From Andalucia godoyi And28 (Eukaryota; Protista; Jakobida): DNA of 64,000 bases. The notes below the pieces were generated by a model. It saw nothing but the letters and a program-made list of their open reading frames with translations. It ran no database searches and had not been told where the DNA came from. Location of the stretch: contig VRVR01000016.1 in NCBI GenBank assembly GCA_009859145.1, forward strand, positions 7,780-71,779, written 5' to 3'. Of this stretch, positions 1 through 64,000 are shown piece by piece; within the stretch, counting starts at the first letter, position 1, and every line of letters begins with the position of its first letter. A program made the position numbers and the translations under genes.

Positions 1-73
1 TGTCTTCGCGATTCCTTGTTGTCCAACTGTCCGTTCTCAGCGAATATTCTCGGCCTCTTTTGTTTTGCGGAAA

Positions 74-1429
74 ATGGGGAAAGTCAAGGACGAACGGAAG
101 ATTTCATGGTCCGAAGTGGAGAAACACAACAAGCCCTCGGATGCGTGGCTTGTTATTCACGGCAATGTGTATAATATGACGGACTTCGTGAAGAACCATC
201 CCGGAGGCGATATGATCATGATGGGAGCGGGCCGCGATGCAAGCGCGCTTTTTGAATCGCACCATCCTCTGAAGGTCACGACCCATTTGGAGAATATTGA
301 GAAGTTTCTGGTCGGTGCCGTGGAACCGGGTGCCCATCACACGGAAGGAGTGCATTCGTTTACGTCCCCCTTCTACCGAACGCTGAAGATGCGCGTCGAA
401 GAATACTTCAACAAGAAGAAGCTTTCCCCTCGTGATTCTCCGTACATGTACATGAAGGGCGTGTTCTTCTTCGCGTGCTGGATTGCGTTTTACTATGGCA
501 CGTACTTTGCGTTCCCGGATTCCATGATGCTCTCTGCCATTTCTGCGGTCTTCTACGGATCTGCAGTGGCGTTTGTGGGGATCAATATCATGCATGACGG
601 AAACCATGGTGGATACAGCAACCGTCCTCTGATGAATTGGATTGCCGGTGCAACCATGGACTTTATCGGTGGTTCTTCATTCGTCTGGAAGCAAATTCAT
701 CAAATCGGGCACCACGTTCACACAAATGTTGATGAGCTGGATCCAGATATTCATACTGCAGAGCCCCATTTTCGAAGAATCAAGGATTCCCAAAAATTCT
801 TTGCACACTATGCATACCAGCACATCTATCTCGTTGCCTTGTACTCGGTCTTGTCAATCGAGATGTACTTCCGTGACATGTTTGCCGTGCTGAAGCCGAA
901 GAAGGAGTACAATGGCGTGAAGTTCCAGTACATGTCCGGTCGCGAGCAGGCCCTGTTTTGGATTGCCAAGGTCGGATTTGCAGTGATGAACGTGTACCTT
1001 CCTCTTCAGATGTATTCCTGGCAGCGTGTTGCCTTCCTTTCGCTGATCCACTACTCGATGTCATCGTACGTGCTTGTTACGATGTTCCAGGTGAATCACG
1101 TCGTCGAGAAGGCAAAGTTCTTCCACACGGATCCTTCCACTGGAAAAGTCTCCGTTGATTGGGCTGTTATGCAACTCCATGGATCCTCCAACTTCGCGGC
1201 TGGTTCTCGATTGTGGAACTTCATTTCCGGCGGTTTGAATCACCAAACGGAACATCACTTGTTTCCCGCAGTTTGCCACGTGCACTATGCGGATCTGGCA
1301 CCCATCGTGCAGCAGACGGCTGAGGAGTTCCACTTGACGTACAACAACTACCCGTCCTTCTTTGCCGCTCTTTCGGGTCACTGGGCACTTATCCGCCGCC
1401 TTGGAAATTACCGACCGAAGCTTGTGTAA
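74..1429 (+). CDS. Cytochrome b5-fused front-end fatty acid desaturase (delta-5/delta-6 type)
   Basis: N-terminal b5 heme motif HPGG; histidine boxes HDGNH, HQIGHH and QTEHH (Q-substituted third box is typical of front-end desaturases). First ATG is at 74. Confidence 0.93.
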   Translation: MGKVKDERKISWSEVEKHNKPSDAWLVIHGNVYNMTDFVKNHPGGDMIMMGAGRDASALFESHHPLKVTTHLENIEKFLVGAVEPGAHHTEGVHSFTSPFYRTLKMRVEEYFNKKKLSPRDSPYMYMKGVFFFACWIAFYYGTYFAFPDSMMLSAISAVFYGSAVAFVGINIMHDGNHGGYSNRPLMNWIAGATMDFIGGSSFVWKQIHQIGHHVHTNVDELDPDIHTAEPHFRRIKDSQKFFAHYAYQHIYLVALYSVLSIEMYFRDMFAVLKPKKEYNGVKFQYMSGREQALFWIAKVGFAVMNVYLPLQMYSWQRVAFLSLIHYSMSSYVLVTMFQVNHVVEKAKFFHTDPSTGKVSVDWAVMQLHGSSNFAAGSRLWNFISGGLNHQTEHHLFPAVCHVHYADLAPIVQQTAEEFHLTYNNYPSFFAALSGHWALIRRLGNYRPKLV

Positions 1430-1556
1430 CAGTCTCGGATAGTGGGTGTTTGATAAAAATTAAAAAAGTCGTTGGTTGTCTTGAGCGCTTCGAAGTGTTC
1501 GCCTCGCTTCGTGTTTTTTGATGATTATTATTTTAATTTAAAATAATTTAAAACAA

Positions 1557-2909
1557 TTATTTTGCATCAAGAAACGACGATACAATTTGAAGAGCAGCGG
1601 CGAGTGTTGTGGCCTCTTCTTGTATAGACTTCTTCAAATCACGAATCACATATCCTTGCTCTGTAGCCCCTCTTTCGCAAAGACGTTCAAACACGACAAA
1701 ATCTGCAGAGATCCTGCTAGCCTTTTTTAAGGCTTTGTCCAGACGGACATCTTCGAAGTTGTGAAGGACGACCACATTCCCGCAGCACAAGCGAATGGAT
1801 CGCGCAAGTTGATACAGATATGGAGCATTTCCAACGACAACAACGACAACCACCGGCATTTCCGGAGATACGGTGTGGGCATCGTCAGGGTATCGAAGAA
1901 GCGACAGCCGTTCCACACCAGCGGCCCATCCAATCGAAGGTACGTTTTTACCTCCGAGGGCCTCCGAAAGCCCGTCATAACGCCCCCCTGCCAACACAGT
2001 CGACTGCGACTCGCCAAGCAACGGAGACTCGCAAGCCACCTCAAAGCAAGTATGGGAATAGTAATCCAAACCACGGACCAGTCTTGGGTCCACATGCAAC
2101 TCGAATCGTTGCATCATTTCCGGGCCGAACTGCTCCAAATAGTCCTGCAGCAAAGACCGGACCTCCATAAATCGGGCGCTGGACAAAGGATTCAGAAATT
2201 CCATCAAAGACGGGGCAGTTGTAATCGCTTCTCGATCTTCTGGGCTCTTGGAATCGAGGATCCTCAAAACGGAACCGCGTCGAAATCGAGATGCTGAATC
2301 CTCCGAAAGCGAGGACAGATGCTTTTCGAAATGGGACGTCAGCTCCTTGCGGTAACTCGTTCGAGATTCTGCATCCCCCAAGCTGTTAACGAGGACCTTA
2401 AACTTCAAGTTGGAGAAGGAGGTCGTTGGAAACAAGTTGTTCAAAAAATCCAAACCCACGGAAAGGCACTCCACGTCTGCGCGAGGGTGCGAAGATCCAA
2501 GAAGTTCAATTCCTGTTTGATGAAACTGTCGAAGGCGACCTTTCTGGGGTCGTTCATACCGAAACATTGGCCCGCAGTACATCCATCGATGCGGAAATGT
2601 GTGATGCAGATCGGGCTCGGACAACAGCGCTCTCACGACGGATGCAGTCATTTCTGGGCGCAGAATCAGTTCCTCGCGCGATGCACTACCATCCGAACCA
2701 GAAACTGCGTACATTTCTTTCGCTACAACATCGCTGTCGTCGCCGAGACTTCGCACAAACACGGATTTATGTTCCACGACGGGAGTTTCAACCATTTGGT
2801 AACCATAGCCACCGCACACTCGCATTGCGACATCCCGGATCAAAGACATTTTGCGAAATGCCGTCGGCAGCAAATCATGCATGCCTCGAGGAGGACGAAA
2901 TGAAGCCAT
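1557..2909 (-). CDS. hisS: Histidyl-tRNA synthetase, bacterial/organellar type
   Basis: RPPRGMHD, LRPEMTA, FRYERPQKGRLRQFHQ (motif 2), VRGLDYY, AGGRYDGL, GWAAGVERL (motif 3), plus a C-terminal anticodon-binding region. Confidence 0.95.
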   Translation of the reverse strand: MASFRPPRGMHDLLPTAFRKMSLIRDVAMRVCGGYGYQMVETPVVEHKSVFVRSLGDDSDVVAKEMYAVSGSDGSASREELILRPEMTASVVRALLSEPDLHHTFPHRWMYCGPMFRYERPQKGRLRQFHQTGIELLGSSHPRADVECLSVGLDFLNNLFPTTSFSNLKFKVLVNSLGDAESRTSYRKELTSHFEKHLSSLSEDSASRFRRGSVLRILDSKSPEDREAITTAPSLMEFLNPLSSARFMEVRSLLQDYLEQFGPEMMQRFELHVDPRLVRGLDYYSHTCFEVACESPLLGESQSTVLAGGRYDGLSEALGGKNVPSIGWAAGVERLSLLRYPDDAHTVSPEMPVVVVVVVGNAPYLYQLARSIRLCCGNVVVLHNFEDVRLDKALKKASRISADFVVFERLCERGATEQGYVIRDLKKSIQEEATTLAAALQIVSSFLDAK

Positions 2910-3269
2910 TTGCTTTAGTTGCGAGCTTTGCCTGCATACCCACCGTCAAACAATTGCACCGCCGCCGCATTGCATTCTTGATTGTTTTTTTCCTCGCGCG
3001 TCCAAACACGCCGCTGCGTCTTCAAAAAGCATAATTGGAACCAGGGTCGTTTTCTTTCGATCGCGAGGGCTCTGTTTCGCACATGGTCGACAGTCGTCGA
3101 TGACATTGTCCCCTCTCCCCTATTGCGTGCCTACGTTTGCTGCAAACAAAGGGGAGTTGCCGCTGCTGGGCGACGCTGCTTCTCTGGCTGACCCTCTCTT
3201 CTTCCTTTTATGCGATCTTCATTCGAGCGTGAATAAAGCAGGCAACAAGAACAAAGTTTTTCAAAGAAG

Positions 3270-5444
3270 ATGTTCCGGGACAATTCCATCTGGAACTTCG
3301 CTCCGTCGCACTGGAATCCCGATGTACCTTCCAAAGACTATGCGGCGATTCACCAGCACCATCCGACAGCGCCGATTGTGATCGATCACGGCTCGTTCCA
3401 AGTGCGTGTTGGATGGGCACATGAACAAGATCCCCGTTATGTGTTTCGTAATTTAGTTCTTCGACACAAACCTGTGAAAAATGAAGAGTTTCGAATTTCC
3501 GTCGGCAATACCATTCCTGAGTCAGAAATGTTCAAGTCTGTTGTGCGCTGCCCCTTCGAAAGGGACGTCGTCTACCATTTTGATTCTGTGGAACACGTGC
3601 TCGACCATTCGCTGTCGCTTCTAAATCTCAGTTCCTCCTCGGTTGAACACCCTTTCTTTTTGACGGAGTGTCTTGCAAATCCGAACTTTTGCCGGGGCGG
3701 AGTTTCCGAAATCGTGTTTGAAGCGTATGGCGCTCCTGCATTATCTTACGGCTTGGATGGCATTCTTGCGCTGTACAAATTTGAAACCGAGCAGGGACGC
3801 AACATCCGGCATGGTCTTGTGATCTACTCCGGCTCAGCCTGCACGTCCATCATACCGATTGTGCACGGCAAATCCGACCTGACTCGTGCGCGTCGCCTGG
3901 CTGTTGCGGGCTCGCAAGCGACAGAGTGGATGTGGAGAGTATGTTCTGCGCGAAACCCAAACATGCGCTCCAGCATTTCCATTCCGATTGCGGAAAAAAT
4001 GAAGGAATCACTTGGATATACAGTCCCCGGTGACTTTTTGCAGCACGTTTCTGAATTGGAGGCCGCTGTTGCATCCTCGGATTATGATGAAACTCAGCCC
4101 TGGCTTTCAAAGTCAGTGACTGTTCAATTGCCGTATTTTTCAAAAGCATCGGATACTTTGGACGCGGAGGATGCAGCCCGTCGAACCGCAGAATTGCTCG
4201 CGAAGAGAGAAGCATTGCGCCAAAAGTCAGCAGAAAGATTCCGCGAGATGGCGAAGCAAAAGCGCTCCAAGAAAATCGCAGAACTGGAGGCAAAATTGGA
4301 AACCATCGAAGATGAAGATGAGGTGGAAGTGCTTCGAAAAGAAATCAGCGAGCTGAAGGATCGACTGAATGCTCCTTTGACAAAGGAGGGTCCTGCCGAA
4401 GGGTCCGACGAATGGTTGCGACAAAACGATCCGGAGACTTTTCTGCAAAGGGCAATGAAAGAGCGCGATGAGATTGTTGAGCGACAGGCAAAACGAGCAA
4501 AGTTGCGAGCAGACATTGCGAAGAGGCACTCAGAAGTGAACCGACGCCGTCTCATGCTAATTGCAGATGCTGCCGGAAGTGTAGAAGATTTCAAAAACGA
4601 TTCGTCCTCCAAAGCCAGGAAGCGAAAGGCGAAGGCCGTGAAGATTGCTGCTGCTGCTGCTGCCAAGAAAAAGAAGTCTGCACAGAAGAAGGCGGTTTCA
4701 AAGCCCAAGAAGAAGGCGAAGAGAGAGGACGACGAAGAGGAGGAAGAGGTGGACGAGGACGGGGAAGAGGTGGACGAAGAGTATGGAAATATTGAACCCG
4801 AAGAAGATCTCGACGAACTGGGGAGCGATGATAACTTTGGAGAGAACGATGAGGATTGGATGGTTTATCATGAAATGGCGCGCGATTTATCGTCCGATGA
4901 AGAAGAAGCAGATTCTCAACGCCTGAAACAGCTGCAGAAAGACATTGAGACGTTGGATGCGACACAACGCCATCCTGTGGTCTCGGAAGCAGAGTGGCAT
5001 CGCATCGTTCTTGGAACGGAACGCCCCACTGTTGGCGAGCTTGTCTTTTCCCCAGCTTCTGTCCTCGGAATTGATTCTGCGGGGCTGATCCAATGTATCG
5101 TGCAGTACATATTGCCTCACTACGGGCCAGGCATCCGAAAGCAAATGCTTGAAAACGTGTTTGTTTGCGGTGGAAACAGCAAATTTCCAGGCTTCGCCGA
5201 GAGGATCGCGATGGATTTGCAGAGCTACGTTCCGGAGGATGACAAGGTTGTTGTTCGACGGGCAAAAGACGCCCAGCTAGACGCATGGAGAGGGGCTGCA
5301 GCGGCATGCAGGAGCGAGGATCCTGAAAGAAGCGTTCGCTGGATTTCACGAAAGATGTATGACGAGTGTGGCAAGCACTACCTTGTCGAACATGCGTTTT
5401 CCAATTTGTACTTTGATTCCTTCCAGCCACCTGAGATGACGTAA
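3270..5444 (+). CDS. ARP5: Actin-related protein 5 (INO80 complex)
   Basis: Actin-fold motifs PIVIDHGS, LTECLANP and VFVCGGNSKFPGF, with the long charged coiled-coil insertion characteristic of Arp5. Confidence 0.88.
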   Translation: MFRDNSIWNFAPSHWNPDVPSKDYAAIHQHHPTAPIVIDHGSFQVRVGWAHEQDPRYVFRNLVLRHKPVKNEEFRISVGNTIPESEMFKSVVRCPFERDVVYHFDSVEHVLDHSLSLLNLSSSSVEHPFFLTECLANPNFCRGGVSEIVFEAYGAPALSYGLDGILALYKFETEQGRNIRHGLVIYSGSACTSIIPIVHGKSDLTRARRLAVAGSQATEWMWRVCSARNPNMRSSISIPIAEKMKESLGYTVPGDFLQHVSELEAAVASSDYDETQPWLSKSVTVQLPYFSKASDTLDAEDAARRTAELLAKREALRQKSAERFREMAKQKRSKKIAELEAKLETIEDEDEVEVLRKEISELKDRLNAPLTKEGPAEGSDEWLRQNDPETFLQRAMKERDEIVERQAKRAKLRADIAKRHSEVNRRRLMLIADAAGSVEDFKNDSSSKARKRKAKAVKIAAAAAAKKKKSAQKKAVSKPKKKAKREDDEEEEEVDEDGEEVDEEYGNIEPEEDLDELGSDDNFGENDEDWMVYHEMARDLSSDEEEADSQRLKQLQKDIETLDATQRHPVVSEAEWHRIVLGTERPTVGELVFSPASVLGIDSAGLIQCIVQYILPHYGPGIRKQMLENVFVCGGNSKFPGFAERIAMDLQSYVPEDDKVVVRRAKDAQLDAWRGAAAACRSEDPERSVRWISRKMYDECGKHYLVEHAFSNLYFDSFQPPEMT

Positions 5445-5485
5445 AGCCACGATCAATGACGCAGGCAATGTAGATCGGCCCACGA

Positions 5486-6748
5486 TCATGCTTCCTGGAC
5501 TTCCAATTCCAACTCCTCCTTGTCGTCGTCCTCGGCGTCGTCATCGTCGTCTTCCACTGCTTCCGCGCCAGATCCACGAGCGTAGTCGTCTGGAAGCCTT
5601 TCGAACGCAATGAAGCAGTGGAGATTGCCCCCAACTTTCTTGCAGTTCTTTCTCGTCTGGACTCCTTCCTCAATCTTTCGAATGTTCAGAAAAGATGGCA
5701 TTTGAGACTCCAGGTCTGCCGAGATGTCCCTCCAGCGCAAGCAGTGGACTGCCCGAGATGTTCTGCTCGAGTCTCCAACAAGGATCCATGTTTGAAAATC
5801 TGCAGGCGCTGCCGCTGCATCTTGACCATCTCCCGCTCGATACGCTTGAGATGCGTCTACGGGAGTGTCGTCAAACCCCATTGGGCACATGTAATGATTC
5901 CAGCAGTGGTAGATAACGGCCATCTTAGGATCCAGTATTGCGGATTTAAGTCTTGTCAGCGCTTGCTCGCTGGTGATTCCGGGGGTCCGCATCTTTCCGT
6001 GGGGTTTCCAATGAATAGAGGCACGCCCAGAAACCCCAAAATGCGCGCAAAGCATGCGAAACCACCGCATGAGTGTTCCGTTTCCAGTAAAGGGGCCAAA
6101 GCGAATGGCATCAAATGGCGGTTGGAACCCAAGGATCAGCAGCAGCTCCTCTTGTGTGAGCACCTTGAGAGTCTTTCCGACCCCTACGTTTGGACCCATT
6201 TCAGAAAACAGGTAATTCCAGCAAGCGGTCAGAGACGAGATTCCACATGAGAACTTGTATTGCGGACGCGAGATGCACAGCCACATGTTTGTGTCCAAGT
6301 ATTTTCTGCGTTTCCACATGGCCTCATACGTCATCGTCCACGACGCTTGCATCTTCAAATAGCCCTCATTATAATCCACGTCTTCGTCCGTGTTCATAGA
6401 TGCAGACGCAGATGCAAATGCAGCGGCGACGGCAAACGTTGCATCTCCGGAAACTGCTGGAACAGACGGAGCCGCAGCTAATGTTGAGGATGATGACGGC
6501 TCCGTCTTGCGTTTGGACTTTTGTTTGGAACCGCGTTTTGGAGGCTCTTGAAAGTCAATAAAAAACGCTTTTGGTTTCGCGTCTACAGATTGCTTTTGGA
6601 CGCTGGAATCCGAGCATGGCTGCTCGATCACAGCGTCCGTCGTGCCGCCATCCGCATTCTTGTCATGAACAGTGCTAACAGAGTCGGCAAATGTCAAAGT
6701 CAATCGTTTTACCAGCGAAAACAGAACCCCTGCGAATCCAAATATCAT
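5486..6748 (-). CDS. BIVM: BIVM-like protein
   Basis: WLCISRPQYKFSCGISSLTACWNYLF, GPFTGNGTLMRWF, YHCWNHY and GGNLHCFIAF match the conserved BIVM core as I recall it. Confidence 0.8.
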   Translation of the reverse strand: MIFGFAGVLFSLVKRLTLTFADSVSTVHDKNADGGTTDAVIEQPCSDSSVQKQSVDAKPKAFFIDFQEPPKRGSKQKSKRKTEPSSSSTLAAAPSVPAVSGDATFAVAAAFASASASMNTDEDVDYNEGYLKMQASWTMTYEAMWKRRKYLDTNMWLCISRPQYKFSCGISSLTACWNYLFSEMGPNVGVGKTLKVLTQEELLLILGFQPPFDAIRFGPFTGNGTLMRWFRMLCAHFGVSGRASIHWKPHGKMRTPGITSEQALTRLKSAILDPKMAVIYHCWNHYMCPMGFDDTPVDASQAYRAGDGQDAAAAPADFQTWILVGDSSRTSRAVHCLRWRDISADLESQMPSFLNIRKIEEGVQTRKNCKKVGGNLHCFIAFERLPDDYARGSGAEAVEDDDDDAEDDDKEELELEVQEA

Positions 6749-6796
6749 GAGAGTCGGTAAAACGTACTGTGTGATTGCGATAAGCTGGTTTTATCA

Positions 6797-7004
6797 ACAA
6801 CAACAACAATAACAACAGTAATAATAATAATAAACAATAAATGATAAGGGCGTTTACGTTAAAATGCAATTCCAAAATTCCCGGCAATTCCTGTTTTTCC
6901 GTTTCTCCTTCTCTCCTTCTCTTTTCCTTTCTGTCCTTCTCTCCTTCTCTCCTTCTCTCCTTCTCTCCTTCTCTCCTTCTCTCCTTCTCTTTTCCTTTCT
7001 GTCC
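6797..7004. repeat. (CAA/TAA)n run and pyrimidine-rich (CCTTCTCT)n tandem repeat
   Basis: About seven CCTTCTCT units at ~6935-6990, flanked by duplicated TTTTCCTTTCTGTCC; CAA/TAA triplets at 6797-6840. Confidence 0.85.
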
Positions 7005-7652
7005 TTTACCCCCTTATCTGGTATCCGTTGTCTTTTGCTTGTTTCCTCTTTTCCCCTTTCCCCCGTGTACTTCGTTGTGTCAAATAATTAAAATATTAAA
7101 TAAAACACTGTTGTGTTCATATTTTGACATTTTACCTTTCATTAGGCACCACGTCGCCACACTTCGCCACGCCCTGTTGGGATATCCTTTTCGTCTTCTT
7201 CATCCTTTCGTATTTTCCAGACCCTGTCGTGCAACGGCACCTTTCGAGGGTCTCTCTCTTTTGTTTGTTTATTCGTTTTTGTTTTGTGTTTCTGTTTTTT
7301 CCTGTGTTTGTTATTTCTTCTTTGTGCGTATACTAAAATAAAAAGAGAAGTATTTTATTTTAGTTTCAAGAATACTCTTTATTACAACACTACCACAGCG
7401 GTGTGCGCCATCCGGCGAGCCATCTTTATTTCGGTTCCATCAGCACCCAAAGAGGGTGCGCATGAAGATGCTTGCGTAGGGCGCTCGTGAAAGATGGGCG
7501 TGAGAACTGCGGAGTGTCTGCGTCTGCCGGAGATTTCACGACCGTTCCCCGGATTCTTTTGCATCGGTTTAAATGGGTGTGCCCCTAATAAGGAGCAGGA
7601 AGAAGGCGCGATGCTTGTTGTGTTTTGCGTTTCCAAGTTTGTTTGTTCCGAT

Positions 7653-8411
7653 CTACAGTGACGAATCCATCTGCGGCTGATCTGGCTCCACGAGTGCCGG
7701 AGGGTTCTCCATGAATCTTGCGCAGAGATTACGGTAAGCATTGACGCACCCAGCGGTTGTTGGGACATAGTGTCCGCCGCTGTGCTTGACGAGAATCGCA
7801 TCTGCAAAACAGTCCACAAGCTTTTGCGATTCCTTTGGCGGAATCAAATCATCAGTCTCTCCAACAACATGCAGAGTTGGAATTGAAAATGGAGAGACAT
7901 CCACGGATTGGTTTGTCGCGGGATACAAGTGAGACACGGCTTGGGCTCTTGGAACAAATCCGGACACCAAAATCATAAATTTCACAGAAGCGGGCAATGC
8001 ATTAGTTGCAACCAAGTAGGATGCAAATGCCGCTCCTTGTGAGAATCCGAGAATGCCATCAAACGGTCCTGCGGACAAGTTGTAGGCCTGCACGGCTTGG
8101 ACTGCATCTTCTACGCCGTGGTACACGTAGGTTCGAATGGTAGCCGGTTGATCAGCACCATGCGTAGCCTCGGGATTGGCGATTTCGACCTCTTCAAACT
8201 TCCACCATGTTCTGCGGTTCACTGCCTTGACTTCCCCCGTTGTTTCATCCACCACCGTTTCCTGCATGTCATGCGGTGCCTCGAGAAACTCGAGATCTGC
8301 ATAGGATTTCAGATATTTGCGCAGCGCACCAAGCCGGCCTCGAAATCCGCTCGCGTTTTGTCGAAACCCATGAAAACAAAGAATCCTTAATTTTCTTGCT
8401 GGACTGCTCAT
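7653..8411 (-). CDS. FSH1: FSH1/OVCA2-family serine hydrolase
   Basis: LRILCFHGFRQN, GILGFSQG nucleophile motif, PTLHVVGETDDLI and HSGGHYVP. ATG at 8411 is the likely start. Confidence 0.9.
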   Translation of the reverse strand: MSSPARKLRILCFHGFRQNASGFRGRLGALRKYLKSYADLEFLEAPHDMQETVVDETTGEVKAVNRRTWWKFEEVEIANPEATHGADQPATIRTYVYHGVEDAVQAVQAYNLSAGPFDGILGFSQGAAFASYLVATNALPASVKFMILVSGFVPRAQAVSHLYPATNQSVDVSPFSIPTLHVVGETDDLIPPKESQKLVDCFADAILVKHSGGHYVPTTAGCVNAYRNLCARFMENPPALVEPDQPQMDSSL

Positions 8412-9265
8412 TCTGATGGGACAGGCCGTCAGTATGCTTGTTCGACGGTGTGTCGACTGCCTTGCACGAATGAAGCCCGTTCCGCAGTTCATGAATCGTG
8501 ATTCGCGAATCATGGCTTTCAACCAGGCAGTGTGCACGGAGGGAGGGGGAGGGGGCCTACGACAGGAGCTCCGGCTGTTATTTTATATTGTAGATTCAGG
8601 CGTGCTATCGACAAAACTCCCCTTAATAAGCGCCCAGTCGATGCGTGTTTGGTTTCCCATGCTTGGAGACGGTTAACCATGTCCTTTTGCACTACGAGCA
8701 TCTTTCTAAGGCGCGGTATAGATGAACAAACGGAATCCGTCATTAGCTCAATGCATCGGTCAAAACTGCTGATTTTTTGCATTGCCATGAAGGAGCGTTT
8801 ACTTAAATGATTTCCGATTTTGAGTGGTGGTGCGAGATTTCTGTTGTTCCCTAAATGTGTGCAGATCCTGTTTTGAGATGCAGGAGGCGCGCACTTTCAG
8901 CGTTTGGCGAAAGGGATAGACGGCTTTTTGAGGAATTGCTTCTACTTGCTGTCTGAATTCTGTGATTGGATGTATCACAAACGCCGTGTGTGCTTTTTAT
9001 TGAAAGACAACCGGTCTTTTTGGAAGGAAGAATTAGAGTGGTATCCAGTGAATCCAAAACATGGAGTTGCGGATGCCGGTGAGGGAGGAGTCGGATTCCA
9101 GTGTTGCAACCGTTTCTTCTGTGATGCAATACTGACAAATTCGCGGCTGTTTCCGGCTGCAGCCATAAGGTTGATTACTTGACAACCATGCATCTACACT
9201 GAGACAACGTACTGTTGAAAGCTTGTGCTTAGACATGTCACCGAAAACATGTAACTAGCTAGCTA

Positions 9266-9266
9266 A

Positions 9267-9303
<37 letters not shown>
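9266..9303. repeat. (TAT)n microsatellite
   Basis: Direct reading, 3' of lunapark. Confidence 0.9.
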
Positions 9304-9333
9304 TTAATTAAAAAATTTACATTCCGTCGATTG

Positions 9334-10398
9334 CTACTTGTCCTTCTTGGATTCGGCAGGTCCTGTTGTCGCGGGGTTCGATGCCTGGGAGTTGGGACCC
9401 GAAGCATTCAGCTGCATAGGCGCGGAGTTTGGAGGAGACAGCTCAACTCGAAACTCGCCATTTTCAAACCTGTTCCTTCTATGACATTTCCTGCATTCAA
9501 AAATGGTATGATGCAACACTCGACCATTATGCTGCCCGCAAGCTTGGCAGAATGCATCGACAATTGTGGATTCGTCAATTCCAACGGCGAGTCCAATCAG
9601 CTTTCCAAACCAACCCTCTTTCTGCTTCTCTGCAGTCGCTGCAGTGCGTGCAGCCTCTGCAACTGGAACTGCTGCTGTTGGTGCAGCAGATGCACTGAGC
9701 GCTTCAGACGCATTGGATGCATGGGATCTACCAGCAATCCGAGAACCAGATTGTGAGATCGGAGTCGAAAGCAGCTCCGACTTGACAGCAGATGCTGGCA
9801 TCGCTGGAATGGAGACGGCAGGTGAGGAGGGAGACGTTACCGGCAGACGAACCTTTGAAGGCGTGGGAGAAACGACGGATTTTGCTTTTCTTGCAGTCGC
9901 CGGTGTGCCTGGAATGCCATTGTGCTGCGACACGCTGTCATTGGTCGCGGCCGCCGACTCTTGCTTCAACACATATTCATCGTACGACATTCCAAGTGCC
10001 GAAAAATTAGAGTCGAATTGTGTTTTTGCTTCTGCAATTAGCTTTTCGCACTTTCTGCCGCATCGACGAGCTTGCCATCTCAACACTCTGATGAGCGCAA
10101 TCCATGCTAGGACGCCTGGCAGTAGGATGTACGAAGCATAGACCATCTGATTGTGTGCTAATCGAAATGCAGGAAACCGGAAAGCCACGCCAATGTATAA
10201 CGAGATCAGAACACAGAACCAAATGAGACGAGTCTTCGTTCTTCTGGCAAACTGCAGGTACATTTGCTGCCGTTTTGAAAATCGAAGGCCTTGCTGATGA
10301 TTGTGTCGAATCTCCTGCAAAACTTCTGCAATTTTGTTCTTGAATCCCGCTTCGCGGCTTCTGAACAAGCGAAAGGGTGTCGTCAGCACACTCGTCAT
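9334..10398 (-). CDS. LNPK: Lunapark ER-junction protein
   Basis: N-terminal coiled region, two hydrophobic segments, Pro/Ser-rich linker and C-terminal zinc ribbon CQACGQHNG...FECRKCHRRN. Confidence 0.8.
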   Translation of the reverse strand: MTSVLTTPFRLFRSREAGFKNKIAEVLQEIRHNHQQGLRFSKRQQMYLQFARRTKTRLIWFCVLISLYIGVAFRFPAFRLAHNQMVYASYILLPGVLAWIALIRVLRWQARRCGRKCEKLIAEAKTQFDSNFSALGMSYDEYVLKQESAAATNDSVSQHNGIPGTPATARKAKSVVSPTPSKVRLPVTSPSSPAVSIPAMPASAVKSELLSTPISQSGSRIAGRSHASNASEALSASAAPTAAVPVAEAARTAATAEKQKEGWFGKLIGLAVGIDESTIVDAFCQACGQHNGRVLHHTIFECRKCHRRNRFENGEFRVELSPPNSAPMQLNASGPNSQASNPATTGPAESKKDK

Positions 10399-10585
10399 CT
10401 TCTTTTTGTTGTCGTCGCCGTTCTCTTCTTATTCTTGTTCGTATTCTTCTTTTCTTTGTCTTTGTCTTTGTCTTCGCCTTGATTGGACGGTATGTGTCCC
10501 AAGGATTCTCGGTGAACAATGCTGGCGAAGCCTCCTCCAAAAGCCTGCGTTGCAAATCGAACGACGAAAAATTTGATAGAAGAAA

Positions 10586-10607
10586 TATATATATATATAT
10601 ATATATA
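10586..10607. repeat. (TA)n microsatellite in a divergent promoter
   Basis: Direct reading, between the lunapark and lysozyme starts. Confidence 0.9.
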
Positions 10608-10811
10608 AATCTTCTGGAGGCAGCGAGCGTCATCGAGGAAAACGAAAGGAGGACGCTCAAGCTGGTGCTCAGTTCCGTGCACGTGATGCTTGATGGTGCA
10701 GACTTCTCGTTTTCTTGTCCTCTTCCAACTTCCTTTTGCTTGCTCTCTCGCTGTTTTCGGTTTCCTTTTTCTCCTCTTTCGGATGCAACAAAACGTGAGG
10801 ATCGTAAGAAC

Positions 10812-11477
10812 ATGTCTGGCTCCAGATTGGCGTTTGCATTTGGCTCGTTCTTGGCGTTGGTCGCGCTCTCGACAGCGTCTGTGGGAATTGACATGTCGCA
10901 GGAGATCTGCGCCACGATGACAATCGACACTTGGCGATGCCTGCAGTCCGAGGGCTACTCGTTCGCGATCATTGAAGGATTCCAGGGCGGAAACCATGTG
11001 AACCAGCATCTCGCGCAGTGCGTTTCCGATGCTCGCTCTGCTGGGTTTGCCTACGTCGATACGTACATCTGGAGTGCCCCAAACTGCGGATCTGGCTCCG
11101 GCTCAGCGGACGCAAACGAGCTCATGGACTACATCAATGCAAACGGCGTGGACGTCGGAACCGTCTGGATCGACATTGAATCTGCCGATGGATGTATGTC
11201 AGACACGGGCACCAACGTCAACTTTTATAAGGACATGACTCAGACGTTCCTGAACGTCGGCTGGAAGACCGGAGTGTATTCGTCACCGGGCGAGTGGGGC
11301 ATGACCATGGGAGATGCGGACATTGCGTCCAGCTTGCCGCTCTGGGGAGCGACCTACTCGTATCGCTGCGATTTCAGCGACGTTCGCTTGTTCGGAGGCT
11401 GGGGTTCCATTGCAATGATGCAGTACTCTGACCAAGGAAACTCGTGCGGCATCAACTTTGACCTTTCGTGCTACTAG
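10812..11477 (+). CDS. Secreted GH25-like lysozyme (protist type), copy 1
   Basis: Signal peptide, GIDMSQ, WIDIE acidic motif, GWKTGVYSS, PLWGATY, FGGW and QYSD. ATG at 10812. Confidence 0.88.
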   Translation: MSGSRLAFAFGSFLALVALSTASVGIDMSQEICATMTIDTWRCLQSEGYSFAIIEGFQGGNHVNQHLAQCVSDARSAGFAYVDTYIWSAPNCGSGSGSADANELMDYINANGVDVGTVWIDIESADGCMSDTGTNVNFYKDMTQTFLNVGWKTGVYSSPGEWGMTMGDADIASSLPLWGATYSYRCDFSDVRLFGGWGSIAMMQYSDQGNSCGINFDLSCY

Positions 11478-12104
11478 GAAAGGTATTCAGATCGATCGCA
11501 CATTGGCTATGCTGCCGCATGCGGTGTATCGAGCGAAAACTGGCTGAGATAAGCTGAATGTATTGTGGTTTTTTTTTGTTGCTTTTTGTTGTTGTTGTGT
11601 TATTTTTTATTATTTTTTTAAATCAAAAATATTTTTAAAAAAGGAAAGAACCCGTTCTTGGCCATTCTCTCGGTTTCCTCCTTTGTCAGCGTTACGATTT
11701 GCACGGGCCTTTTCCGCAGCTGAGAAATTTTCCAGCGCTCATATCATCATATACTCTGCATGACATGCGACAGATTGCCACAATGCTTGGCAACGCCATA
11801 AGCAGGTGTCCCATAGTGCCCACCGGCATGGGGCTGCTGGCTTTGCAAGGCGCAAGCTCCGAGATTGTCATTGTTGCTACGCAGGTGACATGCATGATGC
11901 ATCATTTCTCGCCCAGTGTGTCAGTGCTGGTCGTTTGGAGTTTTTTTTCTCCTCCGCAATCCATTTTCTTTTCCAATATTCGCACGTTTTCGCTGCGTCC
12001 TTTTTTTCCCCCCGTTCTGCATCCTGGTTTTGAATTTGTCCAAGAATATTCATTTCCATTTCTATCATTATTTTATTCGTTTTCCAAAATAAGAAGAGAA
12101 AAAA

Positions 12105-12773
12105 ATGTCCCGTGCACTTCAATCTGCAGCACTGCTTGTGCTGTGCGCACTGAGCTTCTCGTGTGTGCATGCCGCCACTGGTATCGACATGTCGCAGGAG
12201 ATCTGTTCGACGATGAGCATTGACACTTGGCGCTGCCTGAGGAACGAAGGATACACATTCGCCATCATTGAAGGTTTCCAGGGTGGTGGACGCGTCAACC
12301 AGCATCTTGCGCAGTGCGTTTCCGATGCTCGCTCTGCTGGCTTCGAGTATGTTGATACATACATCTGGAGTGCCCCTCATTGCGGCTCTGGTTCTGGCGC
12401 AGAGGACGCAAACGAGCTGATGAACTACATCAACGCGAACCATGTGAATGTTGGCATGGTGTGGATCGACATCGAGTCTGTTAGCGGATGCATGGCGGAC
12501 ACTGGCACCAACGTCAACTTTTACAAGCAAATGACCCAGACGTTCCTGAATGTGGGCTGGAAGACCGGAGTGTATTCGTCACCGGGCGAGTGGGGAATGA
12601 CCATGGGAGGTGCAGACATTGCATCCAACTTGCCACTCTGGGGAGCGACCTACTCGTATCGCTGCGATTTCAGCGACGTTCGCTTGTTCGGAGGCTGGTC
12701 GTCGATCGCCATTATGCAGTACTCGGACCGCGGCAACTCGTGCGGCATCGATTTCGATCTCTCTTGTTACTAA
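12105..12773 (+). CDS. Secreted GH25-like lysozyme, tandem copy 2
   Basis: Mature protein is closely similar to copy 1 with the same motifs; the signal peptide differs. Confidence 0.88.
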   Translation: MSRALQSAALLVLCALSFSCVHAATGIDMSQEICSTMSIDTWRCLRNEGYTFAIIEGFQGGGRVNQHLAQCVSDARSAGFEYVDTYIWSAPHCGSGSGAEDANELMNYINANHVNVGMVWIDIESVSGCMADTGTNVNFYKQMTQTFLNVGWKTGVYSSPGEWGMTMGGADIASNLPLWGATYSYRCDFSDVRLFGGWSSIAIMQYSDRGNSCGIDFDLSCY

Positions 12774-13076
12774 GCCCGGGTGCCTACCTTTTCTTCTTCT
12801 TCTTCTTCTTCTTATTTGGTGGCCGTGTGATTGTGACATATTGAAGTATTGAATGCGTAGTCCTTATCGTGTTTGTCTTTTGTCGCTTCGTTTCGTTTCG
12901 TTTCGTTTCATATTCATTAAAAAGAAAAGAAAGGGGAACGGAAAAAAGAAAAAAAAACGGAGGAGCAACTGGATTAAGAAAAGAATATTATCAAATCAGT
13001 CAACTATTCCATTTGCAATTCTGTTCGATGCGCCGTGGTTCGCAACTCCTGGTCATCGCTGCCGCCATCAGCACCA

Positions 13077-13463
13077 TCATGACTGCTTAGAGACTGGCTT
13101 TCGAGCCGGTGATTGAAAAAACCGTCGGTATCGCACAAGATACGCAAGCGACGGCCCACCTAAAACCAACGTTTGCAAGAACCATTTGCCATATGTTTGG
13201 AGCGTGAGACTCCTTGCAATGTGCAGTGCGTACAGCGATTCAAAGAGGTGGATCACGATTGCAATACCAAATATGGCTTGGTCCACAATTCGCCAGAAGA
13301 GGAACGCTAGTGGCCCAAAGTGGGCGTCCGCATACGACCAGGTGTCCGCAGACCGGATCCATCCGAGGTACACGAGCAGCAGCAGCGGCGACACAATGAT
13401 CGTCCACCACAAGAAATGTGGACTTTCGAAGTACCGCGGATTGAACACTTGAATGCGAGCCAT
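13077..13463 (-). CDS. TMEM254: TMEM254-like small membrane protein
   Basis: 128 aa with three hydrophobic segments; IHLFESLYAL...WFLQTLVLGGPSL resembles the TMEM254/DUF4499 signature. Confidence 0.75.
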   Translation of the reverse strand: MARIQVFNPRYFESPHFLWWTIIVSPLLLLVYLGWIRSADTWSYADAHFGPLAFLFWRIVDQAIFGIAIVIHLFESLYALHIARSLTLQTYGKWFLQTLVLGGPSLAYLVRYRRFFQSPARKPVSKQS

Positions 13464-13647
13464 CGATCAATCCCAACTTTGGTACTGCAGCGGTCCAGTA
13501 CTCCTCTCAAACGCCTCCGTTGCAGCAACTTCGAAATGCACGGGTCCAGTCTGTCCCCCGCAAACCTGCGCATGCTCGTGAGTCTCAGATGAGAGTCGCC
13601 CGTGTGTGCTGAATCGACAAATTACGACGACATTCCGCATGCACACG

Positions 13648-14060
13648 GAAAGTATCCATAAGCAGACACGGTCGACACTGGCCGACACTAGCACGTTTGC
13701 TTCACAGGGAATTCGTGCTTACGCGTAGCCATCTGTCATTCGTTCAAGCGCACTGCCAAGAGGCGAACTTCCAAGACACGATCTCGTAGCTCCAGGTGCA
13801 TCAATCGCGCTACAACTGAGGACACGAAAGCGCCTGCTGCTGCTAGGGCCGCCAGACTCAAAATGCACCCTTCTCAAGAACAAGGTGTCACGCTGAGAAA
13901 GTGGCTCACCGATTGATCGAGATTGGGAACGGAGCGCGGAGCATCTATCTGAAGAACGCCGAGAGGCGTGTTGGGGGGCCTATCCCCTTCCCGGCAACAG
14001 GATGCAAGATTGAGTATGCATGTCTACTCGTAGATATGCATACTTAGTGTATAATGCAGG
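13648..14060 (+). mobile_element. Miniature TnpB/Fanzor-derived element (repeat A, copy 1) with putative omegaRNA right end
   Basis: ~93% identical to 60258-60665. Encodes RAARLKMHPSQEQGVTLRKW (13845-13904) joined to IDRDW/NGARSIYLKN (13912-13957, one extra G). Hairpin at 14011-14046; ends ...TAATGCAGG. Confidence 0.72.
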
Positions 14061-14394
14061 CGCCTGCCATAGACATGAATCATTACTGGTCTTCGGCCGA
14101 GCTGTCCCAGAAGATAGATCCAAGCCACATGCTGTTTTGTTTATATTAATTGGGACGAGCACCAACTCATCAATGCAGTCAAAGGGCAATCGCGCAACCA
14201 ACATACTCCGCAATCGATTCAACATTCCAAAAAATGAACGTTGGAGGAAACAGAATGTGGTCGGCGGTGCGACACATCGCGCCTGGCCACGCTTTTGTCA
14301 TTGCTCCTTCTTGTTCTCTGACTTGAAAAAGCGCATTCCGAACGCAAATCGACCACATCTCCGTGATTTGATGATCATCCGCTTGCTCAGCAAG
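14061..14394. repeat. Dispersed repeat B, copy 1
   Basis: 14153-14394 is nearly identical to 21512-21753; weaker homology continues to 14061 versus 21475 across a ~55-nt indel. Confidence 0.85.
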
Positions 14395-14664
14395 TTGCGA
14401 CGAGAGGGATCAGCGGGTTTCTTGGTTCTCGGTATCTTCGGGCATGGCCGATTTGCGTTTGCTGGGAAGATCCCTCTTTGTAGCCATGAAATGCATTGTC
14501 TTTGATGAAAGGTGCTGCTTGAGGGATCGATCATAAATATAAGAAACAAACAGAAAATAAATAGAAAGAAGAAGATCTGGACTTGGCTACGGTGAGAAAA
14601 ATCGTATTGTTTGATGTTCAACGTTTGATCCATAAAGCTGGCAGCTGTCTCTCAGAGTTTAGAG

Positions 14665-14669
<5 letters not shown>

Positions 14670-14702
<33 letters not shown>
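14670..14702. repeat. (TA)n microsatellite upstream of Fluc gene
   Basis: Direct reading. Confidence 0.9.
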
Positions 14703-14705
<3 letters not shown>

Positions 14706-14864
14706 TTTGTGCTGTTGTTGCTGAAATCTTGTCGTTTTTCGGGGCCTTCTGTTCCAGTCTCCACGCTCGCTAACCATACACTGCACCAAAGCTTTGCCGG
14801 ACAAGCGGATGCATAGGAGAGCACCGTCCAAAGGGGGCAGAAAAGAGCGGTGACTGGGTTCTAT

Positions 14865-15287
14865 ATGTCCGACTTGTTTCTCCTGTGGGATGCGGCTTTT
14901 GGTCTGCTTGGCGTGTACGTCCGATACTGCATCACTGTGTTCATGACGGTGCATCTTCGGTGGAACCGGATCTATGCATCTTTGACGGTAAACATGGTCG
15001 GTTGCTTGGCGATTGGAATTGTTCAGGCATACGCAGTCGACAAGAAGCATGGAGACGGAGACTTGATCAACGGAATCATTACAGGCTTTCTTGGCGGACT
15101 GACTACCTTTTCGTCGTATGCGCTCGATGGATACTTGTACCTCACACACACTGCCCCGTCTCCCTCGGATCCGTCGAAATCGGACCACCCTCAAATTCAC
15201 GGGGGAATCTTGTATCTTGCGGGATCCGTCGTTCTTGGCATCGGTCTCACCGCCGCTTCATATGCCATCACCATCGGCAGCGTGTAG
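14865..15287 (+). CDS. crcB: Single-domain Fluc/CrcB fluoride channel
   Basis: TM1 GLLGVYVR (GxxGxxxR), TM2 LTVNMVGC, TM3 TGFLGGLTTFSSY and a fourth TM; 140 aa from ATG 14865. Confidence 0.9.
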   Translation: MSDLFLLWDAAFGLLGVYVRYCITVFMTVHLRWNRIYASLTVNMVGCLAIGIVQAYAVDKKHGDGDLINGIITGFLGGLTTFSSYALDGYLYLTHTAPSPSDPSKSDHPQIHGGILYLAGSVVLGIGLTAASYAITIGSV

Positions 15288-15556
15288 CATGAAATCCCGA
15301 GAGGAGATCATGAGCAAAACAACAACAGAAGAAGAAGGTTTAAATTTATATAAAATTATTTAATAAAGAAATCAGAGCGATCGGCGTGCGCGCTGAGAAA
15401 CCCTCCAAGAAATGCACAGTCTAAGAGAGCCTCTTTACGTTTCCAAAATCTTTCCGATTCCCTCTGCATTTCTGCAGCACACATGTTTCAGGAAAATGCG
15501 GAGGTGTGCAAATGTACATCGCGAAGCCATCCTCGGCAAAAACGGTGCGTCGTCGA

Positions 15557-16183
15557 TTACTGCGTAAACTTTAGACACCTCGTTTCCTTGTGTGCATTCC
15601 TGCATTCAAGCGAGCAAAACCGCTCTCCGCACTCGACACAAGTGTATTTACCTCCAAATCCGCACACGGAACAATACTTTTTCACAGTCCCTCGTGCTGA
15701 CGGCGGACAAGTGACCTTCGCCAGTCCCTGTTCGTCAAGCCATGTCGCATCGTCGACCAGAATCTGGCCCAACGTCCGCTTCTTCAGCGACAGCGAACAG
15801 CCGGTGAAGAACGGCACCGGGACATTTGGACTCGAGAGAGACGCTCTGCCAGATCCACGACGCTTCTTCGCTGCCGGAATCTCATCGTCCAACGGCGCTG
15901 AGTGCAGATGAGATGGCGAGGAAAATGCTGCAATCGTTGCATTCGCGGACGACGACGAATGTGATGCTGCTGCTGCTGCTGGTGATGATAATGATGATGA
16001 ATGATTCAGAGGAGATGTGAGTGCATACACATCCTCTGCATCCAATATAAGAGTCGAGTCCTGCTCGAGGCCGCGCAATCGCGCCTTTGCGATGTTGCGC
16101 TGCCATGCGTCATGGGCAAAAGTGATGTGAGAAACCAGTGTTTCATACTGTGCTGAATTCGCCTTCCGTGACTTGTTGCTCAT
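15557..16183 (-). CDS. ZNHIT1: HIT zinc-finger protein Vps71/Swc6/ZNHIT1 (SWR1 complex)
   Basis: C-terminal CSVCGFGGKYTCVECGERFCSLECRNAHKETRC; N-terminal RLRGLEQD motif. Confidence 0.85.
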   Translation of the reverse strand: MSNKSRKANSAQYETLVSHITFAHDAWQRNIAKARLRGLEQDSTLILDAEDVYALTSPLNHSSSLSSPAAAAASHSSSSANATIAAFSSPSHLHSAPLDDEIPAAKKRRGSGRASLSSPNVPVPFFTGCSLSLKKRTLGQILVDDATWLDEQGLAKVTCPPSARGTVKKYCSVCGFGGKYTCVECGERFCSLECRNAHKETRCLKFTQ

Positions 16184-16462
16184 CTCCGTGTTCACTCTGT
16201 GTAGTGTTTTTATTGCCGAATAATTCTTCCCATTCGCTCGAGCAGCGTGAAATCCAAAAATGAGAGATCAGAAATCAGAAAGAACTGTACAAACAAAAAC
16301 GAAGAAATGCGGAACGGACTTGAGGACACTGCAGACTCAAAGAGAGAATAATCCCGATCGTCAATCTTTTTTTATATTAATTCTTCAGTGACTCTCTGTT
16401 TGATGTCTATCAAGTTGGGTTTTCTCCTTGTTGCAGTGTTTTTGGATTATTTTTTTTGTTTT

Positions 16463-16465
<3 letters not shown>

Positions 16466-16499
<34 letters not shown>
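16466..16499. repeat. (TA)n microsatellite in a divergent promoter
   Basis: Direct reading. Confidence 0.9.
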
Positions 16500-16502
<3 letters not shown>

Positions 16503-16561
16503 CGTGTTCAGCATTTTCATTCAAAGTAGCATTGCGCTCACCCATACGACTGATATCGGCA

Positions 16562-17218
16562 ATGCCTGTTAAAGAAATTCGGTCGACGACTCAGTTTCTA
16601 GACGACGTGTATTCCCCTGGTCCTGAAGTGGATCTTGTGCACTTCTCTGCCTCGTGGGCTCCACCGTGCATCCAGCTGCATGCAGTCTGCGAACAACTTT
16701 CCAAGGAGTATCCGTCACTCGGCTTCTGGAGAGTAGACGCGGATGCAAAGGATTGTGCACAGGCGTCGCGAATGATGAAGATCGAGGCTGTTCCAACCGT
16801 CGTCTTCATCAAGCGAGGTGTGGAAGTGGATCGGTTTACGGGCGCAGATGTTCCGTCGTTTGTGAAAAAGGTAAAGGCATTTGTGAATGCTCTGGACGAT
16901 GAAAACAAGCAACTGTTCCAGAAAATCAAGGAGCTCTTGAACCAGCACCATGCAATTCTGTTCATGAAGGGTGCGCCTGAGGCACCCAAATGCGGGTTCT
17001 CAAGAGAGATAGTCCAGCTGATCAGATCTCAAGGCGTCGACTTCCACACGGTGGACATCCTCCAAGACGAAGAACTGCGCCAGGGACTCAAGGCATATGC
17101 AAAATGGCCGACGTTCCCAATGTTTTTCGTCAATGGACAGCTTGTCGGTGGTGTCGATGTCGTGCGAGAGCTCATCGAGTCGGACGAGTTTGACGGCGTC
17201 ATGGAAGACGGGCAGTAA
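16562..17218 (+). CDS. GLRX3: Thioredoxin plus monothiol glutaredoxin (Grx3/4, PICOT)
   Basis: Trx domain FSASWAPPC; Grx domain LFMKG...PKCGFS, WPTFP and LVGGVD. Confidence 0.93.
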   Translation: MPVKEIRSTTQFLDDVYSPGPEVDLVHFSASWAPPCIQLHAVCEQLSKEYPSLGFWRVDADAKDCAQASRMMKIEAVPTVVFIKRGVEVDRFTGADVPSFVKKVKAFVNALDDENKQLFQKIKELLNQHHAILFMKGAPEAPKCGFSREIVQLIRSQGVDFHTVDILQDEELRQGLKAYAKWPTFPMFFVNGQLVGGVDVVRELIESDEFDGVMEDGQ

Positions 17219-17575
17219 GCGACCGTCTGCTGCGAGTAGGTCTTTCTACGTACACGATATTATTATCTTCACACGACTACGTCTTTATTCATTCCCACGA
17301 ACAGAACAGCACTGTCTGGAATTTCTGGATGAGCATGGCGAAGTAGAGCGGTGCTGCTTTTGCGTGCGGGACGTTTGGAAGCCACTCACGGCGGCCGTAA
17401 ATAAGGTTAATTAATTAAAAAGAGAACTGTCGATCGGGCACTCGACAGAAGATGGAACCTCGAAAAAAAAAATCCCAACACGTTTTCCAGCGGTCTGTCA
17501 TCGGGCACCATTCATGACCCAACGTCGCCTATAGTCGCACTGCAATTGATCCATCGTCACGCAAGCAAAAAGAGT

Positions 17576-18493
17576 ATGTCGTCAAAGACGGGTAAATCCA
17601 CCGCATATTCGCTGTTTTCCCTGTACAAGTCACTTGCGGAATATGTGACTCCGATGCCGACACAGTCGTCGTTTCTGACACAAGGAACGCTGACACCCGA
17701 TGAGTTTGTTTCGGCGGGGGACTTGCTCGTGTCGAAGTGCCCGACGTGGAAATGGTGCTCGGGAGACCCATTGAAGCACCGCGCATATCTTCCCGCGTCA
17801 AAACAGTATCTTAAAACAGTCGGCGTTCCTTGTGCGACCCGCGCCAACGAGCTTTGCAGCGGCAACTTCGATGACGAAGGCCAAGATGGCGAGTGGACGA
17901 ACACATATGCATCACACGAGTCGGTTGTGCATGACGTGGACATTCCAGGGAACTCGCAGTCCAGTAATCCAGCAGCAGGCACTGCAAGCCAGAACGGGAG
18001 AGGCGCCAGCGCTGAACAAGGAGAACACCGCCATAATCAGGTAGATGAAGAAGAGGATATTCCCGACATTGATGAGTTTGCTGGAACGGACAATTTGGTG
18101 ACGATGACGGACGACGGGACCATTGTCACGTCCAACCTTGTGCGGACCCGGACGTACGACCTCAGCATCGTGTATGACAAATTCTATTCAACCCCTCGGT
18201 TGTATTTGTACGGGTACAATGAAGATGGGCAGCCACTGACGGCGTCAGAAGTGTTGGAGGATGTGTATGCCGACTATGCGCTGAAGACGGTAACCATGGA
18301 GCAGCATCCCCATGAATCTGTAAGCTGCGCATCCATTCATCCGTGCAAGCATGCGCAGGTCATGAAGAAAATGTGCGAAAACCTAGGAGAGGAGGGTGAA
18401 TATCCGCGCGTCGACTTGTACTTGTTCCTGTTCCTGAAGTTCGTCAGCGGGGTCATTCCGACGATTAATTACGACTTCACTGTTGCAATGTAG
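17576..18493 (+). CDS. ATG3: Autophagy E2-like enzyme ATG3
   Basis: GTLTPDEFVSAGDLLVSKCPTWKW, RTYDLSIVYDKFYSTPRLYL, catalytic SIHPCKHA and FLKFVSGVIPTINYD. Confidence 0.95.
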   Translation: MSSKTGKSTAYSLFSLYKSLAEYVTPMPTQSSFLTQGTLTPDEFVSAGDLLVSKCPTWKWCSGDPLKHRAYLPASKQYLKTVGVPCATRANELCSGNFDDEGQDGEWTNTYASHESVVHDVDIPGNSQSSNPAAGTASQNGRGASAEQGEHRHNQVDEEEDIPDIDEFAGTDNLVTMTDDGTIVTSNLVRTRTYDLSIVYDKFYSTPRLYLYGYNEDGQPLTASEVLEDVYADYALKTVTMEQHPHESVSCASIHPCKHAQVMKKMCENLGEEGEYPRVDLYLFLFLKFVSGVIPTINYDFTVAM

Positions 18494-18673
18494 GCATTGT
18501 GCACACCTGATTAAAAGCAACTTTAAACAAACGAAATACATTCTTTGGGAGATCTTCTCTTTCTTCTTTCTTCAATTTTTTAAATTTAAAAATAAAATTA
18601 AAATTAAAAAAGGAACGCTTTTGGCGTTGATAGATTGTTGACCGATGACGCCTCTCCACAGTCCACCGCCGCT

Positions 18674-20062
18674 TCAGCTTTCATGAACTTGGATTTTCAC
18701 AGCCAGGGGCTTCTGAAACTTGTCAATCGAGCGTGTCATTGGTCGTTTTTCCACGACAACATACATTTCTGAACTCTGTGGCGCTCTGGCAGGCAGCGCA
18801 ACATCGATTGGGCAACCAAGCCGTCGAAGTCGCTGCAGCACGGTGATCGATCCTTTCCTTCGTAGATCTTCGAACAGATTGATAAATTCCACCATCCGAT
18901 AGAGCCGACGTCGCGGTTCATAGCCAAAGCCAATGAACTTCTCCAACATATCGAGACGGTTCTTCCTTATGCACTGCAGCGCAAGAACGTCAAACTCCAC
19001 GAGTTCAAACAAGCGATTGATCAACACTTGCTGTGAGAATCCAATGTCTGTGATGTGTCGAAGTGGCGCGACGTTCGCAATCGCTGCGCATTGCAAGACG
19101 GTCCAGGCAAGCATGACAAAATTGGGCGAAATATGCGATCCGCTGGGAGTCCTGGCATCCGGCTCAATGAACATGGTCTTGAAATCCAGACCCATCTCAA
19201 TACATTGTCGCAGCGGGGATACAACATCATTGCGCTTCAGAACCTGAAGGACGATATCTCTGGCGCGTTCCGAAAGCCACATGTCTTGGACGCATTCTCG
19301 TGGACTCGGAGTCTGAGGAACAGATGACCGGAGAGAGTCCAGAAAATCGGCACGATTCGCGCGGGTTCTTCGAAGCTCCACGTAGGACCGAGTGCGCCGA
19401 TTGGCTGGAGCAGCCGACTGCTGCTCAGATCTCGTCCCAACCGCAGCCTCAGAGTTCCACATCATGCTCCACACCGCCATGCTCGTATCTACTTCTCCGA
19501 AACTCATCAATCTCAGCGGATTGACATGGGGTAGCAAGGTCTGTAGTCTCATCACCGCATCCTTTCTGTTTGAAAATATGATATCTCGATACTGCGACTG
19601 GGCATAGGATAGAGTGTGGAGTTCTTGTGCAGACAATTCCACAATGGCATGCACTTGTCTTGGAAAGATCACCTTGCAAAACATGTTCAGCTCGGCGGAA
19701 GACGGAAGCCCCTGCATGGTAATGCACTTTAGATTTGTGAGTTTGCCGAGTAAGTGCTTGAGCGATTCATGTCCTGTGACGCGGTTAGAGAAGTGAATGC
19801 TTTCAGTCGCAAACAACTGGGCGGCGCACATCCTGTGCAAGCAATGCATTTGGAACATTTCTGGAACCGTGTCCGATTTCCATGTAGTCTCCACCGACGC
19901 AGGTGACAAGCAAATATGCCGCACGGATTCGCTGCGTGCATCCATCAATATCTCCAGACTCTTGCACGCTGTCCTTACACTCCAAACATCCTTCAATGTC
20001 GATCCGACAAAAGCGCATATTCTGATCAACGAGTCGCTCGGCAAGTCTAAAACGCTCATCAT
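18674..20062 (-). CDS. Hypothetical protein with N-terminal F-box-like motif
   Basis: 462-aa ORF with protein-like composition; begins VLDLPSDSLIRICAFV...VWSVRTACKSL. Confidence 0.6.
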   Translation of the reverse strand: MMSVLDLPSDSLIRICAFVGSTLKDVWSVRTACKSLEILMDARSESVRHICLSPASVETTWKSDTVPEMFQMHCLHRMCAAQLFATESIHFSNRVTGHESLKHLLGKLTNLKCITMQGLPSSAELNMFCKVIFPRQVHAIVELSAQELHTLSYAQSQYRDIIFSNRKDAVMRLQTLLPHVNPLRLMSFGEVDTSMAVWSMMWNSEAAVGTRSEQQSAAPANRRTRSYVELRRTRANRADFLDSLRSSVPQTPSPRECVQDMWLSERARDIVLQVLKRNDVVSPLRQCIEMGLDFKTMFIEPDARTPSGSHISPNFVMLAWTVLQCAAIANVAPLRHITDIGFSQQVLINRLFELVEFDVLALQCIRKNRLDMLEKFIGFGYEPRRRLYRMVEFINLFEDLRRKGSITVLQRLRRLGCPIDVALPARAPQSSEMYVVVEKRPMTRSIDKFQKPLAVKIQVHES

Positions 20063-20351
20063 TCGTCCATGTCGCTCGTGGTCCTGCGGAGTCAGCGCGT
20101 CTCGAGATTTTTTTGATATCCTCTTCCTTTCTTCTATTTCTATTTCTATTTCTATTTCTATTTCTATTTTATATATATATATATTTTATTTTATTTTAGT
20201 TAAGACGAAGAAGAAGAAGGAGAAAACGAGCCATTCACACAAGCACGCTGTCCGTTTGGGACTCTTGAAATTGAAACCAATTGTCGGGGCATTAATTCAA
20301 ATGCCGTTATTCAACAACCTCGCTCTGCATTTTTGTTATTATTTTATTTTA

Positions 20352-20353
<2 letters not shown>

Positions 20354-20411
<58 letters not shown>
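20354..20411. repeat. Compound (CT)n(TA)n microsatellite
   Basis: Direct reading, upstream of the borealin-like gene. Confidence 0.9.
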
Positions 20412-20414
<3 letters not shown>

Positions 20415-20498
20415 CTTGTCCATTTGCTTTTTTATCTGTTTATTTTTTCTTTCACTTATACCCGTAACCCAGTATCTAACGCATTGGAGCAAAACGAA

Positions 20499-21152
20499 AT
20501 GGTACTAACACGGAAGCGGTCATCTGCAATATCACATCAATCTGAGATCCATCTGTCAGGATCCGAGACAAAGGAAAATGAGACGATGGTGCCTGCAGAG
20601 CGTTCTGCAAAGCGACCACCACTTGTGGCGGCAATGCTTGGAGAGATTGATCTGGAGGTCGACGCTCGATGTGAGGCGCTCAAATCGCTGGCCAATGCAC
20701 TGAAGTTGGCGATGAGGACGGAGCTGCAGCTTGAATTCACTCGATTGCCAAAGAGGGTGCGTCAGATGCCACTTTCCGAATATCTGAATGAAAACTCCAT
20801 GAATGGTGTTCTTGCAAGCGCAAGAAAGCAGATGCCATCTTATGCACCCAATGCACAATTGTCGTCTGTAAGTGCTGCCGTCCCATGCACACCATCGGCG
20901 TTCACTCCAATGTCCTTCCGAACTCCCATGCGCTCTACTGCCCCGCAGCCACAGTCCGTGGCCAAGGCCCAGACTCTTCTTTCCACGCAAAAGAAGATTG
21001 TAGTCGATGTTGGTAACGGAAAAGAAGTGGACTTAACAGACGGCGTCGCACAAAAGAAACTCAGTGCGAAAGAAAAGGAGGCAGCATTACAGAAACTCCG
21101 AGAACTGCAAGATGAAATGTCTGCATTGATGGAAGAAATGGGAAATGCTTGA
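20499..21152 (+). CDS. Borealin/Nbl1 N-terminal domain protein (chromosomal passenger complex)
   Basis: EIDLEVDARCEALKS...ELQLEFTRLPKRVRQMPLSEYL helical motif followed by a TP-rich linker. ATG at 20499. Confidence 0.7.
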   Translation: MVLTRKRSSAISHQSEIHLSGSETKENETMVPAERSAKRPPLVAAMLGEIDLEVDARCEALKSLANALKLAMRTELQLEFTRLPKRVRQMPLSEYLNENSMNGVLASARKQMPSYAPNAQLSSVSAAVPCTPSAFTPMSFRTPMRSTAPQPQSVAKAQTLLSTQKKIVVDVGNGKEVDLTDGVAQKKLSAKEKEAALQKLRELQDEMSALMEEMGNA

Positions 21153-21474
21153 TTGAAAAATGGAGCAATTACCAGGCTGACATTCCAACTTACACACATA
21201 AACACCAGTATCCATGCGCCACAACGCTCGCATTGCAAAACGTATATGATGTTGGAGTTCTCGATTTGACGATGTTGCATGCAGGCATTCTGCTCCACCT
21301 CTTCAACATCTTTATCTGAAGAACGTCGTTTCGTTTCTCGCGCTCCAAGGAGTTGCCTTCATTCATATGGATGCATGTCTGCGTTGTTGTCGGCTGAGCG
21401 TCCGCGAGAACCGATTGCGGTTCTTGTTACAAAGGACTTGAATGTGTCCGACAGGCGTTGTTCATCGGTTAAGC

Positions 21475-21753
21475 CGCTCGCCAAAACATGAATCGATTAC
21501 CTTTATTTGAGGGGCGAGCACCAATTCTTCAATGCAGTCAAAGGGCAATCGCGCAACCAACATACTCCGCAATCGATTCAACATTCCAAAAAATGAACGT
21601 TGGAGGAAACAGAATGTGGTCGGCGGTGCGACACATCGCGCCTGGCCACGCTTTTGTCATTGCTCCTTCTTGTTCTCTGACTTGAAAAAGCGCATTCCGA
21701 ACGCAAATCGACCACATCTCCGTGATTTGATGATCATCCGCTTGCTCAGCAAG
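21475..21753. repeat. Dispersed repeat B, copy 2
   Basis: Near-identical to 14153-14394 over 242 bp, same orientation. Confidence 0.85.
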
Positions 21754-21899
21754 AAACAGAAAACAATAGAAGAGGAGGGGGAAAAGCGTGAAGAAATGAT
21801 ACACAAAAACCCTGCCACGCGCCATGCGCATGCGTCTGTTATCTAAGCAACTCCGTCACACGATGCCCGATTCGTTTCGCCTTCCATTTTTGATATCTT

Positions 21900-23596
21900 T
21901 TTTAAAGTTCGGTTCTGTAGTCGGAACTGTGCATGTCATTTGCAGCACACTCATAACCTCGAAATACCACCCCCACCCCCACCCCAAATCGGCCTTCGCA
22001 CGTTTCACCGCTCTGGTGTCGCAGAAGATGCGAAATGGCGCGATGCAACACAGGATCTTACGTGCCTTGGGTTCTGCAGAAGGAAACGTGTACCCCGAGC
22101 ACGCTGCGTGTCAAACCTCTTCGGAAGATGTCCAGGCTCCATAGGTCTAAGCATGTGATGGAGAGAGAAATGCGCCGGCTGGCAGCCGATATCCGTTCCA
22201 CGGTGTTCTATCGTGGCAAGACGTCGTATGCAGCAGCGTGTCTCGTGTGCGATTGCGTTAGATTGGAAAATGTATCTGGATTCTGGCTGGCGTTCTTTGT
22301 TGTTGTTGGCAGCGGAACGCGGTTGTTTTACCTCAAGGAACTTCAGTGGACAGAGCCACTGTCTGGTGATGGGTTCTGTGAATTACTACGGAAATCCGTC
22401 GATGACATTGAGAACGGCGGAAGAGCGATGGTGGTGTCATTTTCTGCAAACAACGAACCCAGTGCAGTGACGGGCGTCCAGTCGTTCGTCGTACGGGTGC
22501 CGATCATGGGCTTTCTTTGTGAGCTGTGCAGCGCGTTCCATTCAGTACATCGTGGAAGATGCAATCGTCAGACACATGCCGGGGTTTAATGCGAGGCATG
22601 CTGGCATCTCTTTTGCCACTCCAGCGACAGGATGCTGGAAATTTTCTTCGCACTGATCAGCATGGCCAGTCGGAAGCTAGACCGTTGACCGTTATCAAGC
22701 CAGAGGTAGGCTGCTAGCTTTCCTTCTACCGTGCTGCGAAGCGCGTTGTTGATCGCTGGTCCGCATACGTGAGTGCCATGCATGGAACAGCAGTTGCCGA
22801 TCAGTTCTGTACAAAGACGTGGAAAACTCGCTGATGGCCTTCTGAACCACCGTGAAGCCATTCGCGAGTGCCGAAGATGCCATCCAGACCGATGAATTTG
22901 CGACCCCTCCTGTGTGGGATGTCGTATCCAAAGCTGGAAAGGAAATCATTGAGGTTCGAAAAAGCACCCAGGATCCACCAGCGCTCCAGCTCTGCGCTGC
23001 CCTTCACGATGCCTTTTACGTGCAGTGGGCTTCAAATGCGACGCATTCGCTGCTGTCAGAGATTCTCGTCTATCTGGACCCAGTGGAACGCCGCGCCTTG
23101 AAGATCCAGTGGTTGCGAGTGGAAGGTTTCATGGCGTTCCATGCCTTCTCTCTAGGCTTCCTGCTCAAGAAAGAGAGTCCATGTGATGCGGCTCGTGCAA
23201 CTGCAATAGTGTTCCAAATCGAGCGCGAATTTTCCGAATACAGTTTGCGCATGAATTGGTTCGCTCATTCGTATAAATACAAGACGGCATTCGTTTCCTA
23301 CTGGACAGCTGCTCTCAGTTATGATGTGCTTATAGCAAGCGCAGTGTTAGCGATGGCGGTTGCCACGAGCCCCATGACCGCTGTGCAACATCCGGTTTTT
23401 TTTTTTTTGTGAAGGGCCAAAGCGTTGGTGGAAACTGCGGTAATTCCTTAGATCTTCTCGATTGTGAGATGATGATCCGATTAAAATGCTTGCCAGTTTT
23501 TGTTTTGAACACGCCAGACTCTCGCGAAAACGACACCCCGCGGAAATGACTCCTGCTTCTGAAAGCGAAGATGATGAAGTGTTTGACGAGTTATAG
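21900..23596 (+). pseudogene. Decayed hAT-superfamily transposase
   Basis: Colinear motifs across frameshifts: LVCD (22251), SANN for TDN (22449), CAARSIQYIVEDAI for CxxH (22525), C*LSFY for RWxSxY (22712), KPF...IQTDE, LDP (23074), and dimerisation-like EFSEY...YW...NSLDLLDCEMMIRLK with an acidic tail to 23596. No TIRs were found. Confidence 0.7.
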
Positions 23597-24040
23597 TTTA
23601 TCGACACTGCAATGCCTGTGGATATGATAAAACTCGACAAGCAGACAGAGAGCCCATACCTGGCTCACCACAGAAGAATTACATTCAGGCAAAGTTTACT
23701 CCATTCTCTCAGAAATGAACAATGAACAACGACCAACAGAAGTGCTATAATTTAGGTCACGGGGCGTGCGCTGTTGGGACGATCGGACACCCACTGTGCA
23801 AGATTCTGGTTGACATCGTTTCAGGTTTTTCTTAAAGTCGGTTTTGAACGCGTTAAAACAGAATCAGAGCTGCGAAGAGCTACTTTGAACGCACAATAGA
23901 ACAAAGGGGAAAGGGGGGAAAGGGGGAAAAGGGGGGAAAGGGATGGTGGTGACCGCGTTCTCCTTTTAATTGCTTGCCCCGGGGTTGCTGCTTCGGGGTA
24001 CGAGCAGCGTCGTTAATAGAAATACAGAAAAGAAATCTCC

Positions 24041-24490
24041 ATGTGCCGTCATTGCACAACGGTCATGCAGTACCGGGGAGGGGGAATAGGCCACAACACG
24101 CGCATCGGCGTTGTTCAAACAGATGCTGCGCGCACCACCGTTTCCAGTCACGACCAATCCGTCATCCAGCATGCGCACCGCACCGCACCTTTTCAGAGGT
24201 TCGCTGACAAATGGCGCTTCACCGAGTGTCGCTGGCGCGGTGTCGAGGAAGGCTGCAAACGGAGATCAGTAACCTGGAGATGGACCTCCGCTTCTTTGTG
24301 GGTCGACTCGACTGCACGACGGGTTGACCAACGGCTTTTTCGATGTCCTCGATGTTTTTCATGTAGTGAGATCCCTTACAACCAAATCTCTTGCCATTCT
24401 GTGGATAGGGATACATGACGATGCTCATTAAATCTCCATGCGGCATCCGAGAAGCAGGATTCGGAGACATCCGTCGGCCGTGGGCAGGTG
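24041..24490 (+). pseudogene. Possible C-terminal TnpB/Fanzor remnant
   Basis: One frame reads VVQTDAARTT...QRLFRCPRC...SVDRDT*RCSLNL, echoing VDExxTS / FxCPxC / DRDxNAxxNL. Degenerate. Confidence 0.35.
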
Positions 24491-24522
24491 GCGTGCTGGC
24501 AGAAATCGAAACGGGAGTGGAA

Positions 24523-26862
24523 TCATGTGCGAAGGCGTGATGTGATGATGCAAATGCAGATGCAAGCAATTCCACGAAACACAGTGCCAATCAAAAGAGA
24601 ATTCCGAATGTCCGTATCAAAGTTGCCCCACGTGTACGTATATTTGTACTCGCTGACGTAATTTCGAAGAGCGGCGTTCTGTTCGGAAGAGTATGCATCG
24701 ATGGGAACAATCGACAGAAACAGGGCTTCGCCAATCCACCGCGGGTAGCTCAGATCGCCGAATTGCTTCATGTCCGTGACCTTGACTGCATGGCCAGAAG
24801 CAGTCGACCAGACCGAGGCAATCAAGAGAGTCGTGAGAGATGCGTTCTGGGGAGACAGGAGCGAGGAAAAGATGTAAGTCAGTCCATAAACACAGTATTC
24901 GAGAGAAAAGCAAACAAGGTAGTACTTCTCGAATGAACTGCCGCCCGGTCGAAGAACAAGCAACAACGTCGTGGCGTAGCACAATGCGTACACCATCAAC
25001 AATGGAAGATCCACAAGGCATCTTGCCAAGAAGAATGCCAGAGACGACAGCCCGGACGAATGTTCCCTCTGAAACACAAGCTTGTCATAGGAAAATGTTG
25101 CGATTGCGCTGGAAAGACTGGCAAGCGACAGGCTAATGATGAAAAAGATTCCAAAAACGCCCAGCTGATCGCGAACAGGAGAAAGACAGATCTTCTCTCG
25201 TACAGTCCAGGGGCAGGCGTACGCGTATACACCGGGAACAGGTGGCTGGAACAGATCTCCTGAAGAATATGCGCCTGCTACGATAGCACCGGCCAGCAGA
25301 TGCACAAAGACAGAGAGGACCACAGATCGCCACAAGCGGACTCGGTGCAAAACATACCGAACGGCGATCGCCGGAAAGTGGTGAATGATTGCGCAGCCCA
25401 CACCTGCTATCCATCGCGCAGCAGCAGACTGGAAATGTGTGGTCGTGGACAAGGTCGCATGGGGAGACGAGAGATCGGTTCGTGAAAGCATGCTCGCAAC
25501 AGCAAGCGACTCCACGCTTTCCATCTCGACCAAGTCCAGCAAATGGTCGGCAGGATTCTTCGATGTTGGACACGGAAGATTCAAATCTAATTTGCACCAT
25601 CGAAGGGCTTGTGCCGGCGTCCCTGCAAACAACACGGAACCGCGCTTTCCAAGGAGAACAACGTTGTCGAACAAATTCATAAAGATTTCGCTTCGGGGTT
25701 GGTGCACCACGGCAAGAATCGTTGCACCTTCACTTTTGCAAATGTCCTTGAGGCAGTAGCACATTTCGTATGCCGCCAGAGCATCCAGTCCCGAAGTGGG
25801 CTCATCAAGTGCTAGCAACCGGAGATACGAATCACGCATAAGCTCAAGCCCGACGCTGAGTCTTCGCTGCTCTCCTCCTGACAACCGACTTGAGCCTTCC
25901 TCATTCAGCCCCACCAGTCGATCGGACAGGTGCGCAAGCCCGCAGTATCGAAGAACATCCCGTCTTCGATTCTCCATTAAGTACCTGTCGACAACCCGTC
26001 CAGAGGATACAACCGACAATCTGCGGATTGCGTATGCCTGCGCCAAGCACTCATTCACCGTCAAGTACGGCACCAACGCAGCATCGTCCTGATGCACAAA
26101 GCCGACTGAGTGACGCAGTGCAACTCTGGACGTCCACCGTATGCATCCAGAATGACAAGACTTGTGACCTGCGATCAGATCCAGGAGCGTGGACTTTCCG
26201 CTCCCCGAAGGACCGAGAATCGCTGTAAACTTACCCACGGGGATATCAACCGACACGTTGTTGAGCACCAGCCGTCTTCCAATTTTGAAGACAACATTGC
26301 GAACTTGGATTCTCTCTGCCGATTCACTCTCCACCTCGATGTTCGTACTTGATGAACCAGGCGAAGATGTCGAGGTTGAGCGAGTACGACCAAATACGTG
26401 CTGGACCTCCGTTCCCGATTCAAAATGCAGCAGGACGCCTTGTTCTTGTTCTTGTTCTTGCTCTTGTTCTTGCTCCTGTTTTCTCCTTTGAAGCCGTGCA
26501 GAAATCACCCGATAAAACGCCAAAGAGACTGCTACAACGGAAAACATGGCAATCAGGAGAATAAGACCCGTAAACGGAATTGGCTCTGCAGTTCCTGCCG
26601 GGCACTGGATAGCCCAGTCCAGGGAACACGAGATGGGCGACGTGGTCGCGGAAGGGCAGAAGTCGCCGCTTGGGCATTCTGCAGACTGCCAAAGACCTTC
26701 CATGGGACAGAACCGACCACTCTCGCATGTTTGTGCAGAAGAGTTTGGAGGACAAAAGTAGCCGGATCGGCACGGTTGACGCAACAGAGAACGAACAGAC
26801 GCAACAGTACAATCCAATGCCCCGCAGTCCATCCCAACAGGGCAGTACAGCACATCGTTCAT
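24523..26862 (-). CDS. ABCG half-transporter with N-terminal Cys-rich domain
   Basis: CPxG repeats, one TM, Walker A GPSGSGKS, LSGGE, LALDEPTSG, HQPR and a C-terminal TMD. ATG at 26862. Confidence 0.92.
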   Translation of the reverse strand: MNDVLYCPVGMDCGALDCTVASVRSLLRQPCRSGYFCPPNSSAQTCESGRFCPMEGLWQSAECPSGDFCPSATTSPISCSLDWAIQCPAGTAEPIPFTGLILLIAMFSVVAVSLAFYRVISARLQRRKQEQEQEQEQEQEQGVLLHFESGTEVQHVFGRTRSTSTSSPGSSSTNIEVESESAERIQVRNVVFKIGRRLVLNNVSVDIPVGKFTAILGPSGSGKSTLLDLIAGHKSCHSGCIRWTSRVALRHSVGFVHQDDAALVPYLTVNECLAQAYAIRRLSVVSSGRVVDRYLMENRRRDVLRYCGLAHLSDRLVGLNEEGSSRLSGGEQRRLSVGLELMRDSYLRLLALDEPTSGLDALAAYEMCYCLKDICKSEGATILAVVHQPRSEIFMNLFDNVVLLGKRGSVLFAGTPAQALRWCKLDLNLPCPTSKNPADHLLDLVEMESVESLAVASMLSRTDLSSPHATLSTTTHFQSAAARWIAGVGCAIIHHFPAIAVRYVLHRVRLWRSVVLSVFVHLLAGAIVAGAYSSGDLFQPPVPGVYAYACPWTVREKICLSPVRDQLGVFGIFFIISLSLASLSSAIATFSYDKLVFQREHSSGLSSLAFFLARCLVDLPLLMVYALCYATTLLLVLRPGGSSFEKYYLVCFSLEYCVYGLTYIFSSLLSPQNASLTTLLIASVWSTASGHAVKVTDMKQFGDLSYPRWIGEALFLSIVPIDAYSSEQNAALRNYVSEYKYTYTWGNFDTDIRNSLLIGTVFRGIACICICIITSRLRT

Positions 26863-27276
26863 TTCCGATCGTCGGATCCTCCAAGCGCTTTGCAACTTGT
26901 ACTGCAGTAAGCGCAAAAAAATGGAAAACGCCAAGCGGGGAGGGTGCAAGCAAACGCGAACGAAATTCACACTATGAAGTAAAGAATACCTGTCTTGACA
27001 AAAGAAAGAAAAAGGTTAGAAAAGCAAGAAAAACCAGAAAAGACGCACAACTGTCGGAAGTAAAATCGGGGAAGCGGAGAATTATTCGGAGCCTTTTCCT
27101 TCGGGAAAGTTGCGCGAGCCGCTGCTTCCGAGCTTCAAAGACGCTTCCTGCCCGGTTTATGCTCGTGCGTTGCGTTCTCTGCGCAACCTCGTCCAAGCCA
27201 TCAGTTGATCCATTCGGTAAATTTGATTTCCAGTGTTGAGAAAGACGCATGCAAACGACACGTGTACTTGATTGAA

Positions 27277-29796
27277 ATGAGTGCGTGCCCAGGGGGACTT
27301 GACTGCGTTGATTTGCAGCTTTGTCCGGGCGGACAAAACGTCAACTTTACTTGTGGACCGGGATATGTGTGTCCCGGATACCAGCCGTATTACTCACCGA
27401 ACAATCCGTTCTATACAGCACCTATCTATCGGTGCTTGGAAAAGTTCTACTGTCCTTCCCCGACGTCTGGCATGTTTGTTTGTCCGCAAGGATACTATTG
27501 TCCTGAAGGCTTTGCACAGCCAGTCAAGTGTCATGAGCATGCACATTGCCCTGCGGGTTCAAAGCACCAGGTGGATATCATAGGCCCTGCATCTGTTCTT
27601 GTGTCACTTTTGCTTGCGGTTGCTATCGCGTGTGGCATACGCAAGATTGTCGATGTCCGCAAGAAAAACACAATGTTCAGCAAAGACGGCAAGTTTCGAC
27701 AGAACAAAGCGAAGGCGGGCAGCAGCACCGAGTCAAGCTCTCTTCTTCGAGGGTCTTCATCTTTTGCCAGTCCGAATTCGTCGCTCGCTGCGGACAGCAT
27801 CGTAATCGAGAATTTGAATTGTTCTGTGAGATGTGGCGGCAGTAGCAGACGTGCAGCAACAACGATGCATTCATCGCCGAGCCCGAGTCCGAGCCCGAGC
27901 TTCAGTGAAGTTGCGCTCCTGAAATCGTGTTCTGCAGTTTTCAAACCGATGAGCTTGACGGCTATTATGGGTCCTTCGGGAGCGGGAAAGTCGACCCTGA
28001 TCCGGCTGATCATGGGAGACGTCATTGCCGACGAACATGGCAACCCGGCTTCTGTCTCCGGAACATTGTCGCTCGGAAATCTCCGTGACGGCGGCAGCGG
28101 CATTGGGCTTGTGCCGCAGCAAGATGCGTGTCTCAGCATGTTGACGGTCCGCGAAACATTGGAGCATGCAGTCACCGTGAAATGCCCGGAGCTTTCCAAA
28201 AACAGCCGGCAAGCACGAGTGCTGCATGCTTTGAGGATTCTGCGATTGGAGCACGTGGCAAATTCGTACGTTGGCAGCCCAGTCTTAAATTACCGCGGAT
28301 TGAGCGGAGGGGAAAGAAAGCGCGTGTGCATTGGCGTCGAATTGGTTGCCTGGCCGGCGGTTCTGATCCTTGATGAGCCGACAACAGGACTCGATTCGCA
28401 ATCGGCGATGGTTGTCATGGATATTTTGAAGCTTCTCACCGTCCAGGCCAACAAGACGGTGATTGTTGTGGTGCACCAACCGAGGCAAGAGATTTTTGAT
28501 ACGTTTGATAGCGTGCTGTTGCTCGCTCGAGGAGGAAAGTCCGTCTTTCAGGGCTCTCCGACGGACGCCATTGCATTTTCCGAACGCCTGGGCGGAGCAC
28601 TGCCCGCGCACATGAATAGCGCAGACTTCGTTCTCGAGTCCATCTCTCTGCATGGTGACAACATTCGATCGCCCACACCTCGAGTTTGCAACCCGGAGCC
28701 CACCCTAGCACTGAGCCACCCGCGACGCGTCTCTCAGGCAAGTGCCGTTGTGGACGATTGTGCCCATCACCACAGCAATGAACCGCGCACTTGCTCGTGC
28801 ATCCGTGTCTTCCTCAGACTGCTACTTGCATTTTCTGTTCGAGAACTCAAACAGCGACTTCGAAGCTACCGATCGATCGCGCTTGCTAGTTTCATGCATG
28901 TTGCCATGGGCTGCATTCTTGGTGGCGCATTCTCCACGATCCGCGGCGTCACGATTTACAAGCCGCAGATTTTTCCTCCAGAAGCAATTCGGTGTCCTCT
29001 TCTCATCCGGAACCGGTGCGCAAACGAACCTGTGGATCAGTCTGTTCTGGAGGACATGATCTTCATCACTCTGATGATTCTTCACAGCTGCGGGACGATT
29101 GCCGCACAGTTTTCTTTTGCAGAGGAGCGCCGCCTCTGGAAGCAAGAACTATGTGTCGCAGGAGGGAGTCGCTCATCGCGCTTTGGTTCTGTTCTCTCCA
29201 TCCAGACGCGAAAGGTCACATTTTCTCCGTATCTAACGGCCAAGTTTCTGATCGATCTCCCCTTTCTCGTCTATTTCGGAGTGCTGTTCATGTATTCCTT
29301 CACGATGATCTTGTCTCCGTTTGGGAATTACGAATGGTACGTGGCCATCGGCATTTTGACCTCGTTTTCCGCATATGGAACCGGTTACTTGGTGTCTTTC
29401 TGCAGCAGCGAAGCGAACAGTCTGCTCAACGGCGTGGTGGTGTCGCTGCTTGCCGGGCTGACGACGGGGACGCATCCGCGACTCAGCGACGTTTCCGAAA
29501 ATCAGTTTTTGAAGATGGTATGGTGGCTCTCGCCGCTTCGATGGATCGGTGAGCTGTGGTACATCAAGGAAGCCGGGGCATACGCCGACCACGGCTTTGA
29601 AGTCGACGGTGGGTTTCGCATGATGGGCTTTCAACAGAGAAACACCGGCATGTGCATCGCTATGGTTATTTTGCTTGGGTGTGCGTTTCGTTGTGTAAGT
29701 TACATTGTCTTTTGGACACTGTTTCAATCCGTGCGCCTTATGCGCCCTTTCCAGCGAACAGCGGCCCAAGAAATGGCGACTGTAAGACAAAAGTAA
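27277..29796 (+). CDS. ABCG half-transporter with N-terminal Cys-rich domain (divergent partner)
   Basis: CPGG/CPQGYYCP repeats, TM, GPSGAGKS, LSGGERKR, ILDEPTTG, HQPR and a TMD. ATG at 27277. Confidence 0.92.
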   Translation: MSACPGGLDCVDLQLCPGGQNVNFTCGPGYVCPGYQPYYSPNNPFYTAPIYRCLEKFYCPSPTSGMFVCPQGYYCPEGFAQPVKCHEHAHCPAGSKHQVDIIGPASVLVSLLLAVAIACGIRKIVDVRKKNTMFSKDGKFRQNKAKAGSSTESSSLLRGSSSFASPNSSLAADSIVIENLNCSVRCGGSSRRAATTMHSSPSPSPSPSFSEVALLKSCSAVFKPMSLTAIMGPSGAGKSTLIRLIMGDVIADEHGNPASVSGTLSLGNLRDGGSGIGLVPQQDACLSMLTVRETLEHAVTVKCPELSKNSRQARVLHALRILRLEHVANSYVGSPVLNYRGLSGGERKRVCIGVELVAWPAVLILDEPTTGLDSQSAMVVMDILKLLTVQANKTVIVVVHQPRQEIFDTFDSVLLLARGGKSVFQGSPTDAIAFSERLGGALPAHMNSADFVLESISLHGDNIRSPTPRVCNPEPTLALSHPRRVSQASAVVDDCAHHHSNEPRTCSCIRVFLRLLLAFSVRELKQRLRSYRSIALASFMHVAMGCILGGAFSTIRGVTIYKPQIFPPEAIRCPLLIRNRCANEPVDQSVLEDMIFITLMILHSCGTIAAQFSFAEERRLWKQELCVAGGSRSSRFGSVLSIQTRKVTFSPYLTAKFLIDLPFLVYFGVLFMYSFTMILSPFGNYEWYVAIGILTSFSAYGTGYLVSFCSSEANSLLNGVVVSLLAGLTTGTHPRLSDVSENQFLKMVWWLSPLRWIGELWYIKEAGAYADHGFEVDGGFRMMGFQQRNTGMCIAMVILLGCAFRCVSYIVFWTLFQSVRLMRPFQRTAAQEMATVRQK

Positions 29797-30002
29797 GCTC
29801 GCTCCGTAGAGTTGCACGATAAGACATGCATGGAAAGTACGTGATGAGCTCGGGGGTACCGTGCGGGGCCTCATTTCTAATTTTCATCACATAATTTATC
29901 TATTATTATTATTATCTATCCCATTTTTTTTCGCGTATTCTTCGCTGATTTGATCTTTGAACTTCGCAATCACTCGTCACACATTCCCTACCGCTTTGCC
30001 AC

Positions 30003-30135
30003 TTGACTTTTGTTTTTCCCTTCCTTTTCTGTTTTTCTTCTCTTTTCTCTTTTCTCTTTTCTCTTTTCTTTTTTCTCTTTTCTTTTTTCTTTTCTTTTCT
30101 TTTCCTTCTTCTTCTCTTCTTTTTTTTTTTCTTCT
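30003..30135 (+). repeat. Polypyrimidine (TTTTC/TTTCT)n tract upstream of EFL
   Basis: Direct reading. Confidence 0.85.
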
Positions 30136-30184
30136 GTGGTTTCATTTTTGCACCTTCCGGTTCCCTTTTGAAAAGCTATAAACC

Positions 30185-31573
30185 ATGTCTGCCACTCAGG
30201 ATAAGAAGCACATGTCCGTCGTCATCTGCGGACACGTCGACTCGGGAAAGTCGACGACCACGGGTCGCTTGCTGTATGAGCTCGGAGGTATCCCCGAGCG
30301 TAAGCTTGCCGAGTTGAAGAAGCGCGCCGACGAAATCGGAAAGTCGTCTTTCTACTTTGCCTTCTTCATGGACACGACCAAGGACGAGCAGGAGCGTGGT
30401 ATCACCATCCACTGCCAGACCAAGGAGTTCTTCACTGAGAACTTCCACTACACCATCATTGATGCCCCGGGCCATCGTGACTTCATCAAGAACATGTTGT
30501 CTGGTGCCTCTCAGGCTGATGTTGGTATTTTGATGGTTCCCGCTGATGGTGGTTTCGGAGTCGCCGTCCAGAAGGGAGATCACAAGGCAAACGAAATCCA
30601 GGGACAGACTCGCCAGCACGCCCGTCTGCTCAACTTGTTGGGAGTCAAGCAGCTCATTGTTTGCGTCAACAAGATGGACGAGAAGCAGGCTGCCAACTAC
30701 CAGGAGGCCCGCTACATCGAGGTTCGCGACGAGATGCGCAACATGTTGAAGGCCGTTGGCTGGAACAAGGACTTTGTCCAAAACAACGTCCCCGTTCTCC
30801 CCATCTCCGGTTGGGTTGGTGACAACTTGATCAAGAAGTCCGAGAACATGCCGTGGTGGAACGGTATGGACGTCAAGACCTATGACAACGCCGAGACCGT
30901 CAAGGTTGTCACTGTGTTGGATGCCCTCAACAACTTTGCCCGCGTCCCCAAGCGCTCTGAGACTGCACCTGCCCGTGCCCCGATCTCCGGAGTTTACAAC
31001 ATCAAGGGAGTTGGAGATGTTCTGACCTCGCGTGTCGAGCAGGGATCTTTCAAGCCTGGTGATGATGTCGTCTTCGTTCCCTCGGGATGCGCCGGACGTA
31101 TCTTCTCCATCGAGATGCACCACAAGAAGGTCGATGCTGCCGTTCCGGGAGACAATGTTGGTTTCTGCGTGAAGGGTCTTCCCAAGGAGGAGAACGCCAA
31201 GCCCAAGGTCGGAGACGTTATGGTCCTCAAGTCGGACACCTCTCTCAAGGCCGCCAAGAGATTCACCATCCAGGCTCAGGTTCTTGACCACCCGGGTGAG
31301 CTGACTGTTGGATACTGCCCGGTTGCCTGCGTTCGTACCGATCGCTCTGCCGTCCGTGTCGCCGCCATCAACTGGAAGATGGGAAAGGAGACTGGTGGAC
31401 AGAAGGTCGAGAACCCCGCCAACGTCAAGGCCAACGAGGTTGCCGAGATCGTTCTCGAGCCCGTTCAGTCCCTCGTTGTCGAGCCGTACGACAAGTGCGA
31501 AGGTCTCGGACGTGTTGCCATCATGGAGGGTAACGGAGTTGTTATGCTCGGAAAGGTTACCAAGGTTGAGTAA
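30185..31573 (+). CDS. EFL: Elongation factor-like GTPase (EFL)
   Basis: GHVDSGKSTTTGRLLYELGGIPER, TKEFFT, DAPGHRDFIKNM and NKMD, with the EFL-type insertion QKGDHKANEIQGQTRQH; strong C/G-ending codon bias. Confidence 0.9.
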   Translation: MSATQDKKHMSVVICGHVDSGKSTTTGRLLYELGGIPERKLAELKKRADEIGKSSFYFAFFMDTTKDEQERGITIHCQTKEFFTENFHYTIIDAPGHRDFIKNMLSGASQADVGILMVPADGGFGVAVQKGDHKANEIQGQTRQHARLLNLLGVKQLIVCVNKMDEKQAANYQEARYIEVRDEMRNMLKAVGWNKDFVQNNVPVLPISGWVGDNLIKKSENMPWWNGMDVKTYDNAETVKVVTVLDALNNFARVPKRSETAPARAPISGVYNIKGVGDVLTSRVEQGSFKPGDDVVFVPSGCAGRIFSIEMHHKKVDAAVPGDNVGFCVKGLPKEENAKPKVGDVMVLKSDTSLKAAKRFTIQAQVLDHPGELTVGYCPVACVRTDRSAVRVAAINWKMGKETGGQKVENPANVKANEVAEIVLEPVQSLVVEPYDKCEGLGRVAIMEGNGVVMLGKVTKVE

Positions 31574-31928
31574 GGACGCTTCCGTAAAGAATACAAATGC
31601 ACAGATTCCGACAAGTCTTTTTTTCACACTGTACGCTCCTCACCACCTTGTCATAATCTGTCAGCGACGGTCCGCTGCGGGGAAACTGCGACTACGCGAT
31701 TTGCGAATGCGATGCCAAAAATAGACCCGGATTTTATCCACTGCTCAAAAACAAGTTATGCTTGCGCATCAACAGCTGCTTCGCGGTTTCTTTCAAGTTT
31801 TATTATTTACATATATTTTAAATTAAATTTAGGCAGTCGGTGGTCCGTATCTTTTATTCTTATTGTTGTTATTATTTATACTTTTTAAGAAAATTAAATT
31901 AATTGATTGGATTTGTTGATTGGAAAGC

Positions 31929-33329
31929 ATGGGAGGGATCAAATCACCGCCGGAAGTCTGGCGCTATGTTCAGCAGACAGGGTTTTACAAGTCTCGAATG
32001 GACTGGAAGCGCACTTTGATACTGGCAATCTACGCAGGCGTCTTTGTTGGGTTTGGAGCACTCGCCGCGACATCGGTGGCCTACAACATGCCAGTGACAC
32101 GCGTTGAGAATCCCGGTGTTGCCAAAGCCGTGTACGCAGCAATATTCCCGATTGCGCTTTTCCTGATATACTACACTTCTGCAGAACTGTTCACTTCCAA
32201 TTCAATGTCTCTGTTTGCTGCGCTCTTGTACTACAAGAATAAGCGATCCGCGCTCGGACTTGCGAAGAACTGGCTGCTCGTTTTGCTCGGAAATCTGATG
32301 GGCTGTCTGGCGTGTGCGTATGTGTTTGGATACCTGTCTGATTTGTTCAAGGACGAGCCGTATCCATCGGTGCTTGCAGCTGCTGCCGAACACAAGGTGC
32401 ATGCAGGGGCATTTCAGGTATTTATTAGAGCGATCGCATGCAATTGGTGTGTTTGTTTGGCCGTGTTTGGCGGATCGTCGGCGGATGAACTGGGAGGACG
32501 GCTACTCGCTTTGTGGGCCCCGATCTTTGTCTTCGCGTGCATCGGACTCGAGCATTTGATTGCGTCGTTTTTTACAATCCCACTGGGAATGATGTACGGT
32601 GCAAACGTGACAATATACCAGTTCTTGATTGAATACTCGCTCCCGGTGCTTGCAGGAAATATCATTGGTGGATCGTTTTTCATGTCGGGTGTCTTGTGGT
32701 ATTTGTTTACAAATGCACCGCCTGTCCGCAAGCTGTCGCACGAGAACCCATTGCCAACCCACGTTGCAGCTACCATTTCACCTTCTCAAGCAACGTCAAT
32801 GTATGAACAAACTGTGCAGGTGATGCAAGATCAAACCGTAGAGTTCCGAAAACGGTACCTTCGCAAGGACGGGAAGCCGATCGAGGTCCTCGTGCACGCA
32901 AGCTTGATTCGCGATCCGGAAGGCCACCCATTGAAGGCGATGTCCCAAGTGCGAAGAGTGAATCCAAGAACGAGTACTGTGGATCGTAATGAGACTCCTG
33001 GAGTGATTGTGGCGGACGTGTCATCAGACGGGCACGCTCGCCGCATCCAATTCATCGATGACAATTTGGCATCGCTACTCGGATACGGGCCCCTCGACAA
33101 GGATGATCTTGTCGGGAAGACCGTGCAAGATATTACATACTCGGAAGATGGAGCAGTGACCGACCATGCATTTCACCATTTGCTCTCCAATTCCACGGCT
33201 GGTATGTCGTCCGTGGTAGAAGCCGCTCGTCTGGTCCGAGATGTCAGGAATTCGTCCCCACACAGCTACGACAACGAATTCGACCATCTTTCGCCTGCAT
33301 CCACCGCAACGCCCGCACACAGCGTCTGA
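31929..33329 (+). CDS. Formate/nitrite transporter (FNT) fused to C-terminal PAS/PAC sequence
   Basis: FNT motifs AGVFVGFG, AELFTSN, IACNWCVCLAV and GLEHLIA, followed by PAC-like FRKRYLRKDGKPIEVLVHASLIRDPEG and PAS-like LLGY...LVGKTVQDITYSED. Confidence 0.9.
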   Translation: MGGIKSPPEVWRYVQQTGFYKSRMDWKRTLILAIYAGVFVGFGALAATSVAYNMPVTRVENPGVAKAVYAAIFPIALFLIYYTSAELFTSNSMSLFAALLYYKNKRSALGLAKNWLLVLLGNLMGCLACAYVFGYLSDLFKDEPYPSVLAAAAEHKVHAGAFQVFIRAIACNWCVCLAVFGGSSADELGGRLLALWAPIFVFACIGLEHLIASFFTIPLGMMYGANVTIYQFLIEYSLPVLAGNIIGGSFFMSGVLWYLFTNAPPVRKLSHENPLPTHVAATISPSQATSMYEQTVQVMQDQTVEFRKRYLRKDGKPIEVLVHASLIRDPEGHPLKAMSQVRRVNPRTSTVDRNETPGVIVADVSSDGHARRIQFIDDNLASLLGYGPLDKDDLVGKTVQDITYSEDGAVTDHAFHHLLSNSTAGMSSVVEAARLVRDVRNSSPHSYDNEFDHLSPASTATPAHSV

Positions 33330-33525
33330 CAACATCTTCGCATGCTTCTGCAAATCCAGAAACTGAATCGTGCCGTACTATCCGTGTACAGTATGCAAAT
33401 CTATTGTACCTACAAATCAAATACTCTATTCTTTTTCTGTTTTTGCTCCCCCGCCCAGAAACCAAACCTCTCTTGATAAACGGGGACAGGAAAAACCAAA
33501 CCCAAAGGATATACATAAATATAAA

Positions 33526-33747
33526 TTAGTCATCCCAATCGTCAAATGCTGCAAGATCGACCTTGATGCCCTTCTTTCGCTTCCCGTTCTTAGCCTTTGG
33601 GATGTGCTTCGCAGCGGCATTGGCAGTCTTGTTCAGAGGATAAGTGTCCTTGAGGACGGCAACATCCAATGAAGGGAATGCGTTTTCCGACATCGCCTTC
33701 TTCAACGTCACAGACATCTTTTCTTCCACAACATCTTCACTGCCAGA

Positions 33748-33780
<33 letters not shown>

Positions 33781-35082
33781 ATACGACGTCTGCGCGGCTG
33801 ACAACGGCACAAAATCTCCTTCGTTGAACGTGAATTGGGGCTGTCGCATAAACACGTCTCTGCCGGCGGCTTCGCGGAGATCGCGGTGCAGCTGCTCCTC
33901 GATCTTTTCCTGTCTTCGCTTGCTAAGCGCATCCTCCTTGTCTGATTTTTTCCGGCGATCGTTTTGTCGCTGGCGGACTTGCGGTTGAAAATCCGCGTAC
34001 ACCTCGGGGGTCAGTACCGAGGAAAGATCGACTTCACATATGCACAGGGAGGACCCGTTTTGCATGTGTGGAATCTTGAATTTCCTTGCTTCATACGAAC
34101 CGAACGTTGTCCATTGCAGCGCCAAAATGGGAACATCTGGCAGTGAAGACGGAGCGTGTTCCAGCGAGCCAAATTGCGCCTGTAGCATTGTCACGTTGAG
34201 AGAATCCAGGACGTAAGGAGCGCCCGATGGATGCTGGTACCAAGTAAACGAACCCACAACATCAAAGCTTGCATTGCTAATATTCACAGCCGACGACGAG
34301 AAGGAGGTAACAGTACTGGAGGTGGAGGTGGAGGTGGTGGTGGAGGTTGGCGACAATCCGTTGCTCCCAGTTGACTTCAGCGACTGCGGCTTACCTGCAT
34401 CCGATACGACGTCTTCATAATGTGGTCGATCGACGCACTCATTCAATGCGCGTCTTGCATATCTTGCCTCTTCTGGATCGAGCTCCGAATTCGACAGATA
34501 CTGCGTGATTTCCGAAGCTTCTCTCGCGATGATCAGCGACACATCATCCGGAATCGCGATGCGACAGCGTTCGAAATTGCACAAATGGACGCTCGAGCAC
34601 TCGGAGCCTATCTCGACAATTTCATTCGCCCCCGCGTACTGTCGCTGCTGCTGCTGCTGATGATGATCGCTGTGGTGCTGCTGGAAGAACCTTCTCGGCC
34701 CAACCAACTTTTCCTTCTTCACGATCGCTGTCATTTTGGAAAAACATGTTTTCGAGCCGGGCTGAAGCATTGGGTCCTCGAGCATCACAGCAGATCGCAG
34801 ATCTCTCTGATTGAAGTACTTTAAGCAAAGCGGACATTTCGACCCATGTTCAATGCATCGCAAAGCACATCCGTAGCAAAGAGTGTGGCCACACGGAGTA
34901 CATTGTGGCGCCACTGGATCCGACAGGCAAATCGGACACGCTGCGATATCTGTAAACACCTGGACAACTGAATTCCATAATGGGTGATTTGGATGGGAAA
35001 CAAACGACAGCGACACACTCGCAAACACAGCTGGGTCCATTGGACTCACCAGAAAGCGCATGTTTAGGAACGGATTGCTCAT
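33526..35082 (-). CDS. RNF10: RNF10/Mag2-like RING E3 ligase
   Basis: C3HC4 RING CPICLSDPVAPQCTPCGHTLCYGC...CPLC; later WYQHPSGAPYVLDSLNVTML and CEVDLS followed by a coiled coil. Confidence 0.75.
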
Positions 35083-35602
35083 TTTTCTCCCTCTGTGCTC
35101 TGCTTGCAGAGGAGAACACTCAGTAAATTAGACACTGAGATTTATTTATTTTTTGAAAGAAAGACGACTATATTTTGAAGAGCTTGTTTTGTTTTTGCTT
35201 TCTGACTTTCTCTTAGTGTGGAATCAATTGATCAGTCGAAGCAATTGGAACCAAAGCAAACAAATAGTCCAGCAACAAGATCAGCAATCATAATAGTAGT
35301 AATGGAAAAATAATAAAAACCCCGCCCCGATGGAAATAGGATTCTTCTGATCCATGGCGTCACTTGATTCTCAGTGACGGTTTTTCCCCCTCAAATGATC
35401 TTTCCACACCGACTGTACAGTGGCAAAGAACACTGCTCAGTTCACCATGCATTTTCGCATTTTCGGATTCGCATCCATTGGAGAATGACAGTAATCATTT
35501 TTTCGTGATTTCCTTTCCCGCACAGCTGGTGCATATTTTTATTTTATTCGCAAGTAGATTATCTGACTTGATTAGAGTGTGTCTCCTCAGCAAAAAGTCG
35601 GT

Positions 35603-35983
35603 ATGGGAGTAATCAGATTTCCGTCGTCGACGATCCGATTGATGCTCGACTCGGTCGTTCCAGGAAGTCGCCAAGTGACGTTTCGGATTCCAATGGCGAT
35701 GAGCAAACCCGATTTCCGTTCGTATCTGACTTCGCTCTATGGTCTGGATGTCTCCGCTGTCAACACAATGATCTATGCTGGAAAGCGTCAAAGAGTCGCT
35801 GGGGGGCACGTGTATAAGCGTTCAGACTGGAAGAAGGCGATTGTGACGCTTGGAAATCCGCTGCAAATTGATCCCAAGGCTCTCGAGGCTCTCGATGTTG
35901 CTCGATCCAGAGAACAGCAGACGAACAGTACTTCAAAACCTGCGCCATTGGCTGCCCAAGCTGCCCAAGCTGCTCCCAAGTAA
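35603..35983 (+). CDS. MRPL23: Mitochondrial ribosomal protein uL23
   Basis: VTFRIPMAMSKPDFRSYLTSLYGLDVSAVNTMIYAGK...DWKKAIVTL. Confidence 0.88.
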   Translation: MGVIRFPSSTIRLMLDSVVPGSRQVTFRIPMAMSKPDFRSYLTSLYGLDVSAVNTMIYAGKRQRVAGGHVYKRSDWKKAIVTLGNPLQIDPKALEALDVARSREQQTNSTSKPAPLAAQAAQAAPK

Positions 35984-36196
35984 TCGCGCCATCACATTCA
36001 GCAATGCAAGAGGAACACGGGGGCCACAGAGAGACAGGTGAGAAGAAAAAAATAAGAAAGGTGGAAAGTATCAATGGTAAAATAATAGTTAAAACAGGAT
36101 GGAAGGGAGATGAGGGATGGGGGATAGAACATGTTCATGTAATAGAGATGTACAGTGCAACAATAGAGACGTGCAAGTTGCCAAAAAAAGAGCAGT

Positions 36197-37798
36197 TCAA
36201 GGAGAGAAGGCAGCACACGCATTCAGCAGAGAGGAAACAGCGGCTCGACGGTCCATGCACTCGGAGCAAACCATCGTTTGCAGATTGAGGCGAACAGACG
36301 ACTTGTTCGTGTCCTGACGGATGTATCGGGGATAGCAGCCGCCATGGACAGAGGCGTCGCAGTACAAACAATGGACGTTGCGGACCCCGTTGCCAGAAAA
36401 CGAACACACCAGGCAAACATGGGCAGGGCAAACAAAAGGCGAATGAGACGATGCATGCCGCACACACGCAGAGTGAAACTTGCGCCCGCAAGACTGGATG
36501 GAGCAGCGAATCTCGCTGCTGGCCTCTGAGCATCGTTCACAGCAGCGAGCACAGAACGTCGAGCGGTTGCATCCAATTGCACACTCGTCACAGAAGCCAT
36601 CCTGGCTGATGCACGACGAATGACATCGGGATTTGCAACGTGCACAATCCGCGAACTTGCTTGTCGCTGACCGTCCGTCCTTCTCGCGCATTCGACCGTG
36701 ACAACTTTTGCAAAATCGGGATTGAACGGACGCATCCAGATCGTGATCCGACTCGTAGGCCTCTTCAGGGGCGGCCACGTCGGTCCGTGAGACTGCTGGA
36801 GACTTGGACCCGTCAACAACTTGCTCCGCAAACGAGCGGATATCCCAACTGTCCCACCACCATGGCTTCTCAGGCTGGACCTTCTTTTCTGCGTCCACAT
36901 CACCGGTGTCCTTCTTGAGCCTGACGCGGGAAGAGTCGTCCACATGAGGTTTCCTTTTTGCATCCGCACCACTAGCCACGACGACATGCGTGCTTGAGAT
37001 ACTTGAGTGCAGCAGTTGGACAATTTCACGCTTCCGACTCTTCGAAGACATCATTGTCTGTGACTCATACGCACCCCCGCAATCGGCCAGGGGCAGCCCA
37101 GTGACGGATTCCGATGGACTTGACTCGCTTCGTGCGTCAAACACGTGGCCTTCATATGAAGCGGTCATGAGCCTGGACGCATTCGCATCGTGCCATGGAC
37201 AATATCCCATCCGCTGACATGGCTGGCCTTTGTGGTTCAGCGCCCCGCAGATGGTTGCTCCGGCCATTTCAATCGCAGAACTGTCGCCTGCAGCAGACAC
37301 TGCAATCTGATTTTGCATGTCTGACACTGGCGACGAGTCATTGGACAGCGTAGAAACATCAGACAGTGAATCATCTTCTGCTTTCAACACTGCCTTTCGT
37401 TTTGCTCCAAAAGAACATCTATGGAGCGCAGTGTCGCTGTGACTGTGACTGTGACTGTGACTGTGACTGTGATCCATTTCAAAATGGAGATGCTGCTCCC
37501 GGCCGCTGCGGTCTTTGCGGAAATGGACGGCCCGTCCGAAGGCGTCCAGAACAAGTTTTCCCTTTCCCCAGCGCACGCCACAAGCATTGCACAGCGTCTT
37601 TGCACCCCGAGGACCCGATCGCCACAACGGAGTCTTGGAAATTCCACAAGCAGAGCATACATGCGGGTAATTGCTTGGGGAAGAATGCTTCAGACTTTCT
37701 GCAGTGGTCGAAGACAGGAAGGAATCCTCGGAATGCAGCGATGGATCCGACGAAGCATCATCGATGCAAATCAGTGGCCGATCCACGAGCGATGTCAT
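36197..37798 (-). CDS. GATA zinc-finger protein with extra CCCH-like and PHD-like Cys/His domains
   Basis: [27 protein letters not shown] (CX2CX18CX2C); [20 protein letters not shown]; C-terminal CGRKFHSAC...CPAHVCLVC...[12 protein letters not shown]. Confidence 0.85.
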
Positions 37799-38087
37799 AT
37801 TCTGATCAAAACAACACAGCAGCAACAACAACAAAAAAAAATGTGCAAGCAGCAAAAGGCAAAATAAAAAATAAAAATAGCGACAGTCCTTGATTACTGC
37901 AAATTGATCAAATGCAAGAGTGCGACGAATGCGACGAGAGCCACCCAATTACAGAGATTTCAAATTAAAAAACAATGTGTCTAGACAAACAAGCACAGCG
38001 AAAATAGAACGGTATCGTCAAAAGAAGGAGCAGACGAAGACGACAGGAACAGGAATTACCTCGGAATCTTCAGGAAATGAGGGAGTG

Positions 38088-38131
38088 GAGAGAGAGAGAG
38101 AGAGAGACACACACACACACACACACACACA
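38088..38131. repeat. Compound (GA)n(CA)n microsatellite
   Basis: Direct reading, upstream of the GATA gene. Confidence 0.9.
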
Positions 38132-38531
38132 AATGAGATGGATCTCTTGCACAAAAAATGGAATTTTAGAAAGCAAAAATAATCTCCAAACAGGCAGAAA
38201 AGAGGAAAATGAAGAATAGAAACTTGAAAAAAAAAACCGGGGAATTTGACGATTGGGCTGTGCAGAGCACAGCGTGTGACGTCACTGGTTGGGCTCCATC
38301 CACAGAATGAGGAGAAGGAAAAAAGAAAACGCCGCTGCTCCGACATGTGATTTTACGTACGTTTCCTCCCCGCTATCAAAAAAAAAAAAAAAAAAGAACG
38401 TTTGCAAAAAAGAAAACATGAATGATGAATCCTTTTCATTCGGTAATTGCGATTGTCGACAAGCCAAATCATAAATGGCACGACTACGGGACGGGGGGGG
38501 GGGGGGGGGGGAGGGAAATTCATTGTCTTCT

Positions 38532-39398
38532 TTACACTTGCGAGCGAACAGCAGCGATCATCACTCTGTCTTCCAAACTGGCTTTTCCGAAGCCCTTGTT
38601 TTTCCACAGCCGCCACATGTAAACTCCACCGGCGGCGAGGGCGAGTGTCCACGCCGTGAATCCCGCTGCTGCAAACAGCCCAGCTGTGCGCTGCGAAACC
38701 GTCGGAAGCCCCGAAATCATCATCACCATCCCAGCCCCACCAGAGGAAGGAACCCCGATGATCATCACTAGATCATAGAACAGCTGGCAGAGAAAGGACA
38801 GGTAGAAGAACCGCAGCCTGTTTGTCGCTTCTTTTCGAAAATAGTGATACAGCTGTCGGTACCAAAGCCAGTGCGAAAGCGGCAATCCAAATATTAGATA
38901 TGCTAGAGCAAGTCCAAAGCAAACAAATCCATTTTCGCCACCAGAGCCCCACCAAACCAGACACGCAATCATATTGAACACAAACAAAATTGCATGGAAG
39001 ATCCACAGGTAGTATCCCTGCATGAGTACCTTCCTTCTTCCTTCATCTTCAACATCAAGCTCTGGAGCATGATACACAAAGCTGCACACGCCAGATTTGA
39101 AGGGCCAGTTTGGCTTGCGGGTCAAATGATCCTCGTGTTCTTGCAAATACTGCTCCTTTGCAGCCACCGACCGCTCTCTCTCTTCCAATACTCGGATTCT
39201 CGCCTCCAGTTGTTCCTCGCGAGTCATCGGGACAGCCGAAGGTTCCTGGAGAAGCCCTTGGTCTTCCTGATGCTGATGCATCACCGGCTGCATCTCCTGT
39301 CCATAGGAATGACTCATATCGGGTGGCGGCGGTGGAGACCCAAATGGATCGTCCTGATACGGACTCGACGTGCCAGCTTTCGGAACACTCGTCGACAT
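38532..39398 (-). CDS. SCAMP: Secretory carrier membrane protein
   Basis: Coiled coil, PNWP...CSFVYH, four TMs, E-peptide-like LWYRQLY and FFYLSFLCQ. Confidence 0.9.
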   Translation of the reverse strand: MSTSVPKAGTSSPYQDDPFGSPPPPPDMSHSYGQEMQPVMHQHQEDQGLLQEPSAVPMTREEQLEARIRVLEERERSVAAKEQYLQEHEDHLTRKPNWPFKSGVCSFVYHAPELDVEDEGRRKVLMQGYYLWIFHAILFVFNMIACLVWWGSGGENGFVCFGLALAYLIFGLPLSHWLWYRQLYHYFRKEATNRLRFFYLSFLCQLFYDLVMIIGVPSSGGAGMVMMISGLPTVSQRTAGLFAAAGFTAWTLALAAGGVYMWRLWKNKGFGKASLEDRVMIAAVRSQV

Positions 39399-40318
39399 TC
39401 CGGAATTTCTCTACTCAAACTGCAACCTACAGATTGCAAAAGATAAATGCACAATCTCGAGGGGGGAATATGAATTATAACAAAAAGGAAAGAAGAAGAA
39501 AAAAAGATGGAATCAATGAACAGTAATGTGAAAAAACGTTTCGCAAAACACCAGCAGCAGACAATCAAATGAATGTTCCATGGACTTCAAGGACGTGTAC
39601 GACCGGCTGTGACTCAAACGCTCGGGCTTTATGCGTCCCGTGGATTGTCACTTGTCACTTGTCAGTCTACCCCCCTTCCCCTCCTCCTGTAAGCTGTCAG
39701 TTGTTGAGGCGTCTCCTGTCCCTTTTTCGTTCCCTCAATTGCCTTTTGAAAACGGCCGATTTTTTTTCTTTTCTATTCCTTTGCAATCTTTCATCATCAT
39801 CCATTTTCATCGCACTCGTTTTAAGCACATATCGTTACGCTTCTTTTCTTTTTCTTTTCTCTTTTTTTCTTTCTTTCTTCTTTTGACTTTACTTTTTGCT
39901 CATTTGTTCACATTCGTATAATTCTCCGTAGACACGCTTTTACTGGACTGCATTGCATCTTCTCCACCCAAATCGTCATCATTTGTCTTGCAGAAGCTAC
40001 AGTGATTGTTGTTATCTTTTTTAACATCGATTCTCAATCTCATTTTTTTATTATAATAATATTGTTTTTCAGTTTCCAAATCAAATCGCCGTCCTTTTTT
40101 CCCGCTGAAAAACCTCGTGAAATGCCGTTTTGATCCAAAAGCATCGCATAATTGTCTATATATTTTTCTACTTGAATTGCATCGCATTTTCATTTGCAAT
40201 TGGTAATTTTCAGATTGTTCATAGTTTTGTTATTGTATTGTATATTTGCGTGCAGAACTAACGGGACCTAGCACGCTCGCACCCGCATCCTCGCACACTG
40301 AGATTGATTTTGGAGAAC

Positions 40319-43300
40319 ATGAGTGCAGGAAATCCAGCCGTGACGCTGTCCCTCGCCAGGTCACTGTCTTCAGCTTCTCTTCTCTTGCATCCGCTTCCGT
40401 CACACTCAGCAATCCCAAAGAAGGATCTTGACACAGGCAGGAAGAAGAATCATGGATCGCAGCAGCAGCAACAGTCGCTGCCCACAACAGCATTTGTACA
40501 TTCTAACCCTATAATTCCCATGGAGACGCTTTTGAAATCGAGGGAATCAGCTTCGCGCGCGCTGCAGTTGTATTTGAGCCATCTTCCAACCCCTCTGCAA
40601 ATTGCAAATGCGCAGAATAAGGAGCAACGGAAGTATCTGTCTTCGCTCTTCCAGGAAGTGGCAGTCGTTCTTCATCACTGCTTGTATCTCACGGAGCGTA
40701 CGCTTACCGAAGGCATGATCCCCGATGTGATCGCTTGGGTGCCGGTGCTGAGTGCTCATGATAGCCGGCTCTTGTTTACCGCTCCCTTTCTAACGTATAA
40801 GCTGTATTCCAAAGCTGCGATGATGCTGCGAAAGCCTTCTCCACAGCTGCATTCCTCGATCGCTAGTCCGAAAGCAACAAACGCGGTGCAGGATTCGTCG
40901 GCTTCGGATGCTGCAGGAGAGCAGGATCACAGGGAATCCGCAGAATGGGAGACATGTGCCCAGTTTGTGGCGGAAATCCATCAACGAGCAGTGTCTGCTT
41001 ACGCAATGCGATCAAAAGGAATGCGTTTAGGAGGAATTGGCGGCCTGCCGACTGGTGCGCCGCCGCTGCCGTCGTCGTCGCATTTATATGACGGATGGGC
41101 GGCTCTGGGAGCCATTTTGACAGCCACGGCGCATCTGCACATGAGCAGAATGCTACTCTCCATGAAGGGTGTGTCAGCGGCTAGTGGTGCCGGCAGCGAA
41201 CGAGCAGAAGATGGCTTGCGACATGCACAAACGGCTGAAAAACTTGTCTCCATGAATGTGGATATGCCACTGGAGTTCCCGTGGGAAAGCGTATGCAGAC
41301 AACTGGATCTGACGAACATTCGCGAATTTTGCCAAATGGTAGTTTCTGATGCCAACAAGGCAGTTGAAAGGAAGAGAAAAATGGATTTCAGAGAAAAGCA
41401 GAGGAAGGACGACATGAAAAGAGTATGGGAGAGCGAACATTCGGACGCTGAAAGCGATGGATACGTCACTGTGGAGGAGTACGACGTGCTTCTCGGAAGC
41501 TCGCTGTCTTTGGATGCGAGCTCATCGTCTACGCAGCCGCGGGTCGCGTTTGCAGATGCACAGCACGAAAGAGCCCTTCCGCGGAATGCGAAAGTTGCTC
41601 GTGGAAGCAATAGTAGCAATGGTTCCAAGAATGGCAAACCAAGACCGCCCCTCAGAAAGCAGATCCGCAATGCAAAGCTCTCTCCTGTGCAGTCCAGAAA
41701 ATCGCCGCCTCGGAACTCCATGATCTTTCCGCGCACAGTTTCGCCGTCGCCGTTCCCATCTTCTGTGCAAAGCGCGGATCGCCACCCAGACACGCATGCC
41801 GATGATGAATCCAAAATATCGGTCTCCACTGCATTCGCGTCTAACCTTCATGCACTCCTCTGTGTGCGAAATGACTCAGTCTCAGATAAGCGAAAATCGA
41901 AGCGCCCCAAGACTGGAAACTCCTCTCTGCGATCAGACTTCCTTGTGTTGAGACCCGGTTCGAGCAGCAAGACCCGCACTCGCCTGGAGAAAGCGCTTGC
42001 GTATTCCCAAGTCCCGATGTCCTCCTCCTCCTCTTCTCTGTCGGAAGGAGACTCGCCATCGTCATCACCGTCAATGACGCGCTCCCACTCTTCCACGTCT
42101 GTGCGGAGCTGGAACGCGATGCTGTCTTCCCCGTCCTCCTCTCCGCCAAAGATATTCTCCTCCGACCTGTCTCGTACTCGATCTCGATCCCGCACAAGCG
42201 TCGATTCTCAGTCTCCAACGAGTCCGCGGCCTCGCGGATCTGCTGGCACTGCAGGCTCGGCCCGCAGCTCAGCTAGTGCTCGCAAGCCCACAGCTCTTCA
42301 GTCTGTTTTCTCTCCGCGCAAGAAAACAGCTGCCAAGCCCAAGGAGCCCAAAGAAAACCCTCTTGTGGCTGCGCAGCGGACTGCGGCGGCGGTGGTGATA
42401 CAGAGTACGTACAAACAGTTTGTTCAACGACGGAAGTTTGCAAAATGTGTGGTGTCGATCGGAAAAATTTCCAGATGGTTCAGGGGCATTCGAGAGCGCA
42501 TGCGAGTCAAGTCTGCGCGCGTGCTGCTCAGGGCAATGACGACATTGCATGTTCGTCTGCGCTTTATCCGCATCCGTAGATCGACGGTCAGAATTCAGCG
42601 TTGGTATCGCGGAAATGTGGCGAACCGCGAGCTTCGCATGTGCCGATCACTTGTGGTTGACAGCATTCTGCCCGGTGCCATTGCGCATTCCTTGCATCGT
42701 TCCATTTCCGCAGTCAAGATTCAGTCTGCTTACCATTCCTATGCATCCTACAAACGCGAGTTTGCTGCACTTTCCATCCAATCAGCATTCCGGTACTATC
42801 GATCGAGATTGGCCCGGGCAGCGATTCGAATTCAGAGAGCATACAAGGCGTTTATAGCGAGACGTACTCGAAAGGCGATTCTGATCCAGAGAACATATCG
42901 TGATTATCGACGTCGGTTGGCTGCATATGCCGTTATTCTCCGTGCCGTTTGGCATTATTTGAACAGAAAGCGCGCAGGGCGTGCACTGTCTGCGCTTCTG
43001 ATCCAGCGCATTGGGCGAGGATACCTGGCTCGAAAGTTGGTCAAACGACGTCGGTTGGAGAGAGACTCCGCCGTGAAAATCCAGTCCATTGTCCGTGGAC
43101 GACTGGCGCGGAAGCTCTTTCATGAGCTGCAGGCTGCGGAATTGAGGAACTCTTCCGCATTGTCCATTCAGTGTTGCTTCCGGTCCTCTTGTGCTCGACA
43201 GGAGTTGTCGCGACGACGGTTGCAGAAGACGCAGACTGACGCTGCTCTTTGCATCCAAACGGAGTTCCGGAGATTTTCGAGCCAGCAGTTGCTCGCAAGG

Positions 43301-46300
43301 CTACGTTTAGAGAAGCGGCGGCATGTCGCTGCCATCAAGGTAGAGTGTGCTGTTCGGTGCTACCTTGCCTACCTGAAACTGCAGTCGCTGAAGAGACTGC
43401 GAATCCGTACAAGAGCTGCAATACTGGTTCAGTGCGTCTGGAGGTTTTTCCGAACAAAGAGCGCCGTTTCGCTTGTCCAACGCGTTTTCCGTGGATACTT
43501 GGTTCGGAAATCGGATCTGATTTCGAGCATGCGATCGGCAAATGACCTTCGCCGGATGTCTGCAGGAAGAATCCAGAGGTTATGGAGAGGCTACGCTGTT
43601 CGAAGGTTCAGCGTACCGGCCGCCAAAATTGAAGCCGCATATTTATTATATCGCAGCCGTCTTTTAAGACGCGAAGCGGCGTTGGTCATCCAAAGGTGGT
43701 GGAGGTTCCGCTGGAGCTTGTCTGTCGTGCTTCCGCAGTCTGCTGTTTGCATCCAACGGTGGTGGAGAATCGTGCACAGGAAGATTGCCACAGCCATTAT
43801 CCAGAGAATTTGGCGAGGATATGCGTGTCGAGTGCAAAGTGCCAAGCGGCAGTCATCGGCACTCCTTATTCAGCAAGCTTGGCAGTATCATCTTGGTATT
43901 CGTCCCTTTATGACCCAGAATGCAACATCCGTTGTGGAGCGGTACGCGAGACGATTTGTTGTTCGTCGTCAGCTGAGAAAGCTGCGCAGAGCAGCGGTTC
44001 TGTTGCAAGCGGTTTGGAGGTTTCGCCGTCTGCGATTTGCTGCCAATCGCATTCAATCGTGGAGTCGTGTGTACGTCCCACGAGCGCAGCAGCGTCGCCT
44101 GAAAGCTGTCCGGTGCATTCAGAAGTTTTACAGAAATCTTTGTGAAAGGCTTCGGAAGCGGAAAACCGCAGCAATGCTCATCTGCCGAAACATGAGGTCG
44201 TTCACTCGGCAACTCGATCTGCAGCGACGAAACTCGGCGTTTGTTCTCCGACTGCTGGCGCTTGAGCGTTTGATGTACACGACAGCCGTGCGCTCCATAG
44301 CTGCCAGAGTCTTGTCAGCTGCGCTTGGAAGGCATTTGTCGAACAAGACACGTTGCGAAAATGCATTTTTGAGGCAGATTGTGTACCGACGTCGATGCGC
44401 CGCAATTGAAATGCAGCGGTCTTGGCGGTGTTTTGATTTTCAGCGAGCGATTCTCAGGAAACTGCGTGCTGCTGTTTTCCGAGCCTGGCGTGACCAGGCG
44501 AACACGCAGATTGCAGACCGTCGCCTTCGTTCTGCTGTTGGGATCCAACGTTCGTGGCGGTGCTTTTCTTTCCAGTGTGCTCGTGCAAAGAAATCGCTGC
44601 GTACCAACTTTGAAGCGTGGCATCAGCAATTCAGAGATTTGCATATTCAGCGAGTTCTATTGTTCACCGAAGACAAGCTGTGGTACAACCATGTGTTCCT
44701 TGTTTCCGTGCGGAAGATCCAAAAGGTATTTCGTCAGTATCGGTTTAACCGGTCCAATTCGTTCATGTCTTCCGTCATCCGCATCCAGTCCTCATTCCGC
44801 ATGTATGCTGCTCGCGCGCGATTCCAGCGGATCCGCAAAGGGTTTGTTGCCTTCCAGGTGCTTTATGGTTCTTATGTGCGGAGACAGGCTTCGTCGGTGA
44901 GAATTCAGTCTGCTGTCCGCGGCATGCTGTGTCGTCGACGAAAGCAAAAGATTCTACGAGGGTTTTATCACTTGCAAGCGATCGTCAAGTTGTACGTGCG
45001 TCGCAAGCATGCTGCAGTGAAAATACAGCGTTGGTACCAGACTCTGTGCACCAGATCAGCGTTTGTCCATCGGCTGATACATCAATCCGCAAGCCGTGTG
45101 TTCGAGCGGGTGAAAGCAGGTGTTATCATTTCGCGGTTTGTTGACGTATTCTATCCTATATACACTTCCCGTTGCATCCGAAACAGTGCGTATCGCATTT
45201 GGCATCTGTTCGTCGGATGGAAAACAAGACGCAATCTCAAGACGCAGCATCGTGCAGCACGTCGAATTCAGGCTCTGGTGCGGCGTGTCTGGTTTGGCCG
45301 ACAAGTTCGGCTGATGCAAAGCTTGGTTCGAGGATTCCTTACACGATCGAGGTTGAGACAGTCTCAAGAGGCCGCATGGCGTTTGCAGTATCGCTCTCGC
45401 GCATTCCTTGCGCATCTGGCCACGCAACATCTGCTGCAGAATGCTTTTTATGCTATCTACAGTTTGCAGAAAGTTGCCAAGAGACGCCTTGCCATGCGTC
45501 GGTACGAACAACTGCAGACGATTGTCGTCAGCGTGCAGAGGTCTTTCCGAGGATATTTGAATTTTCTTGAGAGACGGCTGGAGAGTGCAGAGAGCCTCGT
45601 CAAGAGGTGGCATTCGTCTGTAGCTATTCAAAGAATGTGGAGGGGGTACTGCGGCAGAGCATGTATCGGTCGCATGTATGACTCGGCCATCAACATTCAG
45701 CGAGTTTACCGTGGTTATCTAGGAAGACTGATGTTCCGTCATCAGCTCTACCTGGCGACTCCGGCGTATGTTGAGGACCAGATTGCCCTGCTTTCTGCTC
45801 GAGAGCAGTACTCCAAGATGAACAGAGCAGCTGCCGTCATTCAGCACTGTTGGTTCCGCCATCTAGCCTCCAAGGTTTCTGCATTGATAGTTGCAAAGCC
45901 TTTCGTGATGACGACCAAGATGATCGCTGCAAGCCAGGAAACAGCAGCGACGCGGCGTGTGCAGCGCATCCGTGCTGCCACCAAGATCCAGCAATGGTTT
46001 GTTTACCGGGTGTTGTTTATGAGAGCGTACAAGATGTTGGTTGTCTCGACAATTCACCGAGTCGAAAAGGACGAATGGAACAACTCCATTAATCTGCATT
46101 TCCACGAAGGCATATATTGCAGCGATCAGGAACTGTCAAGATTTCTCTGGGTCTGCTATTTCTCTGCAGTGAGGCTGAATTTAATTCGTCCTTCGGATTC
46201 TAGTCCGATGGCGCAACGCATCTTGAGTTCACGGATTGCGAATCGACGCAAGTTGATCGAAGAGGAAATGGATTTGCTGATCCGAGTTTCGGACAAGCGA

Positions 46301-47899
46301 CCCCTTTCTGGAATGGGACCGCGATCTCCACGATCCCCGAGATCTCCCCGGTCTCCCCAATCACGGTCTCTCTTCGTTCGCCCGACTTCTGCCCCTTTTG
46401 CCCATGCAGAGATTGCAAAAGATCTTCGTCGGGAATCGCTAGATCGCATTTCTCCTGTGGTTTCCGAAGACCTGCCGAACTTTGACATCGTAGATGGCAT
46501 TCTGCAGTCCAGGCGTCTCTTCCCTCCTTTCGTTCTTTTTGTCCGAAAGATGCTGCATCTCCGATTCTTCATGCGAGAAGAGTCTGTCCAAGCAGGAACT
46601 ACGCTGGCAGTTTCTCGTTCTTCGGAAGAAGAGTTCGAGTATGTGCCCTCCGAATCGGATCTATATTCCAACGATGGAGAGGTGACTGAAGACGATGGTG
46701 CGTCCGTACACAATTCTGTCGTGGACATCTCCGGAGAAGCTGCACCCGATCAGCTTGTCCAGACATCCCTGTCCAAGAGAAATGTTCCCATCTCGTTTTC
46801 CTCGGCTTCCTGGAATAGCATCATGCAGCTGCCATCGGCGTCATCGATGGAAGCGGCGTCTTCTAATGCAAGGCTGTCGCAGACATCAACGGACGATGCT
46901 CCTCATTCTTCGGACGCAGTTTCACAGTCTGCCTCTGCGACTCGGCTGAGAGACGTCATTTCGTCTGTTGTGAAAGAAACACACGCCAAGCATGTTGTCA
47001 AGCTCACGTTGGACGAATGGAAAGAGCAGGTTCGTCAACGGAGAGAGCACCTGAAGGCTGTTCCCAAAAGTGAAATCCAGCAGCGGTACATGTCCTGGAG
47101 AGCACAGGCCTCTTCCTCCGCAGCAAGTCGGTCTGCGGAATCACCTCGCGTGTTCACGCCCCGCTCGGGCACCACCGACCTGCGACCTGCCTCGGGTAGT
47201 ACTGAGACGCCTCGCTACGAATATGCACTCTCTCCGCAATTCCTTGCGGATTTCCCGAATCCCAACCCGAACTTCCTTTACAGCCCCGCCGAAAATGTTG
47301 ATGCTGATGTTGAATTCGATGCCCTGCGAACCCAGTTTGAAGATGCGTCGAGCGTTCTGGAGAAACTAGTACATCCACGTCGTCCATCTGCCCAGAAGCA
47401 CTTGTCGAAGCCAATGGCATTGAACATCCGCCCCACACTATCCAGCGGAGCCAACTTTCGAAAACGAGTGTATGGCTCAACCAAGGAGCTGGGAGCCCGT
47501 GCAGACGCGCCGCCTTCTGCTGCCTACGCCTCGTCGTCGTCGTCGTCATCATCATCATCTTCTTCTTCTTCTTCTTTGGACCTGAGCAGAGTTGCGTACA
47601 GGACCACGTCTCCTGGCGCTCGCCGTCCTAGTTCTCGAGAGCGACTGTCTCCGCAGCACGGCTTACCTCCTCGGCCTCCTTCGCGATCCCGTCCCATTTC
47701 TGCGTCTTCCAGACCCTCTTCTGCGAGAATTGGATCCCGACCAGGCTCGGCTTCGTCCAATCGATCCCTCTCCCGACCTCAAAGCGCAATGCGTCTCGAG
47801 CCGTCTGCGACCCCGGAGCCAGAAGATGAGATCGGTGAATGGTCCGACTTCACAAGCGAGGAGGAGCGTTCGTGGCTTGTGTCGTCTGTCGTCCGGTAG
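40319..47899 (+). CDS. Giant IQ-motif repeat protein
   Basis: ~2.5-kaa uninterrupted ORF with more than 30 IQ-like motifs (e.g. LIQRIGRGYLARK, KIQSIVRGRLARK) at ~42390-46010 between Ser-rich disordered regions. Confidence 0.85.
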   Translation: MSAGNPAVTLSLARSLSSASLLLHPLPSHSAIPKKDLDTGRKKNHGSQQQQQSLPTTAFVHSNPIIPMETLLKSRESASRALQLYLSHLPTPLQIANAQNKEQRKYLSSLFQEVAVVLHHCLYLTERTLTEGMIPDVIAWVPVLSAHDSRLLFTAPFLTYKLYSKAAMMLRKPSPQLHSSIASPKATNAVQDSSASDAAGEQDHRESAEWETCAQFVAEIHQRAVSAYAMRSKGMRLGGIGGLPTGAPPLPSSSHLYDGWAALGAILTATAHLHMSRMLLSMKGVSAASGAGSERAEDGLRHAQTAEKLVSMNVDMPLEFPWESVCRQLDLTNIREFCQMVVSDANKAVERKRKMDFREKQRKDDMKRVWESEHSDAESDGYVTVEEYDVLLGSSLSLDASSSSTQPRVAFADAQHERALPRNAKVARGSNSSNGSKNGKPRPPLRKQIRNAKLSPVQSRKSPPRNSMIFPRTVSPSPFPSSVQSADRHPDTHADDESKISVSTAFASNLHALLCVRNDSVSDKRKSKRPKTGNSSLRSDFLVLRPGSSSKTRTRLEKALAYSQVPMSSSSSSLSEGDSPSSSPSMTRSHSSTSVRSWNAMLSSPSSSPPKIFSSDLSRTRSRSRTSVDSQSPTSPRPRGSAGTAGSARSSASARKPTALQSVFSPRKKTAAKPKEPKENPLVAAQRTAAAVVIQSTYKQFVQRRKFAKCVVSIGKISRWFRGIRERMRVKSARVLLRAMTTLHVRLRFIRIRRSTVRIQRWYRGNVANRELRMCRSLVVDSILPGAIAHSLHRSISAVKIQSAYHSYASYKREFAALSIQSAFRYYRSRLARAAIRIQRAYKAFIARRTRKAILIQRTYRDYRRRLAAYAVILRAVWHYLNRKRAGRALSALLIQRIGRGYLARKLVKRRRLERDSAVKIQSIVRGRLARKLFHELQAAELRNSSALSIQCCFRSSCARQELSRRRLQKTQTDAALCIQTEFRRFSSQQLLARLRLEKRRHVAAIKVECAVRCYLAYLKLQSLKRLRIRTRAAILVQCVWRFFRTKSAVSLVQRVFRGYLVRKSDLISSMRSANDLRRMSAGRIQRLWRGYAVRRFSVPAAKIEAAYLLYRSRLLRREAALVIQRWWRFRWSLSVVLPQSAVCIQRWWRIVHRKIATAIIQRIWRGYACRVQSAKRQSSALLIQQAWQYHLGIRPFMTQNATSVVERYARRFVVRRQLRKLRRAAVLLQAVWRFRRLRFAANRIQSWSRVYVPRAQQRRLKAVRCIQKFYRNLCERLRKRKTAAMLICRNMRSFTRQLDLQRRNSAFVLRLLALERLMYTTAVRSIAARVLSAALGRHLSNKTRCENAFLRQIVYRRRCAAIEMQRSWRCFDFQRAILRKLRAAVFRAWRDQANTQIADRRLRSAVGIQRSWRCFSFQCARAKKSLRTNFEAWHQQFRDLHIQRVLLFTEDKLWYNHVFLVSVRKIQKVFRQYRFNRSNSFMSSVIRIQSSFRMYAARARFQRIRKGFVAFQVLYGSYVRRQASSVRIQSAVRGMLCRRRKQKILRGFYHLQAIVKLYVRRKHAAVKIQRWYQTLCTRSAFVHRLIHQSASRVFERVKAGVIISRFVDVFYPIYTSRCIRNSAYRIWHLFVGWKTRRNLKTQHRAARRIQALVRRVWFGRQVRLMQSLVRGFLTRSRLRQSQEAAWRLQYRSRAFLAHLATQHLLQNAFYAIYSLQKVAKRRLAMRRYEQLQTIVVSVQRSFRGYLNFLERRLESAESLVKRWHSSVAIQRMWRGYCGRACIGRMYDSAINIQRVYRGYLGRLMFRHQLYLATPAYVEDQIALLSAREQYSKMNRAAAVIQHCWFRHLASKVSALIVAKPFVMTTKMIAASQETAATRRVQRIRAATKIQQWFVYRVLFMRAYKMLVVSTIHRVEKDEWNNSINLHFHEGIYCSDQELSRFLWVCYFSAVRLNLIRPSDSSPMAQRILSSRIANRRKLIEEEMDLLIRVSDKRPLSGMGPRSPRSPRSPRSPQSRSLFVRPTSAPFAHAEIAKDLRRESLDRISPVVSEDLPNFDIVDGILQSRRLFPPFVLFVRKMLHLRFFMREESVQAGTTLAVSRSSEEEFEYVPSESDLYSNDGEVTEDDGASVHNSVVDISGEAAPDQLVQTSLSKRNVPISFSSASWNSIMQLPSASSMEAASSNARLSQTSTDDAPHSSDAVSQSASATRLRDVISSVVKETHAKHVVKLTLDEWKEQVRQRREHLKAVPKSEIQQRYMSWRAQASSSAASRSAESPRVFTPRSGTTDLRPASGSTETPRYEYALSPQFLADFPNPNPNFLYSPAENVDADVEFDALRTQFEDASSVLEKLVHPRRPSAQKHLSKPMALNIRPTLSSGANFRKRVYGSTKELGARADAPPSAAYASSSSSSSSSSSSSSSLDLSRVAYRTTSPGARRPSSRERLSPQHGLPPRPPSRSRPISASSRPSSARIGSRPGSASSNRSLSRPQSAMRLEPSATPEPEDEIGEWSDFTSEEERSWLVSSVVR

Positions 47900-48305
47900 T
47901 AGTCATTTGCGCCACCCCTCTCTTCCGCGTGCTTTCTCATTAAATTAAATTTTAAAAAAAACGTTTTCTTTTTTTATATAATCATCGCGTCCGTCCTTTT
48001 GCCGTGTGTAGCGTGCTGCGCTTCGGGCGCCTGCATTGTACGTTGATGCATGACGATGCTCGCTGTTCCGTCCCCATCGGCATCAATTGATCCCGGTTCC
48101 TCTCTCCTATTCATCATTTCTCCCAGAATCATCGAGCTGGACTTCGGCAGCGATTTTGCATCTTTCGGGTCTTCTTCTGTTTGCCATGCAGAACATTGGA
48201 GGAGGGGCGGCTATCGTCTCTTGGTCTTGGTGTTTTCAAACAACAAAAACAACCAAATAAAATTGATTTAGCTTGCGGTGCACAGTTCATATTAGCGTGG
48301 ATACG

Positions 48306-49919
48306 ATGCATCGGCATCTGATCCAGCGTTTGCGTTCGTGTGTGCATTGCAGAGAATCCGGTTCCTTTGTTCTTCGATTGTATCGTTCATATTCCAGCGT
48401 CGCTGCGGATTCGACGTCTGATTCGCACCATGCGGCGGTGGTAGTGGCATCCGAGTCCAGTCCAAGAAGGGATCCGTCTGCCAAGAATGCAAGTGAGACG
48501 CAAACAACAAGTTCATCATTCAGCACGCACACTGATAGCACTCGTCAGCAGACCGAGAGTCAGAGGCAAGGTGCCTATGGTGGCGGACATGGCGTCCACT
48601 CTCGTTCGCGAGGCGGTCCTAGAAAGGACAAGATGTCGTCTTCTGGGAAACTGTCGATTTCTCTGGATGGACTGTTTGAACCCGTTCGAGGATTCCGTAA
48701 TGTATATGCAGCCGACCATTTTTCATACGCGTCGACGCTGTGCGAGACCGTTCCTCCCGAGTACGCATCGATTGAGCGTGCTGCGGCCGCGGCTGCGATT
48801 CGCGAGCCAGGGAGAGACATGTACAAACGAGGCGCATCCAGGATTGTCTTGTCTCCAGAAACCGGAGCGGTTTCCCCTCCACCTCTTATCGAAAACATGT
48901 ATGATCCACCAAGGTTGCTGACATCATTTTCAACTTTGGAGACGGGATCTATTGCACAGCCGGGGACTCTGTCGCTGTTTCGTTCGCCTTCCGTTCCGTT
49001 TAATTCTCTGGAAATGCTGCACTCAGAAGAACTGGCGCTGTTGATGCCACTACCCCCTTTCAACGGGGCCCCTCCAAAGAAGTTTTTGTCGCAAGACCGT
49101 CCTGCGCATGAGGATTTGGACCACATGCTTGCGACACTTCGAAACGTGAACCGTCTGTCGGAGTCACTGACGGTTCTCAGGCCACGTTTCATCACGTTTC
49201 GCAAAGTCCTGTCGCGCTTCCTTTCCTTGGGATTTGACTGGAGGGAGAGCATACGATTTCGCATCCATCGATTGCATGACTGTTTGTACATGGATTGTGT
49301 GTCGCACACATCCGAACTGGAGAGAGACCACTTGTACCACAAAGTAGCGAAAGCATTCGAAGCCGCCTGTACTGGAGTTTCATATTCCACGGCGCAGAAC
49401 ACTTCGTTTGCTGCAATTTTTGCCACGCGTCTTGCGGGACACGCGGGACTCATGGCCGCCGAGGTGGACTGTGTCGACGCAGGAGGCTATTTCCGAGAAT
49501 TGAAAACTGCGGTGCCGTTCCATGCGATCAGCAACAGCACTGCTGCGTTTAAGTGGATCCGCACGTGGGCACAATCGTTTCTCGTTGGGACACCACGGGT
49601 GACATATGGTTTTCGATCTCGGGAAGCTCCTGCAACGATATCCGATGTCAAGACGTATGATGTCGCGAGAATTCCGGATATTTGTGCAGATTACTGGACC
49701 CCGGCCTCTGTGCTGTCATTTTCGGCTCGTTTGTTGGGCGTCTTGCTGGATGAGACGGAAGAAGGCGCGCAGTACATCGTGGATGTTTCCGGCGAAAAAA
49801 ACTCGCTCGAGATAGAAATGCTGCCGATTGCGACGCCCTCATTTTTACCGACATGGTATGTGCGATTTTTGCAACAAAGGATGGGGTATCCTCTGCCAGA
49901 TGCTCTTAATTATGGATGA
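48306..49919 (+). CDS. DXO: DXO/RAI1-family decapping exonuclease
   Basis: FITFRKVLSR, AAEVDCVD, RELKT and KWIRTWAQSFLVG...YGFR (PD-(D/E)XK core). Confidence 0.88.
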   Translation: MHRHLIQRLRSCVHCRESGSFVLRLYRSYSSVAADSTSDSHHAAVVVASESSPRRDPSAKNASETQTTSSSFSTHTDSTRQQTESQRQGAYGGGHGVHSRSRGGPRKDKMSSSGKLSISLDGLFEPVRGFRNVYAADHFSYASTLCETVPPEYASIERAAAAAAIREPGRDMYKRGASRIVLSPETGAVSPPPLIENMYDPPRLLTSFSTLETGSIAQPGTLSLFRSPSVPFNSLEMLHSEELALLMPLPPFNGAPPKKFLSQDRPAHEDLDHMLATLRNVNRLSESLTVLRPRFITFRKVLSRFLSLGFDWRESIRFRIHRLHDCLYMDCVSHTSELERDHLYHKVAKAFEAACTGVSYSTAQNTSFAAIFATRLAGHAGLMAAEVDCVDAGGYFRELKTAVPFHAISNSTAAFKWIRTWAQSFLVGTPRVTYGFRSREAPATISDVKTYDVARIPDICADYWTPASVLSFSARLLGVLLDETEEGAQYIVDVSGEKNSLEIEMLPIATPSFLPTWYVRFLQQRMGYPLPDALNYG

Positions 49920-49965
49920 AAAGAAGGAGGCGATGAGTAGGGGAAGAGGGGAATTCTTCTTCTTC

Positions 49966-50040
49966 TATTATTATTATCATCATCGCCATTATTATTATGA
50001 TTGTGATTGTTATTGTTGCTGTTATTGTTATTGTTATTGT
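49966..50040. repeat. (TAT/CAT/TGT)n low-complexity triplet tract
   Basis: Direct reading, between convergent genes. Confidence 0.85.
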
Positions 50041-50120
50041 AACTCCTGGTATGATATCTCTAGTAGATCAAACATCTTTTTAGACAATTACCGAATGATG
50101 CCTTGTATGCTCGACGCAAG

Positions 50121-52223
50121 TCACTCATGCATCGTACGAACGTGTGCAAACGTCCTGAACACATACTGCGTGTCGTTCGCGGACAACACAGCAGGCGCAG
50201 ACATTCCAAGAGACAGTGTGGCAAATACGTGGTCTTCGTCACGAATGTCCAGAGACTGAGAAGAGTCCTCTGAAAACGAGAGTCGCCGGTTCAAATCGAC
50301 GGGCTCCGAACCATGGAACCACTCACCCATGCAGTTTTGCCACAAGTATTCCATCAGCATAGTATGATCGTTCTTCTCCGATTGGTAAAGCGCGACAGTG
50401 CAGTAAAATGGGAGATGCTTGGGGCTGGCAACCACCTTGCCCTTCATCTCCTCCGGAGAAACACCTCTCGGTCGAGGGAATGTCAGGAAACTGTACCTTC
50501 CTGGGAAAAAGTAAGCGAGCGCCGCATCACACGCACCGTCAAGGGACTTTTTCGATGAATACGCATATGCAAAAGGATGCACCACGGTATCCAAGGGTCC
50601 TCGCACTGGAGCGTCGGGGTTGATCAGGGCTGTGTCGCAAGGCTGAGGCAACGGTCGAATCGCCTCTTCTGCGACTTGGACAATAAACTTTCGCGGTAAG
50701 CGAGGAAGCTTTGTGAACGGAATCTCTGACTCCAGCTGCCCTGTATGGTCAAACACATCAGCAGCCAACTTCGCATAATACGACAATGTCAATGCCGGAT
50801 ACGTGTTAGAACACTGAAAAGCAAGACCGTAGATAAGACCGATATTGAAAAGTGCAATCATCTGCCATTCCGCAACTAACATATCCGATTTTGCATGGAT
50901 GTTGTACAGTGACTGGATATTTCGAGCTGACATGGATACCAGCATATCGAACAGATCAAAGTTGCTTTTGGACATGACGGGCTGCTTGTGGGGAGCGACA
51001 GATGGTTCCTTGTCCATGAGGCTCTCCAAAGCGCTGTGAACCTCCAAGACACTGTCCTGCGAGAAAGGATACAAGCTGGAAACAATCTTGAGAAGTCCAC
51101 AACAGCACAGCCACGCGTCCGCATATCCAAGCGACAACAAACCCTCAGACTGCACCTTCATCTCGTCGGGACCAGTGTACTGTGAGGAATCGCGCAGAAC
51201 TTCACAGTACATTTCGGCTGCCTCGACATTTCCAAAATACAACGAAAGTTGAATGATTCTACGCAGCAACCGAGCAATCACTCTGAAAGGCACGCTGTGT
51301 CCACTGACAGCTGCGACGGTGCCCTCCAGTCTTTTCAATGCGTCCGGATATGCCCCAACTGCCATCATGGCTTCCGCATCCAACGCACAAGAGAGCAAGG
51401 ACAGCGCAAACGTTGACGACTTGTAATGGGAGTTGAGAACAGAGTTTGCGGACGGAAGCCGGAAGGTTGTCAAGTCGCCCCGCAAGTTCTCAAACGACCG
51501 CGGATTGTTACTGATCGCTTCTTGGTCCTCGAGTTCGGCAGTCACCAAACGAGACACGGACTGGAAATACAAAAATGAGTTCGTAAATCGGCTAGAGTCG
51601 TTCATTCGCAAGTAGCAATCGCACAGCGACACCTGAATGGACGAAAACACGTAGAGCAAAAGCGCGAGAAAGCTCCTGTCGATGCCGGAAACACACGGTC
51701 GGACATACAACGCCTCGGGTTCTCCAAACACAACCATGTTGAAAAAGTAGACCAAATGAACCTGGGCCCTTTTCGCACTTTCCAGCGCAAGATCTACATG
51801 ATTCCTCATCCTCAAAAACAGCACCGTCTTGAGTGCGAAACACAGTCCGTCGGCAAACTTGACTGCTTCGATATCGTGCTGCAGGTCTGCGATAGCCAGC
51901 TGGTGCGCCTCGTCCAGCTTCAGCACACTCTTCATCGTAACACCGTGCTCTGAGCACTCCGACGCAATCGTCTGGTATTCGGAAAATATCCGACTGAGAA
52001 TGTTTTGTAGTGCTTGCGAAAGCGGAAAGACCAACGGCGAGGTCTCAAACGTCGGCAGCGAAGAGACTGCGAACGGAACGCTACTTCCATTCTCGGCGAT
52101 TCCAGTCGGCGTCTCGCAATTTGGCAAGTGCTCCGAAACGTGGAGCATCTCAAGCTGCTGGACAACACCGCCATGGCCTACGTGGTTTCCAACCTCCCTC
52201 GACCGCGCTTCACTATTGAACAT
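50121..52223 (-). CDS. Hypothetical helical protein
   Basis: 700-aa ATG-started ORF with protein-like composition; no family recognised. Confidence 0.65.
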   Translation of the reverse strand: MFNSEARSREVGNHVGHGGVVQQLEMLHVSEHLPNCETPTGIAENGSSVPFAVSSLPTFETSPLVFPLSQALQNILSRIFSEYQTIASECSEHGVTMKSVLKLDEAHQLAIADLQHDIEAVKFADGLCFALKTVLFLRMRNHVDLALESAKRAQVHLVYFFNMVVFGEPEALYVRPCVSGIDRSFLALLLYVFSSIQVSLCDCYLRMNDSSRFTNSFLYFQSVSRLVTAELEDQEAISNNPRSFENLRGDLTTFRLPSANSVLNSHYKSSTFALSLLSCALDAEAMMAVGAYPDALKRLEGTVAAVSGHSVPFRVIARLLRRIIQLSLYFGNVEAAEMYCEVLRDSSQYTGPDEMKVQSEGLLSLGYADAWLCCCGLLKIVSSLYPFSQDSVLEVHSALESLMDKEPSVAPHKQPVMSKSNFDLFDMLVSMSARNIQSLYNIHAKSDMLVAEWQMIALFNIGLIYGLAFQCSNTYPALTLSYYAKLAADVFDHTGQLESEIPFTKLPRLPRKFIVQVAEEAIRPLPQPCDTALINPDAPVRGPLDTVVHPFAYAYSSKKSLDGACDAALAYFFPGRYSFLTFPRPRGVSPEEMKGKVVASPKHLPFYCTVALYQSEKNDHTMLMEYLWQNCMGEWFHGSEPVDLNRRLSFSEDSSQSLDIRDEDHVFATLSLGMSAPAVLSANDTQYVFRTFAHVRTMHE

Positions 52224-52256
52224 GTCTCCTGTTCGACTCTATATGTGCGTACGGGC

Positions 52257-52292
52257 GTATGTATGTATGTACGTATGTATGTATGTATGTAT
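52257..52292. repeat. (TATG)n microsatellite
   Basis: Direct reading. Confidence 0.85.
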
Positions 52293-53179
52293 GTGTGCGC
52301 GCGCGTGGTATTCAATTAACTGATGTATGGATTGAAGAAAGGAGAAAACGGGCAAAGCAAAGCACACCTTTTGTCTGACTTGACCAAAACCAACTATGAC
52401 AAAACGAAAGACGGAAAACCACGGAAATAACAGACCAGATTCGTTTGACTTTTGCCGATTGCAAAAGATCGGGGAAAATCGCGTAGATCCGGATTGCCGC
52501 TTGCTCCTACAGTGATCCGTCCCTACAGAAGGTGCTGCGAACCCTGTGGCAATTAATGCAACAAAAAGGGGTAGGAGGGGACCGAGTCTAGCACGACACA
52601 GCAGGCAGCGTTCCTTTGCGACCACCGGATTGTTTCTGAACAGTGGACAGAGGAAAATGGCAAGTAGGAAAACATAGGTAATAAAAGAAGGAGGGTCGTT
52701 GCGGAATTTCGCAGGCAAACAATCTTGTGCATCGTTTGCGACATGTTCGAGGAACCGTATAAAGAGCACCGAGAGCACCGAAGTGAAGGTTGCTGAAAGG
52801 AAGCGCACCTGAGGGTGACTTTCCCCCCACTGCACCCCCCTGAAGCATGTTGTGTGAACGCTCGACGGTGGGTGTTTAATCTCCGTTGCCATGCAGCAGT
52901 GCAACGACGATCAGGCAGGGGGAAAAACCATCGACAGCTACTGTAGTACGAAGCAGGTTTGCCCTCATTCCCTTTGCTCTGTCGTCAAGCATCAAGCCTT
53001 CGCTCTTTCAGGTTTCTGAAAAATGCATGCCTTTTGAAAATCACGCAAACACTGCATGTCTTTCGTTCATTCTTTCGTTCGGTTTTTCGGTTTTTTTTTT
53101 TTTTTGGTTTTTTTTGGGTCCTTTTCTTTCTTTTGGTTGCTTGTGTGATTGTGACTATCCTCTTGTTGGGTACGGTAAA

Positions 53180-56100
53180 ATGGCAACAGATCTTCAACGT
53201 CAGTTGAGCCAGATTCAGCAGGAATTTGGAGGCACTTCGATTGATGACCCACGCAGATTGGGCCAGTTCCCGTCGTTTCTGTACACTCCGCTGGAGGCAC
53301 AGCTGCTGGATACGGCTGCAGTGTATGATTTGGGGCTTGCAGGATTCACAGAACTGAAGAAACTGAATCCAGAGTTTTCTTCCTTTAGCAAGCTTTTTGA
53401 CATATCAATCCGAAATACGCATCGCGACCAACTAACCAAGGATGCGAACCAGGATCTTGATGCACAACTGAAGGGCTTCCTTCGCATTCTCTCACCATAC
53501 TGCCTTTCGCACGCGGCCCATCAGGTTTTTGAATTCCTGATCAGAAAATACGAGGTTCATGATCGGTGTGTGGACAGCGTAATGGCTGCCATCTTGCCGT
53601 TCCATGAAACCGCGTTTTTTGGGTCGATGATGAAGCTCGTTCGCGTGCATGATAATCGATGGGCGTTTCTTGCAAACTGTCAAAAAGAAGGAGCTCCTTG
53701 CGCTAGAGAGACTCTGGTGAATCGATGCTTGAAGGATTTCGCTGCTCTAGAGTTTGTCATGTCGCTGGTGAGTTCGTTTGTTGCACCACAAAAGAAATCT
53801 CGTGTTGTACCCAAATCAGTCCTCTCCTTTGTGAGCGTCGTTCTCTTGGAGTGTCTTCGTAAGCCGACGGTTGTCTTTTCTTCCATGATTCGTGTCCTCA
53901 TTCCTTATTTGGATATATGCATTCACAGTGTGCATGACGCAGAACTGCAACTGTCGTGCATGTCAATCATCGTGGAAATGTGCGCCCGGACAACTCTGAT
54001 CGACAAAGTCTCTCGTCTCTTAGTGGAGTCTCTATGTAGCGCCGTCCCCGCATCAAGACATCCAAACTTGTTCTTGTGTCTGATGGTTGTCTTCCAAACA
54101 CAGTCGTTGAAGAAGTTTCCAAAGAAGGCACTCGCATCTCTGGTTGATGCGTCATCACCAAAGGAGGTTTCTCTTCTGTTGAAGGCGCAGTCTGAAAAGT
54201 TTGATTCCTCGCGATTCCTGCAAGCTGTCTTTCGAACAGCATTGACCAATATGCTAATCTCTGGCACAGATCCAGCGTCGCAGGAATTGCTTGATGTTGT
54301 TTGCACCGATGTGGAGCAGAATGCGTTTGTCATCAAGCACTTATTCTACGTTGCTTCCAAGAAAAAGAATGTTTCTAATGAGGATGATGGTGATGATCAG
54401 CATGCAGACTGGAGTCCGACTGCGGTCATGGATACGTGCAGCAACATTGTCAGCCATTTATCCCAAACAAGATCCACTGTTTTTGATGCCGCTGTGCGCG
54501 AGTTCATCCATTCTCAAGCGGGAATTCCATCTGAAGAAGCCGCTACTTCATTCATTTCAGAATGTTTGAAAGCATCTTGGAAATTCAAAACTGTCAGAAG
54601 CGGAAATAGCGGCAGTGCTTTGCCTCTGGAAATGGCACTCCATGCTTCCGACTCTGCCATTCGTGCATCGGCAATTCGAGAACTCATTGGCGGTTTCAAT
54701 CGTTTATCGACACAAAAGAAGACGGACGGGAATCCTGAGGATTTGCTGTACCTTGAGAATGCGCTGATCTCCATAGTAGATCATCAACAGGAGGTCTCGT
54801 TTGATGTGTTGACGGAAGTGTTTACAAATCTGCAAGTGTCATCGTTTTCTGAAAATGCAAAGAAACAGTTCGCCGATTCCCTGTCCAGTCATTTGATGGA
54901 TGTCAGGCGGCGTTCTGCTCCAGCGGATCTCGTTGCCAACATAATCGAGAAGGCCTGTGACTTACTAGATTCTGCGTCACCGTCCACTCGTCTGTTGGAG
55001 GCAGTGTTTGCTTTCTGTTTGCCGTGGAATGGCGCGTCGTCACTGACTGAAGCCAGAAAGTTGTTGTCCACGGTTGCAAGTGCGCTGTCTCTCCCCGATC
55101 TTCCAGGTTCGGTTGCGAGTCCAACAGAGCTGGTGTCTGCGACTTGTGAACGAGCTGCTTCGTTTATTGTCAGGCATAATCTCGAGTTGCGCATCAATCC
55201 GCATTCCAGTGCGAGTCTTCTTTTTGCATGCGGAATCCCGTGCCTGCTGAAAGGTGATCGTCTCGCAACCTTTTCGAGGTTTTTCTCGTCCATCCATTCG
55301 TTTGTTTCCTTTGAGAATACGCATTCCACCAAACTCCAAAAGCTCCTTATGTCTGTGAAATCAGCCGATCTTGTCGCAACGGACAAGATAGGTTCTCCGT
55401 CTGCGAGCTCCTTCGTGGATTTGTTTTTGAACTCTGACGCTTCGACGTTTCCTGTTGTGCAGAACTGCTTAACCACGATCCTTTTTCTCAACTTGGTCTC
55501 TCAAGGGAGCTTGTCGTGCGCCGATGCAGAGGCTGTATATGTTCGTTCATGTCGAGTGGCAGATTTTTTAGTGGTCTCTGCGCATCTTGTAGCGTCGCTA
55601 ATCAGCTCTGTTTGGAAGGATTCTTGTATGGAGCTTGTAACAAGATTGGCGTGCCATCATTCCGACACCAACGTCCGTGCTCGCTCGACTGCGTACTTGA
55701 GACTGATTCTCACATCGCTTCCCGAAGATTATGACTTCTCCTTTTTGCTGCCGTTTGTGCTGTTGCTGCTGAGCGATAAGGAGCCCGAGATTCGTCGTGG
55801 TGGTCTTGCAATTCTCGGAGATTTGAAGTCGCGGATGCAACGATCTGTCCGCAACTCGACGTCCAAGTCATTGTTAGTATTGATCCCTTCATCGTCCAGG
55901 CTAGATGTCCTGCGGAAGCGGCCGGAGAGCAATGGCCTGATGTCCTTCATTGATGGCATCCTGCTAGATGAAGTAGAGATTGTTCGCGATGCGGGATTCT
56001 TTGGCAAGCACGTGCTGGCCAGCGCGGATTCTCAAATTCTCATGTTTGTTCTTGCCGTCGCATGCCGCTGTCAGAGTCCGCAATTGCAGTATTTGTTGTT

Positions 56101-59100
56101 GTCCTGTCTGAAGGACTGTGATCTCCCAGATTCTCTGTCAGTCACCGCACCAACAATCCAGCAACATCTTTCCGGTTTGGAGAAATCGACCCCTGAGAAG
56201 AATGGCCCAGTCGATGTGGACCATGCAGTGGAGTTTACGGCCTTTGACGATGCCTTTGTAAACAGTGATCGAGCCGCCAATCCTGAGGAAACTGTGCTCC
56301 CGAAGGATGCAACGGAAACTGCACTGCACCTTTGCTCGCTGGTAATTATGATGCGACTTATTCAGAAGACCGACAAGAAGCACTTTTCTTTGCTTTCGGA
56401 TTGCTTGAAGATGAGCTTGCGTTTGTCTGAAAAGATTGTCCACGACAATTTGTTTTATTGCGTGGGATTCTCCTTCGCGAATCGACTCGCGTATGCCTTG
56501 GATAACTTTTCGATCATATCAAACCTCGGTGCAGTCTGGGGAGCTGCTTCTTCGAATCAAGAACGCGTGGTGCTACTATCGGAGTGTGCCTCCCTTGCTG
56601 TTCGAGGTGTTTCCCTTTCGACTCTGGTTGGGCGCCTTGGTGTTGTTGTCTCTGCTGCGGATATTGTCTCTGTTCTGAAAGCCCTAATCCCGCTGAGAGA
56701 CGCCGCTGCGGAAATGCCAAGAAAGCGTTCGCGAAAGTCGGACAGTGTGACATCGAGTACATTGGTCACTGCAGACTCAGCAGCGATTGCGCAATCCATT
56801 CTTGATATGACCCTCCTTTTCATCAACAACTCTCAGTTGGATAACGCTCAACTTTTGTTCCCTGTTGTCCATGAAATTCTGGCTGGATCGCAATCCTATT
56901 TCGGTGCAGATGTCGGATATCCATTCTTTGTGAAGTCTTTGATGGATGTGCTCCAGGCTCTTTTGGACGTCTGCGGTAAAATGCCCGCGTCCGCGGACGT
57001 TCCGCTTGATCAGACATGTTTAGATCTGCTGAATGCCACTGGTCACTCATCCATTCGATCATCTGTCATGCGGCTGCTTTCTGCATACTCCTTGCTCTAC
57101 CCCGAGAGAGTTCTTCGTCGCATGGTTGCTGTCATGTCTGTTTTTGGTTCGCTTTCCGTGAACAGCGGTGCAAAAGATGACGTGATGTCCTTTTCTGCAC
57201 TGGAGGAAATGGTGCGAGTCGTCGTTCCGCACCTCATGTCCCTCGAGCATCCTGATCAATCTGCGTTTGACATTACGAACGCGTTCGTGCAAGCCCTTGA
57301 ACGAATTCCTGCTCATCGACGCGTTCCCCTTTTTGCCGCATTGTTCGACTCGTTTTCCGCAAGACATTCTTACGCAGTTTTGGTGCAGTTAATTTTCTTG
57401 GAATGGAAAAAGCAAAGTATGGATGCCACAAGCCTGTGCTCAAACTTGCTGACGCGCCTTTTACCATCTTTGCAGCTCAGCTGTGTTAAACATGTCGTGT
57501 CCTTTGCCGTGGATGTTTCAGAACAGCAACTGTTAGGTGTTGCAAGCAACGAATCGGATGCAGAGACTTCTGAAGACGATGAAGGCAGCGACACTGTGGG
57601 AATGGCCAAGGTTGTCCTTGGAGGTCTGAAGGATCAGATTGCATCGAAGTCCGATGTTCTTCGCTTCCTGAAGACGATGATGTCCTTCGGATCAGACCAT
57701 GTTTCTTCCGAAGAGTACAAGGATGGCATCGTGAATGCTGGAAGAGTCTCGGCGGCCCAGGCGAGTGGAGATGCTTTTGATAGCTCCATGCAAGAACAAT
57801 ACTTGAGCATCATGCAGAGCCTGCTTCAATTATCGCGCTGCATTGCAGTCCACGAGACGAACCTGAGGACCTCGGAGGAAATGGACTCCCAGCAACTTTC
57901 GGTGACCCAGGACATGAACCGATCAATCGGCTTGTTTATGGATGCCATTTTGCATTTCTTGTCCATCCCGTCTTTCTTGGCGATCGTGTCCGATCTTTTG
58001 TCCACAGAGGAAGATAATGGAACTGCTGAAGAAGATGAAGAGTCCGTCTGGCTCCGTCGTAAGGCGTTGTTGCTCTTAACGGATCGGATTGAGCGTTTTC
58101 CGAAGGAGTTCTCCCCTGAAGAGGCTTCTCTGTTTGTCGAGCTTGTTCCTGAGATTGGAAAGCTGCTGAAGAGCCACACTGCTGAACCGAGAAGCGCCCA
58201 AATTTCTTTGCTTGCACTTGACATTCTGGCTCGTCGCTTCGCAAAGAACATTCCGGAACCGTTTTTGGAAGTGGTTCCGGACCTCATTGCTCTGCTGCCA
58301 GCTCCTGGATCAAAGATTACGCGCGACGTCAACAAGACTGTGCTAGGCGCTGTCTTGGTCACAACTTCGTCGTTCTGTGCTACTCTATCCAATAGACTGC
58401 TACAACATGTGCCGCGACTGTTTCCTCTGGTTACCACCTGTATTGATCACGTTGTTTCGAGTTCGACAAAAGATGAATCTTCTGTCATGTTGCTTTCTTG
58501 TTCTTTGCATGCTTGCAACATTCTCATTGTCGAGTTGGCAGCCTTTATCTCTCCATTCTTGAGCAATTTGTTCTCGACTTTACTGCGGCTTCTGTATGTC
58601 TACTATCCAGAGACGAACGACACTGACATTTCTTTCATCATTGACAAGACACATGGATTGCTGTCGGCGCTTTCGGACCAGGTGGCGCCTCGACTGTCGC
58701 TTCCCGCTCTCATGGACAGCTACACTTCCATCATCACTTTTGATGGCGGAAAGACACTTGCAAACTGCAAGGACAGCCTTCGTCGCCAGGCTCGTCTGTA
58801 CGCGCTGCACTCGCTGTTCAATCACCTCGAACGAGTTTCAAAACGTGTCGACCGAGAACTGGCGGTTTCCAAAGCAAAAGACATTTCCCGTTTCTATCTG
58901 ACTGTCTTCCAGTTCCGCCAGAAGTTTGGTGATCCGAGGGATCCAACGGAGAGCAACAAGGTGGAAGACGATGCGTTTGGGGCTTTCCTAACATATGTTC
59001 TCAAGCTCAATGAGGCCACATTCCGTCCGCTCTTTGCCCGCGTAATGGAATGGGCTACAGCTTCCCAGAAGGAGGGCTCGGTCGTTTTTCAGAAGACTGT

Positions 59101-60013
59101 TGTGTTTTTCCGATTCTTTGGCAAATTTGTGCAGCGATTCAAGATTATTGCACTACCCTTCTTTGGTATGCCGGGAGTCCAGGATGTTTTGAATACGTGT
59201 CTTCGGGTGTCTCACATCGACAAGGCTTCCGGTCGGCGCATCACCGTGGATGGCGCAGCGGACGACCCTGCGAATCGCAGGGTCTTGTACAATGCGCTCT
59301 ACTCTGCATTGAATACTTTCTTCGTGCATGATGTATCGGAGAAGAGTGTGAAAACGCTGTCGTCGCTGGGTTCGTTTGTGGAAGCGCTTTTTGAGTCGCT
59401 GGATATTCTTTGTTCTCAGAAGGACAAGGTCATTTTGTCCCGCGAAAATGACACCGCAGAGGAAGCTAAGGCGATGCACGATGCTTCTTCTGTCGATTCA
59501 AGCGACGAGGACGTCGACAAGACTTCGCAGAATTCCGAAGAAGAAGGCGACAGCGAGGACGGAAGCGAGGACGAGGACGAAGATGGTGCTGCAAGCAGTG
59601 ACGATGCTGACGAAAGCGATTCCGACAATACCAGCGACAAAGGTTCCGAAGAGTCAGCTGACAATGGCGAGGATTCAATTCCAGATCCTGCTTCTCTTAT
59701 CGAAGAGTTTGTTTCTGTTGTCTGTAATTTCGCGCTTGTGCTTGAAACGGAGGAAGCGTGGAAGCCACTTCATTTCGCGGTGTTGGCACGAGCACGGTCA
59801 CAGTCCATTTCTGCACGTCTTGCGAGTATCCGCATCTTGGACCAACTGTTTGAGCGTGTTGGAGAGCGCTACATGGCCATGCTTCCCGAAACCATCCAGT
59901 ATCTTGCCGAATTGATGGAAGATTCCAACACGGAAATCGCCGGAAGTGTTCGTGCCCTTATCAGGAAGATTGAAAAGATCACGGGAGAAGACCTGCAACC
60001 ATTCTTCTCTTAG
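53180..60013 (+). CDS. UTP10: HEAT-repeat SSU processome protein UTP10/HEATR1
   Basis: N-terminus MATDLQRQL...PSFLY...FEFLIRKYEVH...LPFHET; C-terminal BP28CT-like FVLKLNEATFRPLF and LLPETIQYLAELMED-like motif (MLPETIQYLAELMED). Confidence 0.93.
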   Translation: MATDLQRQLSQIQQEFGGTSIDDPRRLGQFPSFLYTPLEAQLLDTAAVYDLGLAGFTELKKLNPEFSSFSKLFDISIRNTHRDQLTKDANQDLDAQLKGFLRILSPYCLSHAAHQVFEFLIRKYEVHDRCVDSVMAAILPFHETAFFGSMMKLVRVHDNRWAFLANCQKEGAPCARETLVNRCLKDFAALEFVMSLVSSFVAPQKKSRVVPKSVLSFVSVVLLECLRKPTVVFSSMIRVLIPYLDICIHSVHDAELQLSCMSIIVEMCARTTLIDKVSRLLVESLCSAVPASRHPNLFLCLMVVFQTQSLKKFPKKALASLVDASSPKEVSLLLKAQSEKFDSSRFLQAVFRTALTNMLISGTDPASQELLDVVCTDVEQNAFVIKHLFYVASKKKNVSNEDDGDDQHADWSPTAVMDTCSNIVSHLSQTRSTVFDAAVREFIHSQAGIPSEEAATSFISECLKASWKFKTVRSGNSGSALPLEMALHASDSAIRASAIRELIGGFNRLSTQKKTDGNPEDLLYLENALISIVDHQQEVSFDVLTEVFTNLQVSSFSENAKKQFADSLSSHLMDVRRRSAPADLVANIIEKACDLLDSASPSTRLLEAVFAFCLPWNGASSLTEARKLLSTVASALSLPDLPGSVASPTELVSATCERAASFIVRHNLELRINPHSSASLLFACGIPCLLKGDRLATFSRFFSSIHSFVSFENTHSTKLQKLLMSVKSADLVATDKIGSPSASSFVDLFLNSDASTFPVVQNCLTTILFLNLVSQGSLSCADAEAVYVRSCRVADFLVVSAHLVASLISSVWKDSCMELVTRLACHHSDTNVRARSTAYLRLILTSLPEDYDFSFLLPFVLLLLSDKEPEIRRGGLAILGDLKSRMQRSVRNSTSKSLLVLIPSSSRLDVLRKRPESNGLMSFIDGILLDEVEIVRDAGFFGKHVLASADSQILMFVLAVACRCQSPQLQYLLLSCLKDCDLPDSLSVTAPTIQQHLSGLEKSTPEKNGPVDVDHAVEFTAFDDAFVNSDRAANPEETVLPKDATETALHLCSLVIMMRLIQKTDKKHFSLLSDCLKMSLRLSEKIVHDNLFYCVGFSFANRLAYALDNFSIISNLGAVWGAASSNQERVVLLSECASLAVRGVSLSTLVGRLGVVVSAADIVSVLKALIPLRDAAAEMPRKRSRKSDSVTSSTLVTADSAAIAQSILDMTLLFINNSQLDNAQLLFPVVHEILAGSQSYFGADVGYPFFVKSLMDVLQALLDVCGKMPASADVPLDQTCLDLLNATGHSSIRSSVMRLLSAYSLLYPERVLRRMVAVMSVFGSLSVNSGAKDDVMSFSALEEMVRVVVPHLMSLEHPDQSAFDITNAFVQALERIPAHRRVPLFAALFDSFSARHSYAVLVQLIFLEWKKQSMDATSLCSNLLTRLLPSLQLSCVKHVVSFAVDVSEQQLLGVASNESDAETSEDDEGSDTVGMAKVVLGGLKDQIASKSDVLRFLKTMMSFGSDHVSSEEYKDGIVNAGRVSAAQASGDAFDSSMQEQYLSIMQSLLQLSRCIAVHETNLRTSEEMDSQQLSVTQDMNRSIGLFMDAILHFLSIPSFLAIVSDLLSTEEDNGTAEEDEESVWLRRKALLLLTDRIERFPKEFSPEEASLFVELVPEIGKLLKSHTAEPRSAQISLLALDILARRFAKNIPEPFLEVVPDLIALLPAPGSKITRDVNKTVLGAVLVTTSSFCATLSNRLLQHVPRLFPLVTTCIDHVVSSSTKDESSVMLLSCSLHACNILIVELAAFISPFLSNLFSTLLRLLYVYYPETNDTDISFIIDKTHGLLSALSDQVAPRLSLPALMDSYTSIITFDGGKTLANCKDSLRRQARLYALHSLFNHLERVSKRVDRELAVSKAKDISRFYLTVFQFRQKFGDPRDPTESNKVEDDAFGAFLTYVLKLNEATFRPLFARVMEWATASQKEGSVVFQKTVVFFRFFGKFVQRFKIIALPFFGMPGVQDVLNTCLRVSHIDKASGRRITVDGAADDPANRRVLYNALYSALNTFFVHDVSEKSVKTLSSLGSFVEALFESLDILCSQKDKVILSRENDTAEEAKAMHDASSVDSSDEDVDKTSQNSEEEGDSEDGSEDEDEDGAASSDDADESDSDNTSDKGSEESADNGEDSIPDPASLIEEFVSVVCNFALVLETEEAWKPLHFAVLARARSQSISARLASIRILDQLFERVGERYMAMLPETIQYLAELMEDSNTEIAGSVRALIRKIEKITGEDLQPFFS

Positions 60014-60257
60014 ATTCTTATTATATATACATATATATTTTGTAGATGTAAAAAATCCAGAGAACTGCCTTTTCGGACACGGAAATCCCGCGAAAGATCG
60101 TCTTTCGCAAGTCGCAATTTGCATAACGCCTGCCACCTGCGTTCTTCATGTTCCAGTTTGTTGACCCGACTTTCCAAAAGGTTTGTCGACTGCTGCCTGC
60201 TGTTAAAAAAAGAAATCGGCCGTTGAATAATAACACGTCATTGTCATGCATGCGGAA

Positions 60258-60665
60258 GAAAGTATACATAAACAGACACGGTCAATACTGGCCGACACTA
60301 GCACGTTTGTTTCACAGGGAATTCGTGCTTACGCGTAGCCATCTGTCATTCGTTCAAGCGCACTGCCAAGAGGCGAACTTCCAAGACACGATCTCGTATC
60401 TCCAGGTGCATCAATCGCTGCAACTGAGGACACGAAAGCGCCTGCTGCTAGGGCCGTCAGAATCAAAATGCACCCTTCTCAGGAACAATGTATCACGCTG
60501 AGAAAGTGGCTCACCGATTGATCGAGATTGGGGACGGAGCGCGGAACATCTATCTGAAGAGCGCCGTGAGGCGTGTTGGGGGGCCTATCCCCTTCGCGGC
60601 AACGGGATGCAAGATTGAATATGCATGTCTATTCGTAGATATGCATGCTCAGTGTATAATGCAGG
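60258..60665 (+). mobile_element. Miniature TnpB/Fanzor-derived element (repeat A, copy 2)
   Basis: RAVRIKMHPSQEQCITLRKW (60450-60509) joined to IDRDW/DGARNIYLK (from 60517); hairpin at 60616-60651 with TTCG loop; ends ...TAATGCAGG. Confidence 0.72.
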
Positions 60666-60931
60666 TCAGACGCAAACAAAAATGTCCTAGCATCAAGTGA
60701 GGGAGAACTGTTCATGCGGCAGTTCTCCAATGTCGATGAGCGAAAGTACCATTCTTTTTGTTTTTCCAAATGGTCTTCGTTTTTGTTTGGCTTTCCATCT
60801 CCAAATCCGAAAGCGTGTCTTTTTCACTTTCTTTTCATCTTTTTGTTTTTAGAATTTGAAAAAAATATCAAGCATTCAGATTTCCTTTCCATTTTCGTGA
60901 GTCTGTTTTTGTTTTGCGGTGGTGATCTAAA

Positions 60932-63448
60932 ATGGGAAAGGCAAAGAAGGCTACGAAGAAGTTCGTGTCGAAGAATCTTGACAAGACACTGAAGAAGCGC
61001 AATGAAAAGAAAGCTATTCAAAGACGCTTTGAAAAGCGAGAAGACAAGAAGCGTCACCAAACGAACATTGAGAGTGTCATGCACAAGAATGACGGTTCCT
61101 CGGATGCTGCTCCGACAAATAAAAAAGCCAGCCGCATTGAAATGGCTCAGAAGTCAGGAAAGCCGAAGAAGAGTGTGGAAAACTTGGATATGGACGAGTT
61201 TTTGAATATGGACGAGAAATCGGCGGGTGAGATGTTTATCGATTCTGACGGCTCTGAAGTTGGGTCTGAGGACGCTGCAACTGCCTCGGGGTCGAACGAT
61301 GGTGGTGATGGTGATAGTGCAGAAGAGGGGTTGTTTGAATCGATGGACAATGACAATGATGACGATGACGACGGTATTGTTGGTGCCGATCTCGACGATA
61401 TGGATGAAGATGATTTCCAGAAGCACAAACAGGAACTGGAGGACCTGAAAAAGAAGGATCCCGAGTTCTTTGCCTTCTTGAAGAAGAACGACCCGCGGCT
61501 TGTCGAATTCGGCAATGACATTATTGGCGAGGACGACGACAACAACAACGACGAGGACGACGACAACGACGAAACTGGGGATGCCAATGGAAACGAAGAC
61601 CTTTCTGAGGACGACAATGCGGATGCGGAGGAGAGTCGGCAAAAGTCGGGGACCAAGAAGGCGTCAAAGAAGGAGCTGACAACGGCAATGATTGACGAAT
61701 GGGAGGCAAAAATTACCGGAAAGGACATTTCGCCGCAAGTGTTGAAGAAGCTCCTTTTAGCGTTCCGGTCGGCTTGCCACGTATCGGATGTTGACACGGA
61801 CAAGAGCCAGAATCAGCTGAAACATAGCTATCGCATTGAAACAGGAGCACTGTATAACAAAATCATCGTGTGCTGCTTGCGCTCTGTACCGATGGCCATC
61901 TACCGTATGAGCGGTGGATCCGAAGCAGATCTTGAAAAGTCTCCTGTTCCGCTTCCGAAGAACATGAAGGGCTGGAAGAAGAGCGAGATCTTTGCCAAAT
62001 CATTTCTTGGAAACCTTTTGCATTTGATGTCTGGATTTTCTTCGCCCTCCATGATTCTGTTCACTTTGCGCCAGCTTGGTTCGGCAATCCCGTTATTATG
62101 TTCATTTACACTCTACACTCGAAAGTGCATGAAGCTGCTCTTGCAATGGCTCTCACATACGGATGAAAAGGTGGCCCTTCGTGCCTACCTTTGCGTACGC
62201 AGTCTTGGAGTCAATGCCCCGTCGCCGTTCATGGTTTCGGTCATGAAGGGTGTGTACATGACCGCGGTCCGCGCCTCAAAGTCTTTGAATTACATAACTT
62301 TGCCTCGCATTACCTTTTTGACACAGTGTGTGGTTGATTTATGGGGTGCAGAGCTGACGACGGCGTACCAGCTGGCATTCATCTACATTCGACAGTGCGC
62401 AATCCACTTGAGAAATGCGCTCATGCACCCTACCCATGAATCCTTTTCGACAGTTTACAACTGGCAGTTCATCCAGTCTTTGCGCATCTGGACCGCAGTT
62501 CTCAGTCAGTACAGCGATAAGGACCATCCTCTGCGTCCACTTGTGTTCCCGCTTGTCCAAACCATCTCCGCTGCAATTCGACTTGTCCCGACAGGGCGAT
62601 TCTTCCCGCTTCGCTTCGCCTGCGTGAAGATGCTCAACACGCTGTCTCGGCACACTGGATTCTACATCCCTGTTTTCCCGTTCTTGCTGGAGGTCGCGGC
62701 TCACTTTACGGATTCCAAAGTTTCCAAAGACGGGTCTGGTTCGATGGCATCCTCCAAGATTGTCGATCTGACATGTCTTCTGCGAGTATCAAAGACTATT
62801 CTTCGATCCCGCGGGTACCATGACGCTTGCCTTGCAGAAATGCTGGAGCTGTGCACTGAACAGTACGCGATATTGGCCCGCTCCATTGCGTTCCCTGAAA
62901 TGACCTTCATCACGCTCAAGTCCTTGAAAAAATTTGCAAAGGACACTCGTTCTCCAGCGATCAAAAAGAAGATTGGCGCATTGATTGACAAGCTGGAAGA
63001 GAACTCGAGATTGATTGTGAAGAAGCGCGACGACGCCAACATTGCTCCAAAGGATGTTGAACAGGCCCACGCGTTTGGCGACTTGTTGACCGAGAACGCC
63101 GAACTTCCGATTGAGAAATTCTATCGCCAAGAAAAGGAAAAGAGAGACCGAGAAAGGAAGGCGCTTGCAGATGCTGCTCTTCAGGATGACGGTCAAGGTA
63201 TGCAGGATGACGACATGTTTGACAGTGACGACGAAGAGAAGGATCGGAAGGCTGCGGAGTCGAAGAAGAACAAGGGCAAGGACAAAGCAAAGAATGCAAA
63301 GCAGGAGGCCAAGAAGCATTCAAAGGAGGCCAAGCAAGTCATTGCTGACGAGTTCGACAATGGTGATGGTGATGAGGATTATGAAATGCAGGATGCCAAC
63401 GACAGTGAAGATGACCGTGTCGAAACCTTTGACGTGTCCAAGTTCTGA
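60932..63448 (+). CDS. NOC2: Nucleolar complex protein 2
   Basis: MGKAKKATKKF, HKQELEDLKKKDPEFFAFLK, VYNWQFIQSL, LVPTGRFFPLRF and SIAFPE. Confidence 0.95.
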   Translation: MGKAKKATKKFVSKNLDKTLKKRNEKKAIQRRFEKREDKKRHQTNIESVMHKNDGSSDAAPTNKKASRIEMAQKSGKPKKSVENLDMDEFLNMDEKSAGEMFIDSDGSEVGSEDAATASGSNDGGDGDSAEEGLFESMDNDNDDDDDGIVGADLDDMDEDDFQKHKQELEDLKKKDPEFFAFLKKNDPRLVEFGNDIIGEDDDNNNDEDDDNDETGDANGNEDLSEDDNADAEESRQKSGTKKASKKELTTAMIDEWEAKITGKDISPQVLKKLLLAFRSACHVSDVDTDKSQNQLKHSYRIETGALYNKIIVCCLRSVPMAIYRMSGGSEADLEKSPVPLPKNMKGWKKSEIFAKSFLGNLLHLMSGFSSPSMILFTLRQLGSAIPLLCSFTLYTRKCMKLLLQWLSHTDEKVALRAYLCVRSLGVNAPSPFMVSVMKGVYMTAVRASKSLNYITLPRITFLTQCVVDLWGAELTTAYQLAFIYIRQCAIHLRNALMHPTHESFSTVYNWQFIQSLRIWTAVLSQYSDKDHPLRPLVFPLVQTISAAIRLVPTGRFFPLRFACVKMLNTLSRHTGFYIPVFPFLLEVAAHFTDSKVSKDGSGSMASSKIVDLTCLLRVSKTILRSRGYHDACLAEMLELCTEQYAILARSIAFPEMTFITLKSLKKFAKDTRSPAIKKKIGALIDKLEENSRLIVKKRDDANIAPKDVEQAHAFGDLLTENAELPIEKFYRQEKEKRDRERKALADAALQDDGQGMQDDDMFDSDDEEKDRKAAESKKNKGKDKAKNAKQEAKKHSKEAKQVIADEFDNGDGDEDYEMQDANDSEDDRVETFDVSKF

Positions 63449-63513
63449 ATCCGCAATATCCTTTTTGTAAAGTGAGCTGCTGCTGCTGTTGCTTGTTAGA
63501 CTGCTTTTTATTA

Positions 63514-64000
63514 TTATTGCATTTCTTTGGTCGATATTCTGGTCACCAGCTGGGACTCTAGGTTTTGGAATTGGGTCGTCGGCGGCAGCTTGAGAAAACT
63601 GGAAATCAGCGTTGTGTCTGCTGCGCCTCCCACGGTAATGGGAACCATCTGCGCACCGTGTACTTGAGAAATAATAGAATCCACGTATTTCTCATTGGCT
63701 GGGTTGAATATTCCCACCAAAACACTTCTCGACGTCGCCTGGATTCCGAATATGGACAATGACTGAGCTATGCTTGTGGACGGGGACAGGCAGTACACGA
63801 GCTCCGCATGCAACGACTTGGTCTTCATCTTCCCATGTTCAAAGTTTGAAATCGCTCGGTTCAGTGCACAAAGCAGGTGGAACTCAGACAACACATACCG
63901 CGCATCCATGAATGCAGCATCCAACTTTGCTTCTCGAATACTCTGCAGCAGTGATTCCGCATTCAGCACATTCTCAAAGTGGTACACATAAAAATCATAC
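63514..64000 (-). CDS. CGI121: KEOPS subunit CGI121/TPRKB (5' end beyond window)
   Basis: AFMDARYVLSEFHL...MKTKSLHAELVYCLSPSTSIAQSLSIFGI; the frame stays open to the window edge. Confidence 0.88.
   Translation of the reverse strand, partial: YDFYVYHFENVLNAESLLQSIREAKLDAAFMDARYVLSEFHLLCALNRAISNFEHGKMKTKSLHAELVYCLSPSTSIAQSLSIFGIQATSRSVLVGIFNPANEKYVDSIISQVHGAQMVPITVGGAADTTLISSFLKLPPTTQFQNLESQLVTRISTKEMQ

Follow-up and report, generated by a model that had tools for sequence, protein, structure and literature searches.

The window analysed here, a stretch of 64,000 nucleotides, is gene-dense and apparently intron-poor eukaryote DNA of about 50% G+C, in which a search with Rfam found no RNA genes. 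Its histidyl-tRNA synthetase is of the alphaproteobacterial type, and the homologue search for that protein led to bacterial neighbours only. The gene that concerns us here is a single open reading frame without an intron (ATG at 31929, TGA at 33327-33329), and it encodes a formate nitrite transporter (FNT) domain followed by a C-terminal tail in which two halves of a PAS domain stand in reversed order (Table 1). The protein matches a EukProt gene model exactly, and its N terminus lines up with the starts of its homologues in the alignment. The 196 bases 3' of the gene appear to be noncoding and the next gene, on the opposite strand, ends at 33526, which indicates that neither an intron nor a frameshift conceals a missing PAS half.

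Table 1. Features of the gene and its product, in window coordinates
Feature	Position	Strand	Basis or remark
Whole gene, FNT plus predicted permuted PAS, 466 aa	31929..33329	+	ORF list, translation
FNT channel domain, residues 10-258	31956..32702	+	PF01226
Ω-loop Thr89	32193-32195	+	ELFTSN motif, starts at residue 86
Central His209	32553-32555	+	LEH motif, starts at residue 207
Variable tether from last membrane helix to PAS part, residues 263-303	32715..32837	+	7-38% identity, background level
PAS C-terminal half Gβ-Hβ-Iβ, residues 304-344, first in sequence	32838..32960	+	PAS profiles
Pro-rich closing loop RVNPRTSTVDRN, 12 residues, 345-356	32961..32996	+	Between the halves
PAS N-terminal half Aβ-Bβ-Cα-Dα-Eα-Fα, residues 357-421, second in sequence	32997..33191	+	PAS_9
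Unconserved C-terminal tail, residues 422-466, probably disordered	33192..33326	+	pLDDT <50

An earlier, sequence-only reading of this DNA had claimed a complete FNT domain that retains the channel threonine and histidine, and our results agree on both points. PF01226 (TC 1.A.16) is matched over its full length (2-240 of 240, 229.6 bits against a cutoff of 34.6, E value of 4.5e-68), and the alignment with other FNTs shows Thr89 and His209 without variation, in motifs that line up with the equivalent ones of LciA. The nearest solved structure among the matches listed is Chlamydomonas LciA (9v2a; E value of 1.9e-46, 37% identity, TM-score of 0.91 on the target). The model has the six-helix, aquaporin-like protomer, with target TM-scores of 0.77-0.91 against LciA, PfFNT, FocA, and HSC in Foldseek, and the 50 matches listed for the whole-protein model are FNT structures exclusively. 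Judged by its sequence, the channel is an LciA/NAR1-like member of the pentameric FNT family, and family membership predicts both a pentamer and anion transport. FNTs are channels for formate, nitrite, lactate, and bicarbonate, and the family includes the drug target PfFNT and LciA of the algal carbon-concentrating mechanism. With the LciA/NAR1 group (Chlamydomonas LCIA and, farther away, PfFNT, FocA, NirC, and HSC), the protein has in common a full-length FNT domain with the threonine and the histidine. The solved FNTs among the matches listed are matched through the channel part alone, however, and the window protein has about 200 further C-terminal residues with the putative permuted PAS domain, a tail that FNT-only homologues are without.

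Three Pfam PAS profiles, PAS_3 (PF08447), PAS_9 (PF13426), and PAS (PF00989), were used to place the two halves. For the region at about 32770-32960, the matches cover nothing but the C-terminal portion of these profiles (PAS_9 41-90 of 103, PAS_3 25-85 of 89, and PAS 55-109 of 113). Those of the region at about 32995-33190 are confined to the N-terminal portion (PAS_9 at 8-59 of 103 and, for the homologue P0002, PAS_3 at 2-49 of 89), and this second region aligns with the PAS-B domains of HIF-3α and PERIOD from Bβ to Fα. That the C-terminal half precedes the N-terminal half, as had been claimed, is thus upheld, since each matches only its own part of the profiles. In native order there is no contiguous full-length PAS match, as PAS_3 gives 22.4 bits over positions 26-84 of 89 against a cutoff of 25.6 and PAS_9 reaches 27.3 bits only as the sum of two stretches. 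The connectivity G-H-I-loop-A-B-C-D-E-F is found in all six family members, and the canonical A-B-C-D-E-F-G-H-I in none. Between them, the two halves supply one complete PAS core and no more, with no complementary halves on either flank.

With the halves swapped back into canonical order in silico, all five members treated in this way match PAS_3 unbroken from position 2-4 to position 84-88 of 89, at 30.9-47.2 bits (cutoff, 25.6), and the match crosses the new junction without a gap. A profile built from the swapped sequences matched 30 solved PAS domains across both halves, among them HIF-1α PAS-B. The native-order profile, which served as the control against solved structures, gave 3 half-length matches; such matches were weak, with E values of about 0.3 for a profile built from two sequences and 0.008 for one built from five.

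Structure prediction points in the same direction. AlphaFold2 modelled the tail alone as one compact domain (mean pLDDT of 92.4, pTM of 0.84), a confidence that rests on the learned priors of the program because the alignment consists mostly of tandem-PAS junctions without covariation between the halves. The model contains five strands and four helices in permuted order. The strands of the C-terminal half (300/304-311, 317-328, and 334-344) have pLDDT values of >90, the N-terminal half contributes strands 358-364 and 370-376 and helices 378-383, 399-402, and 405-420, and the closing loop is modelled at a pLDDT of about 95. We infer a sheet order of B-A-I-H-G. A run on the whole protein with five family sequences gave the same elements at pLDDT values of 72-88, and the tether falls below 50 at residues 262-301. 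The sequence-only reading had offered folding as a single PAS domain as a possibility; the compact monomer model and the complementarity of the halves suggest that this may well be so. Foldseek, which depends on sequence order, found no significant sequential match for the tail model. Its best matches were chains with tandem PAS-A/PAS-B, aligned over 118-138 columns (rmsd, about 20 Å), and the single PAS domain 3nja, aligned over 43-45 columns at 1.4-1.5 Å. Such a pattern would be expected of PAS-like parts with altered connectivity, and it speaks neither for nor against PAS geometry.

The likely origin of the tail became apparent from its relatives. Searched exhaustively with HMMER, 1.84 billion representatives yielded 1983 proteins that match a profile of the tail at an E value of <=1e-3, and for 112 of them the value was <=1e-10. 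Nearly all of the best 150 of these 1983, the FNT fusions aside, are long proteins of multi-PAS type, and many of them align unbroken over approximately profile positions 41-160, that is, from the C-terminal half through the linker into the N-terminal half, with E values down to 1e-26. At least 272 junction-spanning matches are present in the top hits, and the named top matches are bacterial PAS S-box proteins. A match set of this size (1983 proteins) that is colinear across the junction indicates that the PAS likeness of the tail is not due to chance. These alignments support the proposal, already made in the sequence-only reading, that the inner halves of two tandem bacterial-style PAS domains were captured, in that the tail, as seen among the best 150 of the 1983 proteins, is colinear with the facing halves of neighbouring PAS domains of bacterial type.

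The comparison also brings out what sets the fusions apart. The S-box (PAS_3/PAS_9) domains of bacterial multi-PAS proteins show 20-32% similarity over about 120 residues, and both these canonical PAS domains and the tail of the window protein contain all nine core elements and the Gβ motif KRYxRKDG. While the bacterial S-box domains run in the order A to I and form arrays joined by a helical linker, the tail of the window protein runs G-H-I-A-B-C-D-E-F in a single copy closed by a short loop. The bacterial junction linker is helical, has about 26 residues, and is of the type DITERKRAEEALRESEERFR, compared to 6-12 residues in the FNT fusions. In a scan with half profiles of the best 150 of the 1983 proteins, a C-terminal half followed by an N-terminal half and nothing else was found only in FNT fusions, the rest being alternating arrays.

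The fusion is not confined to this gene, although its family is small and comprises six clusters. An FNT domain with the same reversed PAS tail is present in Andalucia godoyi ANDGO_00684, in Cyanophora paradoxa, in P0002 from a JGI metagenome contig (51% identity), in a transcript of Cyanoptyche gloeocystis, and in the contig L004, and at least one homologue of the fusion is a single transcript. Thus, the architecture that the sequence-only reading had proposed to look for in other protists does exist there, in Cyanophora paradoxa and Cyanoptyche, and the layout is conserved in jakobid and glaucophyte protists. A search for further members by family-specific peptide patterns found none in metagenome contigs or in bacterial or archaeal genomes. 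The word-indexed search with the full-length family profile was not exhaustive, as it missed two known members. In a rough neighbor-joining tree of the FNT domains, the channel from the window groups with that of ANDGO_00684 in 199 of 200 bootstraps, and monophyly of all fusions was recovered in 49 of 200.

Conservation within the family is concentrated in the channel and in the two PAS halves. Compared with P0002, ANDGO_00684, and Cyanophora, respectively, the window protein shows identities of 56, 46, and 34% in the FNT domain, 68, 49, and 34% in the C-terminal half (family range, 27-68%), and 55, 42, and 35% in the N-terminal half. The halves are therefore as conserved as the channel, whereas identity to the same three proteins is 0-38% in the tether, in the loop, and in the end tail. 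The closing loop is not conserved in sequence, and the end tail varies between 22 and 82 residues in length, with 4-29% identity among members. The breakpoints are identical in all members of the alignment. The peptide VEAARLVRD, which follows Fα in the window protein, was considered as a hidden extra Gβ-like strand and rejected; it is common to P0002 only and has a pLDDT of <50.

Taken together, we consider it likely that this gene encodes an LciA/NAR1-like FNT that carries at its cytosolic C terminus a naturally circularly permuted PAS domain with a putative regulatory or sensor role. Such a protein would most likely have arisen in one step, by the joining to the channel of a fragment of a bacterial-type tandem array that started midway through one PAS domain and stopped midway through the following one, and the helical linker between the domains would afterwards have been shortened to a hairpin-like loop. 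Iβ would then run straight into Aβ, its antiparallel neighbour in the PAS sheet, and the new termini would come to lie at the site of the Fα-Gβ loop, so that the tether of about 40 residues would enter the domain beside the usual ligand pocket. Five PAS domains might hang in this way beneath the pentamer, at its cytosolic mouth. There, they might act as a regulatory or sensor module that controls the flow of anions or links the channel to a partner protein.

KCNH (EAG/hERG) potassium channels offer a parallel, as a PAS ("eag") domain on these multimeric channels modulates gating by way of contacts on the cytosolic side. The likeness is by analogy only, since the channel family is unrelated, its PAS domain is N-terminal and canonical, and the fusion is not homologous. 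Our results lead us to speculate, as a tentative extension, that capture of a tandem junction gave a PAS permutant with its termini by the ligand pocket and that ligand or redox sensing is coupled to the FNT gate in fusions from jakobids to glaucophytes.

One possible, though not probable, alternative accepts the permuted PAS domain as a real fold and assigns it no sensing. It would instead be a constitutive module for docking or assembly, for example of a metabolic enzyme or a targeting factor, and gating would be unchanged. The family alignment shows no conserved cofactor-binding residue and no conserved histidine or cysteine of heme or LOV type, which is in line with such a module; likewise, inspection by eye gave no LOV-type cysteine motif, and the histidines that the window protein has in Fα are not kept in the family. 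Moreover, ARNT and PERIOD are the closest solved relatives in sequence, and these are among the many PAS domains without a known ligand that act by protein-protein contacts. FocA is regulated by pyruvate formate-lyase, which binds to one of its termini on the cytosolic side. A docking module differs from the sensor-bearing permutant only in the last, inferred step, and nothing in the data argues against it.

It is also conceivable, but unlikely, that the halves are exchanged between subunits, with each C-terminal half pairing with the N-terminal half of a neighbour to form either a ring of five intersubunit PAS domains or swapped dimers. FNTs are obligate pentamers in the solved structures, which would hold five tails close together, and half-domains are a classic substrate for three-dimensional domain swapping. 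However, the monomer is already predicted as one compact domain with a confidently modelled closing loop, and a loop as short as that found in all members favours a tight intrachain hairpin of Iβ and Aβ. The tether, in addition, is variable and predicted to be disordered.

We regard it as very improbable that the tail is a decaying relic of a longer multi-PAS extension, with two broken halves that are unfolded and without function. Scores near or below the Pfam cutoffs in native order would fit such a relic, as would the Cyanoptyche copy, which appears degenerate and ends early. These observations are difficult to reconcile with halves that are conserved like the channel in jakobid, glaucophyte, and other lineages while the neighbouring segments are at background level, with breakpoints that are the same in all members, and with a compact domain predicted at high confidence. 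The flanks, moreover, are too short for the missing halves, with 37-41 residues before the halves in the three closest members and down to 22-27 after them. An artefact, in which a chimeric gene model or assembly had run an FNT gene together with a piece of a PAS gene next to it, has nothing in its favour except that the architecture is unusual. It is refuted by the independent homologues, as the frame is uninterrupted and the same fusion occurs in six independent sequences, among them an entry from a transcriptome and a transcript-like contig.

Circular permutation of PAS domains has precedents of two kinds. Among engineered permutants, the circularly permuted photoactive yellow protein is reportedly one. 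In cpLOV2, another, the original termini are joined by a short linker and the fold tolerates the permutation (bioRxiv 10.1101/2021.05.19.444876). These are man-made, whereas the putative permutant described here is natural and conserved and, according to the predicted order of its elements, is cut inside the core between Fα and Gβ. PAS-like folds have also been permuted in evolution, as in longin versus roadblock, and an early proposal of this kind was made for Cache/PDC (PMC3521125, PMC4822843). While those cases are visible at the level of the fold between old superfamilies, the putative permutant described here can be recognised in sequence, and its parent, a tandem PAS junction, can be identified. 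In the library searched, we found no paper that combines a formate nitrite transporter with a PAS domain, nor one on the swapped-half arrangement.

The permuted PAS reading would make this an unusually clear example of circular permutation, in which the sequence still records the parent junction, how the linker became shorter, and precisely where the breaks lie. A PAS core opened by nature between Fα and Gβ may, in turn, suggest to protein engineers a new geometry in which PAS- or LOV-based switches could be attached. The presence of the fusion in both Andalucia and glaucophytes poses the question of whether it is ancient in eukaryotes or was transferred between them. For the FNT family itself, a built-in cytosolic domain of sensor type would be a new way to regulate these channels.

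The tail of the 466-residue window protein is homologous to PAS domains, and its parts stand in permuted order. Residues 279-338 match PAS_3, PAS_9, and PAS only at the C-terminal part of these profiles (PAS_3 positions 26-84 of 89), and the segment that follows matches only the N-terminal part (PAS_9 positions 8-59 of 103; PAS_3 2-49 of 89 for the N-half of the homologue P0002). These half-length matches bear out the sequence-only reading, which had placed the C-terminal PAS half ahead of the N-terminal half with tail coordinates accurate to a few bases. Canonical PAS domains are matched by the profile in one contiguous stretch and have A-to-I connectivity; as the tail shows neither of these two defining features, we treat it as a permuted variant, not an ordinary member.

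When the halves were rejoined computationally so as to restore the canonical order, each of the five members matched PAS_3 in one stretch (from positions 2-4 to 84-88 of 89; 30.9 to 47.2 bits, cut-off 25.6). A profile of the rejoined sequences matched 30 solved PAS domains with alignments running through the artificial joint, among them residues 241-321 of HIF-1α PAS-B, and the native-order profile gave three half-length matches to solved structures. The halves are thus exactly complementary, with neither gap nor overlap.

Structure prediction points to a single domain. With the five family sequences only, AlphaFold2 modeled the whole protein with a pLDDT of 72 to 88 at residues 301-420 and below 50 in the flanks, placing strands at 304-311, 317-328, 334-344, 358-364, and 370-376 and helices at 378-383, 399-402, and 405-421. 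Prediction of the tail as a monomer (residues 296-425), a check that the sequence-only reading had proposed and for which 47 bacterial junction segments were added to the alignment, returned a single compact fold with the same elements, a mean pLDDT of 92.4, and a pTM of 0.84. This last value means that the predicted tail is one rigid body and not two loose halves; that the halves instead pair between neighboring subunits appears unlikely to us. For the permuted domain within one chain, we infer the sheet order B-A-I-H-G, since Aβ and Iβ are adjacent in PAS folds and pair in an antiparallel manner. A Foldseek search of the tail against the PDB returned no significant matches; the best were tandem PAS-A/PAS-B chains (ARNT in AHR, NPAS, and HIF complexes; 118 to 138 columns, rmsd of about 20 Å), and the single PAS domain 3nja aligned over 43 to 45 columns at 1.4 to 1.5 Å, a pattern to be expected if the modeled tail consists of PAS-like local pieces connected in a different order.

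By every sequence and fold criterion tested, the channel part belongs to the FNT family. Residues 10-258 align with the FNT profile over its full length (PF01226; 229.6 bits against a cut-off of 34.6). Among solved structures, the Chlamydomonas bicarbonate channel LciA is nearest in sequence (E = 1.9e-46), and the AlphaFold2 model superimposes on LciA with a TM-score of 0.91 at 37% identity and on PfFNT, FocA, and HSC with TM-scores of 0.77 to 0.89. The channel Thr and His, recognized earlier as retained, are Thr89 (in ELFTSN) and His209 (in LEH), neither of which varies among the aligned FNTs.

The fusion is encoded by one uninterrupted 466-codon open reading frame (ATG at 31929, TGA at 33327), the EukProt gene model is identical to its translation, and homologue starts line up with its first residues. 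The 196 bases 3' of the gene appear non-coding and are followed by the end, at 33526, of an opposite-strand RING-finger gene, so the missing PAS parts could not be supplied by a further exon.

One full-length relative, P0002, was found in 5.8 billion proteins (51% identity; also a single open reading frame, on a JGI metagenome contig). A profile built from these two tails, run exhaustively with HMMER against 1.84 billion representatives, identified this tail on three further FNT proteins, namely, P0044 (Andalucia godoyi ANDGO_00684, named "putative formate transporter" at its source), P0169 (Cyanophora paradoxa), and the fragment P0102, and a profile search added P0192 from the Cyanoptyche gloeocystis transcriptome MMETSP1086. 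P0102 lies on a 2-kb contig, L004 (JGI 3300016818, Ga0186637_101128, positions 1-2027), which also encodes the whole FNT across a run of N; this run splits the coding sequence into two called open reading frames, which is why the database entry holds only the second part. The FNT start on L004 is nearly identical to that of the Cyanoptyche protein, and L004 probably derives from the transcriptome of a glaucophyte. By these sources the fusion, whose occurrence in other protists had been raised as a question, is present in a jakobid, in glaucophytes, and in the window's organism, in at least one case on a single transcriptome sequence.

The family is small (six clusters). Both PAS halves are under the same constraint as the channel, as their regional identities are alike, and the unconserved segments vary in length as well. 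In every member the conserved tail stretch starts at Gβ and finishes at the end of Fα, so that the breakpoints are common to all. A rough neighbor-joining tree of FNT domains groups the window protein, P0002, and the Andalucia homologue (199/200) and the two glaucophytes (200/200), with 49/200 for a joint clade of fusions and a tail-less Syssomonas FNT nearby. A single origin of the fusion is the parsimonious reading of the identical breakpoints, not a proof.

Features of the window and segments of the FNT-PAS protein (identities of the window protein to P0002 / Andalucia / Cyanophora, in that order)
Feature	Window position (strand)	Residues	Identity (%)
Histidyl-tRNA synthetase gene	1557-2909 (-)
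ORF opposite the GH25 ORF	9334-10398
GH25-domain ORF	10377-11477 (+)
462-aa protein	18674-20062 (-)
ABCG half-transporter genes	24523-26970 (-), 27205-29796 (+)
Antisense ORF	30176-31627 (-)
EF-1α-like GTPase gene	30185-31573 (+)
FNT-PAS gene	31929-33329 (+)
FNT domain			56 / 46 / 34
PAS C-half		304-344	68 / 49 / 34
PAS N-half		357-421	55 / 42 / 35
Tether, loop, end tail		263-303, 345-356, 422-466	0-38, all pairs
2531-codon ORF	40304-47899 (+)
UTP10/BP28 ORF	52886-60013 (+)

The tail profile found 1,983 proteins at E ≤ 1e-3. The best 150 of these, FNT fusions apart, are nearly all long proteins of multi-PAS type, many of them covering profile positions of about 41-160 in a single continuous alignment, that is, the C-half of one PAS domain, a linker, and the N-half of the next. 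The family-tail HMM gave 272 junction-spanning matches in the top hits, and the named top hits are bacterial "PAS domain S-box" proteins (Kryptonia, Planctomycetota, Legionella). These alignments support the proposal that the halves came from the inner parts of two tandem bacterial-style PAS domains. The halves lie about 26 residues apart in the bacterial proteins, joined by a helical linker of the type DITERKRAEEALRESEERFR; the FNT fusions carry a Pro/Gly-rich loop of 6 to 12 residues there (12 in the window protein). In a half-profile scan of the best 150 of the 1,983 hits and extra family members, one C-half and one N-half with nothing else occurred only in FNT fusions, the rest being alternating arrays, which is what a duplication/truncation route to circular permutation predicts. 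The only step needed would be capture of a mid-domain-to-mid-domain fragment from an existing tandem PAS array. Outside the window, the giant eukaryotic protein g43597.t1 of Paulinella micropora (P0043; 4,799 residues) ranked second in the exhaustive search purely through repetition: the tail profile matched it in 28 stretches, and the half-profile scan counted more than 30 PAS halves.

In the literature searched, circular permutation of PAS domains appears as an engineering device (cpLOV; bioRxiv 10.1101/2021.05.19.444876) and, at the level of folds, as a deep relationship (longin versus roadblock, and an early Cache proposal; PMC3521125, PMC4822843). A partial PAS match already stands on FNT-fusion proteins in domain databases (precomputed Pfam); the literature searched contained no paper that mentions both a formate nitrite transporter and a PAS domain, and no description of the permutation was found.

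The neighbors are ordinary eukaryotic nuclear genes (the EF-1α-like GTPase, two ABCG transporters, a GATA factor, Atg3, Noc2, UTP10, and others) in a gene-dense, apparently intron-poor region of about 50% G+C with long unbroken open reading frames. Immediately upstream of the FNT gene lies the EF-1α-like translation GTPase, which visual inspection suggests is of the "EFL" type and which also occurs on two short contigs from assembled sequencing runs; the 483-codon antisense frame that spans it entirely most likely arises as a side effect of codon bias. The two ABCG-type half-transporter genes stand head to head about 230 bases apart, an arrangement that suggests a divergent paralogue pair with a common promoter region. 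A histidyl-tRNA synthetase of alphaproteobacterial type, probably the mitochondrial enzyme, has Rhodospirillales-like bacteria as its best named relatives (42 to 44% identity), and its precomputed Pfam list is without the anticodon-binding domain PF03129 present in nearly all bacterial matches; of the ten window proteins checked against databases, only this one also has entries in NCBI and UniRef. The domain of glycoside hydrolase family 25 (lysozyme type) is one more typically encountered in bacteria, phages, and fungi, and the model encoding it needs checking because it overlaps the end of an opposite-strand frame. A 462-residue protein without a Pfam match clusters in the protein collection with metagenome peptides of 38 to 44 residues, which suggests that a short repetitive or low-complexity stretch drives the clustering. 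Of two unbroken frames, one (2,531 codons) contains IQ calmodulin-binding motifs as its sole Pfam family at E ≤ 1e-5, and the other (2,375 codons) encodes the nucleolar UTP10/BP28 protein.

The structural part of the sequence-only reading is well supported (order, tandem origin, complementarity, and predicted fold); this support does not extend to the ligand or redox gating that it had suggested. No cofactor-type residue conserved across the family was found in the family alignment, and three of the four aligned homologues lack the Fα histidines present in the window protein. Structures of FocA have established that FNT termini face the cytosol, so the five permuted PAS domains would be suspended below the cytosolic vestibule, each on a flexible tether about 40 residues long. 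Each tether would enter its domain at Gβ, the site of the would-be Fα-Gβ loop beside the ligand pocket; in heme-PAS sensors such as FixL, this loop region adjoins the pocket and moves on ligand binding. By analogy with KCNH channels, which have a PAS domain of their own, and with FocA, which is controlled via a cytosolic terminus, a regulatory role of the permuted PAS domain seems most likely, and it may act through flux control or partner recruitment. The fusion should be of interest to researchers studying PAS domains, FNT channels, and protein evolution.
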